Source of the DNA: an uncultured virus (IMG/VR IMGVR_UViG_3300013131_000038)
Lineage: Duplodnaviria; Heunggongvirae; Uroviricota; Caudoviricetes
DNA: 64,000 nucleotides
Direction: 5' to 3' (one strand)
Virus record (IMG/VR): IMGVR_UViG_3300013131_000038
Location: 1 to 64,000 of that record
In this document: positions 1 to 64,000 of the stretch, one piece after another
How positions within the stretch are numbered: position 1 is the stretch's first letter
Layout of the letters: each line of letters starts with the position of its first letter
Position numbers and translations under genes: made by a program
Notes under the pieces: generated by a model
Databases searched by the model: none
Told to the model about the DNA's origin: nothing
What the model saw: only the letters and a program-made list of their open reading frames with translations

Positions 1-659
1 CAGGTTTCGGCGGCAAGAGCTTACACTGTAGCTGTAAAAACAGATGGTACATTTTGGAGTTGGGGGGCAAATGGATATGGTCAACTCGGGAACGCGACAA
101 ATACAAATCGATCATCGCCTGGGACTCTCTCTGGAGGTGGAACTATATGGTGCAAGGCTATTGCTAGTAGTATGTCGTGTCATACCGCTGGATTAAAAAC
201 AGACGGGACAATTTGCACTTGGGGGGCGGGTGGATATGGAAGATTGGGAGGTGGCTCAACAGCTAACATAAACGCACCAAGCGCTGTTTCTGGAGGCGGA
301 ACAACTTGGTGCGATGCAGCTGTAGGATCTAATTTCACTGTGGCGTTAAAAAGCGATAATACTTTTGGACTTGGGGACATAATGGATATGGAACATTGGG
401 AACGGGAACAACCACGAATCGGTCTTCGCCAGGAACAGTGGCTGGAGGCGGAAGTACTTGGTGCTCGGCTTCTTCTGGTCTCTCGCATACCGCTGCCGTT
501 AAAACCGATGGAACTTTATGGACTTGGGGCTGCAATGGCAACGGTCGCTTAGGAGATGGTACAACAACTAATAGATCGTCTCCTGGCACAACAGCGGGCG
601 GAGGTACGACTTGGAGTGCAGTTGGCGCTGGTCAACTTTATTCTCTAGGCTTAAGATAA
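1..659 (+). CDS. RCC1/BLIP-II beta-propeller repeat protein, 3' part (5' end outside window), with an apparent 1-nt frameshift at ~361-368
   Basis: Repeats of (A)VKTDGT(L/F)W(T/S)[22 protein letters not shown]. Frame 1 is open from base 1 to ~366, and the repeat pattern continues in frame 3 to TAA at 657-659. Confidence 0.85.
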
Positions 660-682
660 TATTAAAATTCTGTTTCGTACCA

Positions 683-688
683 TATAAT
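683..688 (+). promoter_or_regulatory. Putative -10 box TATAAT 5 nt before ATG 694 (leaderless-type start of the modification operon)
   Basis: CATATAATATGGTATG. No Shine-Dalgarno and no clear -35. Confidence 0.4.
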
Positions 689-693
689 ATGGT

Positions 694-1224
694 ATGAACT
701 TCCTCTGCATCGAAAACTTTTCTGGAGAAACGTTATCGCAAGTTATTCGCGATCTTCAGTTCAAAGACAAAGATCTCGGCCAAGAAATCGACTGTTTCAA
801 TTTTGTTGACCCGAGTTACGAAGAAATCTTCTCGGGCATTTTGCGCCAAAAAGTATCTTTACCAAAACACTGGGGGTTCTTCCGCAAAGCGAATTCCACG
901 ATTCATTTCGAGACTCACTCTGGACGAAGTTTATTCGCCGCTGTTCTCGCGCTAGACAGTCTTGTATTTACGAGCTACAAGCATAAAAAGCTTGGCGCAA
1001 GAACCGTTTATTGCCTCCCACCAGAATCGGTTCCCGCCTTTATTCAAGAAAATTCTAACGTTCCCGAAAATTGGGACGTTGAGAATCGAATCGCGATTCC
1101 ACAAGGTTCACTTTTCCTTTACGAGCCTTGGTATTGGCACACTTTTTCAAACGGAACTGCGCAACACTTTCTTGTTGAAAGACCCTCTGAAACCAATAAA
1201 ATTGATGAAACACCAAAAGCATGA
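694..1224 (+). CDS. Probable 2OG-Fe(II) oxygenase-like (DSBH) protein
   Basis: IHFETH and a distal LFLYEPWYWHT motif resemble the Hx(D/E)...H facial triad. Confidence 0.55.
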   Translation: MNFLCIENFSGETLSQVIRDLQFKDKDLGQEIDCFNFVDPSYEEIFSGILRQKVSLPKHWGFFRKANSTIHFETHSGRSLFAAVLALDSLVFTSYKHKKLGARTVYCLPPESVPAFIQENSNVPENWDVENRIAIPQGSLFLYEPWYWHTFSNGTAQHFLVERPSETNKIDETPKA

Positions 1225-1769
1225 AACTAAACATTGGTTCTGGCGGCATCAAACTCGATGGATTCGTTACTTGTGATTACGATCTTCTCGCAAAGCCAGA
1301 TTATTTATTTAATCTGGAAAAAGACCCTTTCCCATTTACTGACAATTCAGTAGAACTCGTTGTTGCGAGTCACATCTTCGAGCATCTTGGCGAAGGTTAT
1401 TTTCACTGCTTAAAAGAGCTTTATCGCGTTTGTAAGCACGGCGCGATCATTGACGTTACGGTTCCGCATCATCGCAACGATTATTTCTTCGATGATCCGA
1501 CGCACCGCAGGCCAATCACAGTTGGCGGCTTGCGCCTTTTCAGCAAGAAGCACAATGCGCTGTGCAAAGCTCAAGGCGCGGCATCTTCTAGACTCGGAGA
1601 CTACTTTGACGTAGATTTTGAGATCTTAGAGTTCCATCACGATCCGATGCCACAATATAGATCCGTGTTCGAAGGAAAGCCTCGCGAAGAAGTTGAGCGC
1701 TATATCTTTGAGCATAGCAATGTACTCGAACAGTTGAACATTAAGCTTGTTGTTATCAAGCAACCATGA
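1221..1769 (+). CDS. Class I SAM-dependent methyltransferase
   Basis: KLNIGSG motif I, PFTDNSV..VVASHIFEHL, ELYRVCKHG, DPTH. ATGA overlap with the previous gene. Confidence 0.85.
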   Translation: MKLNIGSGGIKLDGFVTCDYDLLAKPDYLFNLEKDPFPFTDNSVELVVASHIFEHLGEGYFHCLKELYRVCKHGAIIDVTVPHHRNDYFFDDPTHRRPITVGGLRLFSKKHNALCKAQGAASSRLGDYFDVDFEILEFHHDPMPQYRSVFEGKPREEVERYIFEHSNVLEQLNIKLVVIKQP

Positions 1770-3100
1770 GCGATATCTCGCACATCAGACAAACTGTTCT
1801 CGATTTGATCGCGAAAGAAAAACGAAAGACAGTTTTTGAAATCATCGACTTTTACTACGCCAAGGCTAAGACTTTAGCCGAGTTCGATGTTCTCGGAGAG
1901 TTGTCTTTAAAGGCCGAGTATCACGAAGTATATTTGCAGTGCGCAGAAGCGGCGTATTCTTGCGCGAGTACAAGCGAGCAAATTGCCGCTGCTCGCACGA
2001 ACCTCTATCAAGCTTACAATCGTCTCAATTATCCAGAGAAGGCTCTGTTTTATATCGATCTTCACTATAAGCGCGACCCAGACAACTTCGAAGGATTGAT
2101 GAACAAGGCATTTAACCTTGCGTTATTGGGTCAGAGAAAAGAATCGGAAACGATTTTGGAAGGCTTGAGAGCAAGAAGCGCCGAAGATGCTGAAAACTTG
2201 CGATACTCTCTTTCGGGTAAAATGCTTCGTTCTGGCGAAACTGCCGATGGAATCATCAACTTTATCGACACGTTCAAGCCTAGAAGCAAGCTGTTTGAGG
2301 ATAGCTTCAACATGAAAAAGTGGGTCGGCGGTCCACAGCCTGGCCGCACAATCTTCGTTAACGGCGAAGGCGGCGTTGGCGACGAGATTATTAACATTCG
2401 CTTCTTCAAGCATCTCAAAGATCTTGGAATGAATCCAGTCTTGTACTCTTGCTGGTCAATGTATCGCCCAGATATTGTTGACGTGTTTCGCCGTCACGGT
2501 CACGAAGTTATCTCGGAAACGTATTCTATCGACAAGACTGCACTGTGGACAAATATGATGCCGCTGCCCGGTTATCTTGGCCTCGAAGAAAAAGATCTTT
2601 GGTACGGTCCATACCTCACGCCAAAGCGCGATCCGAAGAATCGCCTCGAAAGCAAGAAGTTTAAAATTGGTATTAAAGCTAACGGTAACCCGTACTTTTC
2701 TCAGGACATTTATCGGCGCATTCCAATCGATCAAATCATTGAAGCCTTGTCCGAGTTCAAGGATATCGAAATCTACTTCTTTGATAAAGAGCAAGCTCAC
2801 TCAAAGTGCATCAATATGAAAGACAAGTTGAACTCTTGGGACGATACGCTCGACTACATTGACCAAATGGACGTGATCTTAAGCTCTTGTACGAGCCTCG
2901 TTCACGCTGCTGGAGCAATCGGCAAAACAACTATCGTTATGACGCCGATTGCCGAGTATTATGTTTGGACAAGCACGCGCACGAACAATAGCACGCCTTG
3001 GTATGGAGATAACTTCTATGTTGCGAAACAAGAGAAGCTGCGCTCTTGGGCAGAACCGTTACAAAAAGCTAAAGAAATTATAAAGGGACTAATCGGATGA
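1766..3100 (+). CDS. TPR-like N-terminus plus GT-B (family 9-like) glycosyltransferase
   Basis: Helical TPR-like region, then EGGVGDEIINIRF and DTLDYIDQMDVILSSCTSLVHAAGAIGK...PWY. Confidence 0.8.
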   Translation: MSDISHIRQTVLDLIAKEKRKTVFEIIDFYYAKAKTLAEFDVLGELSLKAEYHEVYLQCAEAAYSCASTSEQIAAARTNLYQAYNRLNYPEKALFYIDLHYKRDPDNFEGLMNKAFNLALLGQRKESETILEGLRARSAEDAENLRYSLSGKMLRSGETADGIINFIDTFKPRSKLFEDSFNMKKWVGGPQPGRTIFVNGEGGVGDEIINIRFFKHLKDLGMNPVLYSCWSMYRPDIVDVFRRHGHEVISETYSIDKTALWTNMMPLPGYLGLEEKDLWYGPYLTPKRDPKNRLESKKFKIGIKANGNPYFSQDIYRRIPIDQIIEALSEFKDIEIYFFDKEQAHSKCINMKDKLNSWDDTLDYIDQMDVILSSCTSLVHAAGAIGKTTIVMTPIAEYYVWTSTRTNNSTPWYGDNFYVAKQEKLRSWAEPLQKAKEIIKGLIG

Positions 3101-3756
3101 AATTTGAATACTGGTTTCCAACTGTTCTCGCCGTTCATCACGCCGAGGACAATTGCAGAAATGCAACTAAAGAAAAGATCTCGAAGTGGATCGAAAGCGG
3201 CGAGCACACAAAGTACCTCGAAGCTTGCCGCGAAGATAACTTGACAACGAGTTATTTTAAATGGCACGACACTCTCGGAGACTTGAAGCTAACAGAGTTA
3301 CACGCCGAGATCTTAGCTCAAACGGCAAAGTTCATTGAGCATATGGGTTTACATCTTGAAACTAAGAACCTCAAAGTAGACTCTTGGATCAATTTCTTTT
3401 ACCCGAATCAAACAGAACATCAGCACAACCATTACGGCAACTTCATTTCGGGCGTTTACTACGTTACTGGCAACGAGAAATCGGGCGCTTTTAGATTCTT
3501 CGATCCTGCCGTTCAAAAAACAATGTGGCGCGGTCAGTATTTATCGAATTCGGCACAGTCGATTGTTAACTTAACGAGCGGTCAGTATCTCCCAGAAGAC
3601 GGCAAAATGATCTTGTTTCCTAGCTGGTTAGAGCACTCGGTGTTGAAAAACACGTCGGACGAACCTAGAATCTCGATAGCATTCAATATCAATTTAAAGA
3701 ATCAAAATGAAAAAGACGTATCACATGATCACTGGTCTCCCGCGTTCGGGATCTAG
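3097..3756 (+). CDS. 2OG-Fe(II) oxygenase (TIGR02466-like)
   Basis: SWIN..HQHNH...ISGVYYV, FFDP, GKMILFPSWLEHSV, RISIAFN. Confidence 0.9.
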   Translation: MKFEYWFPTVLAVHHAEDNCRNATKEKISKWIESGEHTKYLEACREDNLTTSYFKWHDTLGDLKLTELHAEILAQTAKFIEHMGLHLETKNLKVDSWINFFYPNQTEHQHNHYGNFISGVYYVTGNEKSGAFRFFDPAVQKTMWRGQYLSNSAQSIVNLTSGQYLPEDGKMILFPSWLEHSVLKNTSDEPRISIAFNINLKNQNEKDVSHDHWSPAFGI

Positions 3757-4480
3757 TTTGTTGACCGCGATTCTAAAGCAGAACCCACGCTTTCACTCTT
3801 CGATCACGGACGGATTTGCCGCTTCTATTCCAAAGGCTTTGGAAGCTTGCCAAGGAGCGCCCGGTATGCGTTCCGAGTTTCCAGACCAACGCAAGCGCGA
3901 TCTTGTTGAGGCAATGTTCGATGGCTTCTACAAGTGCGTAGACAAGGAAGTTGTTTTCAACACTAGCCGAGGCTGGACGTATCTCACGTCGATTGTTAAA
4001 GATCTTTATCCAAACTCGAAGATGCTCGTTTGCGTTCGCGACATCAAGTGGATCTTAGACAGCTTTGAACTCGCCTTTCGCAGAAACCCTTACACGGTGA
4101 ATAGCGTATCGTTCGGTGGTTTGAGCGGTAGCGTTTACTCTCGCGCAGATTCGTTTATGAGCGACGACGGCATCGTTGGCTTCGCTTACAACGGTTTGAA
4201 GCAAGGCATCACTAGCGGCGAGAAGAAGAGTTTGATGCTCGTTGAGTACGATCAGCTCTGCAAGAACCCGAAGGGCATGATGACTGCGATCTATAACTTC
4301 ATTGGAGAGCCGCAGTTCGAGCACGACTTCAACAACGTTCAAATGTCTTGGGACGAGTACGACGCAGAGATCGGCATTAAGCTGCACAATGTTCGCAAAA
4401 AGATCAAATATACTCAGCGCGAAACGATTCTCCCTCCTGACCTTATTCACAAGTATTCGGGCTTAGAAGTTTGGCGTTAA
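3707..4480 (+). CDS. PAPS-dependent sulfotransferase
   Basis: ITGLPRSGSSLL (5'-PSB loop), VCVRD..WILDS (3'-PB), VEYDQLCKNP...IYNFIG. Confidence 0.9.
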   Translation: MKKTYHMITGLPRSGSSLLTAILKQNPRFHSSITDGFAASIPKALEACQGAPGMRSEFPDQRKRDLVEAMFDGFYKCVDKEVVFNTSRGWTYLTSIVKDLYPNSKMLVCVRDIKWILDSFELAFRRNPYTVNSVSFGGLSGSVYSRADSFMSDDGIVGFAYNGLKQGITSGEKKSLMLVEYDQLCKNPKGMMTAIYNFIGEPQFEHDFNNVQMSWDEYDAEIGIKLHNVRKKIKYTQRETILPPDLIHKYSGLEVWR

Positions 4481-4848
4481 TGCAAGAACGCACGTTCAGA
4501 GAATGCGGCGAGTGTTACGCTTGCTGTGATGGTCACTTGTTCGCTAATGCTCACGGCAACAAGTTCGGTGCTGGCTGCGCTTGTGCTTTTTTAGTAAACA
4601 AGAAATGCTCCGTTTACGAGAACCGACCCGATGTTTGCCGCAAATATCAGTGCGCTTGGACGCAGCATCTTCTCGACGTGGATATGCGCCCAGACAAGTG
4701 CGGCATCATGGTTTCCGTAGAGATTGACGCTAATAAAAAGCAGTATCTCAAAGTGATGCAGATCAAAGAATTTGTAGGCTACGAGGTTTACAAAAAACTT
4801 GACGAATGCGCGAAAAAACTTCATACCTATTGGATTAAAGCTTCATGA
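4480..4848 (+). CDS. YkgJ-like cysteine-cluster (Zn/Fe-chelating) protein
   Basis: CGECYACC...CAFL...CSVYENRP.VCRKYQC. TAATG coupling suggests the start is ATG 4480. Confidence 0.8.
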   Translation: MQERTFRECGECYACCDGHLFANAHGNKFGAGCACAFLVNKKCSVYENRPDVCRKYQCAWTQHLLDVDMRPDKCGIMVSVEIDANKKQYLKVMQIKEFVGYEVYKKLDECAKKLHTYWIKAS

Positions 4849-5774
4849 ACACAACTTTCATTATTAGTGGCGGCGCGGGTCGAGTAATTGCAGCAGTTCC
4901 AGCGTTAGAGAAGTATGCGCGGCTAAATCCAAATGACGATTTCAAAGTTCTCGTTTATGGATGGGAGAGTTTGTTCTGGAGCCACCCAGTTTTACAAAGC
5001 CGCACGTTCTCGATTCATCAGAAAGGAACGTTCGAAGTTAGTATCAAAAATAATCGTGTCGTTTGTCCTGAGCCTTACTACGTTCATGACTACTACAATC
5101 AGAAGATTTCTTTAGCGCAAGCCTTTGACGCCGAGATCAACAAAACATCTGACTATTCTGATTTAACGCCGCCGAAGCTTTATATCTCGACTCTTGAGCG
5201 TAACTCGGCTCTTAGAATCGTGCGCGAGACTAGCAAGGAACGCGCAAAAACGCTCGTTATTCAGCCGTATGGTAGTGGGATGGGCATTTTGAATAATCGC
5301 CCGTTTGATTCGAGTCATCGTAGCTTGGACGTGGACGCCTATTTAAAAATCGTTAAGCGCTTATCCGAGAAGAATCGCGACCTTTCGATCATTTACTTTG
5401 GCGACCAAAACTATCGCCACCCTGCCGATGACGTGTCCGTAGACCTTAAGCCTTACGGTCCCGATCTTCGCGCATACTTGTCTTTGATTGCAGTTAGCGA
5501 TTACTTTTTGGGTTGCGATAGCGTTGGGCAACACATGGCTCGCGCCCTTAACAAGAACGGAATGGTCTTAATGGGATCGACCGACGAAACTAACGTTTCT
5601 TACCCAGACTATTTTACGATCTATCGCAAAAAGGGTCACGTTCCAACTTACAGTCCGATTCGTCTCTCTGGTTTAGATTGCGAGTTTGCCGACAGATTAA
5701 ATGACGGCATCATGAACTTCAACGACGAAGAGATAGAAGAGATTTGCGATACGGTAAACGCGAGCCTCTATTAA
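4845..5774 (+). CDS. Glycosyltransferase family 9-like (GT-B)
   Basis: GGAGRVIAAVPAL N-terminal motif and LIAVSDYFLGCDSVGQHMARAL. Confidence 0.8.
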   Translation: MNTTFIISGGAGRVIAAVPALEKYARLNPNDDFKVLVYGWESLFWSHPVLQSRTFSIHQKGTFEVSIKNNRVVCPEPYYVHDYYNQKISLAQAFDAEINKTSDYSDLTPPKLYISTLERNSALRIVRETSKERAKTLVIQPYGSGMGILNNRPFDSSHRSLDVDAYLKIVKRLSEKNRDLSIIYFGDQNYRHPADDVSVDLKPYGPDLRAYLSLIAVSDYFLGCDSVGQHMARALNKNGMVLMGSTDETNVSYPDYFTIYRKKGHVPTYSPIRLSGLDCEFADRLNDGIMNFNDEEIEEICDTVNASLY

Positions 5775-5775
5775 C

Positions 5776-5810
5776 AAAAAACCCCCGAATTTCTTCGGGG
5801 GTCTTTTTTT
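5776..5810. terminator. Bidirectional intrinsic terminator between convergent units
   Basis: AAAAA-ACCCCCGAA-tttc-TTCGGGGGT-c-TTTTTTT: perfect 9-bp stem with A and T tracts on both sides. Confidence 0.9.
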
Positions 5811-5826
5811 GTTTCTACAGTCTGTC

Positions 5827-6954
5827 TTAGTTCGTAGTCGCAACGAACACGCCGTTAACCGTGTCCTGTGGCGCACCGATCTGGGTCGTGTACACAAGGT
5901 CAACCGTCTTGTTGTCACCGATGGCGCTTGAGTGATTTTCACTTACAAGCTTCGCACCCTTGACTTGATAAATGATCTTGTTGTTGCCAGCGGGGTCTTT
6001 GAAGGTGAACTTGAGGGTCTTCGTTTCGTCGTTAGAAACGAGGAGGTCAAGATTACCCGACTGCTTAAGGTCGGCAAGAATCGCGGAAACGTTCACCGTT
6101 ACTTCGATTGGGAAGTCGATAACCTTCGCGAAGCCGAAGCGTGAGCCGAGGCGCTGGAGGGTTGTACGACCAACTGGGATTTCAATCGAGAACGACTGAA
6201 TGTGAGCCGCAGTGTTGCCAGAATCGGCACCCGTTGGGAAGTCAGCGAGAACAGGGTCAGCGAGTTCGAGCGTGATGTCGCCTGGGCGCAGAGCGGAGAT
6301 ACCGATTGCACCGCTGTTTGGCGCAGGAAGCTGGAACTGGTTATCGCCAGTTGCGCTGGTTTCGACCGTAAGAGACGGCAGAGTGCCAGAGCTACCTTCA
6401 ACAACGTTAATGTTCAGACCTTCTACCGAAACCGAAACCGTTGGAAGACCACCTACAGCAGCTTCTACCGAGTAATTCGTGATAAAGCCGTTACCGATGG
6501 TGATCGTGCTGGCGGCAGCGCCAGTGAACGAAGCGTCGGTTGAGCTTACGCCGTTAGCGTCGTTACCTTCAGGGGAGGTAAAGATGTGGAAGTTACGACC
6601 AGAAAGGGTCGCAGTGTCCGAGGTTTGGGTCGCATCGATAAGGCCCGAAATGAACGAGCGGGTCGTTCCGAGACCAGTACCTACCGAGAAACCGAGGGCC
6701 GTTTCGTTATTACCAGTGTGCAGGTAATAAGTCATATCCATCGTGACGGTGGGTGGTTCAAGGATGATAGCGTCAATACGAGCAAGGTTGCCGAATTGAT
6801 TAACGTCCTGACGAGCGACAGAGAAGCCGTAGTTGGCCGACTGTACGCGGTGGAGCTGCTTGATGTTGCCGCTTGGGTGGGTCGCCGTTGGAATGAGCGT
6901 CCCGTCGCTCACAAAAAGAGCTTCGGATTGGTAGATTACTCTATTTCTTGCCAT
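5827..6954 (-). CDS. Major tail tube-like protein
   Basis: 375 aa, beta-rich S/T/G composition, own promoter motif and terminator, downstream of neck-like genes. Two paralogs lie after the tape measure gene. Confidence 0.65.
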   Translation of the reverse strand: MARNRVIYQSEALFVSDGTLIPTATHPSGNIKQLHRVQSANYGFSVARQDVNQFGNLARIDAIILEPPTVTMDMTYYLHTGNNETALGFSVGTGLGTTRSFISGLIDATQTSDTATLSGRNFHIFTSPEGNDANGVSSTDASFTGAAASTITIGNGFITNYSVEAAVGGLPTVSVSVEGLNINVVEGSSGTLPSLTVETSATGDNQFQLPAPNSGAIGISALRPGDITLELADPVLADFPTGADSGNTAAHIQSFSIEIPVGRTTLQRLGSRFGFAKVIDFPIEVTVNVSAILADLKQSGNLDLLVSNDETKTLKFTFKDPAGNNKIIYQVKGAKLVSENHSSAIGDNKTVDLVYTTQIGAPQDTVNGVFVATTN

Positions 6955-6978
6955 AAGTTAGAAGAAGGTTTTAAATAC

Positions 6979-6984
6979 TTTACA
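6979..6984 (-). promoter_or_regulatory. TGTAAA motif upstream of the tail tube gene
   Basis: One of 10 gene-proximal copies (see findings). Confidence 0.55.
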
Positions 6985-7008
6985 TTTATTTGGGGCAGAA
7001 TGGAATAT

Positions 7009-7854
7009 TTACGCCCTTGGATATCGATAATTAATAACCTCAAAATCTAGGAACCCGATGTACGAACGGGCCGACCCGCGAGAGTCCTTGAACTTCGAAA
7101 CTGTCACGTCATCAATAAATAGCTCAACGCTAGGGTCTGGGTTCGTGTAGTAGTCATCGAACGAGAACGGCGGGGTCTTGATGTCGCCGAACTCGTTGAT
7201 CGGGTAGCTGCCAAAGTCCTTTTGCTTGAAAACGCGGTTCTTAGAGTCGGCAAAGATCGACAATACCCCGTCTAACGAGTAGGGGTCGTCCGCAAACACG
7301 ATAGACCGCATCATTGAGCGCGTCTCGTCTTCGCCGCCGAAAGAAAACGGCGTGTTTTCGAACGAATCGGACATGATATAAATCGCGGGCAAAGTCTGAT
7401 CGTAAGGCGGCAAATAAGTTGCACCGCTCCAAGGAAACTTCTTTTGCGAGGACAAGTTCTTCTCGATGACCAGATCTTCCTCGTTTTCGTTCGAGAGATA
7501 AACGTTGAAGTCCTTGACCGAGAAGCTGCCCGTTACTGCTGCGCCCGTAGCTACGCCTGCGCCCGTAGCGAGCACGCGACCGTTCAAAAAGTCGATCTTC
7601 AGTGCGCTCGACCTTGGCGTAAAAGTCGAATTGATAAAGACGCCACTAGGAATCGTTGCGCCCGTGATAGTCGAGTCGTAAACCCACTGGCGATATTGCG
7701 TGCCGAAAGCTTTATAGGTTGAAGGCAAACGAGCGTCTTGGTTATAGTAAAACCGCCCAGTTTGATTCGTGTATGCTTCGCCTTTTTGCAAAAGGTAGTG
7801 GTCGAGCCACAGTGCGAAGGACGTTGTTACGTTATGCTGATATTGCGGTTTCAT
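7009..7854 (-). CDS. Virion structural protein (tail completion/terminator-like)
   Basis: 281-aa ORF directly upstream of the tube gene. Function inferred from position only. Confidence 0.45.
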   Translation of the reverse strand: MKPQYQHNVTTSFALWLDHYLLQKGEAYTNQTGRFYYNQDARLPSTYKAFGTQYRQWVYDSTITGATIPSGVFINSTFTPRSSALKIDFLNGRVLATGAGVATGAAVTGSFSVKDFNVYLSNENEEDLVIEKNLSSQKKFPWSGATYLPPYDQTLPAIYIMSDSFENTPFSFGGEDETRSMMRSIVFADDPYSLDGVLSIFADSKNRVFKQKDFGSYPINEFGDIKTPPFSFDDYYTNPDPSVELFIDDVTVSKFKDSRGSARSYIGFLDFEVINYRYPRA

Positions 7855-8443
7855 CTAAATTTGAGAATTCCTTTTGGTACTTGGCTAAGATCGCGCTAAT
7901 GTATTTTACATTTTTAAATCGGGTTTTTCCGCGAATTTTACCTTGTTGCGTTTGAATTGCGGTTCCCGAGCGAGAGTTTTTCAACGATGTTCTTTGATCG
8001 TAGAGGTACTGACCGATACCAGAAATGCCCGTTTCGATACCTCGCGCCCAGCTTCTGCCCGAAGCCCACGGCATCGGTGAAACTTCCCAAACGTCCTCGC
8101 GTGCTGGCATGAAGATCGTCCAGTTCGCGCCATCTGGAACGGTCCCAACAAACTGAAGCGCTGTCTTTTCGAACAAATCTAAAATTGGCTGAATCGGCTC
8201 GTCACCATCGTAAAAGCCGATGTAAGAAAATAAATTGCCGTATCCGCCAAGAGTGCCGCTAGTGTTCGGAGAAGATGGGCCAGCTAAAATTTCTTTTGTG
8301 ATTGGATGATCAAGGAACTCTCGGATCATTCTCCGCTTGATTGCATTGAAGCGTGCAGTAACTTGCTTCTCGAAAGATCTGCGAATGATTTCGCCAGATT
8401 CGCGAGCGATCAATGCTTCAACACCACGGGGAAGTCTTGCCAT
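7832..8443 (-). CDS. Putative neck/tail-completion protein
   Basis: 203-aa basic ORF in a head-tail joining position. Inference from synteny. Confidence 0.4.
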   Translation of the reverse strand: MARLPRGVEALIARESGEIIRRSFEKQVTARFNAIKRRMIREFLDHPITKEILAGPSSPNTSGTLGGYGNLFSYIGFYDGDEPIQPILDLFEKTALQFVGTVPDGANWTIFMPAREDVWEVSPMPWASGRSWARGIETGISGIGQYLYDQRTSLKNSRSGTAIQTQQGKIRGKTRFKNVKYISAILAKYQKEFSNLDETAISA

Positions 8444-8444
8444 T

Positions 8445-8900
8445 TTATTCGTTAATCGGAGTCAAGAGAAACGAGTAGTATCTTGGGCCAAACATTCCGT
8501 TTGGTTTGTAATCTGAGACGAACTGGTAGCGGCGACCATCAAACTCGACTTTGCGAGCTTCTTTCAGGTAAGGCCATGCAGCTGCGTCAACTTTAACCTT
8601 AACTGTTCCTGCGGGATACAACATTCGTGTCTGATTAGTTGATCCGGGGTACATGGGCTTGTCGTTAGACAAGTATCTAATCTTTGCCTTAAACGTGTAG
8701 GACTTTGTAGTGTACGTTGGTTCGTTAACGGCACGGGAATCGTCTGCTCCATAGAATGCATTGTAGCTACTAGAAGTTGTTAGAATCGTCATTTCTGGAT
8801 TCATGATAACAGTAATGGTTCGTTGAAACGTCTCGAAAACGTCATCAAAAATACTGTTAATGTAGGATTTTTGAGAATCAGAAATGTATGAGGTTGGCAT
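8445..8900 (-). CDS. Putative head-closure/head-tail adaptor
   Basis: 151 aa with KVEFDGRRYQF-type strand typical of stopper proteins. First gene of the unit. Confidence 0.5.
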   Translation of the reverse strand: MPTSYISDSQKSYINSIFDDVFETFQRTITVIMNPEMTILTTSSSYNAFYGADDSRAVNEPTYTTKSYTFKAKIRYLSNDKPMYPGSTNQTRMLYPAGTVKVKVDAAAWPYLKEARKVEFDGRRYQFVSDYKPNGMFGPRYYSFLLTPINE

Positions 8901-8907
8901 ATTTTTC

Positions 8908-8914
8908 TTTACAC
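8908..8914 (-). promoter_or_regulatory. GTGTAAA motif 7 nt upstream of ATG 8900
   Basis: Minus strand reads AAGTGTAAAGAAAAATATG. Confidence 0.6.
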
Positions 8915-8953
8915 TTTTTATCTCTAATTTATTATATAGTAAGGCAAAAGGTT

Positions 8954-9250
8954 ATGACGGGCAAAGAATACCTGAACGACAGGGTTAAGGTCAACACCTC
9001 TGATTTATTCAAGAGGATGTTAATGATTTTGGAAGACATTAAGCATGAACATGATAGGCAATTTGCAAAATTGCTAGAAGCTGCGCCCGAAAGCTTCAAA
9101 CCAGTTGTCTCCCAAGCTAACTATCTAGATGACGAAAAAGCCGCATATTTGCGGAAACGTATCTTAGATGTTGGCAACGAACTGCTTAGAAAACTAGCTT
9201 CTGAGCTAGAGCAAGTTCGCGTCGAATTTCACCATACATTTAAACAATAA
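8954..9250 (+). CDS. Hypothetical protein
   Basis: ORF. ATG 8954 is preferred because the longer 8888 start overlaps the divergent gene. Confidence 0.65.
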   Translation: MTGKEYLNDRVKVNTSDLFKRMLMILEDIKHEHDRQFAKLLEAAPESFKPVVSQANYLDDEKAAYLRKRILDVGNELLRKLASELEQVRVEFHHTFKQ

Positions 9251-9251
9251 C

Positions 9252-9998
9252 ATGAAAGAACTCTATAGTTTCACCGTAAATCTCGAAAAAGAAGTCGAAA
9301 AGACCGAGACTAAAGAAGAGGACGGCAAGACGATCACCGTTACCCAAAAGGTAAAGGAAGAGGTTCCCGTGAAGCTAATCATCAAGCAGCCTTCGCGAAA
9401 GAATATCGAAGACGCCGATCTTCAGTATAGCATCGAGATGTCCTCGTGCATTAAGAAGGGTATTTTGACGCGAGGGATGTTAATGAAGAAATACGCCGAT
9501 ACGGGCGGCGTTCTTACCGAGAGTGACGCTCAAGAGATGCTCAAGATCTACGGAACTATTGCGGGTTTAGAACAGGAGTATGTGAGTATGGTAGCGCGCA
9601 CTGAAAATCGCGACAAAGAAAATGAAACGCGCATTCTTGAGAAGATTATGGCAGGGAAGCAGCGGCTAATGCAACTAGAGTCGTCGTATTCGAATTTGAT
9701 TTCAAACACTGCCGATATGATTGCGGTCAATAATGTTATTCGCTGGTATTGTTTGACTCTTATTCACAAGCAAACTCTGCCAGACGGTCAGATCGAGCCA
9801 ATGTTCCCCGGTTATACTCTCGAAGATAAGATCGAGACGCTACACAAGCTCGATGAAGAAGAAGATCCGCTGTATAAAAAAACTTACAAGAAATTGGCTA
9901 GCTTTGTAGCTTTCTGGTATTATAGCAAGAATGCGACTCGCGAAGACTTTGACGCTTTAAACAAAGACATTGAAGAAGGACAATTCACTAGCGAGTAA
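9252..9998 (+). CDS. Putative tail assembly chaperone
   Basis: Acidic helical 248-aa ORF two genes before the tape measure gene. Positional inference. Confidence 0.45.
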   Translation: MKELYSFTVNLEKEVEKTETKEEDGKTITVTQKVKEEVPVKLIIKQPSRKNIEDADLQYSIEMSSCIKKGILTRGMLMKKYADTGGVLTESDAQEMLKIYGTIAGLEQEYVSMVARTENRDKENETRILEKIMAGKQRLMQLESSYSNLISNTADMIAVNNVIRWYCLTLIHKQTLPDGQIEPMFPGYTLEDKIETLHKLDEEEDPLYKKTYKKLASFVAFWYYSKNATREDFDALNKDIEEGQFTSE

Positions 9999-10962
9999 GC
10001 TTTTCCTACTGTTTTATGAAATATCGAAAGGTTTCGCAAAAAGAGATTTTTGCGGAAAAGATATTTACATCAAACATCTAGGAGTTAACGAAAAATCGTT
10101 TTTCGACTATCGTTATCAAGAGTTTTTAAAGCACGCTAAAGATGCTGGAATTCCGACTGAAGAAGAGGCTCTGAAAAAAGCCAGTGAAGAAGGTTTTTGG
10201 ACAGACTCTGACGAGAAGGAAATCGAGACGACAAAAAGCTATATTGATCGCCTCATAGGTACGAGAAAAAGTCTTTTTCGGCAACTTGAGATTAAAGAGA
10301 TCAACGAGCAAATAACTGCCGAAAGAGAGAAGTTACACAAAAAAATTCAACAGCGGCGCGAAGTCCTCGGTAAGACCGCTGAAGAATATGCGAGCAACAG
10401 GTCAAATGACTATATCATTTACCAAAGCTTGTACAAAGACGAGAGTTTAAAAGAGCGTCTATTTTCGAAAGAAGATTTCGAGGAAATCACTTACGAAGAC
10501 CTTATTCGTTATATTTTGTTTTATAACGAGTATATGACCGAGATCGAAGACCTGAATTTACAGAAGATCGTTTTGGCCGACTTCTTTCAGGTCTACTTCT
10601 TAGTTTTGGAGCAACCGATTCAATTCTTCGGTAAGCCGATGATCGAACTGAGCGACTTACAAGTTCGATTAATCGTTTACGGCAAGATCTTTAAGAACAT
10701 ATTCGAGACAACACAGAACATTCCAGACAACATTCGTCAAGATCCAGAGGCGTTGTTGCAATACGTCGATAAGACAAAGGCCAAAGAGCGTTTCGACTCG
10801 AAGAAAAAGACTAATGAAAATGCTAGCGCCGAGATGGTATTCGGCGCAACAAAGGAAGAATTGCCACAAGGAGCCGAAAAAGGCAAATCGCTCAATAAAA
10901 TCATGCGCGAGAAGAAGGTTATGAATATGGAGGAGCTAATGAAATTACATGGTGAGGAGTAA
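9970..10962 (+). CDS. Putative tail assembly chaperone (second part)
   Basis: 330-aa helical ORF immediately before the tape measure gene. TTG start overlapping the previous gene by 29 nt. Confidence 0.45.
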   Translation: MKKDNSLASKLFLLFYEISKGFAKRDFCGKDIYIKHLGVNEKSFFDYRYQEFLKHAKDAGIPTEEEALKKASEEGFWTDSDEKEIETTKSYIDRLIGTRKSLFRQLEIKEINEQITAEREKLHKKIQQRREVLGKTAEEYASNRSNDYIIYQSLYKDESLKERLFSKEDFEEITYEDLIRYILFYNEYMTEIEDLNLQKIVLADFFQVYFLVLEQPIQFFGKPMIELSDLQVRLIVYGKIFKNIFETTQNIPDNIRQDPEALLQYVDKTKAKERFDSKKKTNENASAEMVFGATKEELPQGAEKGKSLNKIMREKKVMNMEELMKLHGEE

Positions 10963-10970
10963 CTTTTGGG

Positions 10971-10976
10971 TGTAAA
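10971..10976 (+). promoter_or_regulatory. TGTAAA motif upstream of the tape measure gene
   Basis: GGGTGTAAATAAC, 19 nt before ATG. Confidence 0.55.
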
Positions 10977-10995
10977 TAACTCAAAAGGTTAAAGA

Positions 10996-13900
10996 ATGGC
11001 AAAAGGAATCCAAGTACCCGTAACGCAGACTGGGCTAAGTCAGTCTATTAATCAAGCCGTTAAGAAAGTAGGGCCGATTAATGTACCGATTAACGTCAAT
11101 CCCAATGCGTTCAAGAACCTTTCACAGCCACTTGGTAGAATCACGGGTCTTGCCAGCGAGTTTGAAAAGTCAATTGCGGCGTCTAATGCGCGTGTTATCG
11201 CATTCGGCGCGTCAGTAGGTATCATCAATGGCTTTCAGAACGCCCTTTCTCAACTTGTAAAAACGGGCATTGAAGTTCAAAAAACTCTTGCCGATATTTC
11301 TGCTATCAGTGGGGCAACTGGCGTTGAGCTTTCTAAGCTCGCAGATGGTATTTTCGATGTTGCCAAAAATACGGGTCAGTCATTCAAAACGGCATCTGAA
11401 GCTGCACTAGAGTTTTCTCGCCAAGGTTTGGCGTTAGAAGAAACGATCAAGAGAACAAACGATGCGTTAACACTGAGCCGCTTTACTGGTTTAAGCGCAG
11501 CCGATTCGGTAGATACTCTAACTGCCGCATTTAACTCGTTCCAAGAGTCTGGAGTCACTACGGCAGAAATTCTGAATAAGTTAGTCGCAGTTGACTCGGC
11601 TTATGCAGTTTCTGCTGCTGACCTTGCAAAAGCTATTTCTCGCGTAGGTTCAGTAGGTATCGAGGCTGGCGTTTCGCTAGATGAACTTAATGCTGCGGTA
11701 ACGGCAGTTCAGCAGAGAACTGCGCGTGGTGGTGCAGTTATTGGTAACGCATTCAAGACGATTTTTACAAACCTTAGATCCGAGAATGCGATCAAGGCTT
11801 TGCGCGATATTGGAGTAGAGTCTCTTGACCTTCAGGGAAATTTAAAGCCTTCGCTACAAGTTATTAAAGAACTTGCGGTCGCCGTGCAAGGTTTAGGAGA
11901 GGGTGAACGTGTTCAGATTTTAGAAACGATCGCTAGTAAGTACAACATTAACATTTTGTCTGCACTTATTGGCGATTTGACGGATAAGCAGAGTGCATTT
12001 ACTGGAGCGCTGGAAAAGAGCGCCAATGCAGCGTCAGAAGCTTACGATAGACAAAAGCAGTTAAACGAAACTTTGGCGGCGGCGATTAACAATACGACCG
12101 TTTCCGTAACGCAACTTTTCAACAAGCTCTCAGAAATTGGAGTAAACGAAAATCTAACTGCGCTGCTGAAGTTTGTAAACGATTTACTATCTGGTTTCAA
12201 TAAGCTGCTCGACTCTGAAAGCGTCGGCGGAAACATTGCGAAGGGTTTGATCAAGGGCATCAGCGATGTATTTTTCACCGTTGGTCTTCCAATCATTGCG
12301 GCCATCTTCGTAAAACTGACTCGCGATATTGCTCAGTTCGGTATCGAGTCTTTAAAAACTATTCTCGGAATCAATCAACAGGTGCGCGAGCGTCAGGCTC
12401 TTGAACAAGCCGTAGTAAATACGCTAATTAAAGATCAGCAAGTAATGGCTACGATTCTTGCTCTGAGTGGAGACAGGGCAAAGCAAGAGCAGTATTTACT
12501 TAATGTTTACAATCAGCAGATTGCCGCACTACAAAAGGTTCAGAGCATCGCACAATCTGTTGCTCCTGCTCTTCAAGGCGCTGGACTTAGCGCGACATCT
12601 GGTCAAGTTCGCAGACGCGCAGCTGGTGGTTATCTGCCAAGTCAAGAAGCCTCCGATGTTCGTCGCGGTGTTGGCGGCGCAAGTCCATCCTCAAAAGTAG
12701 TTTCGATTCCAAATTTCGCATTTGGCGGCGGTAAGCACGGGACAATGATCGCCAATACGAGCGAGTATATTGTTCCTAATTTTGCGAACGGTGGGTCGGC
12801 AATCTTTAATCCTGATATGGTTAAGGCTTATGGATTGCCAGCGGGAGCCAAGAAGATCAATGCGTCTGGCGGCTATGTCCCGAATTTTGCTAGATATGTT
12901 TATGATGCTGACCGTATCGTAGCAGATAAAAATGCCTTATTAAAGGCAATTTTAGCTTCTAGAGCGAAAAAGAATTTGATTGTCGGACCAGCCGGAGCCG
13001 GTAAAAGTACTTATGGCGGAGGGCTTGGATCGTTCATAACGAACGTTGCTCAACTAGGCGATGCTACTGAAATTGATATTTTATCTAGCGCGGGCAGAAC
13101 AAAGGAGGGGGGATTTTCGAAAAATTTCCAAGAACTTGTAAACGCCGTAAACGTTTCTGGAGGCAAAGTTTCTTATCTATATGCTAGTAATATGGATATC
13201 CTTTCTCGCCGCTATGGAAGAACAGAAAATGCTATTCAAGAAGGAGATTTGAGAAGTAAAAAGCAAATTGTAGGCACAATTTATGCGCCATTAAATCAAT
13301 TTGACTTTATTTCAAAGATGAAAGGAAGTTCTAAAAACTTCCAGATGACTCGCGGATCTGGCGGCTTTATTCCAAATTTTGTAAATGAGCTACCCGGTAA
13401 AACGCCTGCATATAGTCAGCCAAAAACTAAACCAAAAGGTTCTAATTTAGATTCAGTTACAGTAGACGCAAGATGGTCGGGAGGAGCAGTTATGCTTTTG
13501 CCGTCCAGCAAGCAAAGACAGAAATTTTTAAAGCAAGGATACAGTACAGCGCCAAGTGCAAACGTAAGCAAAAAGGAAGTTCTACCTGATGGGAGAAGAA
13601 TTTCGGGTGTTCTTTTTGATGCTTTCGCTGTAATACCAAGTGAATTAAAAAGTAGAAGTGGACAAGAAATTGCAAATATTGAAGAACGAGTTAAAAAGGT
13701 TGTTTATCAAACTGGATCTGAAATAATAGCAGATTTTGATCCACTACAAAGACCGCAAGTAGGAGCAGATGAGTTTGCAAGAGTATATGATAAAAAAGGT
13801 GGTGCCGCTGGTGCCGCATCCGCAGTTGCTGGATCGATTTTTGAAGCTGCCGTTGACTATGCATTAAATCCACAAAAAGCAACGAATGTACAAAGTACGC

Positions 13901-16900
13901 TCGATGTTCCTAGGTTATCACCAGAATTAATTAAAGCCTTTGGAATTACCACTCCTTATGGAACATCGTCTGGAGGCGATTATAAAATTAGTGCCGAGAG
14001 AGCACAAGCGTTTGCAGACCAAATTATTAGAAATAAAGTGTATCAGCCGCCAGCTCCAAAAGCTGCTGCGTCTACTGGTTACGTTCCAAATTTTGCGAAA
14101 CAATCGGCGCTTTCTGATGCTATCGGACGTGAAATTGGCGCTGGAGTTAATCCAAGCCAAATCCGAGTCACGCAAGACGGAAGACTCAGAAACTCGCAAA
14201 ATCCAAATGGCCTTGCAGTAATCAACACAAGAGACGAGCCAAACGGAAAAGTTCCAAACTTTGCCAGAGAAAGATATGCCGCTGGAGAAATTGTAAATGG
14301 GAAAAAGGTTGGTGGACAGTTTAAACCAGCATCGGCAGCTTCTGGTCGGACCGCGAGTGCAACTACGCCACTAACAGATCAAACTGCAAAATTGTTTTTG
14401 GCATTTTCTGGACTAACTCTTGTTTCTTCGACTCTACAATCAACATTCAAAGATACTGAATCTAGTATAGCTAAATTCGCCACTGCAACATCTAATGTTG
14501 TTCAAACGCTTTCAAGTGGTGCGCTGCTTGGTAATTTAGTGCAGCAAACTGGATTGTCTGGTTTGGCTAAAAGAGGAGGTGTTCTTGGAAGTGTTGGACG
14601 TATAGCTGGAAATGCTGGAATAATTGGCGCAATCGGTGGCGCTGGTATAGGTATTTATCAAGAAATTCAGGCAGCAAGAGAAGCGGAACGTCAACGACCA
14701 ATTTTAGCTGGAGAAGAAGGAGCTGGTCGTAGAATCGCAGATATCGCCGCTCAAGAAACCAATCCTGAGTCAATCAGAGAACAGCTACTTAAAGATTTCC
14801 AAGCTGGACAAGCAGAATTTGAAAGAATTCAAGCTCAATTACAACAAGGAAGCGAAAGAGCTGCGGCGGCTCGGCTTAATGTCGCCGCTTTTGGAACTGG
14901 TGGAGAATTCGACCCACAGCTTCAAGAAAATGTAAAATTTTTAGAAGAAAGAAAAAAACTGGAAGAAGAGCTTAATACTTTACTGGGAGGTCAGCAAAAA
15001 TTTTTGCAACAAATTGGAGCAACGACAAATGATATAGAAAATGCTGCCAAGAGAAAAGAAAAATTAGAAAAAGAAGCGAATACCGAAGCTGAAAGACGCA
15101 TAAATCTAGAGCAGGCTTTTGAAAAAATTGCTTTATCTATTTTAAAGGGCGATAATGAACGTTTGAAAGCGCGTGCGCAAATTGCCGCGCAAGATATTAA
15201 AAATGCAGCCAATCTTAATAGTTTTCAAAAACAAGAATTAGAGTTTAATAGAAAAATTCAAGACTTTGAAGAAGAGTCAACGCAGAAGCAAAGAGACCTT
15301 TTAAATTTAACTGTTCAGCAGTTAATTAAGGGCGGAAGTTTAGCGAGCGTAACTGAAGAACAAGCGAATAGGCTCAAGCAGATACTTGAAAGTGGAACAG
15401 AAATTGCCGATAACTCGCAATTAATTGCAGATCTTGGAATTAAAAATGCAACTGTAGTTAATGAAGAAATTGAAAAAGTATCGAACAAAATAGCTTTGCA
15501 AAAGGAAGAGACTCGTGGGCTAATAGAGCGTTTTTCAATTACTCAAAGAGCCTCAATTGAGGCGTCTAAACAGTTAGGTTTTATTGAAGCTCAAACAAGA
15601 GCTTTAAATGCTCAAGCTGAAACTGCAAGGGAAATTGAAATAATAGAAGCTAAAAGAAGTCGCTTAAGATCGGGAAAGGCTCAAGAATTAAATATTGAAA
15701 ATATAAGATCAGGTATAGCGACAAGAGGCATAGCTTCTCCGACGCAAACTAGACAGCTTCTAGAAGCTGAAAAAAATCTTAATTTTGTAACTAAAAGAAA
15801 TAATGTAGAAGAAACTTATAGGCGCTCTCAAGAAGAAGGCTTTAACGCTTTAAGAAATGCATATATTGAACAAGTAAATGGTTCTGAATTCATATCTGAC
15901 GCAGAGCAAAAACGGGCGGAAAGTTTATTGCAATCAGCTAAAACAGCAGAAGATTTACAAAAGATTTATGCTGCATTTGACCCTAGTTTTTCTGGAATTG
16001 GGACAAACGAAAATCGAGCATTAGAATATCAATTGTCTTTATTTGAACAGTCAAAAGCTATATTAGAAGAAAGAAAAAAAATAATAGACGCTAATATAAG
16101 TTTATCGAAAGAGGAAAGAGACCTCGAAATTCAAAAGCTAAATATTGAAATTAAGCGCAGAGATCGCGTATTAGAAATTGCGAAAATCAGAGAAAGCTCT
16201 AGGCTAAAAGCTGGGGTTGCTACCGCGCTTGACGACTTAGAGGCTGAATCAGAAAACTTTTATGAAACACTCGGCAACAGAACTACAATAGCTTTTAGGG
16301 ATGGCTTAACAGACGCATTGAGTGCGGCTATTTCTCAAACTGACGATCTTGGTGATGCGCTGCAAAATGTTGCGCGTAATTTCTTGCAGACGATTCAGCA
16401 GGCATTTTTGCAACAAGCTTCGGGGCAAATTGTGCAGTTAATCGGAAAGAGCTTCAATTTTGCCAATGGTGGAATCGTAAAAAAATACGCTGGAGGCGGA
16501 AAGGTAGTTGGAGGAAGCGGCTATAAAGATGACGTTCCAGCGATGCTCACAAGCGGAGAGTTTGTGATGAGAAAGTCTGCCGTGCAGAAGTATGGCATGG
16601 AAAATCTTGAAAGAATGAACAACGGCGGGATCTTCCTGCCCGGTGTTCGTGGCGCTGGTGCAATCTCTGGCTACGGCGACATCACAAAGTTCGCAAAGCA
16701 GACAACTACTAGCGGCGCAACAGACGTTATGATGGGCGGCGCGTCTTCGGCATTCATTAACCTTGAAGATCAAAGCGCAAGGCTTTCTCGTTTTGGACTT
16801 CTAAACGAAGATACGATTAATCAAGAAATTAGAGCGGCACAAGAACAGGGCTTAAATCTTATTAGAGAAAGAGAAGCTTATAGAACGGCACAGAGAAAAG

Positions 16901-17571
16901 CGTTCCAGCAACAGCTGGTTAGCACTTTAGCTTCTGCCGCAATAAGCTTCGGAGTTGGAAAATTGACCGCTCCAAAGGTAACGGGCCTTCCCGCATCTTT
17001 ATCAAAAACAGGAACTCCATTTGCTGCAAACGCTGGCCCAGCATCATTTGGCAATGTCGCTTTATTAAAGGGCGCTCCAATTAAATTTAGTGGCGGAATT
17101 GGTTCATTTATGAATCCAGTTGGCGCAAAGCCAATTCCATTTCGTGCTTATGGTGGATTGATGCGCCGCTACGCTGCTGGAGGTCCAACTGACGACATTC
17201 CTGCTCTATTGATGGGCGGCGAATATGTCATGAGCCGTCAATCGACGCGCAAATACGGCAAGCAGTTCTTCGATGCGATGAACCAAGGTAGAGCGCCAAG
17301 ATTCGCAGAAGGCGGGGTGGTCGGTGGAGCTAACGGAACTGAACTTGGGGATAAGTTTGACAAGCTCTCTACCAAACTCGAAACGACCGCAGCTTCGAAC
17401 ATTAGCATCAACATTAATGTCACGAACGGCGGATCGTCAGAAACTCAAACTCAAGGCGACACGAATCGCGGCGGCATCGATTACAAGAAGATGGGCGATC
17501 AGATTCGCCAAGTTGTTATCCAAACGATCAACGAAGAAAAACGCCTCGGTGGTTCACTGAGAAGTAGATAA
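10996..17571 (+). CDS. Tail tape measure protein (TP901-like core) with internal inserted domains
   Basis: 2191 aa. N-terminal TMP core (EFSRQG...DLAKAISRVGS..G.SLDEL...G..IGNAFKTI), long coiled-coil, C-terminal FANGG/YAGGG..DDVPAML..GEFV motifs. Internal Walker A GPAGAGKST. Confidence 0.92.
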   Translation: MAKGIQVPVTQTGLSQSINQAVKKVGPINVPINVNPNAFKNLSQPLGRITGLASEFEKSIAASNARVIAFGASVGIINGFQNALSQLVKTGIEVQKTLADISAISGATGVELSKLADGIFDVAKNTGQSFKTASEAALEFSRQGLALEETIKRTNDALTLSRFTGLSAADSVDTLTAAFNSFQESGVTTAEILNKLVAVDSAYAVSAADLAKAISRVGSVGIEAGVSLDELNAAVTAVQQRTARGGAVIGNAFKTIFTNLRSENAIKALRDIGVESLDLQGNLKPSLQVIKELAVAVQGLGEGERVQILETIASKYNINILSALIGDLTDKQSAFTGALEKSANAASEAYDRQKQLNETLAAAINNTTVSVTQLFNKLSEIGVNENLTALLKFVNDLLSGFNKLLDSESVGGNIAKGLIKGISDVFFTVGLPIIAAIFVKLTRDIAQFGIESLKTILGINQQVRERQALEQAVVNTLIKDQQVMATILALSGDRAKQEQYLLNVYNQQIAALQKVQSIAQSVAPALQGAGLSATSGQVRRRAAGGYLPSQEASDVRRGVGGASPSSKVVSIPNFAFGGGKHGTMIANTSEYIVPNFANGGSAIFNPDMVKAYGLPAGAKKINASGGYVPNFARYVYDADRIVADKNALLKAILASRAKKNLIVGPAGAGKSTYGGGLGSFITNVAQLGDATEIDILSSAGRTKEGGFSKNFQELVNAVNVSGGKVSYLYASNMDILSRRYGRTENAIQEGDLRSKKQIVGTIYAPLNQFDFISKMKGSSKNFQMTRGSGGFIPNFVNELPGKTPAYSQPKTKPKGSNLDSVTVDARWSGGAVMLLPSSKQRQKFLKQGYSTAPSANVSKKEVLPDGRRISGVLFDAFAVIPSELKSRSGQEIANIEERVKKVVYQTGSEIIADFDPLQRPQVGADEFARVYDKKGGAAGAASAVAGSIFEAAVDYALNPQKATNVQSTLDVPRLSPELIKAFGITTPYGTSSGGDYKISAERAQAFADQIIRNKVYQPPAPKAAASTGYVPNFAKQSALSDAIGREIGAGVNPSQIRVTQDGRLRNSQNPNGLAVINTRDEPNGKVPNFARERYAAGEIVNGKKVGGQFKPASAASGRTASATTPLTDQTAKLFLAFSGLTLVSSTLQSTFKDTESSIAKFATATSNVVQTLSSGALLGNLVQQTGLSGLAKRGGVLGSVGRIAGNAGIIGAIGGAGIGIYQEIQAAREAERQRPILAGEEGAGRRIADIAAQETNPESIREQLLKDFQAGQAEFERIQAQLQQGSERAAAARLNVAAFGTGGEFDPQLQENVKFLEERKKLEEELNTLLGGQQKFLQQIGATTNDIENAAKRKEKLEKEANTEAERRINLEQAFEKIALSILKGDNERLKARAQIAAQDIKNAANLNSFQKQELEFNRKIQDFEEESTQKQRDLLNLTVQQLIKGGSLASVTEEQANRLKQILESGTEIADNSQLIADLGIKNATVVNEEIEKVSNKIALQKEETRGLIERFSITQRASIEASKQLGFIEAQTRALNAQAETAREIEIIEAKRSRLRSGKAQELNIENIRSGIATRGIASPTQTRQLLEAEKNLNFVTKRNNVEETYRRSQEEGFNALRNAYIEQVNGSEFISDAEQKRAESLLQSAKTAEDLQKIYAAFDPSFSGIGTNENRALEYQLSLFEQSKAILEERKKIIDANISLSKEERDLEIQKLNIEIKRRDRVLEIAKIRESSRLKAGVATALDDLEAESENFYETLGNRTTIAFRDGLTDALSAAISQTDDLGDALQNVARNFLQTIQQAFLQQASGQIVQLIGKSFNFANGGIVKKYAGGGKVVGGSGYKDDVPAMLTSGEFVMRKSAVQKYGMENLERMNNGGIFLPGVRGAGAISGYGDITKFAKQTTTSGATDVMMGGASSAFINLEDQSARLSRFGLLNEDTINQEIRAAQEQGLNLIREREAYRTAQRKAFQQQLVSTLASAAISFGVGKLTAPKVTGLPASLSKTGTPFAANAGPASFGNVALLKGAPIKFSGGIGSFMNPVGAKPIPFRAYGGLMRRYAAGGPTDDIPALLMGGEYVMSRQSTRKYGKQFFDAMNQGRAPRFAEGGVVGGANGTELGDKFDKLSTKLETTAASNISININVTNGGSSETQTQGDTNRGGIDYKKMGDQIRQVVIQTINEEKRLGGSLRSR

Positions 17572-18341
17572 TGAAATCATCGATCTCAAATTATGAAAAC
17601 AGTCTATATCTCAGTGGCCTCAAGATCTTTGGGGTCACAGATACAAACTTTGGCTACTCGCTTCCCGTTGAGCACATCAACGTAATCGGCAATTCAAAGT
17701 TCGCGACGTTCACGAACGGCGCACCACAGTCGTCACTCAGCGTTCAAAAATACCTTTCGAAAGACGACTTTTTGCTGAGAATGACTGGCGAAGGTCCGAT
17801 TAGCGGCGGCTTATTCTACAATAATAAGAATTTTTCCTTTCGTTCAGCTTATTTGAATTCTTATTCGGTATCGTGCGCAGTTGGCAACTTCCCGAATCTT
17901 AGCGCAGACTTTTCCGTATTTGGCGACATTGGTACAGGATTGGCCCAGTCAACGTCGGGTGAAACGGGCAAACTAAGCGTCATTAGACCCGCCGATATCC
18001 TCATCGAATGCGATGGTAGCGGGTCGAACCGAATCGAGGCGTTTACCTACTCTCTTGAGTGCGCCAGACAAGCTTTCTATCATCCAACGGGTTCGGCTCC
18101 GATGGACGTGGTGACTCAAAAGCCATTCCGAGTAACGGCGCAGTTCACGATTGCGATAGATGACTACGAATCGAAAAGACTTTTCGATTATGTTGTAGAT
18201 TCGAATAAAAGAAACGTTAGTATAACAGTAGGTTCGTTAGCTACGTTTACAATGGCAAATATGGAGCTTCTCAGCGAAACGGTCAACAGCACAGCAACGG
18301 ACGACCTTGTGCTGACGCTTAACTATCAAGGATTCATCTAA
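17571..18341 (+). CDS. Tail-tube-like paralog (tail tip/initiator)
   Basis: AYLNSYSVSCAVGNFP and IRPADILIE align with GFITNYSVEAAVGGLP and LRPGDITLE of 5827-6954. Confidence 0.6.
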   Translation: MKSSISNYENSLYLSGLKIFGVTDTNFGYSLPVEHINVIGNSKFATFTNGAPQSSLSVQKYLSKDDFLLRMTGEGPISGGLFYNNKNFSFRSAYLNSYSVSCAVGNFPNLSADFSVFGDIGTGLAQSTSGETGKLSVIRPADILIECDGSGSNRIEAFTYSLECARQAFYHPTGSAPMDVVTQKPFRVTAQFTIAIDDYESKRLFDYVVDSNKRNVSITVGSLATFTMANMELLSETVNSTATDDLVLTLNYQGFI

Positions 18342-19306
18342 TGTCATTCCTTTACGATAGAGACCAAAACGTAACTGGAACGATTCCGCCGTCGTTCACT
18401 TTCAAACCGTCTTACGGAACGACCGTTTCGTTCAACGCTGACCTTTCGCAGTACGAGACGACCGACAATTATATCTATACGATGCCAAAGGGCGCGAATC
18501 ATTTGCAACTAGAGTTTGCGATGAATTTCGACAACAGAAAAGAAGAAGAGGCGCGTCAGATCTTAGGTTTCTTCGAAAGCTTGAACGGCACTGGCTACTT
18601 TCAGTATACGGACCCAGCGGGCATCTACAAACCGATCAATTTGTTCACGAACGACTTTACAAATTCGTTCGACAAAAATGATTTGCACTCGATCACCGCA
18701 AATCTGAATTCGGACCAGTTTTCAAGTCTGCTCAACTGGAACAATCCTTTTTTAGCTCAAACCGCCAATGTTAAAGGGGACTGGGCTACTAGCACCTCTT
18801 ATCTCGAATACGACGTAGTGAGATACACGGGAAACGCAACATATCCAAGTAACACGGGCAACCTATACGACTCATTTTACTACTGCACTGGAGACCACAC
18901 TTCAGACGCGAGCTTCAGCGCGTCAAATATGAACAACGATAAGTGGACTCGCGACTTCTTCTTCCAGCCAACTTACTCGTCGCAAATCCAAAAAGAGACC
19001 GCAGTTGTAAAAACGCAGCTACCTTACTCGTACACGAAGCGCACAGACTTTGGCCTGCACTCGAACACGATAAAGTCTTTCAATCTAGAGTTCAAGGGAG
19101 TTTCGGATAAGGAAGCGCGATGCATCTTGCACTTCTTGATCTCGAAACAGGGTTTTCGCCGCTTTCAATACAAGTTCCCAAAGATCTACAATCAGAACAA
19201 ATACTTCTTCGCGACAACTTGGTCGCACACGATGGTTTACAAGGACGTTAACGATATTTCGATAACGATTCGCGAAGACCCGTTAGGCGTTAGGAAATCA
19301 TACTAA
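18341..19306 (+). CDS. Minor/distal tail protein with two lambda gpM-like units and a central carbohydrate-binding-like insert
   Basis: EARQILGFFESLNGTGYFQY and EARCILHFLISKQGFRRFQY, with insert GDWATSTSYLEYDVVRY...YYCTGDHTS. Confidence 0.65.
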   Translation: MSFLYDRDQNVTGTIPPSFTFKPSYGTTVSFNADLSQYETTDNYIYTMPKGANHLQLEFAMNFDNRKEEEARQILGFFESLNGTGYFQYTDPAGIYKPINLFTNDFTNSFDKNDLHSITANLNSDQFSSLLNWNNPFLAQTANVKGDWATSTSYLEYDVVRYTGNATYPSNTGNLYDSFYYCTGDHTSDASFSASNMNNDKWTRDFFFQPTYSSQIQKETAVVKTQLPYSYTKRTDFGLHSNTIKSFNLEFKGVSDKEARCILHFLISKQGFRRFQYKFPKIYNQNKYFFATTWSHTMVYKDVNDISITIREDPLGVRKSY

Positions 19307-20463
19307 TGAGACAAGCAATTTCATATGAAATGCAGATGATGTTCGTTGGCTCCAGCGGAGCCTTCGTAGCTGCACAAAATACTGGACAAAAGATATCTCG
19401 CTTAGACTTTATCCAGTCATATGACTTTTCTTTCGATGTAGATCGTCAAGCATTGAAACAAATTGGGTCAAATGCTTTTGCTTCGCGTCAAACGCAACTT
19501 GCTCCCGACGTTTCTTTGAACGTGTCTTATCTGTTAAATGACGGGTGGAACGAAAAGCACTTGGGTCTAGAGTTTGTTAGTGGCTCTTACTCGAATCCAT
19601 TAACTTCTGTATTTGCAAATACTGGAGATAGAAATTTTTATGTTTTAATTGCGCAAGATCAGTACCAAGATGCGAACGCCGACACTTCGGCGCAAGATTA
19701 TAATGTTCTCGGCATCGGTAATGCGTTCATTACAAATTACGAGATTTCGCTATCTGTTGGAGGTCTAGCTTCGGCCACTTGTTCGTTTGTTGGGGCGAAC
19801 GCAAGCATTACGAACTATTCGAATGACCGTTACGTTCCTGCGGTTAATGTTGGCAATACGGGCGAAACGGCAGAGATGGATGACGTGAGATACGGAATCG
19901 ACTTCTTGGACAACTCGCGCTCTTCGCGCTACATCACTGGTTTCAAAGACGTGTTTGATAGCGGGTGCTCTTACAATGGTTGCACGATCTCAGCAACGCC
20001 AACGTTAGTATCGGGCATGAGGCTCGGCTTTGACTTTGATAACTTTCAGTCTGTTAGCGTGTCTATTCCACTGGAAAGAAAAGCCTTGTATGGTTTTGGC
20101 AGTAACTATCCAACAACGCGCAAGATTCAGATTCCAGTAGTCGCGGCCTTATCTATCGATTCGATAGTTGACTCGTTCCAAGCCGAAAACTTGGCAAATA
20201 CATTCAAGAGCGAAGACGTGGCGATCAGCGGCTACGATTTTGATGTCTTGTTTAAAAACTCAAGAGGCGTGGAAAAGTTTGGACTTAAAGTCCAAAATGC
20301 ACGCTTAGACTCGTATTCGCTCGGAGCGCAAATCGGAGATAGAACTTCGGTTCAAACTTCTTGGTCTTTCGAGATCACTCCAACGACTGGAATACTAGTT
20401 TCTGGATCGTTTGGAACGCCAACTTTAAGTTCAATTTATATTAACGAGTCAATCAACCCTTAA
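19306..20463 (+). CDS. Tail-tube-like paralog
   Basis: Full-length similarity to 5827-6954 (IQSYDFSFDVDRQ vs VQSANYGFSVARQ; IGNAFITNY vs IGNGFITNY). Confidence 0.7.
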   Translation: MRQAISYEMQMMFVGSSGAFVAAQNTGQKISRLDFIQSYDFSFDVDRQALKQIGSNAFASRQTQLAPDVSLNVSYLLNDGWNEKHLGLEFVSGSYSNPLTSVFANTGDRNFYVLIAQDQYQDANADTSAQDYNVLGIGNAFITNYEISLSVGGLASATCSFVGANASITNYSNDRYVPAVNVGNTGETAEMDDVRYGIDFLDNSRSSRYITGFKDVFDSGCSYNGCTISATPTLVSGMRLGFDFDNFQSVSVSIPLERKALYGFGSNYPTTRKIQIPVVAALSIDSIVDSFQAENLANTFKSEDVAISGYDFDVLFKNSRGVEKFGLKVQNARLDSYSLGAQIGDRTSVQTSWSFEITPTTGILVSGSFGTPTLSSIYINESINP

Positions 20464-20469
20464 TGTAAA
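20464..20469 (+). promoter_or_regulatory. TGTAAA motif 9 nt upstream of the tail fibre ATG
   Basis: TAATGTAAAGTATATAGAATG. Confidence 0.55.
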
Positions 20470-20478
20470 GTATATAGA

Positions 20479-23400
20479 ATGAGCAAAAGAATTTCAGACG
20501 TTACAGAGGCAACGCGGATCGACTCGAACGATCAGATCTTGTTCTTGCAAGCTTCTTCTAAGAAAACCAAAAGAATCTCAAGAGATAACTTTGCCAAGAG
20601 CCCCGGTTTCGGTGGAGCTATTCCTGAACTTTCTGGAGACATTGAAGCTCCAGCTACGCCAACTGGACTCGCAGTAACTACTGCGTCTGAAATCATGCCA
20701 GATGGCACCGAGCGTGTCATTATTCGTGCCAAGATCACGCCAAATACAGAAGAAGATTTAGAGTCGTATAGTTGGTATCTTAGACGTGCAAGCGGGACTC
20801 CAACGTTCGATGGCAGCGGCGTTTTGACTGGCTATTCGGTCGCTCAGGTTTTTACTCCAGTACTGGAGTCGATGCCAGCAGAAGGTAGTATTGGCACAGA
20901 TGGCAAAGTAACTAAAGAGTGGACGGTAGTTGCGAATAGTTATTACGAAGTTCGAGTTGCTGCTTTAGATACAGATGGAAATTTTTCTGATTACACGCAA
21001 CTCAATAACACGAATGTAATCTTGTCATCAAAAGACTCGGTTGCGCCAAATGCGCCAACAAGCGTCGCTGCGACATCTGCAATTAGATCTGTATTTTTGA
21101 CTTGGGTTAATCCAGCCGATAAAGATTTGGCTTATGTTAGAGTTTTTAGACCAACAAATGTAACCAATGCCTATAACATTGTTTCGGCAACAAGAAGCGC
21201 TACAACAGTAACGATTACAACAGCAACTGCGCATGGATACGCCAATGGAAATTCCGCAACGGTTGTGGGATTATCTGGGACCGTAAATCCAAACGGTTCA
21301 AAGACGGTTACGGTCGTAAACTCGACGCAGTTTACATACACGATAGCTTCTGCTATCGGATCTGAAACGTATGCCATAACTAATGGAACAACGACATTAA
21401 CGTCTAATGTTTTTTCTGTCTTTGATGGCTACGCAGATGCTTTTACCGACACTAGCACAGAACAGGGAAAGACTTATAGCTACTGGTTAACTGCCGTAGA
21501 CTATTCTGGAAATGAAAGCACTTATCCTTCGAATGTTGGTAGAACAACACCCGGTACTGTAGAAACGACCGACGTAAAAGATTTTGCCATCAATGCAACC
21601 AAGATGTACAACAATACGATTGTACTCGAAGGTGATTCTTGGACGAGCAATACTGGTACATATACTATTTCTTGGAACAGCCATTTTCTGTATTATCACG
21701 GAGTAAAGTATACTGTCGCATCTGGAAGCTTAACTGCGTCTTCTGAAGTTGCTGGGGCTAGAACTGCGTATGTTTACGCTACGATTCCAGTTTCTGGATC
21801 AACAATCACTTATAGCACATTTGTAGTTACTGGCACCACTTATCCAAATGATTATCCAGTCTTAACCGACTCGATGTTCATGATCGCTACAAATGTTAAT
21901 GGCGCTTATGACTTAGCTTGGAACGCTATTGCAAATGCGGTAATTGGTTCGGCGTATATCAAAAACGCGGCGATCGATAGCGCGAAGATCAGAGAAGTTA
22001 TTGCTGACAGAATTTCAACTGGAACAATTGATGCTAAAACACTAACGATCACTGGCGGCGGCGTTATCAAGAGCCCGGGCGTAACTAACTTCAGTTCAGG
22101 TCAAGGCTTTTATCTCGAAGGTACATCTTCGGGAACAACTTCTAGGTTTGGCGTTGGCGACTTAAGTGGCTCCGGTTCTTTCGTAAAGTTTGACGTTAAC
22201 ACGCTAACTGTTCAGGGAACGCTTCAAGCGACCGCTGGTCACTTCGGCGGCGCAACTGGCGTCACAATCAACGCTTCTGGTTTAACAGTATCGACTACTG
22301 GTATAATCAATTCTACTGGCACCAACTATAATTCTGGAACAACTCAATTCGATGGAACGGGCGGTTTCTTCTTGGGAAGAGTTGGAGGCGCGTATCAATT
22401 TTTTGTTGGGTACACAGCAGCAGATAAATTCATTCGATGGAACGGAACCGACCTGACCGTTCGCGGAACGATCAATGCCACCGCTGGCTACTTTGGGTCT
22501 TCGGCTAGCGTTGTTGCGGTAGACTCTTCTGGTTTGACAGTTTCAACGTCTGGAAGAATCAACGCTTCCGGCGTAACTTACAATTCTGGAACTACTGCTT
22601 TTGATGGTAATGGATTTTTCTTAGGTTATGCTGGTGCCGCTTATCAGTTTTTTACTGGAAGTGTCGCAAGCGGAAAGTTCATACGTTGGAACGGAACCGA
22701 CTTAACTGTTCAGGGAACGCTTCAAGCGACCGCTGGTCACTTCGGCGGCGCAGCTGGCGTCACAATCAACGCTTCTGGTTTGACAGTTTCAACGTCTGGA
22801 AGAATCAATGGAAACGTTAACTATAACGTTTCCTTTTCTCCTCCATTTGGAGGTGGCGACAGCAAGGGCTTTTTCTTAGGTTATGCTGGTGGCGCTTATC
22901 AATTTTTTATTGGACATGGTGGCGCGTCGCCTGGTCAATACCTATATTGGAACGGAACTTCCTTATCTATTACTGGAGAAATTAGAGCGATATCTGGTTA
23001 TATCGGAGGGACGACTAGTGGCTGGGAAATTACTTCGGGAACGATATCAAATTATAACGCAGCAAGCGGAAGAACTACTACGCTAACCTCTGATGCTAAA
23101 ATCGCAATATCAAATCCGCTGAGTACTATGACGCTAGACAATTCTTCTAATCAGGGAAGCATTACTATCAGCGGAACATATCCAGCGGTTCTTACCGCTG
23201 GCGTAGCAAATAGCGTTTTAACGCTTGGATCTGGAACAGCTAGATCTATCTTAAATCAAACTTCTGGTTTGTTTTTGGATGACGATGGAGTAGGAACTAG
23301 AAAAGTAACAATTAATACTACCTCGCCAGTAGAGCTTAGACGAGATGGATTATTTTTAGGGGTAGGTACTGGTAAAAAGATTGTCGTCGGATCGAGTACA

Positions 23401-24015
23401 TATTCTAGCATTCAAGATATCACAACTAGTGGATTTGCCATAAATGTAAAAGATGCTATAGTTGAAGTCGTCTCGACTATCCCAGACAATACTGGTCTTC
23501 TTAACCAAGGGCTAGAAACTTACAGAATGCGCGGGAACCCAACTACCGCAAACAATGAAATTTATTTGCGACAATATTTTAATCGTCATACGTTCGGTAG
23601 TACTTGGGATGGCGTTGGCATCAGATTCCAGCATCATGTTTATCAAAGCTTATATGGATTTATAGAGTTTAATTCGGCAATAGGAGTTGCTGGAAGAGAC
23701 ACAGATAAGTCTGTTGCTATTGGCAGCGGAGTCGATGAAAGACTAAGAATTAATCCTTTGTCCGTAAATATCAAAGATGTTAATCTGCGTATTTATAGCG
23801 GATCGACTCAATCGTGTAGAATTGACTACACTAATGGAGACTACTATATTCTTGGCAATAAGATTATTAGCGCAAGAAGAACGGGCTGGACCGCCGCGAC
23901 TGGGACCGCAACAAGAACGTCTTTCGACACATCAACTGTAACTACAGCGCAGCTGGCAGAGCGCGTCAAAGCTCTACTAGACGATCTAATCGCCCACGGA
24001 TTAGTCGGAGCTTAA
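20479..24015 (+). CDS. Tail fibre/receptor-binding protein with FN3 domains and ~83-aa internal repeats
   Basis: APATPTGL..YYEVRVAALD..GN.S and APNAPTSV..YSYWLTAVD.SGNES FN3 motifs, AYIKNAAIDSAKI, and GFFLG..YQFF.G..F(I)RWNGT.LT repeats. Confidence 0.85.
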   Translation: MSKRISDVTEATRIDSNDQILFLQASSKKTKRISRDNFAKSPGFGGAIPELSGDIEAPATPTGLAVTTASEIMPDGTERVIIRAKITPNTEEDLESYSWYLRRASGTPTFDGSGVLTGYSVAQVFTPVLESMPAEGSIGTDGKVTKEWTVVANSYYEVRVAALDTDGNFSDYTQLNNTNVILSSKDSVAPNAPTSVAATSAIRSVFLTWVNPADKDLAYVRVFRPTNVTNAYNIVSATRSATTVTITTATAHGYANGNSATVVGLSGTVNPNGSKTVTVVNSTQFTYTIASAIGSETYAITNGTTTLTSNVFSVFDGYADAFTDTSTEQGKTYSYWLTAVDYSGNESTYPSNVGRTTPGTVETTDVKDFAINATKMYNNTIVLEGDSWTSNTGTYTISWNSHFLYYHGVKYTVASGSLTASSEVAGARTAYVYATIPVSGSTITYSTFVVTGTTYPNDYPVLTDSMFMIATNVNGAYDLAWNAIANAVIGSAYIKNAAIDSAKIREVIADRISTGTIDAKTLTITGGGVIKSPGVTNFSSGQGFYLEGTSSGTTSRFGVGDLSGSGSFVKFDVNTLTVQGTLQATAGHFGGATGVTINASGLTVSTTGIINSTGTNYNSGTTQFDGTGGFFLGRVGGAYQFFVGYTAADKFIRWNGTDLTVRGTINATAGYFGSSASVVAVDSSGLTVSTSGRINASGVTYNSGTTAFDGNGFFLGYAGAAYQFFTGSVASGKFIRWNGTDLTVQGTLQATAGHFGGAAGVTINASGLTVSTSGRINGNVNYNVSFSPPFGGGDSKGFFLGYAGGAYQFFIGHGGASPGQYLYWNGTSLSITGEIRAISGYIGGTTSGWEITSGTISNYNAASGRTTTLTSDAKIAISNPLSTMTLDNSSNQGSITISGTYPAVLTAGVANSVLTLGSGTARSILNQTSGLFLDDDGVGTRKVTINTTSPVELRRDGLFLGVGTGKKIVVGSSTYSSIQDITTSGFAINVKDAIVEVVSTIPDNTGLLNQGLETYRMRGNPTTANNEIYLRQYFNRHTFGSTWDGVGIRFQHHVYQSLYGFIEFNSAIGVAGRDTDKSVAIGSGVDERLRINPLSVNIKDVNLRIYSGSTQSCRIDYTNGDYYILGNKIISARRTGWTAATGTATRTSFDTSTVTTAQLAERVKALLDDLIAHGLVGA
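22205..22808 (+). repeat. Near-identical intragenic direct repeats in the tail fibre
   Basis: 22205-22283 vs 22703-22781 (79 bp, 1 mismatch). 22526-22562 vs 22772-22808 (37 bp, identical). Confidence 0.9.
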
Positions 24016-24392
24016 TAGTCTACTTTGATATGCTTCGACTCGAACTTCTTCTTTTGTTCGGGATGCTTCGCGCCTTTTCTGCTATCCGAGTATTCTTTGA
24101 AGAACTTGTCTTTGACGGGATCGCTGCCGCCGTTTTTGTCTGCGCGTTTTTCACTCAGTTCTTTGCTCTTGTCTAGCAAATCGCCCATCGATCCCTTCTT
24201 GTTGCGCGTTGCGTCTAAGAATGCTTGTGGGTTATTCGGGTCTATTTGCGAGTCTGTTGACGCATTGGGGATAGAGAACACTCTGTTCCACTTTAGCCCG
24301 TTTTCGTCGGTATATGAGTGGTCCTCGTTCATTGTTTGAACGATATCGACTCGCTCGCCAGTCTCGGGATGCTCGTAAGTGTAAATAGGCAT
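24012..24392 (-). CDS. FmdB-like small protein lacking the zinc-ribbon cysteines
   Basis: MPIYTYEHPETGE...Q.M N-terminus resembles the MPIY.Y.C..CG family. Confidence 0.55.
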   Translation of the reverse strand: MPIYTYEHPETGERVDIVQTMNEDHSYTDENGLKWNRVFSIPNASTDSQIDPNNPQAFLDATRNKKGSMGDLLDKSKELSEKRADKNGGSDPVKDKFFKEYSDSRKGAKHPEQKKKFESKHIKVDY

Positions 24393-24405
24393 ATAAAATG
24401 ATAAT

Positions 24406-24437
24406 AAAAAAGGCGCTTTTTCAAGCGCCTTTGTTTT
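24406..24437 (-). terminator. Intrinsic terminator after hsp20
   Basis: AAAGGCGCTT-tttc-AAGCGCCTTT stem, with a U tract on the minus strand. Confidence 0.8.
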
Positions 24438-24880
24438 TAGTCGATTCGAACTTTGCGGGGTTTGGCCGCTTCCTTGAATGGAATCCTAATAGTTAGGACC
24501 TCTTCGCGAAGCGTAGAATTGATCTGATCAAGATCGTAGTCTTGAAGAAGAGTGAGCCTGAAGTGAATCGGCTTCGTCTTCTGGTTGTCCATATCTACAA
24601 CAACGTCTCCACCGTTAGGCTCAACAGAAACGTCGATCTGAGAAGCTTTAAAGTCGGGAGCAAAAAGCTTCAGAACGAATTCTTTGTCGTCAGCAGTTTG
24701 CTGAAGAATCGTTGGTTGTGGGTCAATGTCGATCTTACTGAACTGAGACTCGCTCGTTAGCGTGCCTGCCGCCAATTCAAGCAAATCAGCGAATCTACCG
24801 CCATAAGAGCTATAAGTCGAATACGAATAGACGTTAGGATTAAATGTAACTTTTGGATTTGATATTGTGAATAGTTGCAT
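24437..24880 (-). CDS. Small heat-shock protein (Hsp20/alpha-crystallin), divergent
   Basis: FVLKLFAPDFKASQIDVSVE...YDLDQINSTLREEVLTIRIP and C-terminal KPRKVRID (I/V-x-I). Confidence 0.75.
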   Translation of the reverse strand: MQLFTISNPKVTFNPNVYSYSTYSSYGGRFADLLELAAGTLTSESQFSKIDIDPQPTILQQTADDKEFVLKLFAPDFKASQIDVSVEPNGGDVVVDMDNQKTKPIHFRLTLLQDYDLDQINSTLREEVLTIRIPFKEAAKPRKVRID

Positions 24881-24907
24881 ATTGCGCCATAGTTGGCTTT
24901 TATTCTA

Positions 24908-24925
24908 TTGCACGCTGCGTGCCAA
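24908..24925 (-). promoter_or_regulatory. Sigma-54 (-24/-12) promoter for hsp20
   Basis: Minus strand TTGGCACGCAGCGTGCAA with exact GG-N10-GC spacing, ~28 nt upstream of ATG. Confidence 0.7.
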
Positions 24926-24945
24926 ATTTTCCCTAGGGAAAACGT

Positions 24946-26043
24946 CTAAACCTTTGCCAGAACGTCTCTTATATGAGTCAAAGTGTTCGCGTAAGTGAGT
25001 TTTTGACCCAACGCAACGCCAGCGTCGTTCTTCTTACCAGATAAGGTAAGCTCAACAGCCTTTTCGATAGCAGCTACGGCAGCATCGTCCGAGAAATCGT
25101 AAATGTTGCCTTGGTTAAAGTCGGAACCTTTCTTGAAGAAAGTCCCGTCATAAGCCTCGATTTTGCCCGTTGACTCAACGAGGATAGAGTTATCCTTGGT
25201 CGCCCAGTCTTTGTGGCTCGTAGCGTTCAGTACGATGCTCCACTTGCCAAGGCAAGTTGCGTTGAACGCAGGAAGACCCCAACCTTCTGCGCCGCTAAGA
25301 CCAGAGAGGTCAATATCGGCAGAGTTAATGATGTCGTTGACTTCGGCGTTCGTCGCGACGAAAGGCAGGAAGTTGATATTTGAAGCGAGGCTCTTGTAAC
25401 CCATTACCATCTTCTTCATCAGTTCCTTGTCGAGAAACGGATTCATAACCGAGCAACTAAGTTGGAACTTTGGATTGTTGCCGTACTTCTTTGCCCAGAG
25501 CTTAATGATCTTGTCCGTATGCTTGCGCTTTTCGAACTTGCCCATCAGCAAGAAGTGAGTCTTTCCCTCAAGATACTTTTTATTCGTTTTAAAGAAACTC
25601 GGATCGAAACCAAGCGGAGCAGAGTACACGTTAGCGCACCCGTTGCTTACGAACGAGTCTCTAGCATACGAGCTAGAGAAGATCGTCGCGTCTTGAAGCG
25701 CAACTATTGCATTTTCTACAACAGTTGGCTGATCGAGTTCATAAAACGAAAACAGTACTTGCTTTTTCGTGAGACGCTTCTCGGCTCCGTTAATGTGCCA
25801 AAGCTTCAAAGACACTGCATCCTTAGAAAGATCTCTGTACCGATTGTCGATTAGACTTTTGATCCAATCGACAAACTCGGCGTCTTTCTTATCGAACGCA
25901 GACAGGTCTACGTTCGAGATCGGAAAGTACGAAACCTTAAAGGACGAGTCGCTTTGCTGGAGCTTGTAAAGCTCTTTGAGAATGTTATACGCAACATTCC
26001 CAAACGACACTTGGTTTAACGGAGCTTCGAAGACAACGTGCAT
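24946..26043 (-). CDS. Glycosyltransferase family 4-like (GT-B)
   Basis: MGKFEKRKH and SGAEGWGLPAF motifs. Confidence 0.8.
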   Translation of the reverse strand: MHVVFEAPLNQVSFGNVAYNILKELYKLQQSDSSFKVSYFPISNVDLSAFDKKDAEFVDWIKSLIDNRYRDLSKDAVSLKLWHINGAEKRLTKKQVLFSFYELDQPTVVENAIVALQDATIFSSSYARDSFVSNGCANVYSAPLGFDPSFFKTNKKYLEGKTHFLLMGKFEKRKHTDKIIKLWAKKYGNNPKFQLSCSVMNPFLDKELMKKMVMGYKSLASNINFLPFVATNAEVNDIINSADIDLSGLSGAEGWGLPAFNATCLGKWSIVLNATSHKDWATKDNSILVESTGKIEAYDGTFFKKGSDFNQGNIYDFSDDAAVAAIEKAVELTLSGKKNDAGVALGQKLTYANTLTHIRDVLAKV

Positions 26044-26519
26044 TAGATTGGAATTTCTTCGTCGTTAGACTCTTCCTGCTGACGTGGAGCGGGCTTTGCC
26101 TTTTGATAAGTTGGCTTGGCTGGAGCCGAGGAAAACTTATTCGTGTTGGCAGCGGGTCGCGCCGCAGGGCGTGCAGCTTGAGCAACGTCTTCTTCGCCTT
26201 GAGCCTCGTCCTTACGCTTGCTTCCGATGAAGCTGACACGCTCGGCAACAACGAGAATCTTCGAACGCTTCTCGCCGTTCTTTTCCCAAGTGTCTTGCTT
26301 GAGACGACCAGTTACTGCAACTGCACTACCCTTCTTGACATAGTTCGTGACGAAGTCCGCTTGCTTTTCCCAAGCATCGACATCGATATAAACCGTTTCC
26401 TTGTCGTTGATTGGATTGTTAATGGCGAGGCGAATCGTCGCGATGGCCTTTCCTGTCAAAGTCGATCTCGCTTCTGGGTCCGAGACGACGTTTCCTGCTA
26501 GTACTACTACATTAATCAT
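26043..26519 (-). CDS. ssb: Single-stranded DNA-binding protein
   Basis: INVVVLAGNV..DPE, KGSAVAVTGRLKQDTWE, acidic tail DEEIPI. Confidence 0.95.
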   Translation of the reverse strand: MINVVVLAGNVVSDPEARSTLTGKAIATIRLAINNPINDKETVYIDVDAWEKQADFVTNYVKKGSAVAVTGRLKQDTWEKNGEKRSKILVVAERVSFIGSKRKDEAQGEEDVAQAARPAARPAANTNKFSSAPAKPTYQKAKPAPRQQEESNDEEIPI

Positions 26520-27093
26520 GATGTTTTTGATAGTTTTTTTTCAGAGTTTTGAATGCTGAATTGTGGATATTGATACATCCTTGAATCGATAAGTCAAGTT
26601 CTTTTGCGATTTTTCTCCAAGGCGTGGGCTTTTTCTTGCCGTTTAAATAACGTAACCGAAAAATCTTTTCGATACGTTTGTCGTCAAAACACGCGAGTTC
26701 TTTAAAAATTTCTTTTAAAACTTTTTGGTCAGATGTTTCCGTGTTCTCGGAAGTTTCAAACGCGCAGTCGAAACCGTCTTCCATTGGAAGGTGCCGCTTC
26801 TTGTTCGAAGAGTTCAAACACAACCAACGAGTATGGTTTCCAAGGTAAGTTGAGAATTTGATGTTACGTTTCTCGTCGAACGATTTGACTGCGTCAAAAA
26901 TATGAGACTCGCGCCCATTGATAAGATCGTGAAAATTATCGATAGAAGTTTCTCTCGGGGCATAATTGTGGACCATCTGCAAGTAGATGCCCGAATGGCG
27001 ATTTACAATCTCTTTAAAACAAAGACTGTCGCCGTTGTGACGGACCTCCTCGATCAAATCGAGGTCGTTCATTTGTTCGGGCATCAACTTCAT
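26512..27093 (-). CDS. Phage RNA polymerase sigma-70 family factor
   Basis: Region 2 AVKSFDEKRNIKFSTYL and region 4 HTH RLRY...WRKIAKELDLSIQGCINIH. Confidence 0.85.
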   Translation of the reverse strand: MKLMPEQMNDLDLIEEVRHNGDSLCFKEIVNRHSGIYLQMVHNYAPRETSIDNFHDLINGRESHIFDAVKSFDEKRNIKFSTYLGNHTRWLCLNSSNKKRHLPMEDGFDCAFETSENTETSDQKVLKEIFKELACFDDKRIEKIFRLRYLNGKKKPTPWRKIAKELDLSIQGCINIHNSAFKTLKKNYQKHHD

Positions 27094-27605
27094 GCGCCTG
27101 TGCTACCGAAGCCCGCCTTTCCGCGAAGAGACTCATCGAGACTTTCGGCTACAAAAAGTTTGGGTTTTACCGCTGGCATAAACACAAGCTGACCAATCTT
27201 GTCGCCCATTTTGTAAATCTTATCGAACTCTGGAACAGTCTTGCCGAAGTACCTAAAGCGCAGTTTAATCGAACCTCTGTAACCGCTGTCGATTACCCCC
27301 ACAGAGTTCGTCAAGGCTAGCTGATAATTGCTGATGCTCGACCTCGGGAAAACAAGAGAGAAACAATTAGTTGGAGGTTGGATTACAACGCCCGTATCGT
27401 ACTCGATGTACATGGGCTTTAAGCTCTTCGATTTTCTATCGTAAATCAGATGAGGAATCGTTGAGGCTACGAGATCCCAACCAACATCGCCTTCTGCTGG
27501 GGCGATCAGGTTGTTTTCAAAGCCATTTTTGAGAACTTTGAACGCTGGAGACGGGTAAGAATTTTGCTTTCCTGCTTGCTTCGAAACGTAGAGATTTTCT
27601 TCCAT
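27090..27605 (-). CDS. dut: Trimeric dUTPase
   Basis: GDVGWDL, FPRSS, NSVGVIDSGYRG, IGQLV, RGKAGFGSTG. Start ATG 27605 preferred from the promoter position. Confidence 0.95.
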   Translation of the reverse strand: MEENLYVSKQAGKQNSYPSPAFKVLKNGFENNLIAPAEGDVGWDLVASTIPHLIYDRKSKSLKPMYIEYDTGVVIQPPTNCFSLVFPRSSISNYQLALTNSVGVIDSGYRGSIKLRFRYFGKTVPEFDKIYKMGDKIGQLVFMPAVKPKLFVAESLDESLRGKAGFGSTGA

Positions 27606-27611
27606 GACCGC

Positions 27612-27641
27612 AGAGTAGATCAACATAATCGAACTTGTCAA
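27612..27641 (-). promoter_or_regulatory. Sigma-70-type promoter for dut operon, predicted leaderless
   Basis: TTGACA-N18-TACTCT, 6 nt before ATG 27605. Confidence 0.55.
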
Positions 27642-27670
27642 TGGTTTTTCCACAAGGTCACGCGAAGCGT

Positions 27671-27696
27671 AATTTAAAACCGATAGGTTTTAAATT
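27671..27696. repeat. Perfect 11-bp AT-rich inverted repeat
   Basis: AATTTAAAACC-gata-GGTTTTAAATT. Confidence 0.9.
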
Positions 27697-27698
27697 TA

Positions 27699-27807
27699 AG
27701 GATAGGGATAGGGTGAGCGGAGCGGTTGGGGGATAATAGGGGGGAGAGTCCGAGAGGGGGGAAAGAAGGGGGAAGGAGAGGAGAGAGGGAAAGGGAAAGG
27801 AAGGGGG
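27699..27807 (+). other. Purine/G-run-rich non-coding tract (G-quadruplex-capable, origin candidate)
   Basis: Many runs of 3 to 6 G, almost all purines, lying between divergent gene blocks. Confidence 0.6.
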
Positions 27808-27850
27808 TTTTTCTGCCGAACAAAATTCTATTTGTTTTTTGCATTTTTCG

Positions 27851-27856
27851 TGTAAA
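27851..27856 (+). promoter_or_regulatory. TGTAAA motif 7 nt upstream of ATG 27864
   Basis: CGTGTAAAAATTAGTATG. Confidence 0.6.
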
Positions 27857-27863
27857 AATTAGT

Positions 27864-28184
27864 ATGTCTGATGACAAAGATCTTCTAAAACTTTTCCTCG
27901 AAAGCGGATGGATGGTATCGATAATCGGAGCCGCAGGAATGATCGCCAGACTAGTTTCAAACCCGCTCAAAAAGGCCAATTGCATGGACTATTTCCGCAA
28001 GATCTTTGTTGCCTCGGTTACTTCAACAATTGCTTGGTTTATCGTTGAGCAGATTGAGATTAGCTCGATCACGAAAGCCATAACTTATGGCGTGGTTGGC
28101 GTCGTAAGTCCAGAGATCATCGATGCCTTGATTAATCTTGCGAAGGGCGTTTCAAAAGATCCGATCAAAATCATCAAAAAGTAA
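27864..28184 (+). CDS. Holin-like small membrane protein
   Basis: 106 aa, ~3 hydrophobic segments, charged C-terminus. Confidence 0.55.
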   Translation: MSDDKDLLKLFLESGWMVSIIGAAGMIARLVSNPLKKANCMDYFRKIFVASVTSTIAWFIVEQIEISSITKAITYGVVGVVSPEIIDALINLAKGVSKDPIKIIKK

Positions 28185-28822
28185 TGTCTCCAAAGATTAA
28201 AATACTATTACTTGGACTTATAGGTTTGGTATTTTCAGCATACGGTTACGTTCTGTCGGAAAGAACCGTCGAAAACTTCCAAAAATCGGAGCAATGTTTC
28301 AAAAATGTAACATACCAACTCAGTCCGATGTTCGACGCACACACATTGCTGATCGTTGACTCTCACGTTAAAACTGCCCACGGACTAATGTCGTTCGAGG
28401 ATTTTTGCAAAAACATGGAAGCGGCAGAAACTACGATCAAAAAAACTTTAAAGAGCTATGAGAAAAATCTCGACTCAGAGACTGAAAAAGAAATGTTTTT
28501 AAGTCTTGAGCAACGTTGCGAAGAGACATTCGATTATGTCAAAAATGTGAAGAAAATTTGCCAAGAAAAGAGCAAAGAAAAGATCGAGGAGCTTATTTCG
28601 AACGGCGAACTTTACAAAAATACGGACCCGACATTAGATCTTATTAATGAGGCACTAGAAAAGGAACTTTTACTATCATCCGATTACAATTCTCGCTCGA
28701 TCAAATCGCTCAAAAACTTCGAGAAGTTTATAACGATGTTTATGGGTTTTTCAATCGTTTTGTCGGCAGCGGCATTCTTCCCTATAAAAGCCGAGAAAAA
28801 GATCAAAAGACGTGTAAAATAA
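28184..28822 (+). CDS. Two-TM membrane protein with a chemoreceptor-like four-helix-bundle sensor domain and no signalling domain
   Basis: TM, then helical domain (IVDSHVK..HG.MS, Y....DSETEKE, LYKNTDP...I..AL), then TM and a short basic tail. Confidence 0.6.
   Translation: MSPKIKILLLGLIGLVFSAYGYVLSERTVENFQKSEQCFKNVTYQLSPMFDAHTLLIVDSHVKTAHGLMSFEDFCKNMEAAETTIKKTLKSYEKNLDSETEKEMFLSLEQRCEETFDYVKNVKKICQEKSKEKIEELISNGELYKNTDPTLDLINEALEKELLLSSDYNSRSIKSLKNFEKFITMFMGFSIVLSAAAFFPIKAEKKIKRRVK
28813..28818 (+). promoter_or_regulatory. TGTAAA motif 9 nt upstream of ATG 28828
   Basis: GTGTAAAATAACTTATATG, nearly identical to 49341-49359. Confidence 0.65.
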
Positions 28823-28827
28823 CTTAT

Positions 28828-30063
28828 ATGGAACTCGATTTTTCTGAACAAATCTTAGCGAAGAAGCGCCCAGGTCCCAAAAGCTCTGCTCAAACACCAG
28901 CCAAACCAGAAGACAGACTGAAGGGTTCGCCAAAGAACCAGCCTGGCTCCGCTGGCACAAAGCCAGATGCTAAAGAAAAAGCCCAGAAAGCCTTAGAGCG
29001 CAAAGACGAAAAGAAAGTCGTAAAGGCAGCTATCACGTTCAGCGATAAGGTAACAAAAGCTCTGAAGAATAAAGTTCAGCAGCATAACGAAAAACACTCT
29101 CGCAAAGTAACGCTTTCACAGCTTAAGAAAGTATATCGTCGCGGTGCAGGAGCCTTCTCTGCGTCAAGCAGGCCCGGTAAAAGCCGTGGACAGTGGGCAA
29201 TGGCTCGCGTCAATACTTTTCTAAGGATGATGGCTGGCGGCAAAGTTAAGGATGCTTACCGTGCCGCTGATCAAGACATCGCAAAAGCCAGCGATAACAA
29301 CGTCAAAACTCTATCGCAAAAGTCACTGACATCAATCGACTTTGATGAATATGAGTTGGTTATCGCTGCTTCCGATTTAGTAAAGTCGAACGTCTCGCTC
29401 GCAGAAATGGACGAGATGTACGAATCAGAAGACGAAGAAGAGTATAACGAAATGTCAGAGGCCGAAAAGAAAACTCTGAACAAGCCGTTTCGCCTTCCTT
29501 CTGGTTCAAAGAAGAAGTTCGGCGTTTACGTTAAGAACGAGAACGGCAACGTCGTTAAGGTAACGTTTGGCGATCCAAACATGGATATCAAGCGCGACGA
29601 TCCAGAACGCCGCAAGAACTTCCGTGCTCGCCATCAGTGTGACACGAACCCCGGTCCAAAGTGGAAAGCCCGTTACTGGTCATGCAGAATGTGGGAAGCT
29701 GGTAAGTCTGTTACTCAAGTAACCAAAGGATCTTACGCAGAGTACATGATGCAGATGGACGAAGTCTACAGTCAAGAAGACTTGATGAAAGAAAATCCAT
29801 CTTTGAAAGATGTTCCAGAAATGGACGAGAATATGGAGGAGATCAAAGAGTACTCAGAAGAGTCTATCGAGATGTCTATTGGCTCACTTTCGTCTGTTAA
29901 GATGAAGGCCGAAGAACTCGTTATGGCGATCCAGTCCAATCAGAAAATTGCTATTGGCGCAACTGAGCCTTGGGTAGCTTCAAAGATCACACTGATCGAC
30001 GACTACATCAACAGCATCTACAATTACCTCATGTTCTCCGAAAAGGGAGAAAAAGAGGATTAA
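28828..30063 (+). CDS. Multi-domain phage protein, basic modules separated by acidic linkers (possible head-internal/scaffold-associated)
   Basis: Modules LKKVYRRGAGAF..S.RP...QWAMARVN.FL and LNKPFR...KKFGVYVKN..GNV.KV.FGDPNM...RKNFRARH.C...ARYWSC..W, which I recognise as recurrent phage domains of unknown function. Confidence 0.55.
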   Translation: MELDFSEQILAKKRPGPKSSAQTPAKPEDRLKGSPKNQPGSAGTKPDAKEKAQKALERKDEKKVVKAAITFSDKVTKALKNKVQQHNEKHSRKVTLSQLKKVYRRGAGAFSASSRPGKSRGQWAMARVNTFLRMMAGGKVKDAYRAADQDIAKASDNNVKTLSQKSLTSIDFDEYELVIAASDLVKSNVSLAEMDEMYESEDEEEYNEMSEAEKKTLNKPFRLPSGSKKKFGVYVKNENGNVVKVTFGDPNMDIKRDDPERRKNFRARHQCDTNPGPKWKARYWSCRMWEAGKSVTQVTKGSYAEYMMQMDEVYSQEDLMKENPSLKDVPEMDENMEEIKEYSEESIEMSIGSLSSVKMKAEELVMAIQSNQKIAIGATEPWVASKITLIDDYINSIYNYLMFSEKGEKED

Positions 30064-30102
30064 TTTTTAGAATATCGCGAGTCATACCCTAAAATCTCGG
30101 GT

Positions 30103-31104
30103 ATGACTTACGATCAAATTGCTCTAGTCCCTCGATATTTTGACGGGTATAGCAGGTCCGACTTGGATGTCGAGACCGAGTTTTTAGGCTATACGTTCAA
30201 GCTTCCGGTAGTTCCGGCGAACATGAGTTCCGTAGTCGGCGTCGATACTTGCCGCTACTTGGCCAACAACGGGTATTTTTACATCATGCATAGGTTCTTG
30301 CATGAAGACGATGGATGGATCAAGTTCGTGCGGACGGCTAATAAAGAAAATTGGCCGATTATTAGCGTTAGCGTCGGAGTTTCAAACGATGAGCTTGCGC
30401 TAATCAAGCGAGTCATTGACGAACAGCTTCGAATCGATTTTGTTACTATCGATATCGCTCATGGTCACTGCGCATTGATGCAGCGAGCAATCGAGTTCAT
30501 CAAGAAGACGATGCCCGATGTTAAGATCATTGCTGGCAACGTTTGCACTTCAGATGGCGCGTTCGATCTTTACAAGTGGGGCGCAGACTGTGTTAAAGTT
30601 GGCATCGCTCAAGGTGGCGCTTGCTCCACTTACGGAAAGACTGGATTCGGACTCGGTATGCCAGAGACGCTAGATACGATCTTTAGCCGAGGTGAGATTT
30701 TTCCGATCATCGCTGATGGTGGAGTCAGAACAAACGGAGATATCGCCAAGGCAATCGCTCTCGCTGGCGAGTCGATGAGATATGCCCATGAAGGCGTTGG
30801 CGCGAAAGATCTAACCTATTATCCTCCAATTTTGGTTATGGCTGGATCTATTTTTGCAGCCTGCACAGATTCTCCAACCTTCGAAAATGAATCGGGCGAA
30901 AAGCTTTATTATGGTTCAGCTTCGAGAACGCAGAAAGGCCACTCGAAGAATGTCGAAGGCTTTGAAGTTTGGATTCCAAATAACGGAATGACGCTCGAAG
31001 AGAAGCTCGAAGAAATCAAACAAGATCTTCAGAGTGCAGTTTCGTATTCTGGCGGGACAAGTCTGGAGTCATTAAAGACAACTCCAAATTCATTTTCTAG
31101 ATAG
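30103..31104 (+). CDS. guaC: GMP reductase
   Basis: PVVPANM, GYFYIMHRF, TIDIAHGH, IIAGNV, KVGIAQGGACST, IIADGG, DLQSAVSYSGG. No CBS domains. Confidence 0.9.
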   Translation: MTYDQIALVPRYFDGYSRSDLDVETEFLGYTFKLPVVPANMSSVVGVDTCRYLANNGYFYIMHRFLHEDDGWIKFVRTANKENWPIISVSVGVSNDELALIKRVIDEQLRIDFVTIDIAHGHCALMQRAIEFIKKTMPDVKIIAGNVCTSDGAFDLYKWGADCVKVGIAQGGACSTYGKTGFGLGMPETLDTIFSRGEIFPIIADGGVRTNGDIAKAIALAGESMRYAHEGVGAKDLTYYPPILVMAGSIFAACTDSPTFENESGEKLYYGSASRTQKGHSKNVEGFEVWIPNNGMTLEEKLEEIKQDLQSAVSYSGGTSLESLKTTPNSFSR

Positions 31105-31676
31105 TGAATATAATTCAAATAGGCTGCAATAATTGTGACGATCACGTCTTTGAGTTCGTCTCTCAAAACAAAGATAAAATTACCAACTTTTTGGTGATTG
31201 ACGCTATGCCCAAGTGCGTAGAAATAGCAAAAGATAAATATTTTTTTTTGGGCGAAAAGCTAATTGCAATTAATTGCGCCGTTGGTATCGAAAACAGAAT
31301 CTTACAATTCTTTTATCCAGAAAATGACGAAACATCGCCCCACGCTTCGATACTTAGTTTCCATGTAAAAAATCACAGACACCCAAATCTAAAGTCTTTT
31401 TACGTTCCGTGTTTAAACATAAACAACATCGTCGATATTTTTGACAATGGAGTCGATAGACTTTACGTCGATATGGAAGGTCTTGATGTAGTCACTCTGC
31501 TTTCTTTAGATTACAATAACTGTAAACCCAAGTACATAGAATACGAGTTCTATCATTCAGACGGGTCTTTTTCTAGCGGTAAAAATCATGCACAGCTAGT
31601 CGATCTTTTAAGGAATCACGGATACAGCATAAGGAAATCTAGCGAATATAATGCGGTAGCAGAATATAATTCATGA
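31104..31676 (+). CDS. FkbM-family methyltransferase
   Basis: IQIGCN, INCAVG, LYVDMEGLD, PKYIEYE. Confidence 0.8.
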   Translation: MNIIQIGCNNCDDHVFEFVSQNKDKITNFLVIDAMPKCVEIAKDKYFFLGEKLIAINCAVGIENRILQFFYPENDETSPHASILSFHVKNHRHPNLKSFYVPCLNINNIVDIFDNGVDRLYVDMEGLDVVTLLSLDYNNCKPKYIEYEFYHSDGSFSSGKNHAQLVDLLRNHGYSIRKSSEYNAVAEYNS

Positions 31677-32374
31677 AATTTGGATCTAAAACTGGAGGAC
31701 TCGGAGATATCCTTCTGCTTACATCTGTTTGTAAATATTTCCCAAACAGGTTCACAATTCAACTGCCCAAAGAAAAGGAGCGGTTCAAGATCCTATTTAC
31801 CGGACTAGCTCAAGTAGAAATCTGTGACCAAAACGAAATTCAGCCACTTCTAGATATTGGAACTGGACATTACGCAACAAGAAAGCTTCGAAACTTTTTT
31901 GGCGAAGCTGCGGACGGAATGAACAATCGACCTCTCGTTCTTCACTCGAATCCAGAAGATGAAAAGTGGGCTTACGAGTTTTTAAAAAAGATTGGCCCAG
32001 CAGCGGTATTTGTCCCGACCTGTTCAAAAGAGTGGGCTGCGGTGCGGAATCTTCCAAAGAAGGCTATCGATTTTTCCATCGATCAAATCAAATCCACTGG
32101 ATCTACGCCAATCGTTTGTCAATCATCGAGCAATAGAATCGAGACATCTGAAATCGAACTAGTCGATTTAGACTTGTCTAAATACATTTCTCTGCTGCGC
32201 CAAACTGGTGGATACTGTGGAGCGAATACTGGCGATGAACATTTAGCCGCCGCAGTTGGCTGCATGACATACGTTTTTCAACCTAGGGACGGCAAAGGCT
32301 TCTTCGCGTCTGAGTGGAACTACGACCACCCCTGTTCAGCTTACTATATTTGGGATGATAACATTACCAGTTGA
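31673..32374 (+). CDS. Glycosyltransferase family 9-like
   Basis: GGLGDILLLT and YCGANTGDEHLAAAVG. Confidence 0.75.
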   Translation: MKFGSKTGGLGDILLLTSVCKYFPNRFTIQLPKEKERFKILFTGLAQVEICDQNEIQPLLDIGTGHYATRKLRNFFGEAADGMNNRPLVLHSNPEDEKWAYEFLKKIGPAAVFVPTCSKEWAAVRNLPKKAIDFSIDQIKSTGSTPIVCQSSSNRIETSEIELVDLDLSKYISLLRQTGGYCGANTGDEHLAAAVGCMTYVFQPRDGKGFFASEWNYDHPCSAYYIWDDNITS

Positions 32375-32699
32375 TGAGGGCTACGCCTACGATTACTTGG
32401 CTATATTGCAAATAAAGGTAAACAAGAATGTTGCAAATAGCGGCAATGCTTTTACGCAATGTTACGATCACATCGTGAATGAAGTGGGGACCGATCTGCA
32501 TTCTCGAATCTGCCGTTCATCAGAGTTCTTTGCTTTAATACAAGCAAACGAAAAGACTTTCGATTGCGTTGAACGCGCTAGATACGGCGAGATTTCAGCT
32601 AAGGAGGTCGATGAAGCAAATATGGGAAGATATCGGTGCAAAGTTAATCTACAAAAGAAATTCTTTCCATTATCTAACGTCACAGAGCAAAAAAGTTGA
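32355..32699 (+). CDS. Conserved hypothetical protein of glyco-clusters
   Basis: I.LPVD.G..DYL.ILQIK...N..R...K..L......EQK pattern. Confidence 0.55.
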   Translation: MITLPVDEGYAYDYLAILQIKVNKNVANSGNAFTQCYDHIVNEVGTDLHSRICRSSEFFALIQANEKTFDCVERARYGEISAKEVDEANMGRYRCKVNLQKKFFPLSNVTEQKS

Positions 32700-32729
32700 A
32701 TTAGTTTCTTAAATAAAATCTTCAAAAAA

Positions 32730-33764
32730 ATGAAAAACGTAATTATTACTGGCGTCACGGGTCAGGATGGCAGTTTAATGGTAGACTTTCTTCTCAAGAA
32801 CACGACGTACAATATTTATGGTGCGGTTCGTAGACTCAGCGTTTCGAATCACACGAACATCAGCCATGTAACGAACGAACGTTTCAAGCTGATCGATCTC
32901 GATATCACAGATCCGCAAAGCGTCGAGATTGCAATCGAGAAATACAAACCAGACTATTTCGTCAATTTCGCCGCCAATTCTTTTGTTGGTTCTAGTTGGC
33001 AAATGCCAGCTAACCATATGCACACGAATTGTCTCGCGGTAATGTATCAACTCGAAGCAATTCGAAAGTTCGCGCCCGCTTGCCGCTACTACAACGCTGG
33101 TTCTTCCGAAGAGTTTGGTGATGTTCTTTCTGTTCCTCAGAATGAAACGCATCCACTTCGTCCACGCAGTCCATATGGCGCATCTAAAGCTGCTGCTCGC
33201 CATATCGTAAAAGTTTGGCGCGAGTCATATAATGTTTTCGCAGTTCAAGGCTGGCTATTTAACCACGAAGGAGTTCGCAGGGGCAAGGAGTTTGTTACTC
33301 GAAAAATCACTACTAATGTTGCTCGTCTCCGCAAAGAGCTTCGCGATGGGCAAAAGGTAAATCCGCTCAGTCTTGGAAACTTGAGCGCAAAGCGCGACTG
33401 GAGCGACGCAGAAGACTTTGTAGAGGGTGTTTGGCTTATGCTTAATAACTCGACACCCAAGGAGTACGTTCTTTCCTCAAATGAAACCCACACGGTTCGT
33501 GAGTTTGTAACGTTATCTTTCAAGGCTGCTAATATTGAAGGATACTGGGAAGGTGAGGCTGGATCGCTCGAAGAAAAGTTCATTCACCTTGGAACAAAGC
33601 AGGCACTCGTAGTTGTTGATCCAAAGTTCTTCCGCCCAGCAGAAGTCGAGATCTTGCTCGGTGATTCTACATTTGCCCGCAGAGATCTGAATTGGGTTCC
33701 GCGCATCTCATTCCAGCAGCTTGTCACGAAGATGACAGAGAGCGACTTGAAGAATAATCCATGA
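32730..33764 (+). CDS. gmd: GDP-mannose 4,6-dehydratase
   Basis: ITGVTGQDGS, SSEEFG, PRSPYGASK, FNHE..RRG.EFVTRKIT, LGNL.AKRDW, RPAEV..LLGD. Confidence 0.97.
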   Translation: MKNVIITGVTGQDGSLMVDFLLKNTTYNIYGAVRRLSVSNHTNISHVTNERFKLIDLDITDPQSVEIAIEKYKPDYFVNFAANSFVGSSWQMPANHMHTNCLAVMYQLEAIRKFAPACRYYNAGSSEEFGDVLSVPQNETHPLRPRSPYGASKAAARHIVKVWRESYNVFAVQGWLFNHEGVRRGKEFVTRKITTNVARLRKELRDGQKVNPLSLGNLSAKRDWSDAEDFVEGVWLMLNNSTPKEYVLSSNETHTVREFVTLSFKAANIEGYWEGEAGSLEEKFIHLGTKQALVVVDPKFFRPAEVEILLGDSTFARRDLNWVPRISFQQLVTKMTESDLKNNP

Positions 33765-34690
33765 ACAAGTTTCTTAAGTATTGCTTGTTCAATGAGTTAG
33801 ATACTCGAAGAATCGATCCACCGAGAGATCCATTCTCGGTAAAGCTTTACAAGAACGAAGCGCACTTTTCTCTGCGTGACTCGCAGCTAAAGGTCGAGCG
33901 TCGGCACGAAAACGTTGATCCGATGCGATTTAACTTCTTTGTAGACTTCACGCAGCAGACGATCAAACATCTTAACCTTCAAAATCTTAACTTTGGCTTT
34001 ATAGTTAATTTTAATGACGGACCAGAGAACGAGGCCACAGAGACCCGCTTTTGCTTTGCCAGACCTAGAAACAGCCCCCATATCTGCGTTCCTGACTCTC
34101 ATATAAGCCGATTATCGTCGATTTGTGAGGCTATCCCATCTTGGGATATACCCTTTGACGAAAAGCTCGATAAAATGCTCTTTATAGGGTCAGATACGGG
34201 TCGAAAGTACCCAGACGGTACTGTTCAGCGGGTAAACTTCTGTAAACGCTACCAAAACAGCGAAGAGATCGTTGCTAAGATCAATAACTTCGTTGAACAG
34301 CCATTCGACGCCTGCATCTATGGCGAAACCGAGTCGATTCGCGATCAACTCAAGTACAAATACTTGTTAAACATTAACGGCAACACAACGTCTTGGGAGC
34401 GGCTAATCTGGATCATGAAGTCAAATTCGTTCTGCGTCTTTTTAAAGCCGCCTGCCCACCAAAATGAGATTTCTTGGTACTACCACTGTTTCGAGCTTCT
34501 TCAGCCATTCATTTATATCGATGAGCTTGGCGCGGATAACTTTATGGCAGTCGCAAAAGACTTGGAGCCGCAAATCTCTCTGCTGAAAGACTTTCAGAGA
34601 AGCTACGCAGAAATGCTCGGAAAGATCGACTTTCACGCTCATTACTACGCTCAAGTGTTAGTGAACTACAACGCCCTACTTAAAACATGA
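33761..34690 (+). CDS. Glycosyltransferase family 90/CAP10-like
   Basis: IPFDEKLDK..FIGSDTG..R, DQLKYKYLLNINGN..SW.RL.W.M.SNS, WYY..L.P. Confidence 0.75.
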   Translation: MNKFLKYCLFNELDTRRIDPPRDPFSVKLYKNEAHFSLRDSQLKVERRHENVDPMRFNFFVDFTQQTIKHLNLQNLNFGFIVNFNDGPENEATETRFCFARPRNSPHICVPDSHISRLSSICEAIPSWDIPFDEKLDKMLFIGSDTGRKYPDGTVQRVNFCKRYQNSEEIVAKINNFVEQPFDACIYGETESIRDQLKYKYLLNINGNTTSWERLIWIMKSNSFCVFLKPPAHQNEISWYYHCFELLQPFIYIDELGADNFMAVAKDLEPQISLLKDFQRSYAEMLGKIDFHAHYYAQVLVNYNALLKT

Positions 34691-34914
34691 ACTCATTCAT
34701 CGTAATTATACTCGTATCTTTCGGAGCACTGATGTTTCTCCTCGGCTACTTCTTTCCGTTTCGTATGCGAAAGTTTAAGCCAGAAAAGAAAACTACCAAC
34801 TCGGATGCGGTTTACTACGTTGTAAATATTAACTCTACAGATTACGCTTTTACGTTCGAACAGCTTGACGTTGCCGAAAAACGTGCTAAGAAGCTCGACA
34901 TAGACGTATTCTAA
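34687..34914 (+). CDS. Small single-TM membrane protein
   Basis: Hydrophobic N-terminus, coupled on both sides. Confidence 0.6.
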   Translation: MNSFIVIILVSFGALMFLLGYFFPFRMRKFKPEKKTTNSDAVYYVVNINSTDYAFTFEQLDVAEKRAKKLDIDVF

Positions 34915-35540
34915 TGAGCAATCAAAACACAGTTGAACTTATCGGTTTCTATGGCGATGACCTAACGCACGCTTGCTCTGCTTGGACATCAACGAGCAGA
35001 GAAGTTACTCCAGAGAAGAAGAGCCGCATTGGTTCGCTTCTTAAAATGCTCGCGGAGAATGGACACCACACTCCATTCGAAAAGTCTTCACTTCACTTCC
35101 TAATTAAGACGGATATCGCTAGTCATGTGCATTTAATCAAGCACCGGGTTGGCGTATCGGTGAACGGCGAGTCTGCTCGCTACAAAGAGATCAAGGAAGA
35201 CAACTTTTTGCTGCCCGAAGATTGGCCCGTAGAGTGGCGCGACATCATGAAAGCGTACACTGAGCGTGGCCTCGATCTTTATCACAAGTGCGTCGAAGAT
35301 CTTGTTAAGAATCACGGTTTTGATCGTAAGCGGGCCAAAGAGTCGGCTCGATTCTTCCGACCGTACAATACACAGATCACGTCCGACGTTATGTTCAACT
35401 GGCGTTCATTTTATCACTTTTTAAACCTGAGAAACAAGCCTGACGCTCAAAAAGAGATCCGAGACATCGCAAGTCAGATGCTAGAGCTAGTAAAACAAAC
35501 AAATAAGTTTCCACTTACAATCGAGGCATTTGGAGTGTAA
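34914..35540 (+). CDS. thyX: Flavin-dependent thymidylate synthase
   Basis: HHTPFE, HLIKHR...NGESARY, KESAR, NWRSF.HFL.LR...AQ.EIR. Confidence 0.95.
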   Translation: MSNQNTVELIGFYGDDLTHACSAWTSTSREVTPEKKSRIGSLLKMLAENGHHTPFEKSSLHFLIKTDIASHVHLIKHRVGVSVNGESARYKEIKEDNFLLPEDWPVEWRDIMKAYTERGLDLYHKCVEDLVKNHGFDRKRAKESARFFRPYNTQITSDVMFNWRSFYHFLNLRNKPDAQKEIRDIASQMLELVKQTNKFPLTIEAFGV

Positions 35541-35552
35541 ATATGAGTAACG

Positions 35553-35984
35553 ATGCCTACGGAACTTCTCAGCTTATTCGGTGGAGCCGCTACGGGCTTC
35601 ATTTTCCGTATCATCGCAGTTAAGGCTCAAGAAAGCCGCGCTCGCTTCGACCGAATGATGCGAGCTATCGACAAGAGCGACGAGTCGGCAGACAGAGCCG
35701 CGAAAAGAGACTTAGACGGTGGGAAAATCGTAAGGCAGTTTATTGTAATTGCCGTAATATTTTCTATCGTCATTTCTCCGTTTGTGATGGCTTTGTTGGA
35801 CATCCCAACCTATCTGGAAGTCGATTACCAAGAAGGCGGCGGTCTTTTTGGTCTTCTCGGGTCTAAAACGAACAAAGCTTTCGTTGAGATCGCTGGCAAT
35901 TTGATCACTTCCGAGATCAGACAGTGCTTGATCGCCATTACTGGCTTTTACTTCGGATCTGCATCCGCTTCGAACAAGTCATAA
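35553..35984 (+). CDS. Holin-like membrane protein
   Basis: Hydrophobic segments and C-terminal AITGFYFGS. Preceded by TGTAAA (35536-35541). Confidence 0.5.
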   Translation: MPTELLSLFGGAATGFIFRIIAVKAQESRARFDRMMRAIDKSDESADRAAKRDLDGGKIVRQFIVIAVIFSIVISPFVMALLDIPTYLEVDYQEGGGLFGLLGSKTNKAFVEIAGNLITSEIRQCLIAITGFYFGSASASNKS

Positions 35985-36026
35985 AAGACTTGACATTCTC
36001 AACGGTTCCTGTTCTGATCTATTCGC

Positions 36027-36356
36027 ATGAAAGCGAAGATCAATAGGAAATCTATCTTAGAGAATCTCTTAAAAGCCCCAGAAGGGGCCGACGCTAATTT
36101 CTGGAAGCGCGAGATGACTTTTCTCAAGCGTCTTGAGAAGAAGTATGGCCTCGCATTTTTGAAGCAATTCGTTCCAAATAAGAAGGTTCCGACGTTGGCA
36201 TTCTTTTACGCCGATTGGCAGCAGAAGTTGCTTGAAACCGAGTCGAAGGAGTTTTACTATAAAAACCTTCACAAAGCTGACTTGTCTAAGGTGGACAAAG
36301 TTGGAGAGGATGCTGAAGTTAAACCCAAGAAAACTATTAAAGGATTTTTATCATGA
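36027..36356 (+). CDS. Hypothetical protein (first gene of replication block)
   Basis: 109-aa basic ORF after TTGACA at 35990, coupled to the recA-like gene. Confidence 0.6.
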   Translation: MKAKINRKSILENLLKAPEGADANFWKREMTFLKRLEKKYGLAFLKQFVPNKKVPTLAFFYADWQQKLLETESKEFYYKNLHKADLSKVDKVGEDAEVKPKKTIKGFLS

Positions 36357-37501
36357 GCCGCAAAGCAAAAGAAGAAGAAAAAGACGACACAATCTCATCA
36401 AAGAGCATTTTAGGTTCTTTCTTAAAGAACAACAAAGAGGACCATTACAATTTCGAGAACGTAGTAAACTATCGCGTATCGACTGGTTCGCTTAATCTAG
36501 ATATGCAGACAGACGGAGGTCTTGGGCCGGGTCTGCACCGATTCGTTGGATTTACAGAAGGAGGCAAAACTTCTGCCGCTCTTCAAGTTATGCTTAACTT
36601 TTTGAAGACGGTCCCAAAAGGCAAAGGTTTTTACGTCAAAGCAGAAGGACGCCTTTCCGATGAGATGATGAAGCGTTCGGGCATAAAGTTTGTATTTGAT
36701 GCCGACGAGTGGGAAGATGGAACGTGCTTCGTATTCGAATCGAACATCTACGAAACTGTTGTAGACGCAATGCGCCAACTTGTTCAGTTTAACGAAGAGG
36801 AGAACAAGTATATGTTTATCCTAGATTCTGTTGACGGTCTAATCACGAAGGGCGATTTGGCTAAGACTTTCGAAGACTCTACAAAGGTAGCTGGCGGCGC
36901 AGTTATCGCGGCCAACTTCATGAAGCGTATGTCCATCGGGCTGTCGAAGCGCGGCCACATGGCAATCTTTATTTCTCAGGTCCGTAGCGACATTAAGCTC
37001 GATCCGTACTCAGCGGCTCCGATTCGCCAAACTTCAGCAACTGGCGGCAACGCTCTGCTTCACTTCTCGAACTTCATCTTTGAATTCGAACCACGATTCG
37101 AGGGCGACGTAATACTTAAAGACCCCTCGATCAAGAAAGCCGATCCAGTTAAGAATCCGATCATCGGTCATATGTGCAAGATTTACATCAAGAAGAGTCC
37201 AAACGAAAAGAGCAAGACTCGTTTCTCGTACCCAATTAAGTATGGCAGAAGTGATGGTCGATCCATTTGGGTCGAGAAGGAAATCGTAGAGATGCTGCTC
37301 CTTTGGGAACTCGTCACAAAGGCTGGAGCTTGGTACAACATTACCGACGACTTAGCCGCGCTCTTGAAGGAAAACGGTCTTTCCATGCCCGAAAAGTTTC
37401 AGGGAGAGAATGCCCTGTTCTCACATATCGAGTCTGATCAAAAACTTGTAAGCTTCTTGCACAAATACTTCGTTGAAGAGATCGCGAGCAAACGGGAATG
37501 A
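36353..37501 (+). CDS. recA: RecA/UvsX-like recombinase
   Basis: STGSLNLD..GG, G..GGKTS, ILDSV, FISQVR, TGGNALLHFS, KAGAWY. Confidence 0.9.
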   Translation: MSRKAKEEEKDDTISSKSILGSFLKNNKEDHYNFENVVNYRVSTGSLNLDMQTDGGLGPGLHRFVGFTEGGKTSAALQVMLNFLKTVPKGKGFYVKAEGRLSDEMMKRSGIKFVFDADEWEDGTCFVFESNIYETVVDAMRQLVQFNEEENKYMFILDSVDGLITKGDLAKTFEDSTKVAGGAVIAANFMKRMSIGLSKRGHMAIFISQVRSDIKLDPYSAAPIRQTSATGGNALLHFSNFIFEFEPRFEGDVILKDPSIKKADPVKNPIIGHMCKIYIKKSPNEKSKTRFSYPIKYGRSDGRSIWVEKEIVEMLLLWELVTKAGAWYNITDDLAALLKENGLSMPEKFQGENALFSHIESDQKLVSFLHKYFVEEIASKRE

Positions 37502-37908
37502 AATTTAAAACCATCAATGGCAAAGAGCGTTTCTTAAAAAACGCAAAGAATTATGCTGTGAAATGGGACAAAGGCTGCAGAAGCAAAATCCAGTTTCGCG
37601 TAAAGCAGTTTCTTTATCCTTATTGGAAGCACGACATTGTGTTCGAAGAGTTGCGCATCGTAGGCACGCGCCTATCTTTGGACCTTTACAACGCCAACAA
37701 GAAGGTCGCCATTGAGGTTCAGGGCAAGCAGCACCAGACTTATAATGAATTTTTTCACGGGAATGATCGCCAAAAATGGCTATCGCAACTCAGAAGAGAC
37801 GATCTTAAGTTGAATTTCTGCTTGACAAACGGTATTAAGCTCATAGAGATCTACGAAGACGACGAACTGTCGCTAGACTTGTTCGCCAAATATGGACTCA
37901 TCTTATGA
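37498..37908 (+). CDS. PD-(D/E)xK endonuclease (Vsr/DUF559-like)
   Basis: LDLY....AIEVQGKQH...RDDLK..C..NGIKLIEI. Confidence 0.8.
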   Translation: MKFKTINGKERFLKNAKNYAVKWDKGCRSKIQFRVKQFLYPYWKHDIVFEELRIVGTRLSLDLYNANKKVAIEVQGKQHQTYNEFFHGNDRQKWLSQLRRDDLKLNFCLTNGIKLIEIYEDDELSLDLFAKYGLIL

Positions 37909-38153
37909 ACGAACCAACTGAAGAAAAACCAAAGGACTTTGTTTTCCCAACAGAACTCATCGAGCAAATCTATGAGCTTTCTGGCGGGGCAGAAACTTAC
38001 AAAGGTGTAGTAGTTTGCGTGTGCTCTTCGAAAGGAACGCCGCAAATCTATACGCGATTCGAATCGGTTCTCACTTCTCTTGGCATGAAAAAAGCCTTGG
38101 AGCAGTGGCTGGTCAACGAAGATAACAAGCTCACAGAACAAGAATCCGAATAA
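37905..38153 (+). CDS. Hypothetical protein
   Basis: 82-aa ORF coupled on both sides. Confidence 0.65.
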   Translation: MNEPTEEKPKDFVFPTELIEQIYELSGGAETYKGVVVCVCSSKGTPQIYTRFESVLTSLGMKKALEQWLVNEDNKLTEQESE

Positions 38154-39673
38154 TGCTCTACTCTCTAGAAGTCGAAAAGCAATTTCTCGCTGGACTAATT
38201 CAGCATCCAGAAACTTACGCAGAGATTTGCGACTTTATCTCCGAGTCAGATTTTTATTCTGACGATACGGTAGTTCACAAGACGATCTACCATATCGTAA
38301 AAAAATGTATCGAAGCGAGCGATAAAGTCGATGAGATCATTATCGCGCAGCGAATCAAAGAAATCGGAATCTCATTCAAGGATAACATCGACATCTTTGA
38401 CTATCTTCGCTCGCTTGCTGTTCGCAAGACGAACAAGAACACGGCAGTAATGGCCGCGAAGGAAGTGAAGAAGTATTCGATTCGCCGCTCGATTCACTCG
38501 TCAGCTCTTGAGGTTGCCGAGAAGATGAAGAAGATGGCTCCCGACTCTTCGTATCAAACGATCATCGACGAAGCGGACACAACATTCAATAAGATCATCA
38601 ATATTTATGAGAACAACGAAGAAAAGCCAATCAACATCTTTGAAGAGATGGAGAGCGTCATTGAAGAACGCGGTAATAACCCCGTTACTGAGTTTGGTCT
38701 CATGGGGCCGTTTCCCACTATTAATAAGGTTTACGGCTCTCTTCTCCGCCCCGGTAATATTACAGTTATTGTCGCCCGATCTGGCGTAGGTAAGACGCTT
38801 CTTGCCCTTAACTACACGACGAAGGTATCGGCTCAGTACGATGTTCCCGTTCTTCACTTCGATAACGGCGAAATGAGCAAAGAGGAAGTGATCATGCGTC
38901 AATGCGCCGCATTGAGTCACGTTCCGATGCATCTTCTCGAAACTGGTCTCTGGCGTAAAGCTGGTGACGATGTTGTTCAGCGCGTGCGCTCAACGTGGGC
39001 GAAGATCAAGAATCTCAAGTTTTATTATTACAACGTTGGCGGCATGACAACCGATCAGATGATCAATAATCTGAAGCGGTTCTACTACTCGAAGATTGGT
39101 CGCGGGAACAAGCTCATCTTTAGCTTCGACTACATCAAGCCGTCTGCCGATGCGGACGGTAATCGTCCAGAGTGGCAAGTGATCGGTGATATGTTGAATA
39201 AGTTCAAGAAGACGATTCAGCGCGACACCGTTCAAGATCAAAAGCCGATGATCACGATGTTCTCATCTATTCAGTCGAATAGAGGCGGCATCACAACAAA
39301 TAGAAACTCGGACTCGATTAATGACGACGAGAGTATCGTGTCGATGTCTGACCGCATCACCCACTACTGTTCGCACATGGCGATTCTTCGCCCAAAGACA
39401 GCGGACGAGCAACAGGAAGAGGGCGCGGCATTCGGGTCTCACAAGCTTATCTTCGTTAAGAGCCGCTTCTTAGGCTCCGACGTTGCAGGCGCACTTCAGC
39501 TAGTTAGAATTCAAGACGGTTCACTTAAAAAGAATTTTATCAATCTTCAATTCCACAACTTCGATATTGAAGAGCGCGGTGACTTGCGAGACATTGTAAA
39601 TTCAGTAGACACAGGTCAAACAACGCTTAGAAGAAACCACGATGCGGACGATGTCCCAAACTTCAACAGTTGA
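38153..39673 (+). CDS. dnaB: Replicative DnaB-like helicase
   Basis: SLEVEKQFLAGL..P, DFY...HK.IY, ARSGVGKT, EMS, DYI, QSNR. Confidence 0.92.
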   Translation: MLYSLEVEKQFLAGLIQHPETYAEICDFISESDFYSDDTVVHKTIYHIVKKCIEASDKVDEIIIAQRIKEIGISFKDNIDIFDYLRSLAVRKTNKNTAVMAAKEVKKYSIRRSIHSSALEVAEKMKKMAPDSSYQTIIDEADTTFNKIINIYENNEEKPINIFEEMESVIEERGNNPVTEFGLMGPFPTINKVYGSLLRPGNITVIVARSGVGKTLLALNYTTKVSAQYDVPVLHFDNGEMSKEEVIMRQCAALSHVPMHLLETGLWRKAGDDVVQRVRSTWAKIKNLKFYYYNVGGMTTDQMINNLKRFYYSKIGRGNKLIFSFDYIKPSADADGNRPEWQVIGDMLNKFKKTIQRDTVQDQKPMITMFSSIQSNRGGITTNRNSDSINDDESIVSMSDRITHYCSHMAILRPKTADEQQEEGAAFGSHKLIFVKSRFLGSDVAGALQLVRIQDGSLKKNFINLQFHNFDIEERGDLRDIVNSVDTGQTTLRRNHDADDVPNFNS

Positions 39674-40727
39674 TCCGTTGATCCTCAAAGGGTCACTAGA
39701 GTCTATGGGCTACAAGCTCAAAGACTATGGCAGTTATTGGCGAGCTTGCGCGATTTATCGTGGAGGAGATAACACAACTGCGCTCAAGATCTACAAGAAC
39801 AGCGGCGTCTGGACCGACTACGCTCAAGGCAGCACAAAGAGCTATCCGTTTCAGCGTCTCGTTGAGCTTACGCTAGATACCAAGGAATCGCACATCATAA
39901 ATAAGTATGTAAAGTTCGATCCTCAGAATATAATACACGCCGAAGTAAAAGAGAGAATCGAAATGGAAAAGATCTACCCAGAATCGCTTTTAGACAATCT
40001 TTTGCCGCATCTTGACTTTTATCAGAAGAAAAAGATCTCAGACGCGACGCTTCAGTTTTATAAGTGTGGGTATGCGACTGGCGGTCAAATGTTCAAGCGC
40101 ATCGTTTTTCCGATTTACAATCAGTACGGTCAGATTCACGGTTTTTCTGGTCGCGCACCGCTTTGGCAGAAGAGCGACGAGTTTCCAAAATGGAAGCACC
40201 TTGGAAAGCGGGCAAACTGGGTCTATCCGCTATACATGAAACGCAACGGAATCGAAGAAGTCCGCGAATCCATAGAGAAGTCTAAGCGCGTATTTATCGT
40301 CGAAAGTATTGGCGACAGCATGGCTCTTTTCGAAAACGGCTATAAAAATAACCTTGCCACGTTTGGCTTGGGAGTTTCTTCGAAATTCTGCTCCGCGCTG
40401 CTTTCTTTGGACGTTGATAAAATTACTATTGCTTACAACAACGATTCGTCTTCCGAGATAAATCACGGTCTTGTCTCTGCCTGTAAAGCCTATTTGCAGC
40501 TTTTATCCGTTTTCGACCCGTCGAAACTCGAAATTAGACTCCCGCCAAGAAATGACTTTTCGGATCTTTTTCTAGAAGAGGGTTGCCACGAAGTTTTTCA
40601 AGAATGGCTCAAGAAAGAAATTCGCCAAGCCGATCAGATAAATGCTATTTTAGAAATAGCTGTTGCAAATAAATTCCCCGACAATTTAGTCGAAAGGGCA
40701 AAAAAGTTAGTAGAAGACATTGGATAA
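39651..40727 (+). CDS. dnaG: DNA primase (Toprim)
   Basis: RIVFPI....G.I.GFSGR, KWKH, IVESIGD, AYNND. Follows the helicase gene. Confidence 0.85.
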   Translation: MSQTSTVDPLILKGSLESMGYKLKDYGSYWRACAIYRGGDNTTALKIYKNSGVWTDYAQGSTKSYPFQRLVELTLDTKESHIINKYVKFDPQNIIHAEVKERIEMEKIYPESLLDNLLPHLDFYQKKKISDATLQFYKCGYATGGQMFKRIVFPIYNQYGQIHGFSGRAPLWQKSDEFPKWKHLGKRANWVYPLYMKRNGIEEVRESIEKSKRVFIVESIGDSMALFENGYKNNLATFGLGVSSKFCSALLSLDVDKITIAYNNDSSSEINHGLVSACKAYLQLLSVFDPSKLEIRLPPRNDFSDLFLEEGCHEVFQEWLKKEIRQADQINAILEIAVANKFPDNLVERAKKLVEDIG

Positions 40728-41748
40728 ACCTAAACACACGGCACTTTCCGCTAGCAGAATCAAAACATTAGAAAAATGCAGTTGGTCATATTGGTGCTCT
40801 TATGTTCTCAAGTTGCCCGATAAGGCGAACGACGGCTCGTCTCGCGGAAACGTTGTCCACTTGGTCCTTGAAATGCTTGCTAAAAAAAATCGTAAGCAAT
40901 ACGTTAACGATATCTTATTCGCGAAGAATATTTTTTGCGTTCCGTCGATCAAGAAGCTCACTTTAAAGCACGCCAGAAAGCATAATGTTTCCGATCAAGA
41001 GAACATTGAGCTAATCAAGCAAATGACGCTGACCGCCCTAGAGCATGACTTCTGGGGTAAGGGTAACGGTAAAGTTCTGCAAGATTTGCAAGAAAGAACT
41101 TTCGATATTGACATTTCAGAAGAAAATAAAAGCTATCGTTTAAGGGGTTTTATTGACCGCCAGTTCATGTACGAAGACGGATCATCGGTTGTTCGCGATT
41201 ACAAGACTAGCAAAGCGGTATTTAGCGGCAAAGATGCCGATGACAATCTTCAGCATTTTATTTATACTCTTGCGTCTAAAAAGCTCGATCCAAAATACGA
41301 GGTTGCTATGGAATTTTTATTTCTAAAATTCGACCTGCAGAAGAAAAAGGGCGGCGGCTTGTTGAAGATGGAGCCTCTATCGGAAAAAGACCTTTCCGAT
41401 TTTGAGCTTCACCTTACAGAAGTGCAAAAAGTAATTGACAACTTTTCCGAGAGGGACGCTTATTCAAATTTTGCTGCCGACAAACCAATGCCTTCTGATG
41501 GTTCATTTTCTGGGAAATTGTCTTGCGGCTTCGCGAAATACAAAGGTCAGCTAAAGAAAGACGGCAATCCAATGTGGCATTGCCCCTACAAGTTTGATTT
41601 TATTTACTACGCTCTTCGAGACAAAGAAAATAAAATTGTAAAAACTGCATTTGGAGAAGACGCTGGAGATCTTTTTAAAGGTATGCCAGAGGGCTTTAAG
41701 GTCACAAAAGAGCAGTATGCTGGTTGTCCAGCGCATCAAAAGACTTGA
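40720..41748 (+). CDS. PD-(D/E)xK exonuclease (RecB/Cas4-like)
   Basis: LSASRI...C, RGNVVH..LE, LRGFID, RDYKT, Q..IY, C-terminal Cys cluster. Confidence 0.85.
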   Translation: MDKPKHTALSASRIKTLEKCSWSYWCSYVLKLPDKANDGSSRGNVVHLVLEMLAKKNRKQYVNDILFAKNIFCVPSIKKLTLKHARKHNVSDQENIELIKQMTLTALEHDFWGKGNGKVLQDLQERTFDIDISEENKSYRLRGFIDRQFMYEDGSSVVRDYKTSKAVFSGKDADDNLQHFIYTLASKKLDPKYEVAMEFLFLKFDLQKKKGGGLLKMEPLSEKDLSDFELHLTEVQKVIDNFSERDAYSNFAADKPMPSDGSFSGKLSCGFAKYKGQLKKDGNPMWHCPYKFDFIYYALRDKENKIVKTAFGEDAGDLFKGMPEGFKVTKEQYAGCPAHQKT

Positions 41749-41778
41749 CAAGTCTCGTTCTCTTGTTATTTATGAGTA

Positions 41779-42516
41779 ATGGTCCCTTTATTCAAGTCTC
41801 ACTTTTCCGTGGGGAAAAGCATTTTAACTCTGGCTGAACCAGAAAAGCAAAAGCCAGACGGTCCAGACAGTATTATTTCCATCGCAATCGAGAACGGATT
41901 AAAAGAAATCTATCTCGTAGAAGACTCGCTGACTGGCTTTTTGACGGCTTTCAAATCGTGCAAAGCGCACGATATTCATCTCAAGTTCGGGTTAAGAATT
42001 TCTGTTTGCAACTCGTATGATTCAGTAGAGACTTCTAGTCACAAAGTCGTTTTGTTTGCCTTGAACGACAACGGGTTCAAGGACTTGAATAAGATTTACA
42101 CGCACGCCTTCGTTCATCACGAAGGCACGATTTCTAACGATGATATTGTAGCCAAATTAACGGAGAACGTGCTTGTTGCAATTCCGTTTTACGACTCGTA
42201 CATCTGGAATAATATGTATAGCTTTTCAGACTGTATGCCGAGCTTTAATGCGCACGTTTATTTTGTGGAAGACAACAATCTTCCGTTCGATAAGCTTACC
42301 GCCGATTTTATCCGTTCGAAACAAAACAAATCTTCCATTGTAGAAGCCAAGTCGATCTACTATTATAAGAGAGACGACTTTGACGCTTGGATAACGTACA
42401 AGATCGCTTGCAATCGACGCATGGGCAAATCGCAGACCTTGTCTGCGCCAGAGATCAATGGGTGCGGAAGCCGCGAGTTCTGCTTCGAATCTTGGGCTCA
42501 GAGAAGCTATGAATAA
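41779..42516 (+). CDS. Stand-alone PHP domain of DNA polymerase III alpha
   Basis: PLFKSHFS...S, FGLRI, LFALNDNGFKDL.KI.T resemble the DnaE N-terminus. Confidence 0.75.
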   Translation: MVPLFKSHFSVGKSILTLAEPEKQKPDGPDSIISIAIENGLKEIYLVEDSLTGFLTAFKSCKAHDIHLKFGLRISVCNSYDSVETSSHKVVLFALNDNGFKDLNKIYTHAFVHHEGTISNDDIVAKLTENVLVAIPFYDSYIWNNMYSFSDCMPSFNAHVYFVEDNNLPFDKLTADFIRSKQNKSSIVEAKSIYYYKRDDFDAWITYKIACNRRMGKSQTLSAPEINGCGSREFCFESWAQRSYE

Positions 42517-43135
42517 TCTTTTAAAACAGAAAATTAACCAAAAGTTTGTTGTCTTCGATACAGAAACCGAAGGACTGTCTTTGACCTCTTCGCGTCCTTG
42601 GCAACTTTCTTGGATCGTTTGTCAAGGCGATCAAATTTTAGAGAGACACGACGAGTTTGTGAAATACGATGATTTGAACGTTTCAGAGGATGCGGCTAAA
42701 GTTACAGGATTTAATTTTGCAAATTACTCTGCAAAAGCAAAAGACCCGATGGATGTTTGGAGAAAGTTTGCCAAGTATCTTTACGATGACCAGTACATTT
42801 TCGTCGGGCATAATATTCTCAACTTCGATATTTACATCCTCAATACAATGATGCGCGGGCTTGGACTTAAAAATGATTGGCGTTTCGTGTCAAGAATGAT
42901 CGATACCCGTTCTCTTGCCGTTGCAATGTTTAAGAAGATCAAGCGAAACGGCGATTTGATTCCTTGGCAAATTAAGCTTATTAACGTTCGCGAAAAAGGG
43001 CTAAAGGCTAGTCAAGGATTCCTTTTGAAGCATTTTGCCGTTGATCACGATCCGTCGAAACTGCACAACGCTCTGTACGACATTGAAATGAATTATATTT
43101 TATTCAGAAAACTTATCGCGGAGGTCGAAGTATGA
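42509..43135 (+). CDS. dnaQ: DEDDh 3'-5' exonuclease (epsilon-like)
   Basis: FDTETEGL, GHNILNFD, IDT, HNALYD. Confidence 0.9.
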   Translation: MNNLLKQKINQKFVVFDTETEGLSLTSSRPWQLSWIVCQGDQILERHDEFVKYDDLNVSEDAAKVTGFNFANYSAKAKDPMDVWRKFAKYLYDDQYIFVGHNILNFDIYILNTMMRGLGLKNDWRFVSRMIDTRSLAVAMFKKIKRNGDLIPWQIKLINVREKGLKASQGFLLKHFAVDHDPSKLHNALYDIEMNYILFRKLIAEVEV

Positions 43136-45702
43136 GTCTTTTGCTCGAAACATTCAAAAGATACGAACATCCAGTACCGCCCGGCGTTCGACTCCCAGAA
43201 ATTAAAATCGACGCCAAATACTACGAAACACTTGGCATAGACAGTACTGTTTCTAATTTTGAGTTCTTGCGTCAACTTTGTTTGCGTGCAGTTGTCGCTA
43301 AAGGAATCGATAAACTTCCAAATAAAAAAGAATACTACGAGCGAGCCAAGATGGAACTTGCCGTATTCAACGAACTCGGCTTCGTTGACTATATTTTGCT
43401 TAATTGGGACATTCTGAAATACGCCCACGAAAACAATATCCCGACTGGGTACGGTCGCGGCTCTGCCGCTGGATCTCTGATTCTTTATTTACTTTCGGTC
43501 ACTAACGTTGACCCAATCAAAAACGGCTTGTTCTTTGAGCGTTTCGTGTCCAAGAGTCGCGCAAAGAAGATCGTTGTTGATGGAATTACTTATCTCGATG
43601 GTTCGCTGATGCCAGATGTTGATAACGATATCGAATTTTCTAAGCGTCACGAAGTTATCAATTATATCAAGACGAAGTACTCCGGTAAGACTTGCAAAAT
43701 TCTTACCATGAACACGCTAACTGGTAAACTATGCATCAAAGAGTGCGCGAAGATTATCGCCGAGATGAGCGAAGACGAAGTAAATGCGATTAGCGACGTT
43801 ATTCCGAAACAGTTCGGCAAAGTATTCCCTCTCAAGGATGCCTATGACCAAAGCGAACAATTCAAAGCTTTTTGCGACAAGAATACCAAGGTATTCAAAA
43901 TAGCAAAGAAAATCGAAGGGCTAAATAAAAATACGGGCGTTCACCCGTCTGGCATTTCGATTTCTTACTACGATAACGAAGAGATTATGCCTTTGCAAAA
44001 GACTGGCGACGGAGAAGTTGTGTCGGCTTACGACATGAACAATATTTCCGAGATCACCGTAAAGTTCGATATTCTTGGTCTCAGAACACTTACAGTCGTT
44101 TATGATACTTGCCAACGTCTCGGCTTAGACTTCAAGAATCTCGATTTCGATAAACCTGCTACTTACAAGTTCCTTCAAGACTTGCAGAATCCAAAGGGCT
44201 TGTTTCAAATTGAGGCGAATACGAACTTCCATGTCTGCCGCAAAGTGAAGCCTCGCAATATGCTTGAACTTGCTTGTGTTCTTTCTCTTGCTCGACCGGG
44301 CGCTTTGGACTTCGTAGAACAGTATGCTCGTTACGTTGAGACTAATCAACTCCAATCAGTCCATCCATTTTTTGATGATATTTTGAGCGTAACTGGAGGT
44401 ATCCCGATCTTTCAAGAACAGTTGATGAAAATGGTTGTTAAGGTTGGATTCACGCTCGATGAAGCAGAAACTGTTCGCCGTATCGTTGGCAAAAAGAAGG
44501 TTAGCGAAATGCCCGCTTGGCAAGAAAAAATTCGCAATAAAGTTGCCGAGAACGATCTAGAATCTCAAGTGGCGGACGTTCTTTGGAAGGTAGCTGAAGA
44601 TAGCGCGAACTATTCGTTTTGCGCCGCCCATGCCTTTTCCTACGGAACCCTAAGCGCATTAACAACTTACCTAAAATTTAATCATCCAAAAGAATTTTTC
44701 TTAGCTCTCTTAAAGTCTTCAAAGCACGAACCAGATCCGCACGAAGAGATCGAGACGATCTCTCAGGAACTCAGTTTCTTCGGTATCCGACTGCTTCCTC
44801 CCGACTTAGCAAAGTCTCACGCAGATTTTGAGATCGAGGGAGATAATATCCGATTCGGATTGAACGCGATTAAGGGCGTATCAGATAAGGTTCTTGAAAA
44901 CCTTCTTACGTTTCGAGAAGCCGAGTTTAAAAACAAAATTGATTGTTTCGACGGGGCGAAAGAAGCTGGCGTAAATATCGGAGTTTTATCTTCTTTGATT
45001 CAAGCAGGAACGTTATCGAGCTTTAGTGAAAAGCGCTGCCGTCTCGTTCTTGAGGCTCAGAGCTACAATATTCTTACCGATAGAGAAAAGCGGAATGTTA
45101 AGCTTGTCGCTGATAAATATCAACACGACGCTCTAACTGCGATTTCAGAAATGGCGAAAGCTAAGGCTGTCGGCGACGACAATAAGCCGTTCATGACTGA
45201 AAAACGCTTTAATACATTTAAAACCAAATACGAGTCTTACAAAAAGATTTATGACATGAACAAGCAATACGAGAAGTTCGCCAATTGGTTTTTCGAAAAG
45301 CGATTGCTTGGCTACAGCTACACTTACAAGCTTAAAGAAGTTTTTCATCAAGACGAGCACGAACGACTATTCACGACTTACGAAGTTTCTCAAGCCCAAG
45401 TTCGAGATGCTGTAAAAATGGTTGGAGTCGTAAAAGAGGCTCGTAAAAAAGTGAGCAGAGCAGGCAGACCTTACTTATTGGTTAAAATTGCTGACGAGTA
45501 CGGTCAAACCGTATGCCGTCTAACCGATGGCGGTCGCGACGACAAGTTTACGATGTACTACGAAGGAGGAGGCAAAACTCCAAAAGAAGACGATATCGTT
45601 GTCGTCTACGGCTCTAAAGCCGAGGACTCTATTTTCTTAAATGGCTTGACAATACTTTCGGAAAGGATCTATACTAAGCTATCGCAGATCGAATCTGTGT
45701 AA
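43132..45702 (+). CDS. dnaE: DNA polymerase III alpha catalytic core (no PHP domain)
   Basis: GYGRGSAAGSL, LFFERF, PDVDND, GVHPSG, KFDILGL, FQEQ, IRFGLNAIKGV, C-terminal OB fold. Confidence 0.95.
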   Translation: MSLLLETFKRYEHPVPPGVRLPEIKIDAKYYETLGIDSTVSNFEFLRQLCLRAVVAKGIDKLPNKKEYYERAKMELAVFNELGFVDYILLNWDILKYAHENNIPTGYGRGSAAGSLILYLLSVTNVDPIKNGLFFERFVSKSRAKKIVVDGITYLDGSLMPDVDNDIEFSKRHEVINYIKTKYSGKTCKILTMNTLTGKLCIKECAKIIAEMSEDEVNAISDVIPKQFGKVFPLKDAYDQSEQFKAFCDKNTKVFKIAKKIEGLNKNTGVHPSGISISYYDNEEIMPLQKTGDGEVVSAYDMNNISEITVKFDILGLRTLTVVYDTCQRLGLDFKNLDFDKPATYKFLQDLQNPKGLFQIEANTNFHVCRKVKPRNMLELACVLSLARPGALDFVEQYARYVETNQLQSVHPFFDDILSVTGGIPIFQEQLMKMVVKVGFTLDEAETVRRIVGKKKVSEMPAWQEKIRNKVAENDLESQVADVLWKVAEDSANYSFCAAHAFSYGTLSALTTYLKFNHPKEFFLALLKSSKHEPDPHEEIETISQELSFFGIRLLPPDLAKSHADFEIEGDNIRFGLNAIKGVSDKVLENLLTFREAEFKNKIDCFDGAKEAGVNIGVLSSLIQAGTLSSFSEKRCRLVLEAQSYNILTDREKRNVKLVADKYQHDALTAISEMAKAKAVGDDNKPFMTEKRFNTFKTKYESYKKIYDMNKQYEKFANWFFEKRLLGYSYTYKLKEVFHQDEHERLFTTYEVSQAQVRDAVKMVGVVKEARKKVSRAGRPYLLVKIADEYGQTVCRLTDGGRDDKFTMYYEGGGKTPKEDDIVVVYGSKAEDSIFLNGLTILSERIYTKLSQIESV

Positions 45703-45704
45703 AA

Positions 45705-48119
45705 ATGAATAAAGTGCAACAAATCAACTTCACTCCTAGGGCAACGCGGGCGCTAGAAATCTCCAAGCAGCGCTGTTTGGAGAATAACTATCATGAGATT
45801 ACCGAAGACTTTTTGCTCCACGCAATTTTGTTTTCCGAATCAATGATTGTTAATACGGTGTTTAGCGCCTTAAATATTCATACTAAACAAGTTGTGATTG
45901 CGCTATCGAAGACACTTCCGTCAAATAAAAAGAAACTGCCAAGCTCAGATATTCCGTTTGGTTCCGTCTCTGCCGAGGTTATTAAAAACTCTCAAATTAT
46001 TTCTGAAGCGTTTAAGCAAAACTATACTGGCGTAGAGCATATCTTTTTATCGCTTTTGAGGCACTCTGAACTTGTAAAAAAGTTCTTAAAAAAGAACTCG
46101 ATTGACGTTGGCTTCTTGACAGATAAAACGGAAAAAGAGTGCGAACTCATTTCGAATCCGATTAAAAAGCCCGCGCCGCCTCAGTCTGACAGAACTAGCA
46201 ACGAAAGCTTAATTTCATCTCACTGCGTAGACTACAATGAAAAAGCTTCCAAGGGAGAATTTGACCATATATCTTTTCGCGAAAAAGAAGTCGAGCAGAT
46301 GTTTGAAATCCTTTGTCGCAAGCAAAAGCGGAATCCGATGCTTATCGGAGATGCTGGAGTAGGCAAGAGTGCCGTTGTAGGGCTAATCGCAAAAAACATC
46401 ATTTCGTGCAATTGCACAGAGTTTCTTTTGAATAAGAAGGTTTTATCTCTTGATCTTGGGGCTCTTATCTCTGGCACAAGGCTTCGCGGCGAGTTTGAAG
46501 AGAAGCTTGTAAAAATTATGACGGAAATCAAAGCTATGGGCAATGTAATTTTGTTCATTGACGAGATTCATAATATTATTGGACTCGGCAATGACGCGGG
46601 TCAAATGGACGGAGCGAATATCCTAAAGTCCTATTTTACTGCCGAAGACCTTTCGTTTATCGGGGCGACAACGCAACAAGAATACGACAAGTACTTTGCG
46701 AAAGACTCGGCTATGTCTCGGCGCTTCGAGAACGTCTTTGTTCGTGAGCCAACTAAAGACGAGACTTTCGGCATTTTGAAGAACGTGAAATCATTCTATC
46801 AGACGTTCCATATGATCGAGTATCCAAATTCGGTCCTGATGAACATCGTTAATGTTTGCGATAAGTATATGCCAAATAGACGCTTCCCAGATAAGGCTAT
46901 TGATCTTCTCGATCAGATCGGAGCTAAAGTTAAAATTCGAGGTTTTGCGCGTCCAGACGAAATTAAAAACATTGAAAAACTAATCATTCAATTCGAAAAG
47001 TTTGCTCCCGATGACGTGAAGAAAAACCACTTGCCTAACTTAATAAGAGATTACGAATCAAAATACAATGTCTGGGTAGAAGCCGCTAAGGAAAAAAAGG
47101 TTCGAGCGAAGAAGAAAGACGTTTACAAGGCTTTGTCAGATAAGCTCGGCAAAGTCATTGACTCAAATTCTGACAACGACGGAATCAAGAATATTTACAG
47201 CAACCTGCAAAAGCACGTCTTTGGACAAGACAAGGCTTTAAAGAAGATTTCCGATTGTATCTTGCGTTCATCATTTGGCTTGTCAAAGAATAGTCGCCCG
47301 CTTGGGAATTTTATGTTTATTGGCCCAACTGGCTCAGGAAAGAGTCATTTGGCTCGAACGCTAGCGAAACAGGCTTTCGGGAGCGATTCTAATCTTTGCG
47401 TAATAGATATGTCAGAGTTTATGGAAAGTCATTCGGTTTCGAAACTGATTGGCGCTCCCCCCGGTTACGTTGGGTGTAATCAAGTAAGTGTTTTAACCGC
47501 TCATTTAACTCGCCACCCATCGTCAGTATTTCTTTTTGACGAAATCGAGAAAGCTCACCCAGACATAGTTAATGTTTTGCTCCAGATCATGGATAGCGGA
47601 CAACTCACAACTTCTGACGGGGAAAAGCTTTCGTTTAAAAATTCAATCATCATTATGACCGGAAACGTTGGCTATCAAATCAACGATAATAAACGAATGG
47701 GTTTTATGGCGACTGCTCAATCAACGCCTACAAAAGATACTGTTCTAGAAAGCTTAAAGAAGTTCTTCCGCCCAGAATTCTTGGCCCGCTTAAATGATAT
47801 TGTTATTTTCGACGAACTTAGCGAAGAATCGCTGATCAAAGTGGTCGAATCCGAGTTTTCCCAGATTCAAGCATCGCTGCTTGAGAGCGGAACGAAAGTT
47901 TCTTTCTCGCCGGAAGTTATCGACTTTATTTTGCAGAAAACAAAAGATTCTAGCACGGGAGCAAGAAAAATCGTTTTTTACGTCGAAAATGAGATCAAAA
48001 CCAAAATTGTAGACATCTTGCGGGCAAATACATACAATAAAATCAAGATCTCCATTAAAGACGGAGAGTTGACCATCAATGGAAAAACGAAGAAACTTCT
48101 TGCGACACACAGTATCTAG
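45705..48119 (+). CDS. clpC: ClpA/ClpC-family AAA+ unfoldase
   Basis: Clp-N repeats, GDAGVGKS, FIDEIH, RRFPDKAIDLLD, GPTGSGKS, LIGAPPGYVG, DEIEKAH, MGF loop. In-frame GTG 45714 is an alternative start. Confidence 0.93.
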   Translation: MNKVQQINFTPRATRALEISKQRCLENNYHEITEDFLLHAILFSESMIVNTVFSALNIHTKQVVIALSKTLPSNKKKLPSSDIPFGSVSAEVIKNSQIISEAFKQNYTGVEHIFLSLLRHSELVKKFLKKNSIDVGFLTDKTEKECELISNPIKKPAPPQSDRTSNESLISSHCVDYNEKASKGEFDHISFREKEVEQMFEILCRKQKRNPMLIGDAGVGKSAVVGLIAKNIISCNCTEFLLNKKVLSLDLGALISGTRLRGEFEEKLVKIMTEIKAMGNVILFIDEIHNIIGLGNDAGQMDGANILKSYFTAEDLSFIGATTQQEYDKYFAKDSAMSRRFENVFVREPTKDETFGILKNVKSFYQTFHMIEYPNSVLMNIVNVCDKYMPNRRFPDKAIDLLDQIGAKVKIRGFARPDEIKNIEKLIIQFEKFAPDDVKKNHLPNLIRDYESKYNVWVEAAKEKKVRAKKKDVYKALSDKLGKVIDSNSDNDGIKNIYSNLQKHVFGQDKALKKISDCILRSSFGLSKNSRPLGNFMFIGPTGSGKSHLARTLAKQAFGSDSNLCVIDMSEFMESHSVSKLIGAPPGYVGCNQVSVLTAHLTRHPSSVFLFDEIEKAHPDIVNVLLQIMDSGQLTTSDGEKLSFKNSIIIMTGNVGYQINDNKRMGFMATAQSTPTKDTVLESLKKFFRPEFLARLNDIVIFDELSEESLIKVVESEFSQIQASLLESGTKVSFSPEVIDFILQKTKDSSTGARKIVFYVENEIKTKIVDILRANTYNKIKISIKDGELTINGKTKKLLATHSI

Positions 48120-49062
48120 CACAACTCTCCTGCCAGTTGAGCAGGAGATGCTAGACTCTGTATGCGAGAAGATCGAAGCGGAGCTTGAGGCTCCGATCTC
48201 AAGGAAAACACGCACGGCTAGTGAGGTTTTGTACGATCGATACGATCTGACTTCTGGCAAAGATTCGTATGTTCTGAAGGTCAACCTGTCTCCAGATACT
48301 CCAAATTTCTGGAGAGAGCTTCGCGAAAATCATTTTTCGTTTCACCCAGAAATCGTGGCGTCATCATTTGATGACGATTTCACTTTTTACTGTTATAAGA
48401 CGACAAAGACATTCTCGGCGTCTAGCTTGACCGAGTTTCTGCTATCTAAGCGGCTTGGACTACAACACAAGATCGCAGAAGTCTTGAACGAGACTCATGC
48501 GATTAAGCTTTCGGACGTTGATCAAACAACGGAAGTATTTCGCTCAATGCTGCCGATAGAAGCTGGCGCGTCAGTATCTTCGTTCCCGTTAGCTCACTTG
48601 TTTCTGCAGTGCAAACAGATATTTGCGAAGCTGTACAAGCCAACGACTGATCTTGGCCTTTGCCACTTTGATGTTTCACCGCGAAATCTCTTGTACAATA
48701 ATAGTGATTTTAAATTAATAAATTTTGAGTATGCGGCGAATGCGAACGTCTATATCAACACGCTCTTAGTCAAAGAGACGCTAAACGGATCGGACGAGAG
48801 CTTCAACGATCTTTTGTCCGACATGACAATCGACAAAACGAAGCTCGTTAAGTATCTTGATGCCGCAGAGATTTTTACATTCTGTTATTTTAATTCTAAG
48901 ATTCTCGCAGAGTACTTGACTTTCGGGACTAGAAACGAACAGCTTTTGAGGTACTGGGTTCAGAAATCCGAGGCGATTTATAAAAATATCAAACAGAAGT
49001 TTTTTCTTCAAAAACCTATTGACAAATCCATAGACGCCTTTTATGATGCTTGGAGACAATAA
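48079..49062 (+). CDS. Aminoglycoside/choline kinase-like protein
   Basis: YVLKV, CHFDVSPRNLL, KLINFEYA (canonical IDFEYA). Confidence 0.7.
   Translation: MEKRRNFLRHTVSSTTLLPVEQEMLDSVCEKIEAELEAPISRKTRTASEVLYDRYDLTSGKDSYVLKVNLSPDTPNFWRELRENHFSFHPEIVASSFDDDFTFYCYKTTKTFSASSLTEFLLSKRLGLQHKIAEVLNETHAIKLSDVDQTTEVFRSMLPIEAGASVSSFPLAHLFLQCKQIFAKLYKPTTDLGLCHFDVSPRNLLYNNSDFKLINFEYAANANVYINTLLVKETLNGSDESFNDLLSDMTIDKTKLVKYLDAAEIFTFCYFNSKILAEYLTFGTRNEQLLRYWVQKSEAIYKNIKQKFFLQKPIDKSIDAFYDAWRQ
49019..49047 (+). promoter_or_regulatory. Near-consensus sigma-70 promoter
   Basis: TTGACA-N17-TATGAT. Confidence 0.8.
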
Positions 49063-49075
49063 GTCATATCAAAAC

Positions 49076-49291
49076 ATGAGTACCAATACAAATCGTGCTA
49101 TCAACGCTATTCGCGGCACTTCAGGTCGTTACTTCGGCCTTCGCACCACAACGGAAACGGTCAATGCTCGCCTCCTGAGCGAAACTCCATCAACGATTCT
49201 CGTTGAAGATCGCAACGCTGGTCGCGTTCGTCGTTTCCGGAAGTCCAGCATCCGTAATGTTACCTTCGAGGGTTGCAGTTACAACCGTTAA
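49076..49291 (+). CDS. Small Arg-rich hypothetical protein (monocistronic)
   Basis: 71-aa ORF between a strong promoter and a terminator. Confidence 0.75.
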   Translation: MSTNTNRAINAIRGTSGRYFGLRTTTETVNARLLSETPSTILVEDRNAGRVRRFRKSSIRNVTFEGCSYNR

Positions 49292-49311
49292 TTAGCGCAG
49301 TGGTCATCACT

Positions 49312-49340
49312 AAAGCCCACGGGAAACCGTGGGCTTTTTT
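49312..49340 (+). terminator. Intrinsic terminator
   Basis: AAAGCCCACGG-gaaa-CCGTGGGCTTT-TTT. Confidence 0.92.
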
Positions 49341-49341
49341 G

Positions 49342-49347
49342 TGTAAA
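49342..49347 (+). promoter_or_regulatory. TGTAAA motif 9 nt upstream of ATG 49357
   Basis: GTGTAAATATACTTATATG, directly after a terminator. Confidence 0.65.
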
Positions 49348-49356
49348 TATACTTAT

Positions 49357-49569
49357 ATGCCAATCCCAACACCAAAGCCCGATCAAGAAGAGTCCGAGTT
49401 TATCGGCTCTTGTATGTCTTCTAAGTCAATGAACGAAGACTACCCAAATCAGAAGCAACGCTATGCGATTTGCATCTCCCAGTTTAACCGTAAAAAGAAG
49501 AAGAACGAAGGATCAATGGACGCTGTAAAGTGGGATGAAAAAGACGTTTCTCGCGTTATCATAGAGTAA
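49357..49569 (+). CDS. Small conserved phage protein
   Basis: MPIPTP...E...FI..CM......YP..KQR.AIC..QF motif. Confidence 0.65.
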   Translation: MPIPTPKPDQEESEFIGSCMSSKSMNEDYPNQKQRYAICISQFNRKKKKNEGSMDAVKWDEKDVSRVIIE

Positions 49570-49570
49570 C

Positions 49571-49906
49571 ATGACCGCATACAATTGGACGTTCCCCTCT
49601 TTTGATTGCTATCCAGTTCAATCTGGTTTGGCAGACGTAGTTGCTATGGTTCACTGGCAAATTCGAGCCGTTGAATCTGGCTCTAATGGAACAATATATA
49701 TCTCTGAGGCTGGCGCAGGAACTTCGCTTCCAGCAGTTAATCCAGAAGACTTTATTCCGTTCGATCAGCTCACTACGGGAGAGGCTGCGTCTTGGGTAAT
49801 TCAGCTTGAGAACATTACTGGCACGAACGGAGTATATGAGAGACTTGCCTTAGATATCGAAAATCAGAAGAATCCACCGATTATAAAAAAGACTCTCGTT
49901 AGCTAA
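49571..49906 (+). CDS. Small phage protein, probably fibre/virion-associated
   Basis: YNW...DVV..VHW...FIPFDQLT....WV....NPP pattern. Confidence 0.6.
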   Translation: MTAYNWTFPSFDCYPVQSGLADVVAMVHWQIRAVESGSNGTIYISEAGAGTSLPAVNPEDFIPFDQLTTGEAASWVIQLENITGTNGVYERLALDIENQKNPPIIKKTLVS

Positions 49907-49960
49907 TACTTTAGTTTAAAAAATATTAGGGCGCGTTATCATCTCTAAACCAGATGATAT

Positions 49961-50422
49961 ATGCGCCTTAAATTTTATAAGCCCAACAAGTCAAACACTG
50001 GAACAGCATTATCTTTTAATGTTGTTCAGCGTCAAAAAGAGGGAGACGATAAGGGTCTCGACCTCTATGTTAGTTTTGTAAAGCAAGCTTCTTGGAACGA
50101 ACAGAGTCGTAAAGGCTCATTTGCCGAGAACGCAAAGAATCCAGAAAAGACAGCTTCGCTAAAGCTGAACGAGACAGAAGCGGCGACGATCATTCGCGCT
50201 ATTCGTCTCGGCACGAAGTTCTCGACAGTTCATGCGTATCAAGGCGCGACAACGTCGATCATGTTTGGCCCGTATCAAAAGAAGAACGGCGACCATGCGT
50301 TTTCGTTCTCTATCAAGAAGGGTGAACAGTCTTTTTTGATCGGCTTCGAACTCGGAGAGGGCGAGCTTGTCGCTCAGTTCCTTGAGAATTATTTGGCTCA
50401 ATCGTTCGCCGTATCAGAATGA
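49961..50422 (+). CDS. Hypothetical protein (possible PC4/Whirly-like ssDNA-binding fold)
   Basis: Two strand-strand-helix units (KLNETEA; FELGEGE). The fold call is a guess. Confidence 0.5.
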   Translation: MRLKFYKPNKSNTGTALSFNVVQRQKEGDDKGLDLYVSFVKQASWNEQSRKGSFAENAKNPEKTASLKLNETEAATIIRAIRLGTKFSTVHAYQGATTSIMFGPYQKKNGDHAFSFSIKKGEQSFLIGFELGEGELVAQFLENYLAQSFAVSE

Positions 50423-52320
50423 AAAAAACTGTAGTTCTCCACAGCAACCATAGTCGCATCTTTACAGGATTCGGCAAGAACATGAAGAATGTTCTTTTGT
50501 ATTTGCACAAGACTGGCAAGTACAATTTAATCGAGTTCGCCAACACAAAGCACAAAGATGCTCCCGAGCTACAAACGCTGCCTTGGAAAGCCGTTGGGAC
50601 ACTACCAGATCAAGCTCAACTTGCTCAGATTCAGTCCGATCAAAACAAGCTCCGCACCGCTACATACGGTCACTACGAGATTGACAATCTAATCAAAGAG
50701 TACAAGCCAGACTTCTATATCGGCATCGAAGATATTTGGGCTCTGTCTCCGCTTGCCGAAAAGAAGTGGTGGAACAAGAACTGCATGATTTGGACGACGC
50801 TCGACTCGACTCCGCTATATCATGAGGCGATCAAGATCATCCCAAAGGTTAATCATTACTACGCTTGGGCTTCTTTTGCTGGTAAAGAAGTAGAGCGTTT
50901 AGGTCATCCGAAGGGTTCGATCAAGACGCTACGAGGAGCCACCGAAACTTCTTCATTCTTTGCTCTGTCAAACGAAGAGAAGAAAGCGTTGAGAAAAGAG
51001 TTTGGATTGAACGACGAGTTCATTATCGGTTTCGTGTTCCGCAATCAGCTCCGAAAGAGCGTTCCGAATCTTCTTCAAGGGTTCAAGCAATTCAAAGAAA
51101 AGAATCCAGCGTCTAAGGCGAAGCTCTTGTTGCATACGCACTGGAGCGAAGGCTGGGATATCGTAAAGCTGATGAAAGATAATGGCGTCAGTCCGAGTGA
51201 TGTTCTCACAACTTACTTTTGTAAGAAATGCAAGCAGTACGAGGTTAAGCCATTTAGAGGCCAAAAGATCGCGTGTCGTTTCTGCGACGGCAAAGATACT
51301 GTTGAGACCACCAATATCACGAACGGAGTAAGCGAGCAGCAGCTGAACGAGATCTACAATTTGATGGATGTTTACTGTCATCCATTCACTAGCGGCGGGC
51401 AAGAGATTCCCGTAACCGAAGCGAAGCTGACTGAACTCGTTACTCTAGTAACAAACTATTCTTGCGGCGAAGATTTTTGCACCGAAGAGAGCGGCGGTAT
51501 GGCGTTGAGTTGGAAGCCGTACTTTGAACCGGGCACTAACTTCACAAAGGCTACCACGCTTCCAGAATCAATCGCTGATAAGCTTGAGCGTGTCTATAAA
51601 ATGTCCCTTTCGAAGCGGCAAGAGGTGGGCAAGCGGGCAAGACAATTCGTTCTAGACAACCTCTCTGCTGAAGTAATTGGTCGCAAGCTAGAAGAGATCA
51701 TCGACAATTCGGGTAAAGTTGACTGGAACTACGAGTCCGCTTTCGAAGCTCGTAATCCTAAATATGAACCAGCCGACAATCCAAATGATGTTGAGTGGCT
51801 GATTGATATTTATAAAAATGTGCTGCGCATGACCGTCGATGCTAATGATGACGGCTTAAAGGGATGGATGTCTCAGTTAAAGAACGGAATCAGTCGCGAA
51901 CAAATTCTCGACTTTTTCAGAAATACGGCAGTCAAGGAAAACAACGAAAATGCCAAAGTAGATTTCAATGACTTGCTCGACAAAGACGACAAAGGTCGGC
52001 GCATCTTGTTTGTTCTGCCTCAAAGTGCTGGCGACGTGTTTATGGCAACGTCGCTATTGCCATCGATCAAACGTGTTTACCCAGACTACAACATCTACTT
52101 CGCGACGAAGCCAGAATTTTTTGAGATCTTAGACTGCAACCCCTACATTCATAAGCGGCTAGTGTTTAGTCCATTCATGGAAAACTTATTGAGCATGGAA
52201 GGTCATGCTGGAGGCGAAGGATATTTCGACATCACGTTTATCCCGCACATTGGAACACAAAAGATGTTCGACTATCAGCATAACGGCAAAGACATCCTCG
52301 AATACCAAACGATCCTTTAA
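50419..52320 (+). CDS. GT4 glycosyltransferase with Zn-finger insert, DUF4214-like helix bundle and GT9 N-terminal half
   Basis: TGFG, FRNQLRK, CKKC..CRFC, YNLMDVYCHPFTSGGQEIPVTEA, GLKGW...L.NG.SR, SAGDVFMATSLL...NPYI. Confidence 0.8.
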   Translation: MKKTVVLHSNHSRIFTGFGKNMKNVLLYLHKTGKYNLIEFANTKHKDAPELQTLPWKAVGTLPDQAQLAQIQSDQNKLRTATYGHYEIDNLIKEYKPDFYIGIEDIWALSPLAEKKWWNKNCMIWTTLDSTPLYHEAIKIIPKVNHYYAWASFAGKEVERLGHPKGSIKTLRGATETSSFFALSNEEKKALRKEFGLNDEFIIGFVFRNQLRKSVPNLLQGFKQFKEKNPASKAKLLLHTHWSEGWDIVKLMKDNGVSPSDVLTTYFCKKCKQYEVKPFRGQKIACRFCDGKDTVETTNITNGVSEQQLNEIYNLMDVYCHPFTSGGQEIPVTEAKLTELVTLVTNYSCGEDFCTEESGGMALSWKPYFEPGTNFTKATTLPESIADKLERVYKMSLSKRQEVGKRARQFVLDNLSAEVIGRKLEEIIDNSGKVDWNYESAFEARNPKYEPADNPNDVEWLIDIYKNVLRMTVDANDDGLKGWMSQLKNGISREQILDFFRNTAVKENNENAKVDFNDLLDKDDKGRRILFVLPQSAGDVFMATSLLPSIKRVYPDYNIYFATKPEFFEILDCNPYIHKRLVFSPFMENLLSMEGHAGGEGYFDITFIPHIGTQKMFDYQHNGKDILEYQTIL

Positions 52321-52321
52321 T

Positions 52322-53506
52322 ATGCATTTACTAGACAGATATGCCTTATCTTGCGGCGTCAAAGCTGAAAAGCCATTCATTGACGAAGCTTACTATCCAC
52401 TATCGGAGGATAACTACATCGTTTTCCAAACGAGCGGCAAAGGAAACTCTCGCCAGTACGATTACTGGTCGAAGGTATTTAATCTGATTCGCGAGTACGC
52501 GACCGACTACAAGATCATTCACGTTGGATTACCCTCGGACCAAACAGTTGGTGGCGTAGACATTGATCTTCGCGGCAGAACTTCGATCAAGCAGTTGGCT
52601 TACGTTATCAAGAACTGCAAGATGTACCTCGGAGTTGACAGTTTATCGACGCACCTTGCTGGTTTTTATGATAAAAAAATCGTGTCTCTGTACTCGTATA
52701 GTTACGCTCAAAACTGTGGCCCAGTTTTTGGCTCGCCCGAGAACAAGACGCTAATCGAGGTAGACTGGAAGAAGCATGGCAAGCCCTCGTTCTCGTTCAA
52801 CGAAAAGGAAAAGAAGATCAATACGATCTATCCCGAAGTCATTGCTCGCGCTGCGCTCAAGCAACTTGGCGTAGACAACGATTTAGATAAGTTCAACACG
52901 ATTCATATCGGAGAGCTTTACCACTCTCCAACTATTGAAATCATTCCAAACAACCTTCAGATCCACTCAATCGTAAAGGATAAAGTTTGTAACGTTCGAA
53001 TGGACCTTTTCTTTGGTGAGGACGTTTTACTTTCTCTCGCGAGATACGCTTCTATCAATATCATTACTGATCGAGAGATCTCACTTGAAAAGATTTTGCA
53101 AATCAAGCAAAAGATTGTTGGCTTCACGATTGTTGCGAACGATTCAATTTCAATCGCTTACCTTTCCGAGTTGAAAACTCTCGGTATTAAAGTTTCTCTA
53201 ATAGCTCCAGACGGGCCAGACTGGTCTCGTTTGTGTGCGAAATTCTTCGACTTTTGTCTTGACAAGGAGGATATCATCACTAAAAACGATGTAGAAAATG
53301 CAGATCAGATCGACGACACTTGCGTGTTCTCTTCGGAAAAAATCATACTTTCCGATGGAAAAGTGTATTCCAGCAAAATAGCATGGAAAAGCAATTCTCC
53401 GAAAACATCGAGAACAACAAAGGTTGTAGATCACCCAGATTTCTGGGAGGAAAGCGAGCATTTTCATATCTTCAAAGATGAGCGACCAACAAACTCCAAT
53501 TATTGA
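52322..53506 (+). CDS. GT9 glycosyltransferase C-terminal half plus extra domain
   Basis: DLRGRTSIKQLAYVI....YLGVDS...HLA. Confidence 0.8.
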   Translation: MHLLDRYALSCGVKAEKPFIDEAYYPLSEDNYIVFQTSGKGNSRQYDYWSKVFNLIREYATDYKIIHVGLPSDQTVGGVDIDLRGRTSIKQLAYVIKNCKMYLGVDSLSTHLAGFYDKKIVSLYSYSYAQNCGPVFGSPENKTLIEVDWKKHGKPSFSFNEKEKKINTIYPEVIARAALKQLGVDNDLDKFNTIHIGELYHSPTIEIIPNNLQIHSIVKDKVCNVRMDLFFGEDVLLSLARYASINIITDREISLEKILQIKQKIVGFTIVANDSISIAYLSELKTLGIKVSLIAPDGPDWSRLCAKFFDFCLDKEDIITKNDVENADQIDDTCVFSSEKIILSDGKVYSSKIAWKSNSPKTSRTTKVVDHPDFWEESEHFHIFKDERPTNSNY

Positions 53507-54263
53507 CGTAAAGGCTGACACGAAGCCACAAAATTCAAGCTTACGCGACGAGCGAGGGCTTTTAAAAGGAATAGATTACATCCTTAATAAGGACGGGACA
53601 GTAAACTGGCGAGCAATGATCAACCCCGCTCACCTCTATCCAAATAAGGATTGGTTTAATCGCCGCAATCTTCCGACCCCAGAGACGAGCGAAGGATTGC
53701 GAGACGAACAGCTTTTGATTAGGCTCGGAGGAATCAAGGAACTGGCAAAGCTTCGTGGATTCGAATGCGTTGACTTCGACTTGCTTAAGCTTGAGCGAGA
53801 TTACGTTGTTTCGAAATGTACGATTAGCTGGATTCGTAATTTTGAGTGCACGTCCGAAGAGTTCTTTTGCTTCATTAAGAATTCCGACGTTGCGAACGCC
53901 ACGACCGAAAATACTGACGGTTTCGGGCAAAAGTTTCTAGAGACTATCGCGGCTAACCGCTCGTTTGTTCGAGCCGTTCGTAACTTTCTTGGCATTCATA
54001 TCGTTGGGGAAGATGAGATTGCGAAGAGTGGCAGCGGAGGCAAGACTCAAACGGCTGACGGGTCTGCTGACGTTACTCCACAAGCCGTGCTGTCAAAGAA
54101 GTTCCAAGAAGTGATCGGCGGCGAGTTTCCCGATTTCCGTGAGTGGCTCCGCACGCTCTGGAAGGAAGAAACGTATCGCAACGAAGAAGCGAAGAACTGG
54201 AACTCTTGGTCCGACGTGCCAAGCAAGGAAGCTCGCACGTTACTCAAGCACCTCAAGTTATGA
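53478..54263 (+). CDS. Conserved phage protein, tentatively Rad52/Sak-like annealase
   Basis: LGGIKELA..RG, ANAT.EN, IAANRSFVRAVRNFLGI..V..DEI. Confidence 0.4.
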   Translation: MSDQQTPIIDVKADTKPQNSSLRDERGLLKGIDYILNKDGTVNWRAMINPAHLYPNKDWFNRRNLPTPETSEGLRDEQLLIRLGGIKELAKLRGFECVDFDLLKLERDYVVSKCTISWIRNFECTSEEFFCFIKNSDVANATTENTDGFGQKFLETIAANRSFVRAVRNFLGIHIVGEDEIAKSGSGGKTQTADGSADVTPQAVLSKKFQEVIGGEFPDFREWLRTLWKEETYRNEEAKNWNSWSDVPSKEARTLLKHLKL

Positions 54264-54730
54264 TCAAGAGGATTGAAAAAGTAACAGAGCTTCGCGAGGT
54301 TCTCGATCAGATGGAAAAGTCTGACCGTTTAGATCTCGTTCTGAAGACTCACAAGCACGTTGCGGGAGATTGGGACTTGCCTCACTTAAAGAGTGAGCTT
54401 TCGCATCTCCTGCTTTCTTTCCGAGACAACGCCGTTGTCTACGTTTACTTTCGCGACGGCAAGCCAAACTCGATCTTTGCGGGACTGATCTCGCAAGATT
54501 GGGCTTGCGGCAAAACGGGACTCAATGAAATCATTTGGGTCACAACTGGTAAGTCTTTTCTCGATGGAGTTATTGTTTTACAAGAAATCGAGAAACTAGT
54601 GGCACAGAGAGGTTTAGATTACTTGTCGTGCCACTGGATGTGTAACGGCGGCGATCCGCGAGTGCAGATGTTCTATATGAACAACGGCTTTCGTCTCGAT
54701 ACACTTACCTTTGTAAAGAATTATAAATAA
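54260..54730 (+). CDS. GNAT-fold acetyltransferase-like protein
   Basis: EIIWV, EKLVAQRG, V..FYMNNGF. Confidence 0.55.
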   Translation: MIKRIEKVTELREVLDQMEKSDRLDLVLKTHKHVAGDWDLPHLKSELSHLLLSFRDNAVVYVYFRDGKPNSIFAGLISQDWACGKTGLNEIIWVTTGKSFLDGVIVLQEIEKLVAQRGLDYLSCHWMCNGGDPRVQMFYMNNGFRLDTLTFVKNYK

Positions 54731-54804
54731 TCGCCAGTTGGCGGTTTTACATGGCAAATGATTGGGGCTTTATGTAAAGCCATTTACCTTATTTTACTTT
54801 TAAG

Positions 54805-57105
54805 ATGAAAAAATCAATGACAGTTAAAAAGAGAAGCGGCGACATCGAGAAGTTCGACGCTGACAAGATTAATAAAGTTTTACAATGGGCTTGCGACGGC
54901 ATTTCCGGAACCTCGTTCGAGGAGGTCGGGATGAACGCCAACGTAGCTTTCTTTGACGGTATCTCGTCCAAAGACATTCACAATACGCTAATCGAAGCTG
55001 CTGCGGGGCTAATTTCTGAGGAAAAACCTCAGTATCAATTTGTTGCGTCTCGCTTACTCAACTATCACCTCCGAAAAGAAGTTTGGGGAGGGAAGAATGC
55101 TCCGAAACTGATTGATTTTGTAAAAGAAAATATTAAATATGGCGTTTACGATCCAGACATTCTTAAGTGGTACGATGATCGCGAGTTCCATAAGTTAGAC
55201 GAGTTTCTGAAACACGACCGTGACTTTGACTTCGCTTATGCTGGTATCAAGCAGCTTTGCGACAAGTACCTCGTTCAAAATCGGACAACAAAGAAGATTT
55301 ACGAGACTCCACAGTTTGCGTACATCTTGATCGCTATGACTCTGTTCAGGGGTTATAAGGAGAATCGCCTACAGTACATTAAGAAAGCTTATAGCTACTT
55401 TAGCCAGCACAAGATCAATCTGCCTACCCCAATCATGGCGGGCGTTCGCACGACGCTAAAGAGCTACGCCTCTTGCGCTTTGTTTACCGTAGATGACACG
55501 CTAAATTCGATTTTCTCGAACAACTCGGCTGTAGGTATGGCTACGGCAAATCGATACGGAATTGGCCTTAATATGAGCCGAATCCGAGCCGTTAATGCGC
55601 CCGTTAAGGGCGGCATGGTTAGTCACACGGGTCCAATCCCATTTTTGAAGATGTTCGAGTCTACCGTAAAGAGTTGCCACCAGAACGGCATTCGCGGCGG
55701 CTCTGCTACCGTAAACGTTTCTTGGTTTCACCACGATATCGAAGATATCCTCGTTCTCAAGAACAATGCGGGTACTGACGATAATCGCGTTCGCAAGCTT
55801 GACTATTGCATCGGCTTTGACCGCGTATTCTATGATCGCGTCCTAAACAACGAAAAGATCACTCTTTTCTCGTATCACGAAGTTCCCGAGCTTTGGAATC
55901 GATTCGGCTTCCCAGACTTTAAGGATCTTTACCTTGCCGCAGAAAAGAACGCGAAGCTGAAGTTTAAGAAGACGATGAATGCCCGCGATCTCTTTATGCT
56001 CTTCTCGAAGGAGCGTGTAGAGACGGGACGTATCTACGTCATGAACGTTGACCACGCAAACTCGCACGGTTCTTGGCTTGAGCAAGTGGACACTAGCAAT
56101 CTCTGTACGGAAATAACTCAACCATTAATTCCGATTTCAGATCTTAATGATAAAAATGGAGAGATCGGTGTTTGTATTCTCTCTGCCGTTAATCTCCTCA
56201 AGGTTGACAAAGACGAGATGGAACCCGTGTGCGACGTTATTGTTCGAATGCTCGAAGAGCTTATCGACCACCAGAACTATTTTGTTCCTGCCGCAGAGAA
56301 TTTTGCGAAGCGTCGTCGTAGCCTCGGCGTTGGCGTCACGAATCTCGCCGCTTACTTGGCCGATCTTGGCGTAAAGTATTACGACAAGGCCGCGCCGAAT
56401 AAGGCGGCGGCAATCATGGAGCTTGTCAGCTATAACTTGATCAAGGCGTCCGTTGAACTGGCAAAGGAAAAGGGTGCGTGCGAAAAGTTCGACAAAACAA
56501 AGTTCTCGCAAGGTATTCTCCCTATTGATACTTACTGCAAGAACATCGATGAGTTCGTAACCGAAAAACTTCATTGCGATTGGGAATCGCTGCGCAAAGA
56601 CATCAAGCAGCACGGTATGCGCCACAGCACGCTCACTGCGATCATGCCCGTAGAGTCGAGTTCCGTTATTCAGTCATCGACAAACGGCATCGAGCCACCA
56701 CGCTCGCTGATTTCGCAGAAGCGTTCAAAAGCTGGCATTATCCCAGTTGTCGTTCCTAATATCCGTTCGAAGAAGAACGACTACACGCTCGCATTTGAAA
56801 TGCCAAATAACCACGGCTATCTTAAGGTTGTCGCGGCGCTTCAGAAGTTCACCGACATGAGCATCTCGACCAACTTGTACTATAACGTTAATCGTTATCC
56901 GAACAAGATTCCGAATCAAACGGAACTGCTCGGAGACATTATGATCGCTTACAAGTACGGAATTAAGAACCTTTATTACACAAATACATTTGACGGCGAC
57001 ACACAAACCGTCTTAGATTCAACTCCTAACCCAACCAAAGAACCCGCAAAGCAGCCAGAAACCGAAGAGGCCGATGGCTGCGCTGGTGGGGCTTGCACGC
57101 TGTAA
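54805..57105 (+). CDS. nrdA: Ribonucleotide reductase class Ia alpha subunit
   Basis: ATP-cone VKKRSG, PTPIMAG.RT, SC, QNGIRGGSA, SNLCTEI, K.LYY, C-terminal C...C. TGTAAA at 54773. Confidence 0.97.
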   Translation: MKKSMTVKKRSGDIEKFDADKINKVLQWACDGISGTSFEEVGMNANVAFFDGISSKDIHNTLIEAAAGLISEEKPQYQFVASRLLNYHLRKEVWGGKNAPKLIDFVKENIKYGVYDPDILKWYDDREFHKLDEFLKHDRDFDFAYAGIKQLCDKYLVQNRTTKKIYETPQFAYILIAMTLFRGYKENRLQYIKKAYSYFSQHKINLPTPIMAGVRTTLKSYASCALFTVDDTLNSIFSNNSAVGMATANRYGIGLNMSRIRAVNAPVKGGMVSHTGPIPFLKMFESTVKSCHQNGIRGGSATVNVSWFHHDIEDILVLKNNAGTDDNRVRKLDYCIGFDRVFYDRVLNNEKITLFSYHEVPELWNRFGFPDFKDLYLAAEKNAKLKFKKTMNARDLFMLFSKERVETGRIYVMNVDHANSHGSWLEQVDTSNLCTEITQPLIPISDLNDKNGEIGVCILSAVNLLKVDKDEMEPVCDVIVRMLEELIDHQNYFVPAAENFAKRRRSLGVGVTNLAAYLADLGVKYYDKAAPNKAAAIMELVSYNLIKASVELAKEKGACEKFDKTKFSQGILPIDTYCKNIDEFVTEKLHCDWESLRKDIKQHGMRHSTLTAIMPVESSSVIQSSTNGIEPPRSLISQKRSKAGIIPVVVPNIRSKKNDYTLAFEMPNNHGYLKVVAALQKFTDMSISTNLYYNVNRYPNKIPNQTELLGDIMIAYKYGIKNLYYTNTFDGDTQTVLDSTPNPTKEPAKQPETEEADGCAGGACTL

Positions 57106-57109
57106 TAAA

Positions 57110-58165
57110 ATGAAAACTGTACTCAACACAATTAATCTCGACTCGTTAAAGCAGCCGCTTTTCCTTGGAGAAGACTTGGCTATTCAACGGTACGACCGTT
57201 TGAAGTACCCGAAGTTTTACGAGCTTTACGACCAGCAGATCAACTTCTTTTGGCGACCCCAAGAGATCAATCTCACAAAAGATGCCGCCGATTACAAGAC
57301 TCTCTCACCAGAAGAGCGTTTTGTTTTCGATAGCAATCTTCGCTTCCAGACGATGACCGACTCGATGCTTAGTCGCAGCATCAACTCGCTGTCCGATTAT
57401 GTTTCGAACCCAGAGCTAGAAATCTGCATGAACGTTTGGTCGTTCTTCGAGACTGTACATAGCAATAGCTATACATACATTCTCCAGAATGTTCACCCCG
57501 ACGCGACCAAGTTCTTCGACTCGATTCTCGAAGACAAGGAGATCGTGAAGCGTGCTCAAGCCATCTCTAGCCGCTACGATGCTTTGCTTAACACGCGAAG
57601 CACCGATCCTAAGCAGCAGATTCTCGATGCCCTTATCGCTACACAAATTACCGAAGGCTTAACGTTCTACGTTTCGTTCGCGTGCTCGTTCTACTTTGGC
57701 TATCGCGGAAAGATGGAAGGCAACGCAAAAATTATTAATTTAATTTCTCGCGACGAGAACCTTCACGTTGCTATCACGCAAAATATCATTAAGATCTTGC
57801 GCGATCACCCGAGCGAAGGCTTCCAAGAGCTTCTCAAGAAGAACGAAGATCGAATCTACGAGGCTTACAGAATGGCAGTGGACGCAGAAAAGGAATGGGC
57901 CGATTATCTGTTCTCTAAGGGAAGCTTGATCGGTTTGACTGCCGACTCGTTGAAGCAATACGTTGAGTGGCTCGCGGATAACCGCTTGACATCAATGGGT
58001 TACAATAAAATTTATAACGCTAAGTCCAACCCACTCTCTGGCTGGCTTAATAGCTTCTACGACTCCAAGAAGGTTCAGGTTGCCCCGCAAGAAACGGAAA
58101 TCTCGTCCTACGTTAAAGGCGTAGATAACAAGATTGACGAATCCGTCTTCGATATTAAGTTTTAA
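57110..58165 (+). CDS. nrdB: Ribonucleotide reductase class Ia beta subunit
   Basis: FFWRPQE, DS, ETVHSNSY (radical Tyr), EG..FY.SF, RDENLH, APQETEI.SY. Confidence 0.97.
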   Translation: MKTVLNTINLDSLKQPLFLGEDLAIQRYDRLKYPKFYELYDQQINFFWRPQEINLTKDAADYKTLSPEERFVFDSNLRFQTMTDSMLSRSINSLSDYVSNPELEICMNVWSFFETVHSNSYTYILQNVHPDATKFFDSILEDKEIVKRAQAISSRYDALLNTRSTDPKQQILDALIATQITEGLTFYVSFACSFYFGYRGKMEGNAKIINLISRDENLHVAITQNIIKILRDHPSEGFQELLKKNEDRIYEAYRMAVDAEKEWADYLFSKGSLIGLTADSLKQYVEWLADNRLTSMGYNKIYNAKSNPLSGWLNSFYDSKKVQVAPQETEISSYVKGVDNKIDESVFDIKF

Positions 58166-61100
58166 GTGTCGAGGTAGAGAGTATCGGCGTTCAGATCGAC
58201 CCAACCTTTCGGCGTAAACTCAAGAACTACTTGTTCATTTGGTTTTACGACCGTTAAGGTTGGGGATTCTGCCGCTTCGCCACCGTCTCTATAAACAACG
58301 TAAACATCAGCAGCCTTACCGAACGCTGGCTTGTTTACGAACGTTACAGTATAACCAATTGGCGGATTCGATGGAATTTCAACCGTTGAATCGCTGATTG
58401 GCGTAACAATCTTAGTGTCATTCAGATCGTCTGGAGATAGCGTCAAATCAATCGTGCTTTCTAGCACAACGTAGCCTCCGCTGCCAGTTATTGTTTGACC
58501 GTTGTAAACGAACACAACGCCAGCTAGTCCAGACTTTGCGCCGATAGTCGTCCAGTTAACGGTTCCTTGAACCGTGATCTTGTAGCTCCTATTAACCATC
58601 AAGTTCGAGCCTGTGGCTTCGATTTGTGGTCTTTCTGCTGCATTTACTGGTGCAGGAGGACGCTTGCCATCAAGAATGTATTCGGTATAGGTAACTGCTG
58701 GTGGCTCGTCGGCTCTATCTTCCAGATAGCCGCTAACAACTGGGGACATTACGCCAGTGCCAAAGTCGTCTCTCGGCAGGAACTTGAAGTAGTACCATTG
58801 CTCGCGTTGAATCGTTGGCCCGCCAAGCTCAATAAGGTTCAAGTAAGAGCGGCTTGGGATAGGATAGATAGCGTGCAAGTTACTTCTCGTATCTGTGTCT
58901 GGAGTAAATGCTTCAGAACTACCAGTATAAATGTCTACCGAAAGAACGTCTTTGTTCGAAGATGCTGAGTAACAATAGAATTTAATCGCATTATAAGACA
59001 CGCGATCTTGAACGACGGAAACTGCAACGCCCGAGAAGCCAGTTTGGTTTGCGTTAGTGATGTCGGCAAAATCGGCAGTACCCAAAATATTACCCTTTGT
59101 TCTTGGAAGAGTTCTCGCCTCTTCATAACCGTAAGTTTCCCAATGCTCTCTTCCCCAAGCGTCTTTTGTCTTTGTGCCGCCTTGCAATACTTCCGACTCA
59201 TAAGCGTTCAGCAAATCGGGCCACTCGTTGACATAAGCTTCGTAGCTAGGATCGCCAAGACCAGAGTAGTTAATGTCGATACCATTTAGAGTAGCAACGC
59301 CAGCAGAGCTTAATCCTGTTGCAGACTTGAATGCTCCAGAGATATCTCTGAACGTGATTTCACGATCAGCATTCTCGCTTCTTAACAGATCTCCAGCACT
59401 TGCGCCAGCAGACCAATCTCTAATACCCGAGCCGCTAACGATATTGTTTTCCCCACTATTCCAAACTGCGACTCTTGTGAACGAAGAGTTCCCGTAGTAG
59501 CCCGAGAAAACATAATAGGGCGAGAACTGATAAGAGTCTACTACGTCAATTTGAGAGTATGCTGGAGCAACATTGTAAGCGTCGAAAGTTCCTGTAAATG
59601 GATTATTATTTACGTCTCTTACGACGACTCTTAGTCTATAGTTTCTTTGCGCAGGAGAATCGGTAGTCTTGATGTCTGCCGTTGTGCCGCGCATCGAGTA
59701 TTCTTGATTTTTCTCTTTTGTTAGCGTATACGAGAAGCCTTGATAGCCAGTATTGGATTCTAGTAAAGTTCCACCATCAGAGTATAGTTGAACAACGATA
59801 TTCGGAGCGTCTGGGAAGAACGGATTGTTTCTGAGAGAATCTGGTGAATTGATTCTGTCGCCAACGGGATCAACGTAAGACCAGCGGAACGTCAAATCTT
59901 TTGACGTGAAGTTCCCTTGCCCAACTCCCGAGAATGTTGCTCCGTAAGTAATGTTGTATCGCAAGCTTCCAGTATCCGCTGTATCAAGGTAGAAACCAGT
60001 GATCGCGACTCTATCTAACGATGTGCCGCCAATTGTTGCGGTGGACAATGGAAGAGCGACTGCGCTTATTGATGCTGAGTCTTCGGACAAGAATCGATAC
60101 GGCGTAGCTCCTTGAGCGTAGATATTGATATCGTACTGTCCCCAGTTTGAGTTAACTGGAATCGTGTAGTCGAGAGAAGACGTTGATACGGCTTCAGTAA
60201 TTGCTCCCGGTACTGAACTTGAGTAGTCTGGGCGGCTAATATAAAGCTTATAAAGTGGCGGCGAACTTGGAGAAGCTCCCCAGTTAACATAAATGCCAGT
60301 TGTGACGTTCGATTCATCTTTACGCAAAGTAGTTGTAACGGGCGTAGTTGGAGCCTGTGGCTTTACTACAAGGTCGTAAGGAGATTGAACGTAAAGGTTT
60401 GGCGAAGTGTCCGAGATGTCATTCTCGATAAAGTTTTCTTTATCTGGATAAAACTCGACGCCAGCTACCGAATAGTTATTCGCCTCTTCTTCTTTAACTG
60501 TTAGAGTCTTGTAAAGCTTTGGCTCAACACCAGAACCGCTCAACAGATAAATCGACCCATCTTCAATAAGATTAATCTTTGTTGGCAAGGTATCTACAGC
60601 TAGCGAATAGAAGCCTTTGCCATAGCCAGTTCCATAAACCAATCCGCTATAGCCAACACCATCAGTTTCGCTGAGAGTTCTGATATCTGACTGTCCGAGG
60701 GTTCCGCCTCCAACATAAACACTCAGCCCAAGCGCAGCAAACGCACCAGAAACGTGTGCGCTTGTTAAACTTGTCGTGATCGGAATCTTCGTGGAGCCAT
60801 AGAAATCCTTGGGGAAACCAATGGTTCTGTGGTCGTTAATTGTTCCGGCAATCCAGTACTTTGTCTCATCCGTAGCGAACGTTGCTGAAGACGTGTGGCC
60901 AGCCTTACAGCGGTAAATAACGCCAGAAACATTTACGATCTTATCTATATCATAATAAACGCTCGCTCTCCAGTCGTCATACTTAGAATTCGAACTGTTT
61001 CCAACATCAACATTTAAGAAAGTATAGTACGGAGTCATCTTGCTTAAAGCTAGAAGATCTCTGTAATTGAATCTAATCTTGCCAAAGTCATTGAGCGATT

Positions 61101-63867
61101 TTGATGCTCGCTCGACAATTCTTCCCGCTCCAGATGAAACTTTAACAAGAGCCGCTAAATAACCGAAAGAAGTTGAAACTGCCGAGACATCTTTGCCGAT
61201 CTTCTGAACTTCTGTTGGAGCATAGGCCGCGAGTTCAGAAGGAGTTGCTGCATTATTTGCAACAGCTGCATTGTTAGACACAATGATAACAACGTTGCCC
61301 GCAGTGCTCGCGGTTATATGCGCAGCCGCAGTAGCTAACGAGGACGACGTTGACGTTTGATTCACAAATGCTCCAGCAGTAGTTAACTGGATCGCAGTGA
61401 AAAATCCATTAGCTGCCGCTGTCCCAACTTGTGACCCATTGACCGTCACGGTTCCGTTCGTGCCGTCAACAGCACAAGACCAATTTGTTTCGTCGCCGAT
61501 TAATTGTCCCGTTCCCGCCGAGCCTTGAACGTCAATATCAATTTCATTTTCGAGCAACACACCAGAAACCGCTGCGAAGTTTAATGTTTCAAAACGAGGA
61601 TTTCCCGTTACAGTCGTGTTGTCTGGGAAAACATAAACCTCTCCTGTCAAAATAGTATCGCCAGTTGTTACGCCACCACCAGAAATTCTTCCTTCGATTG
61701 GGTACGTTTCAAAGATGCCAGATTTGAGCAAGAACTCGCCAGTGATTGTGATTCTCGATCCGTAAGTGTTACTACCGTCAACACCGTCAGCTACCGTATG
61801 AATGTTGTATCTCTGTAATTGACGCTGGCGTCTCGCTCTAATATTGTTGAGCGTGCCAGTAAATTGACCAGCAGAACCAGTTAAGTTATTAAGATCCGAT
61901 ACCGAATAATTCCCAGAAGGGACGTGGATATAAATACCCGAGTCAAGTCCGATAGTCGATGCAGTTCCTTGCTTAAACTCGCCATCGATAGTGACGACAT
62001 TAGTCGCTTCGTTAACATCTAAGATGCGCCCAAATGTTCTTGCAGTGTTCTTAACTTCGTCGCTGACCGAGAAGATATCGCCCGGTTGCAGGAACGCAGC
62101 CTCAACGCCGCCAACGAACGACACGATGTCAGACTCGAACATCGAAGAACACAAGACGTAGCGTCCAATTCTGCGAGCCTCTGAGCGTGAAGTGCAACCA
62201 GCAGCGTTGATTTTAAATGGATTTAAGCCGAACTTACGAATGCCGTCAACATCTTCAATATACTCTACCTTGGTTTTGTAACCATCATACTTATCGTTAT
62301 AAACGACTTCTACGGAAGTATATCTGACGTTTCGCGCCGTTTCGCTATACTCGAAAAGACCGTCTCGAACATTTGCATTCGAGAACTGCATAACAGGATC
62401 TTGTGGTCTATCGGCGTAAAAAGAGAAACCTTCCGTGTTCCAGTAAACGATGCCCTTAAATACGGCTGAGACATCGCGCAATACATTGTAAGCCTCGTCT
62501 TTATTGTAGAAGATGATGTTGTATGTGTAGCGTGGCTCTAAGCCACCTTTGCCGTCTGGAACGCCTCGAAAAATACCCTTATCATCTACAGCGTCACAAT
62601 ACCTACCGATATCGTAAAGCGTCCACTTGTCGAGTGACGAAAAGTCGATTTGGTTGCCCAAACCATAATTCGTATTCGTGATGATATCGTAAAGAACCCA
62701 AGCTGGATTATCGGTCCAGCCTAACTTGAACGTGCCATCCCAATCACCGTAGTAAACCTTGTTGCTATCGTAAAACTTATCGTCACAGAACTGCTGAAAA
62801 TCGATATCAGAGTCGTGGAGCATATTGAACGCACCACCATTTACTTTTGCCGAAAGTTCTCGGAATGTTCTAGTTCCAGAAGACGAAGCGTTGCTGTAGA
62901 AATAATAAAGCTGAACGCAGTTTTCAGTCGAGTATCTGAACAGAGCATCGTAAGTCGATTCGGTCATCGACTCTGGACTTGCTCCTCCGAAGAAAACAAC
63001 TTTTCTTACCGTGTTCGACCAAAGAGAGTCAACAACAACCGATTCAAGCTCTTTGCCCATTTCGCGATTCGATGCGTAGAGATTCTTTCTGATTAAATAT
63101 GAAACTGCTCCGACTTCACTATAAGCGGCAGAGACGGTGCTTTCTTGCAGTAGCGTATCGAGCTTAGTAAAAAGATTTTGATTGTTTTCTCCAGCAGAAT
63201 CTGGCGAGCGAACAGTTATGAACGATTCCGAATCGTAATATGAGAAGTTCGTTAGCGTTGGGCCATTGATGACGCTATAGCTGACGCTGCTATCCACTTT
63301 CCAAATTGCTGCCCTTACCGCAGTATAACCAGCGGTCATCTTCGCAATCATTTCTTTTAAATTCCGACGAATCAAAGCCTTATTCGCAAATGTCATATTC
63401 TTGTCTACGACAAAAATAATATCTAGATTATTTGGATTAGCCGGATAGTTTGCGCTTGGGTAAACATAACGACGGTCAAGACCGTTTCCGCCCAATGGAT
63501 AGTAATTGGACGGGATCTTAATCTTCTTCATTCGCACGTCGAATGCGCGTTCTGGAAAATTCGCAAAGGTTCGCGAATCAAACTTTACTCCAACGTGAGC
63601 TGTTAGCGGATAAGAGAAATTGCGATCAATAACTTCTGTGATACTATCTACATAAACTTCGCGCCTAACGAGCGGAGAAATAGTTTCTTCGCTGCGCTTT
63701 TCAATCTTGATGTAGCGATCTTTGCCATTTACTGATTCTGGTAAAACGATTTCATCAACTCCTTCAGATACATTCGTTGAATCAACTGACTTTTGAAAAG
63801 CCGTTTGGTTCGCGTCGATTGGATCTTCCGCTCCTCTTAAGAATCTAAATGGATTTAACATTTTCAT
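58162..63867 (-). CDS. Central tail fibre/host-specificity protein (lambda gpJ-like) with VWA-like insert
   Basis: YPLTAHVG..FD...F...P.R, KIPSNY, WDGTFK..WTDNPAW..YD....YGLG, D.W.LY.I..YCD, EPR, GCTSR..A.R.G, LQPGD. Confidence 0.88.
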   Translation of the reverse strand: MKMLNPFRFLRGAEDPIDANQTAFQKSVDSTNVSEGVDEIVLPESVNGKDRYIKIEKRSEETISPLVRREVYVDSITEVIDRNFSYPLTAHVGVKFDSRTFANFPERAFDVRMKKIKIPSNYYPLGGNGLDRRYVYPSANYPANPNNLDIIFVVDKNMTFANKALIRRNLKEMIAKMTAGYTAVRAAIWKVDSSVSYSVINGPTLTNFSYYDSESFITVRSPDSAGENNQNLFTKLDTLLQESTVSAAYSEVGAVSYLIRKNLYASNREMGKELESVVVDSLWSNTVRKVVFFGGASPESMTESTYDALFRYSTENCVQLYYFYSNASSSGTRTFRELSAKVNGGAFNMLHDSDIDFQQFCDDKFYDSNKVYYGDWDGTFKLGWTDNPAWVLYDIITNTNYGLGNQIDFSSLDKWTLYDIGRYCDAVDDKGIFRGVPDGKGGLEPRYTYNIIFYNKDEAYNVLRDVSAVFKGIVYWNTEGFSFYADRPQDPVMQFSNANVRDGLFEYSETARNVRYTSVEVVYNDKYDGYKTKVEYIEDVDGIRKFGLNPFKINAAGCTSRSEARRIGRYVLCSSMFESDIVSFVGGVEAAFLQPGDIFSVSDEVKNTARTFGRILDVNEATNVVTIDGEFKQGTASTIGLDSGIYIHVPSGNYSVSDLNNLTGSAGQFTGTLNNIRARRQRQLQRYNIHTVADGVDGSNTYGSRITITGEFLLKSGIFETYPIEGRISGGGVTTGDTILTGEVYVFPDNTTVTGNPRFETLNFAAVSGVLLENEIDIDVQGSAGTGQLIGDETNWSCAVDGTNGTVTVNGSQVGTAAANGFFTAIQLTTAGAFVNQTSTSSSLATAAAHITASTAGNVVIIVSNNAAVANNAATPSELAAYAPTEVQKIGKDVSAVSTSFGYLAALVKVSSGAGRIVERASKSLNDFGKIRFNYRDLLALSKMTPYYTFLNVDVGNSSNSKYDDWRASVYYDIDKIVNVSGVIYRCKAGHTSSATFATDETKYWIAGTINDHRTIGFPKDFYGSTKIPITTSLTSAHVSGAFAALGLSVYVGGGTLGQSDIRTLSETDGVGYSGLVYGTGYGKGFYSLAVDTLPTKINLIEDGSIYLLSGSGVEPKLYKTLTVKEEEANNYSVAGVEFYPDKENFIENDISDTSPNLYVQSPYDLVVKPQAPTTPVTTTLRKDESNVTTGIYVNWGASPSSPPLYKLYISRPDYSSSVPGAITEAVSTSSLDYTIPVNSNWGQYDINIYAQGATPYRFLSEDSASISAVALPLSTATIGGTSLDRVAITGFYLDTADTGSLRYNITYGATFSGVGQGNFTSKDLTFRWSYVDPVGDRINSPDSLRNNPFFPDAPNIVVQLYSDGGTLLESNTGYQGFSYTLTKEKNQEYSMRGTTADIKTTDSPAQRNYRLRVVVRDVNNNPFTGTFDAYNVAPAYSQIDVVDSYQFSPYYVFSGYYGNSSFTRVAVWNSGENNIVSGSGIRDWSAGASAGDLLRSENADREITFRDISGAFKSATGLSSAGVATLNGIDINYSGLGDPSYEAYVNEWPDLLNAYESEVLQGGTKTKDAWGREHWETYGYEEARTLPRTKGNILGTADFADITNANQTGFSGVAVSVVQDRVSYNAIKFYCYSASSNKDVLSVDIYTGSSEAFTPDTDTRSNLHAIYPIPSRSYLNLIELGGPTIQREQWYYFKFLPRDDFGTGVMSPVVSGYLEDRADEPPAVTYTEYILDGKRPPAPVNAAERPQIEATGSNLMVNRSYKITVQGTVNWTTIGAKSGLAGVVFVYNGQTITGSGGYVVLESTIDLTLSPDDLNDTKIVTPISDSTVEIPSNPPIGYTVTFVNKPAFGKAADVYVVYRDGGEAAESPTLTVVKPNEQVVLEFTPKGWVDLNADTLYLDT

Positions 63868-63883
63868 CTACTAGTAAATATTA

Positions 63884-64000
63884 TTATGTAATCGAGAATG
63901 TTCTAACCCCATCTGTGCCACCAGTTAACTTTGTTAAGCCCTTTGGCGATTGGGCGTTGATATAAACAGTATGTGTTCCCGTAGCGAGCTTCGAAGTCAC
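63884..64000 (-). CDS. 3' end of upstream tail protein (partial)
   Basis: Open frame VTSKLATGTHTVYINAQSPKGL...FSIT* ending 16 nt before the gpJ-like ATG. Confidence 0.55.
   Translation of the reverse strand: MTSKLATGTHTVYINAQSPKGLTKLTGGTDGVRTFSIT

Follow-up and report, generated by a model that had tools for sequence, protein, structure and literature searches.

Conserved junction peptides fence separately folding modules in an uncultured phage's tape measure protein

The middle part (aa 541-1090) of P0001, the tape measure protein (TMP) of an uncultured water phage with a genome of ~76 kb, consists of an array of modules that fold separately and all end in a copy of the same ten-residue junction peptide. 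We regard this motif-fenced modular architecture as nearly certain, and found no published description of a TMP with such modules in the literature searched. The gene occupies a single ORF of the window, i.e. the whole stretch of 64,000 nucleotides that was analyzed. As proposed in a preliminary description, its profile matches assign ORF 10996-17571 as a TMP gene: the protein matches Pfam PF10145 (PhageMin_Tail; E = 6.3e-27, 95.2 bits, cut-off 33.2) and at least 10 PHROG TMP families (best phrog_4211, E = 1.8e-42). The layout outside the array is as follows.

10996..17571, + strand: TMP gene P0001, single ORF, 2191 aa
11362..11931, + strand: PhageMin_Tail domain, aa 123-312 (PF10145)
12244..12318, + strand: aa 417-441, strongly hydrophobic and transmembrane-like, preceding the array (Kyte-Doolittle 19-aa mean 2.05)
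14392..14658, + strand: aa 1133-1221, hydrophobic and rich in glycine, following the array (Kyte-Doolittle segment 1203-1221; G-rich composition)
14746..16395, + strand: charged, proline-poor region, aa 1251-1800 (E+K+R+D+Q fraction 0.35-0.46, P ≤0.02, G+C 0.368), presumed from its composition to be the helical ruler part
16522..16569, + strand: C-terminal repeat 1, YKDDVPAMLTSGEFVM, aa 1843-1858 (invariant D-D-V-P-A..L..G-E in alignment A1; matches to PHROG 35029 and 13338)
17185..17232, + strand: C-terminal repeat 2, PTDDIPALLMGGEYVM, aa 2064-2079 (sequence; alignment A1)

Because hydrophobic segments flank the array on both sides, the compartment for which the modules are destined is not readable from sequence.

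Six [IV]PNF[AV] motifs lie in one frame of P0001, exactly where they had first been located, against a chance expectation of 0.025 for PNF[AV] at the same length and composition. Translation of the 64-kb window in all six frames revealed no further PNF[AV] copy. All six were recovered by motif search and by a motif HMM, which also returned a weak match to a degenerate seventh copy absent from the preliminary description.

12613..12651, + strand: degenerate seventh junction motif, RRAAGGYLPSQEA, aa 540-552 (weak motif-HMM match at aa 540-548)
12691..12720, + strand: junction motif 1, SKVVSIPNFA, aa 566-575 (IPNFA at aa 571-575, 12706-12720)
12757..12786, + strand: junction motif 2, TSEYIVPNFA, aa 588-597 (VPNFA at aa 593-597, 12772-12786)
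12862..12891, + strand: junction motif 3, ASGGYVPNFA, aa 623-632, closing a conserved motif cluster, aa 541-632
13354..13383, + strand: junction motif 4, GSGGFIPNFV, aa 787-796
14068..14097, + strand: junction motif 5, ASTGYVPNFA, aa 1025-1034
14236..14265, + strand: junction motif 6, EPNGKVPNFA, aa 1081-1090 (V of KVPNFA at 14251)

At the position of the degenerate copy (AAGGYLPSQEA, aa 542-552), relatives L095 and L065 carry GGFIPNY/GGFIPNF, and the P, N and F of motif 1 are invariant in alignment A1. The cluster as a whole is the most conserved part of P0001, with 84-93% identity to 19 relatives, compared with 60-95% for the N-terminal part.

Motifs 3, 4 and 5 bracket two segments of 154 and 228 aa, the lengths originally estimated, which we term M3 and M1; a third, shorter block (M2) separates motifs 5 and 6.

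12892..13353, + strand: module M3, aa 633-786, 154 aa, P-loop NTPase-like alpha/beta domain (conserved residues, AlphaFold2 model)
12985-13011, + strand: M3 Walker A, GPAGAGKST (sequence)
13069-13086, + strand: M3 EIDILS (sequence)
13204-13221, + strand: M3 SRRYGR (sequence)
13384..14067, + strand: module M1, aa 797-1024, 228 aa, hypervariable TMP-specific domain (alignment, AlphaFold2 model)
13831-13845, + strand: M1 conserved GSIFE (alignment)
13897-13911, + strand: M1 conserved D970 in TLDVP (alignment)
13975-13986, + strand: M1 conserved [DE]xK, here DYK (alignment)
14098..14235, + strand: module M2, aa 1035-1080, conserved ~47-aa closing block, in 179/266 related TMPs

AlphaFold2 models computed with flanks support the suggestion that both long segments are globular and distinct from ordinary TMP helices: M3 is modelled as an alpha/beta domain (pLDDT 66.6, pTM 0.64) and M1 scores pLDDT 77.6 overall, more than 90 in its core, and pTM 0.71. 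In an alignment of 15 M3 sequences the G-x-G-K-x-T, E/D and R residues are invariant, while across 41 M1 sequences conservation is limited to G, F, E, D and K, with an invariant signature E...D...[DE]xK (E950, D970, K997). The label "enzyme-like" holds only in the sense of the Walker A of M3 and the catalytic-looking residue signature of M1; neither sequence nor fold comparison placed either module in a known enzyme family. M3 had no Pfam match above cut-off (AAA_30, 18.6 bits, cut-off 27) and its highest VIA Z was 5.6; M1 matched nothing in Pfam, PDB, Atlas or fold comparison, and its profile showed no relation to Mrr_cat (probability 0.18%). The segments had also been described as richer in AT than their flanks. 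Their G+C contents of 0.391 and 0.409 are indeed lower than those of the N-terminal part (0.454) and the motif cluster (0.507), but they do not stand out: the charged region of P0001 lies lower still, at 0.368, and the window at 0.444.

To follow the array across relatives, we compared 266 distinct related TMPs of at least 1700 aa each; as homologs were chosen by likeness to the module region or to M1, all counts apply to this clade only. At least two PNF motifs are present in 258/266 and at least three in 253/266, and the stretches between them fall into 79 module families in 85 arrangements, so that, as anticipated, the motifs are conserved while the intervening segments vary in identity, number and order. 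Gain, loss and reordering occur exactly at the A-[AS]-x-G-[YF]-[IV]-P-N-F-A peptide. An illustration comes from P0006 and P0011, close relatives that are 95% (N-terminal part) and 93% (C-terminal part) identical to P0001 yet lack M3 entirely, with an M1 that is 52% identical. M3, carried by 87/266 TMPs, starts with [RK]Y[VI]YD[AS]DR directly after PNFA in every case, regardless of the upstream module, and the order M3-M1 (~45 TMPs) is found alongside M1-M3 (13-14 TMPs). M2 is 62-89% identical to its relatives and gives BLASTP matches in most loci. M1 is near-universal (208/266); a profile search yielded 387 matches, and all of the 150 matches listed were TMPs or TMP fragments, with none outside TMPs among them. 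Likewise, no free-standing relative of M3 was found outside TMPs at the sensitivity used. Describing the modules of the window as "swappable effectors" therefore overstates the case: as M1, among the matches listed, and M3, at the sensitivity used, were seen only inside TMPs, integral TMP domains fit as well as cargo.

These data also bear on another reading of the gene, an ordinary TMP whose segments are normal helical ruler and whose motifs arise by chance or as a low-complexity compositional artefact. Internal repeats are known in TMPs and their sequence mosaic signals are often false (PMC10684548). We nevertheless consider this reading refuted, with a residual probability that is close to negligible, by the excess of motif copies, by models showing globular alpha/beta or mixed domains and not long helices, and by the retention of motifs and module boundaries in hundreds of TMPs.

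Next, we considered the level at which the peptide is maintained. In a leave-one-out count, conservation was 679/679 for P, 679/681 for G(-3), 679/695 for N and 679/697 for [IV](-1). Within P0001, by contrast, the Pro, Asn, Phe and Ala codons vary among the six copies, which have no more than 13-17 nt in common, at 76-94% identity. Since conservation of P, G and N reaches 98-100% in TMPs that are only 35-45% identical elsewhere, with variable synonymous sites, the peptide is under purifying selection and is maintained as protein, not as DNA. It is confined to TMPs, with 347 occurrences within TMP ORFs of 1.44 Mb of loci versus 14 outside; six of the latter fall within ORFs that are 100 aa or longer, five of which are truncated or frameshifted TMPs. 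In the AlphaFold2 models, the motifs flanking modules have pLDDT values below 50 beside confident module cores and are thus modelled as flexible. The peptide very probably has a function of its own. Conversely, it might be an evolutionary scar without protein function, left by duplication of a module with its linker and serving as microhomology for illegitimate recombination. The short shared stretches, the coincidence of exchange points with the motif, and the UvsX-like recombinase, SSB and exonuclease encoded by the same phage would all suit such an origin; however, 79 unrelated module families ending in the same peptide, together with the purifying selection described above, render it improbable. 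Synonymous differences and the limited nucleotide sharing also make the earlier proposal of a recombination anchor weak at the DNA level.

By analogy with known virion proteins, the peptide may be a processing site; that it is cut is a possibility we rate somewhat below even. The TMP of phage T5, pb2, undergoes a maturation cut after R1127 that yields pb2* and pb2C, and this mapped internal cut separates a functional domain (Linares et al. 2023, PMC10038345). The cut site, NANSFVPR/AEGG (AY543070, L110), lies 92 residues before the C-terminus, and its F-V-P-R/A-E-G-G resembles [YF]-[IV]-P-N-F-A-x-G-G. Closer still is a peptide at a similar C-terminal distance in the window protein:

17296..17316, + strand: PRFAEGG, aa 2101-2107, 89 residues from the C-terminal end; resembles in position and sequence the VPR/AEGG cut site of T5 pb2

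The likeness is statistically insignificant: the motif HMM gave a single match on the 1219-aa pb2 (1118-1126, R1127 on the Asn column; score -3.2, E = 1.3), and the top local BLASTP alignment between the C-terminal parts of P0001 and pb2 starts at PRFAEGG with E = 0.22. Both proteins are TMPs in a metastable state within the tube; no overall homology was detected between them, and pb2 differs in having one site near its C-terminus, with neither a repeated junction peptide nor an array of swappable modules. Asparagine peptide lyases, which cut directly C-terminal to their Asn, offer a second precedent, with virus-particle examples in nodavirus (N363/A), tetravirus (N570), reovirus and picornavirus VP0 (Rawlings et al. 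2011, PMC3207474). There, self-cleavage falls just after an invariant Asn of an assembled virion protein, often freeing membrane-active pieces at entry; the window TMP, in contrast, is related to them neither in fold nor in sequence, and no acidic partner for its Asn was found.

Alternatively, the peptide may be an uncut hinge or docking staple that binds the tail-tube lumen or a tail assembly chaperone, or forms a fixed flexible joint for threading bulky domains, such that the modules stay in one intact chain and serve assembly, lumen packing or an envelope-spanning conduit instead of being released. We give this a substantial minority chance. Four copies within 90 residues (aa 541-632), with no module between them and in the best-conserved part of the TMP, are hard to read as consecutive cut sites; the conserved M2 block ends in the motif in 179/266 TMPs, M1 (among the 150 of 387 matches listed) and M3 (at the sensitivity used) were seen only in TMPs, and no protease gene turned up next to the TMP gene. 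On the other hand, the Walker A and invariant acidic and arginine residues of M3 and the invariant E/D/[DE]xK of M1 point to catalysis and not packing, flanking motifs are not packed against the modules in the models, and optional modules come and go between near-identical backbones, which makes them dispensable for assembly. M1 is, moreover, hypervariable beside highly conserved flanks, which suggests contact with a variable host factor.

Under the cleavage mechanism, the junction peptide would act as an exposed, flexible processing site, cut after the invariant Asn (PN/FA) as T5 pb2 is cut after the residue following F-V-P, either by a protease or by the Asn itself in the manner of asparagine peptide lyases. 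Tail maturation or ejection would then release or unhinge M3 (P-loop) and M1 (hypervariable), and both would pass with the TMP into the host envelope or cytoplasm, before the DNA, a delivery we liken to that of P23-45 gp96 with its fused RNA polymerase. We hold this mechanism as a whole only tentatively, somewhat short of an even chance, and would say the same, with similar reserve, of the modules acting inside the host. If true, the tail could deliver exchangeable proteins to the host.

In Thermus phage P23-45, the 5002-aa TMP gp96 carries a virion RNA polymerase as its N-terminal part (Chaban et al. 2024, PMC10770324). Comparable to the modules of the window, this enzyme is embedded in the N-terminal half of a giant TMP, with membrane segments downstream, and is proposed to act in the host during DNA entry; it is, however, a single fixed enzyme of a known family, and neither a fencing motif nor exchange of modules nor processing is described for it. 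Relatives of P0001 themselves carry cell-wall hydrolase domains (lysozyme, chitinase-19 and SLT) at ~aa 2000-2160, which are likewise functional globular domains within a TMP, but belong to known families and lack PNF fencing, whereas the PNF-fenced modules match no recognized family. The TMP of mycobacteriophage TM4 similarly contains an embedded Rpf-like motif. Demarcation motifs are familiar from polymorphic toxin and polyvalent systems, including CdiA (VENN), Rhs (PxxxxDPxGL), MuF-toxin fusions and Aravind-type polyvalent proteins; in polymorphic toxins, module exchange on a conserved delivery scaffold takes place at a brief conserved sequence, which in Rhs doubles as a site of self-cleavage. 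No TMP with a demarcation motif of this type was found in the literature searched, and the window TMP shows no recognizable toxin domains and no evidence of immunity genes. The window TMP shares with these systems a short conserved peptide as the exchange point of variable modules on a conserved scaffold, and differs in that its modules stand in series, as opposed to one C-terminal toxin, and its scaffold is a tail ruler.

The motifs at issue lie in one gene of the tail region:

10996-17571, + strand: tape measure protein (TMP) gene, a single ORF of 2191 aa (product P0001)

Residues 123-312 of P0001 match PF10145 PhageMin_Tail (95.2 bits against a Pfam cut-off of 33.2) and the protein matches 13 PHROG tape-measure families (best E 1.8e-42); by these sequence matches, the gene product is a TP901-type, PF10145-bearing TMP. 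The second ORF downstream, at 18341-19306, carries PF05939 Phage_min_tail and matches phrog_14, which places it in a tail gene module with the TMP gene upstream, and the end of the 1178-aa ORF at 20479-24015 resembles a tail needle. Judged from composition only, aa 1251-1800 of the TMP form a charged, low-proline stretch, and hydrophobic segments occur at aa 417-446 and 1203-1221, one on each side of the motif array.

The preliminary description had placed six [IV]PNF[AV] motifs in this protein, and all six were recovered in a single frame, at nt 12706, 12772, 12862-12891, 13354-13383, 14068-14097 and 14251, compared with 0.025 copies expected from the composition of the protein and none elsewhere in the window, whichever of the six frames is read. 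The two bracketed segments, here termed M3 (aa 633-786) and M1 (aa 797-1024), measure 154 and 228 aa, in agreement with the lengths first estimated (~154 and ~228 aa), and are followed by a shorter module, M2 (aa 1035-1080). Upstream of the six is a seventh, degenerate copy, AAGGYLPSQEA (aa 542-552), and two relatives carry a true GGFIPN[YF] at this position. Four copies fall within a motif cluster (aa 541-632) that contains no module between them and is conserved more strongly than any other part of the protein (84-93% identity). The two segments are also, as had been judged by eye, richer in AT (G+C 0.391 and 0.409, compared with 0.454 for the N-terminal part and 0.507 for the motif cluster); this low G+C is uninformative because the charged, presumably helical part of the gene falls even lower (0.368). 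A longer pattern, G-x-x-[IV]-x-N-T-x-[DE]...[IV]PNF, recurs in the stretches preceding motif 2 (GTMIANTSEYIVPNF, nt 12727-12786, aa 578-597) and motif 6 (GLAVINTRDEPNGKVPNF, nt 14209-14265, aa 1072-1090), so that the junction peptide may close a larger unit that is itself repeated. Separately, the C-terminal part of the TMP holds two copies of a motif GG...DD[VI]PA.L..GE[FY]VM (16522-16569 and 17185-17232; aa 1843-1858 and 2064-2079), which is invariant family-wide and matches PHROGs 35029 and 13338, both of unknown function.

The junction peptide, the decapeptide that closes each module, has the consensus A-[AS]-x-G-[YF]-[IV]-P-N-F-A, as determined from 660 instances. Leave-one-out conservation was complete for Pro (679/679) and close to complete for Gly at -3 (679/681) and [IV] at -1 (679/697), and Asn occupied 679 of 695 G[YF][IV]P.FA sites, the others being S (12), R (2), K (1) and E (1); the corresponding values were 679/764 for Phe (Tyr in 82) and 679/881 for Ala. 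The Pro, Asn, Phe and Ala codons differ among the six copies in the window, which have just 13-17 nt in common at 76-94% identity, and these variable codons and the short DNA likeness argue that it is the peptide, not the DNA, that is conserved. Across 1.44 Mb of related loci, 347 motifs fell within TMP ORFs and 14 outside; six of the latter were in ORFs ≥100 aa long, five of which are truncated or frameshifted TMPs. In the AlphaFold2 models of both M3 and M1, the flanking motifs are flexible (pLDDT <50) beside confident cores. A trimer prediction with three copies of aa 536-640, run without controls, scored 0.00 and says nothing either way.

A homologue search with aa 530-1120 of P0001 (E ≤ 0.001) returned 730 proteins, the 120 listed all being TMPs of 1463-3144 aa, and IMG/VR contained at least 629 related stretches or contigs, with sources that comprise aquatic metagenomes and MAG bins from many phyla. 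Related TMPs carry between three and nine PNF motifs. Each TMP was split at its motifs and the resulting fragments were grouped by BLASTP (E ≤ 1e-5, covering ≥70% of the longer fragment), which gave 31 module families in 40 arrangements for a first set of 121 proteins. In a larger set, 266 distinct TMPs each ≥1700 aa long, we obtained 79 families (40 with at least two members) and 85 arrangements, counts that hold for this clade and not for TMPs generally, the homologues having been picked for likeness to this region or to M1. The segments between the motifs thus vary in identity and number while the motifs stay, as had been anticipated from the window's sequence. The window's own order, M3-M1-M2, was found 40 times, M1-M2 49 times and a reversed M1-M3 14 times, with up to seven modules in some TMPs. 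M3 always starts with [RK]Y[VI]YD[AS]DR immediately after PNFA, regardless of its upstream neighbour, which marks an exact boundary. The two nearest relatives of the window's TMP (P0006 and P0011) share 95% identity with it over the first 540 aa and 93% over the last 390 aa; both are without M3 entirely, and their M1 is just 52% identical. This region of the TMP is built as an array of modules, and its junction peptide is under selection. Neither megablast with the TMP gene nor tblastn with aa 542-1111 found a match in 50,697 GenBank phage records, and by these sequence searches the motif region is present in no isolated phage among them, a collection from which close neighbours of the window's own genome may be missing.

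Gene fission at the motifs was considered and set aside, as the sole apparently split TMP (locus L014) is broken by frameshifts within M3, away from a motif. This locus (L014 8209-13130) lies on a MAG contig, and the frameshifts in its P-loop module are probably sequencing errors, not signs of a split gene, because the assembly is long-read and polished.

M3 contains a Walker A motif, GPAGAGKST (aa 664-672; family form GPAGxGK[ST]T), whose P, G, G, K and T are shared by all 15 sequences compared, together with an EIDILS in which E and D are invariant, the Walker B assignment being made by eye, and an arginine-rich stretch. Its AlphaFold2 model is an alpha/beta domain (pLDDT 66.6). M3 reached no curated Pfam family (AAA_30 at 18.6 bits, below the cut-off of 27), its PDB profile matches were confined to the Walker A/P-loop region, and fold searches were unspecific: the best Foldseek E was 5.5e-3, and VIA, with a best Z of 5.6, returned GTPases and kinases alongside many other alpha/beta folds. 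In the ESM Atlas it scored 0.78-0.82 (<0.9) to AAA_33/SKI/PRK/Zeta small P-loop kinase clusters, which we treat as a lead only. A free-standing M3, sought among proteins of 85-272 aa, yielded one match, a fragment on a 917-nt contig.

M1 is 12-41% identical to its relatives and keeps five residues (G946, F949, E950, D970 and K997) in 41 sequences. Among these, E950, D970 and [DE]-x-K997 are conserved in PD-(D/E)xK order, and their order and spacing are reminiscent of PD-(D/E)xK nucleases. The AlphaFold2 model is confident (pLDDT 77.6, core >90) and places G946, F949 and E950 in a helix and D970 and K997 on strands. Fold searches with this model matched no nuclease or other fold (Foldseek best E 0.18, VIA wide best Z 4.8), and hhalign of the M1 alignment against 25 Mrr_cat domains, the PD-(D/E)xK family that the profile comparison covered, gave a probability of 0.18% (E 0.33) over just 18 columns around FE. 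M1 matched nothing in Pfam or PHROGs, a Pfam scan of the 41 members found no family common to more than one of them, a PDB profile search gave spurious lectin matches only (E 0.003), and the ESM Atlas held nothing usable. After these Pfam, PHROG, PDB, fold and Mrr_cat failures, the nuclease assignment was dropped as a finding and survives as a residue pattern only. A profile of M1 searched against 1.84 billion representatives returned 387 proteins, the 150 listed being TMPs (with the domain at ~aa 620-900) or TMP fragments; eight of the 150 were shorter than 700 aa, and the four of these inspected were TMP fragments or frameshifted.

Of two other properties that the preliminary description had ascribed to the segments, the globular one held for both (an alpha/beta fold in M3, a core with pLDDT >90 in M1, by AlphaFold2). 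The enzyme-like one held in part: the Walker A of M3 and the E/D/[DE]xK residue set of M1 speak for it, and against it neither module matched a known enzyme family. M2 is a conserved closing block present in 179/266 TMPs. A Pfam scan of 37 whole TMPs found no PNF-fenced module (that is, one bracketed by the motifs) above cut-off and no recognisable toxin or anti-defence enzyme; lysozyme, chitinase and SLT domains occur in some relatives at ~aa 2000-2160, where they are unfenced. One fenced family, a module of 567 aa in distant relatives, gave GHKL ATPase matches at aa 985-1077 of the L093 TMP ORF and aa 1002-1094 of the L106 one, all of them sub-threshold (HATPase_c_3, 22.3 bits where 25 is required; HATPase_c, 22.0 where 26.4 is required).

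The source record, 76,481 bases in length, encodes a ribonucleotide reductase, DNA polymerase, primase/helicase, ThyX, UvsX-like recombinase, 2OG-Fe(II) oxygenase and sugar-modifying enzymes, and this gene content and record length point to a sizeable lytic-type phage. A 1901-aa ORF at 58162-63867 (- strand) matches central tail fibre J/host-specificity families (phrog_31, E 2.1e-112) and adds another large gene for the tail or for host recognition; it lies ~34 kb away from the cluster of tail genes, which ends at 24015, and the replication module separates the two. Clusters of modifying enzymes at 3097-5774 and 24946-34690 comprise the 2OG-Fe(II) oxygenase, a sulfotransferase (PF13469, E 2.8e-12), glycosyltransferases, a nucleotide-sugar epimerase and a dehydrogenase. 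Of two ORFs farther along, one resembles choline kinases (48079-49062) and the other heptosyltransferases (52205-53506). The target of this phage's modifying enzymes could be a surface glycan or DNA. The DNA polymerase is apparently divided among three adjacent or overlapping ORFs (41779-45702, + strand; 245 + 225 + 856 aa), the first and third matching phrog_405 and the middle one phrog_192, an exonuclease subunit family. The ORF at 45705-48119 (+ strand), labelled an ATP-dependent protease in PHROG, was rejected as such: it encodes an 804-aa ClpA/ClpB-type double-AAA+ unfoldase (Clp_N, AAA, AAA_lid_9, AAA_2 E 8.8e-55, ClpB_D2-small) with no protease domain seen.

The junction peptide would, in the mechanism proposed here, be a processing site, cut either by a protease or through self-cleavage at the Asn. 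The TMP of phage T5, pb2, is reported to be cut after R1127 (PMC10038345), where its sequence reads ...NANSFVPR before the cut and AEGG after it. The junction-peptide HMM has a single match in the 1219-aa pb2, at residues 1118-1126 with R1127 on the Asn column, which is not significant (score -3.2, E 1.3). PRFAEGG occurs in the window's TMP 89 residues from the C-terminal end, compared with 92 for its T5 counterpart, and the top BLASTP local alignment of the two C-terminal parts begins there, pairing it with PR-AEGG (E 0.22). If the T5 analogy holds, the cut would fall between PN and FA. Virion proteins are also reported to self-cleave right after an invariant Asn (PMC3207474); in a comparison with asparagine peptide lyases, N was found in 679/695 sites, the bond after it being scissile by assumption only. 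A C-terminal muralytic/metallopeptidase domain, as expected of a pb2-type matured TMP, was looked for in P0001 and no peptidase or hydrolase domain was found (Pfam, E ≤ 1); no protease gene was found among the genes neighbouring the TMP gene. We regard cleavage of the junction peptide as quite possible, if somewhat short of an even chance.

Several observations count against processing and delivery besides the lack of a neighbouring protease gene: a run of four motif copies with no module in between is easier to see as a structural element than as cut sites, and M1 and M3 both appear, from the searches, to be TMP-only domains. Nor can the destination of the modules be read from the sequence, because hydrophobic segments lie on both sides of the array. 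The peptide could instead be an uncut hinge or docking element, a reading that we hold to be about as probable as cleavage. In favour of delivery, an enzyme fused to a TMP has a reported precedent in gp96 of Thermus phage P23-45 (PMC10770324). Less probable than cleavage as such, and in our view unlikely, is the full polyprotein reading, in which the PNF peptide is truly cut after its invariant Asn and the TMPs of this widespread aquatic clade are polyproteins releasing changeable, ready-made proteins into the host at DNA entry; the set released here would comprise M3, as a P-loop NTPase, and M1, as a hypervariable domain that bears nuclease-like residues.

TMPs are usually viewed as passive rulers, at most equipped with a cell-wall hydrolase, and the one well-studied exception to our knowledge is a fused RNA polymerase. 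In hundreds of uncultured aquatic phages (at least 629 IMG/VR contigs; 730 proteins), the TMP consists of exchangeable modules strung on one strictly conserved peptide. Should the modules be delivered, they would form a large, almost wholly uncharacterised reservoir of proteins acting in the first seconds of infection, with functions that could include anti-defence, host takeover or DNA protection, and the junction peptide would provide a simple rule for finding such proteins in metagenomes. Should they not be delivered, the peptide would mark a so far undescribed way of fitting folded domains into the tail tube.

Hydrolase domains built into TMPs, cleavage of a TMP (T5) and a polymerase fused to a TMP have all been described before. 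A survey of phage protein mosaicism was unable to establish that any mosaic TMPs were genuine (PMC10684548), and we found no description of a junction-peptide-fenced module array in TMPs in the literature covered, which lay largely outside subscription journals. A feature of systems of the polymorphic-toxin or polyvalent type, a conserved demarcation peptide with variable modules exchanged at it, is found here, and, if the polyprotein reading is true, these TMPs would give phage tails their own version of polymorphic effector delivery, drawing on no fewer than 79 module families, most of them unrecognised.

What the first reader, a model, noticed from the sequence alone, without database searches (positions are those of the whole stretch)
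12892..13353. P-loop kinase/AAA-like domain embedded in the tape measure protein
Seen: NLIVGPAGAGKST (Walker A at 12985-13011) after a hydrophobic strand, and a later ILSRRYGR segment resembling the R..R lid of small nucleotide/polynucleotide kinases. A TMP has no known need for this. Inference: an injected kinase acting on nucleotides, nucleic-acid ends or defence signals before phage gene expression.
Basis: partly seen in the sequence, partly recalled or inferred. Interest (0 to 1): 0.72.

Follow-up and report, generated by a model that had tools for sequence, protein, structure and literature searches.

The report
Rearranged kinase cassette in phage tail
The tail 'ruler' protein of an uncultured lake-water phage contains an optional, strongly conserved small kinase domain of an unnamed family, with its catalytic parts in an unusual order, so the virus may bring a ready-made enzyme into its host, although activity, substrate and delivery are all untested.

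Summary
Confirmed. Residues 633-786 of the 2,191-aa tape measure protein (TMP) form a real P-loop domain. It is a small-kinase fold, not AAA+: AlphaFold pLDDT 91.9; best matches are polynucleotide, adenylate and zeta kinases, Z 7-8 and tied. Among 151 full-length homologues, down to 27% identity, D637, D639, the Walker A G-x-G-K and lid R742 never change; dN/dS is 0.05-0.24. The D-x-D strand lies before the P-loop and the Walker B acid is replaced by Ser. This block order resembles gonococcal zeta_1, the only top-listed structure aligned from residue 1, but zeta_1's sugar-binding residues are missing and profiles match only at the P-loop. The domain is a cassette fenced by GG(Y/F)(I/V)PNF linkers, present in 53 of the 120 closest TMPs, cleanly absent from the four nearest, and also found as stand-alone ~150-aa genes. 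Best reading (0.5): an ATP-dependent hydroxyl kinase delivered with the TMP, acting on a nucleotide-containing host metabolite. Substrate, activity and delivery are untested. This scan already noted the cassette array on other DNA. Nine paper searches found no P-loop kinase in a TMP; enzyme cargo in TMPs and zeta-like kinases in MuF virion proteins are known.

The parts
10996..17571 (+). Tape measure protein gene, 2,191 aa (P0001)
   Evidence: (PF10145 residues 123-312); a PF05939 minor tail gene lies downstream at 18341-19306
12256..12312 (+). Hydrophobic segment (residues 421-439), likely membrane span, upstream of the cassette array
   Evidence: the only 19-residue window with mean hydropathy >= 1.5 in P0001; an upstream hydrophobic segment in 106 of 109 kinase-bearing long proteins
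12859..12891 (+). Left linker NASGGYVPNFA (residues 622-632)
   Evidence: DNA repeat family D1, 30 nt; a contig in run X8 leaves the window sequence at 12887
12892..13353 (+). P-loop kinase cassette (residues 633-786; P0002)
12904..12912 (+). Invariant D637-x-D639 at the end of the first strand, upstream of the P-loop; proposed Mg ligand and catalytic base (inferred)
   Evidence: 151 of 151 each; reads RYVYDAD against ng-zeta_1 R51-Y-V-C-A-D56 (D56 catalytic per PMC5923241)
12985..13011 (+). Walker A GPAGAGKST (K670)
   Evidence: G667, G669, K670 151 of 151
13084..13104 (+). End of the Walker-B-position strand (S697 instead of Asp/Glu) and conserved K703 in the following hairpin
   Evidence: S 145 of 151, K 142 of 151; strand E60-65 and helix from 77 in the model
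13198..13254 (+). Lid: R738, R739, R742, then D751-x-R753
   Evidence: R738 141/151, R739 150/151, R742 151/151, D751 and R753 145/151 with the other 6 gapped; helix 100-112 in the model
13351..13383 (+). Right linker RGSGGFIPNFV (residues 786-796)
13384..14064 (+). Next cassette (residues ~797-1023), fast-changing, with invariant G-x-x-F-E, D and K that recall a PD-(D/E)XK nuclease (recalled motif; fold not confirmed)
   Evidence: alignment A5, 18-36% identity to the first row; model pLDDT 70.5; no informative fold match
14065..14097 (+). Third linker AASTGYVPNFA (residues 1024-1034), closing the variable array

Best explanation
The segment is an active, ATP-dependent phosphotransferase of the small P-loop kinase class, from an unnamed family found on phage contigs. 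It is carried as an optional cassette inside the TMP and reaches the host with the TMP at infection. SHOWN: the domain, its fold class, its invariant active-site residues, purifying selection, gain and loss at the linker, and stand-alone forms. INFERRED chemistry: K670 and the lid arginines (R739, R742, R753) hold ATP; D637 replaces the missing Walker B acid as Mg ligand; D639 is the base that deprotonates a hydroxyl acceptor, as D56 does in ng-zeta_1; K703 binds a phosphate or carboxylate of the acceptor. INFERRED delivery: the chain passes the tail unfolded, the upstream hydrophobic segment anchors it in the membrane, and the cassette refolds in the cytoplasm where ATP is, attached or cut at the linker. 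My commitment on substrate, given activity: a nucleotide-containing small molecule (UDP-sugar, NAD-type or signalling nucleotide) about 40%, a nucleic-acid 5'-OH about 25%, a protein or tRNA about 15%, other about 20%. The role would be to blunt an early host defence or to divert a metabolite before phage genes are expressed. Step odds: kinase-class fold 0.95, active phosphotransferase 0.8, acts from the virion 0.6.
For: Model pLDDT 91.9, pTM 0.87. All top rows of three PDB searches are small P-loop kinases: adenylate kinase 5 first in Foldseek (E 2.4e-3, TM 0.47); ng-zeta_1 6epg Z 7.5, rmsd 3.2, 130 aligned; PNK 4gp7 Z 8.0, rmsd 3.5, 110 aligned. An independent Atlas model of the stand-alone homologue P0162 has a zeta-toxin cluster as first structural neighbour, TM 0.67 over residues 1-152. 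Invariant D637, D639, G667, G669, K670, R742 in 151 of 151. dN/dS 0.054-0.239 in 36 of 36 pairs of 9 sequences, with dS near saturation in many pairs. Only the ng-zeta_1 entries align from model residue 1 (to 48-216) among the 50 rows each, and ng-zeta_1 has two swapped blocks that put Asp56 before K115 (PMC5923241, section 8 and passages read). P-loop Lys to Walker-B position is 27 residues here, 18 in ng-zeta_1 and about 67 in the canonical zeta P0160 (counted by hand). Cassette: 53 of 120 closest TMPs carry it and the four nearest (96-99% identical over residues 440-625) run from the linker straight into the next module; linkers on both sides in 96 of 122 long carriers. Precedents: an RNA polymerase that stays part of the full-size TMP in virions and is on phage DNA 5 min after infection (PMC10770324, passages); T5 pb2 is cut, ejected and membrane-inserted (PMC10038345, passages); zeta-like kinases fused to MuF in phages (PMC5512222, passages).
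Against: No activity, substrate, virion or delivery data exist. All fold matches are middling and tied (Z 7-8, TM under 0.5 in Foldseek), which the tool says may mean only a common arrangement. The place of the D-x-D strand in the active site is inferred: model coordinates and residue pairings were not available, the first aligned pair (1 to 48) is two residues off my motif register (1 to 50), and in the Atlas search two non-zeta clusters also span residues 1-152. Profile comparison with five ng-zeta_1-type sequences matches only the P-loop (25 columns, probability 71%). There is no Walker B acid. Stand-alone genes show that the family also works without a virion, so the TMP copy could act in the producing cell. 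No neighbouring module points to a substrate: the next cassette is about as common without the kinase (49 of 67) as with it (45 of 53). Homologues were collected by likeness to the query, which favours conservation.
Confidence: 0.5

Rival explanations
1. Same active kinase, but it works in the infected cell that makes it: it is cut out at the linkers (or acts while still attached) during late expression, for example draining wall precursors as zeta toxins do and so aiding lysis, and it is not delivered by the virion.
For: Stand-alone genes exist: 20 sequences, 8 at under 75% identity, one on a phage contig beside terminase and head protease genes (L069). A 164-residue insert would lengthen a tail if it were threaded (general knowledge), and carriers range from about 1,500 to 5,500 aa. 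TMPs are cut during assembly (PMC10038345).
Against: In T5 the cut piece stays in the tail, and in P23-45 the enzyme stays in the full-size virion protein. A late function needs no TMP fusion, yet the family sits in TMPs with two linker types, interleaved with stand-alone forms on the tree. ng-zeta_1's UNAM-binding K59 and N75 have no conserved counterpart.
Confidence: 0.2
2. A nucleotide binder or NTPase without an acceptor: it senses or soaks up ATP/GTP or a signalling nucleotide, or acts as a switch for TMP refolding or DNA entry.
For: No Walker B acid (S697). The acceptor-binding region between D639 and the P-loop is short, 31 residues against 59 in ng-zeta_1. No kinase family reaches a cut-off for the window's domain.
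Against: Two invariant Asp and three near-invariant lid Arg are what a transition state needs (inference). A part needed for DNA entry would not be missing from 67 of 120 close TMPs.
Confidence: 0.15
3. A polynucleotide 5'-kinase that heals RNA or DNA ends cut by host defence nucleases, as T4 Pnk does.
For: Bacterial PNK is tied for first in all PDB searches (4gp6 Z 7.3; 4gp7 Z 8.0). The lid R-x-x-R ... D-x-R is PNK-like (recalled). A HAD-like D-x-D-x-T module occurs in some carriers (cluster 8, 6 sequences, by eye).
Against: PNK aligns only from residue 23, leaving out the D-x-D strand. The PNK D-x-x-R motif (recalled) is absent: position +3 after D639 varies. A HAD motif was found in 2 of 125 carriers and 2 of 67 non-carriers. 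No RNA ligase was among the 58 other window ORFs scanned against PHROGs.
Confidence: 0.12
4. An AAA+-type motor domain, or an inert or chance Walker A in spacer sequence.
For: Weak sequence hits to Clp ATPases (6lsy E 0.0036; Hsp101 E 2e-5) and to AAA_30 below cut-off; a loose Walker A arises in 615 of 2000 shuffles.
Against: No hhhhDE; kinase-type fold matches; invariant residues down to 27% identity and dN/dS far below 1; stand-alone genes with the same ends.
Confidence: 0.03

Closest known systems
ng-zeta_1 toxin of Neisseria gonorrhoeae plasmid pEP5289 (PDB 6epg/6eph/6epi; PMC5923241, section 8, passages and supplement passages read)
   Same: Small P-loop kinase fold; catalytic-Asp strand before the P-loop (R-Y-V-C-A-D56 against R-Y-V-Y-D-A-D639); short link from P-loop helix to the Walker-B strand; two lid arginines; the only top-listed structure aligned over model residues 1-154 (Z 7.5-7.7, rmsd 3.1-3.2, 130 aligned).
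   Different: 10-11% identity; profiles match only at the P-loop; no E133-G-Q Walker B, no K59, N75, H79 or N80 block for UNAM; no OB domain; no antitoxin gene seen; sits inside a virion protein rather than a plasmid toxin-antitoxin operon.
Bacterial and T4 polynucleotide kinases (4gp6, 4gp7, 1ltq) and adenylate/NMP kinases (5ycb, 7owe, 1ukz)
   Same: Core sheet, P-loop and Arg lid; Z 5.3-8.0.
   Different: They align only from residue 15-26; their acid motif follows the P-loop and they have a Walker B Asp (recalled); this domain has neither feature in that place.
Polyvalent proteins of phages and conjugative elements (Iyer et al. 2017, PMC5512222, passages read)
   Same: Strings of exchangeable conflict domains in a delivered protein, with stand-alone cassettes; the paper names a zeta-toxin-like kinase fused to MuF in phages and Ser/Thr kinases.
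   Different: The carrier here is a TMP ('tape' occurs 0 times in that main text; its linked online files were not seen); the kinase is a different, rearranged family.
Enzyme-bearing tape measure proteins: Thermus phage P23-45 gp96 (PMC10770324) and T5 pb2 (PMC10038345); passages read
   Same: An enzyme domain inside a TMP, present in virions and working after ejection.
   Different: Those are an RNA polymerase and a wall-cutting peptidase, fixed parts of their phages; this is an optional kinase cassette swapped at a peptide linker.

Membership tests
Tape measure protein (PF10145) | PhageMin_Tail domain above cut-off, in a long gene beside tail genes | tested here: met
   95.2 bits against cut-off 33.2; PHROG TMP families; PF05939 gene downstream
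Small P-loop kinases (NMP kinase / PNK / zeta class) | Walker A after a hydrophobic strand | tested here: met
   G, G, K in 151 of 151; strand E26-31 then helix 38-45
Small P-loop kinases (NMP kinase / PNK / zeta class) | Alpha/beta core with an Arg-bearing helical lid after strand 4 | tested here: met
   Z 7-8, middling but consistent over four searches and two models
Small P-loop kinases (NMP kinase / PNK / zeta class) | Acidic Walker B residue at the end of strand 3 | tested here: not met
   Ser in 145 of 151, Tyr 4, Ala 2. Shikimate and gluconate kinases also lack it and use a D-x-D (recalled), so this does not exclude the class
Small P-loop kinases (NMP kinase / PNK / zeta class) | Phosphoryl transfer from NTP to an acceptor | not testable with these tools
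   needs biochemistry
ng-zeta_1 subfamily | Catalytic Asp block placed before the P-loop | tested here: inconclusive
   Motif order and aligned range fit; residue pairing and coordinates not shown; coupling analysis uninformative
ng-zeta_1 subfamily | UNAM-binding K59 and N75, and the E-G-Q Walker B, invariant in five members | tested here: not met
   against 14, 81
ng-zeta_1 subfamily | Sequence homology over the whole kinase domain | tested here: not met
   hhalign: 22 columns, probability 8%; 25 columns, 71%; P-loop only
ng-zeta_1 subfamily | Cognate epsilon antitoxin gene upstream | not tested
   The domain lies inside the TMP; no search for an antitoxin elsewhere in the genome was made
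Zeta_toxin (PF06414) | Match to the Pfam model | tested here: not met
   No hit for P0002 at E 0.1; 0 of 15 members of A7 at E 0.001; no match in G001, which holds an identical copy of the domain
Polynucleotide kinase (T4 / Clostridium type) | D-x-x-R motif on the strand after the P-loop helix (recalled) | tested here: not met
   No invariant acid between K670 and S697 (position 686 is D in 114, Q in 30 of 151, and Q in this protein); +3 after D639 varies
AAA+ ATPases | Walker B hhhhDE | tested here: not met
AAA+ ATPases | AAA+ fold with helical C-terminal subdomain | tested here: inconclusive
   not listed among the top rows; absence from such a list does not exclude a family
Polyvalent proteins (Iyer et al. 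2017) | Several unrelated effector domains in one chain, varying between relatives, with stand-alone cassettes | tested here: met
   module arrays and order swaps in 100 proteins; stand-alone forms
Polyvalent proteins (Iyer et al. 2017) | Delivery into the host with the DNA | not testable with these tools
   needs virion proteomics and infection experiments

The most novel reading that the evidence does not exclude
A new family of rearranged P-loop kinases, found so far only on uncultured phage-type sequence, that arose independently of ng-zeta_1, moves repeatedly between free genes and tape measure proteins, and is injected through the tail to phosphorylate and so silence a host immune nucleotide (an NAD-derived or cyclic signal) before any phage gene is expressed: counter-defence by phosphorylation, delivered by the tail ruler.
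Probability: 0.12. Interest if true: 0.9.

Novelty: new variant of a known kind. Interest (0 to 1): 0.62.

Why it matters
Known TMP enzymes cut the cell wall or, in one case, transcribe. A cytoplasm-type kinase that phages gain and lose at a fixed peptide would make the tail ruler a general delivery route for ready-made conflict enzymes. The family is also a second case, by inference, of the block swap described for ng-zeta_1. Natural stand-alone versions of about 150 aa make the open question (which substrate) directly testable without culturing the phage.

Tried and rejected
Pfam, PHROGs, NCBIfam and PADLOC name no family for the window's domain above cut-off; hits in homologues are generic P-loop matches. 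No match in 50,697 GenBank phage records for the domain or a stand-alone form, and none confirmed in the GTDB genome scan (two peptide patterns only), so the host is unknown; TMP and polymerase searches gave only distant phages. BFVD gave no match at E 0.001. The Atlas feature search for P0002 stayed under 0.9. Mean-field coupling on 162 sequences (effective 67) was too noisy to place the first strand. The next cassette could not be confirmed as a nuclease: best Z 3.8, no Foldseek match; a missing match does not show that the fold differs or is new. The idea of a NadR-like kinase plus NMN-adenylyltransferase pair: my HIGH pattern found 0 of 125 carriers and 0 of 67 non-carriers, but it also missed the weak Pfam HIGH hit in P0109, so the test is weak. 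The left-linker count was wrong (domain start misplaced) and was redone. No RNA holder listed. Runs X3, X5 and X8 gave no cover over most of the cassette, which alone proves nothing. No complex prediction was sent. Paper searches for a kinase in a TMP or a permuted P-loop kinase (listings and abstract starts) showed none; most subscription papers are not in that library, and bioRxiv supplements and the polyvalent-protein online files were not seen.
Full report
The observation. The finding lies in frame inside ORF 10996-17571 (+), 2,191 aa. The protein is a tape measure protein: PF10145 at residues 123-312, 95 bits against a cut-off of 33, with 13 PHROG tape-measure families among 15 hits. A minor tail gene follows at 18341, and the window also holds a DNA polymerase, DnaB-like helicase, primase, ribonucleotide reductase and a central tail fibre J. 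The record is a 76,481-base virus contig estimated 53% complete; the runs that hold it are lake or freshwater metagenomes, two of which may be its source. The stretch 12892-13353 is residues 633-786. A loose Walker A is common by chance (615 of 2000 shuffles); the strand plus G-x-x-G-x-G-K form is not (0 of 2000).

A conserved family. A search with residues 625-795 found 99 proteins among 714 candidates of 1,205-3,835 aa, most carrying PF10145. A profile of 11 close sequences against 1.84 billion representatives gave 68 hits. Of 162 domain hits then held, 151 were full length (11 dropped); 49 remain at under 70% identity, the most distant 27% identical to the query. In the 151, D637, D639, G667, G669, K670 and R742 are invariant; R739 is 150 of 151 (one Lys); D751 and R753 are 145 of 151 with six gaps; S697 is 145 and K703 142. 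dN/dS was 0.054-0.239 in all 36 pairs of 9 close sequences, many near dS saturation. The adjacent cassette is only 18-36% identical among the same kind of loci, against 57-79% for the kinase. These homologues were chosen by likeness to the query, which favours conservation, but the invariant set is exactly an active-site set.

The fold. AlphaFold2 with 35 sequences gave pLDDT 91.9 and pTM 0.87. Foldseek against the PDB ranked adenylate, guanylate, polynucleotide, shikimate and gluconate kinases at the top, none at E 0.001 and all with TM under 0.5. The wide VIA search ranked ng-zeta_1 (6epg, Z 7.5, rmsd 3.2, 130 aligned), an archaeal adenylate kinase (7.4), PNK (7.3) and uridylate kinase (7.2), which are tied; the second look gave PNK 8.0, adenylate kinase 7.8 and ng-zeta_1 7.7. 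The tool warns that Z under 8 may reflect a common arrangement. An independent Atlas model of the stand-alone homologue P0162 had a zeta-toxin cluster as nearest structure (TM 0.67, residues 1-152) and AAA_33 and zeta clusters as nearest by features. So the class is small P-loop kinase, not AAA+. No library names the family.

What is unusual. Kinases of this class normally carry their acidic motif on the strand after the P-loop helix, and most have a Walker B acid (recalled). Here the only invariant acids outside the lid, D637 and D639, end a strand that comes 31-33 residues before K670, and the Walker B position is Ser. Among the 50 rows each, only the ng-zeta_1 entries align from model residue 1 (to chain residues 48-216); the rest start at residue 7 or later, most at 15-28. 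Rocker et al. (PMC5923241; section 8, passages and supplement passages read) report that ng-zeta_1 has two blocks swapped, so that the catalytic Asp56 precedes the P-loop K115. Its sequence there reads R-Y-V-C-A-D56 against R-Y-V-Y-D-A-D639. The distance from the P-loop Lys to the Walker B position is 27 residues here, 18 in ng-zeta_1 and about 67 in the canonical zeta on the same plasmid (hand counts). I infer the same rearrangement. Against this: I could not see coordinates or residue pairs; the first aligned pair is two residues off my motif register; a short strand (residues 48-49 of the model) does follow the P-loop helix; two non-zeta Atlas clusters also span 1-152; and a coupling analysis was uninformative. 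The domain is not a member of the ng-zeta_1 family: K59, N75 and E133-G-Q, invariant in five members, have no counterpart, and profile comparison matches only the P-loop.

A swappable cassette. The domain is fenced by GG(Y/F)(I/V)PNF(A/V) linkers at residues 622-632 and 786-796, with a third at 1024-1034; the DNA copies are 73-77% alike over 30 nt. Cutting 100 carriers at such linkers showed arrays of modules whose number and order differ, with the kinase before or after its usual neighbour. Of 122 long carriers with a whole domain, 96 have this linker on both sides, 19 on one and 7 on neither; most of those 7 have an F-A-x-G-G type linker instead. Among the best 120 of 466 TMPs found with residues 440-625, 53 carry the kinase; the four nearest (96-99% identical there) do not, and run from the left linker directly into the next module. 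At DNA level, a contig in run X8 follows the window over 12300-12887 with 10 differences and leaves it at 12887, inside the linker.

Stand-alone forms. Twenty sequences of 147-159 aa start with Met at the first strand and end at the last; ten of them belong to one 90% cluster, and most come from short contigs. P0106 is recorded as a complete gene on contigs up to 84 kb. One copy, frameshifted in that assembly, lies on a phage contig with terminase and head protease genes (L069). In a tree of 53 rows the stand-alone label needs 3 changes and is never one clade in 200 bootstrap trees; P0106 pairs with the TMP copy P0092 (99/96). This shows exchange between free and fused states more than once; the direction is not shown, the root being for drawing only.

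How it most likely works. Shown: fold class, invariant residues, selection, cassette behaviour. Inferred: K670 and the lid arginines bind ATP, D637 binds Mg in place of Walker B, D639 is the base for a hydroxyl acceptor, and K703 grips an acidic group of the acceptor. A catalytic Asp points to hydroxyl kinases (zeta, PNK, shikimate type) rather than NMP kinases (recalled). The TMP has one clear hydrophobic segment at 421-439, upstream of the array, and 106 of 109 long carriers have one there, which fits membrane anchoring with the array beyond it. Precedents for delivery are P23-45 gp96, whose RNA polymerase is part of the full-size virion TMP and is on phage DNA at 5 min (PMC10770324, passages), and T5 pb2, which is cut after R1127, ejected and membrane-inserted (PMC10038345, passages). 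I did not test whether the linker is a cutting site. Patchy presence in close relatives suits a conflict role rather than a core one. I put 0.5 on an active kinase delivered at infection, with a nucleotide-containing metabolite the likeliest acceptor; 0.2 on action in the producing cell; 0.15 on binding or hydrolysis without an acceptor; 0.12 on nucleic-acid end healing; 0.03 on a motor or inert motif. Neighbours do not settle the substrate: the next cassette is present in 45 of 53 carriers and 49 of 67 non-carriers, and its nuclease-like motif was not backed by fold searches.

Comparison and novelty. It works like the cargo of polyvalent proteins, where a zeta-like kinase fused to MuF in phages is already named (PMC5512222, passages); that main text does not mention tape measures. 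The jumbo-phage review was read in passages and holds no TMP kinase there (PMC7824862); PMC7653084 was read in passages only for the plasmid's name. Nine paper searches (listings and abstract starts) showed no P-loop kinase in a TMP; subscription papers and some supplements lie outside that library. This scan has already noted the linker-fenced array, including a small kinase, on other DNA; those notes are unchecked and are not counted as support. Verdict: a real feature, a new variant of a known kind, interest 0.62.

Noticed in passing
window 13384-14064 (TMP residues ~797-1023): Fast-changing cassette with invariant G-x-x-F-E, D and K, recalling a PD-(D/E)XK nuclease; several other module clusters in related TMPs (10, 16, 23, 24, 31) show the same pattern by eye. 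Fold searches were uninformative.
   Followed up: partly
P0079 residues 1307-1506 (cluster 6, 8 sequences): Module with Ser/Thr protein-kinase-like motifs by eye, usually right after the P-loop kinase; a short pattern found it in 8 of 125 carriers and 0 of 67 non-carriers, but the two sets were collected differently and Pfam did not detect it.
   Followed up: partly
P0014 residues 1442-1648 (cluster 8, 6 sequences): Module with a HAD-phosphatase-like D-x-D-x-T motif by eye.
   Followed up: partly
P0109 residues 478-559: Weak HIGH nucleotidyltransferase hit (E 1.5e-4, below cut-off) in a 4,831-aa TMP that also carries the kinase.
   Followed up: partly
L052 8001-8530: A linker-fenced, more distant P-loop module in a 3,089-aa ORF, with G-D-V in place of D-x-D and an Asp at the Walker B position: possibly a sister family with the acids redistributed.
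   Followed up: no
window 14098-14250 (TMP residues ~1035-1085): A short, strongly conserved module (N-T-R-D-E-P motif) closes the array in 94 segments among 100 proteins; function unknown.
   Followed up: no
P0055, P0060, P0061, P0064, P0065, P0067, P0095: Related TMPs also carry lysozyme (PF00959), chitinase-type (PF00182) or transglycosylase (PF01464) domains.
   Followed up: no
window 1221-5774: Cluster of methyltransferase, 2OG-Fe(II) oxygenase, sulfotransferase and CxxCxxCC genes, probably a modification pathway.
   Followed up: no
window 41779-45702: DNA polymerase III alpha-like function spread over three adjacent ORFs (polymerase-like N-terminal piece, exonuclease, main subunit).
   Followed up: no
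window 45705-48119: An 804-aa Clp-type ATP-dependent protease/chaperone subunit; a phage-encoded unfoldase could bear on TMP handling, untested.
   Followed up: no
L069 8002-8412: The stand-alone kinase gene on this phage contig is frameshifted by a deletion relative to P0162; assembly error or natural loss not decided.
   Followed up: partly
L073 (Moraxella bovis plasmid, 1,190-aa gene annotated as zincin-like metallopeptidase): An ng-zeta_1-type kinase domain lies inside a large multidomain plasmid protein, i.e. that subfamily also travels as cargo.
   Followed up: no
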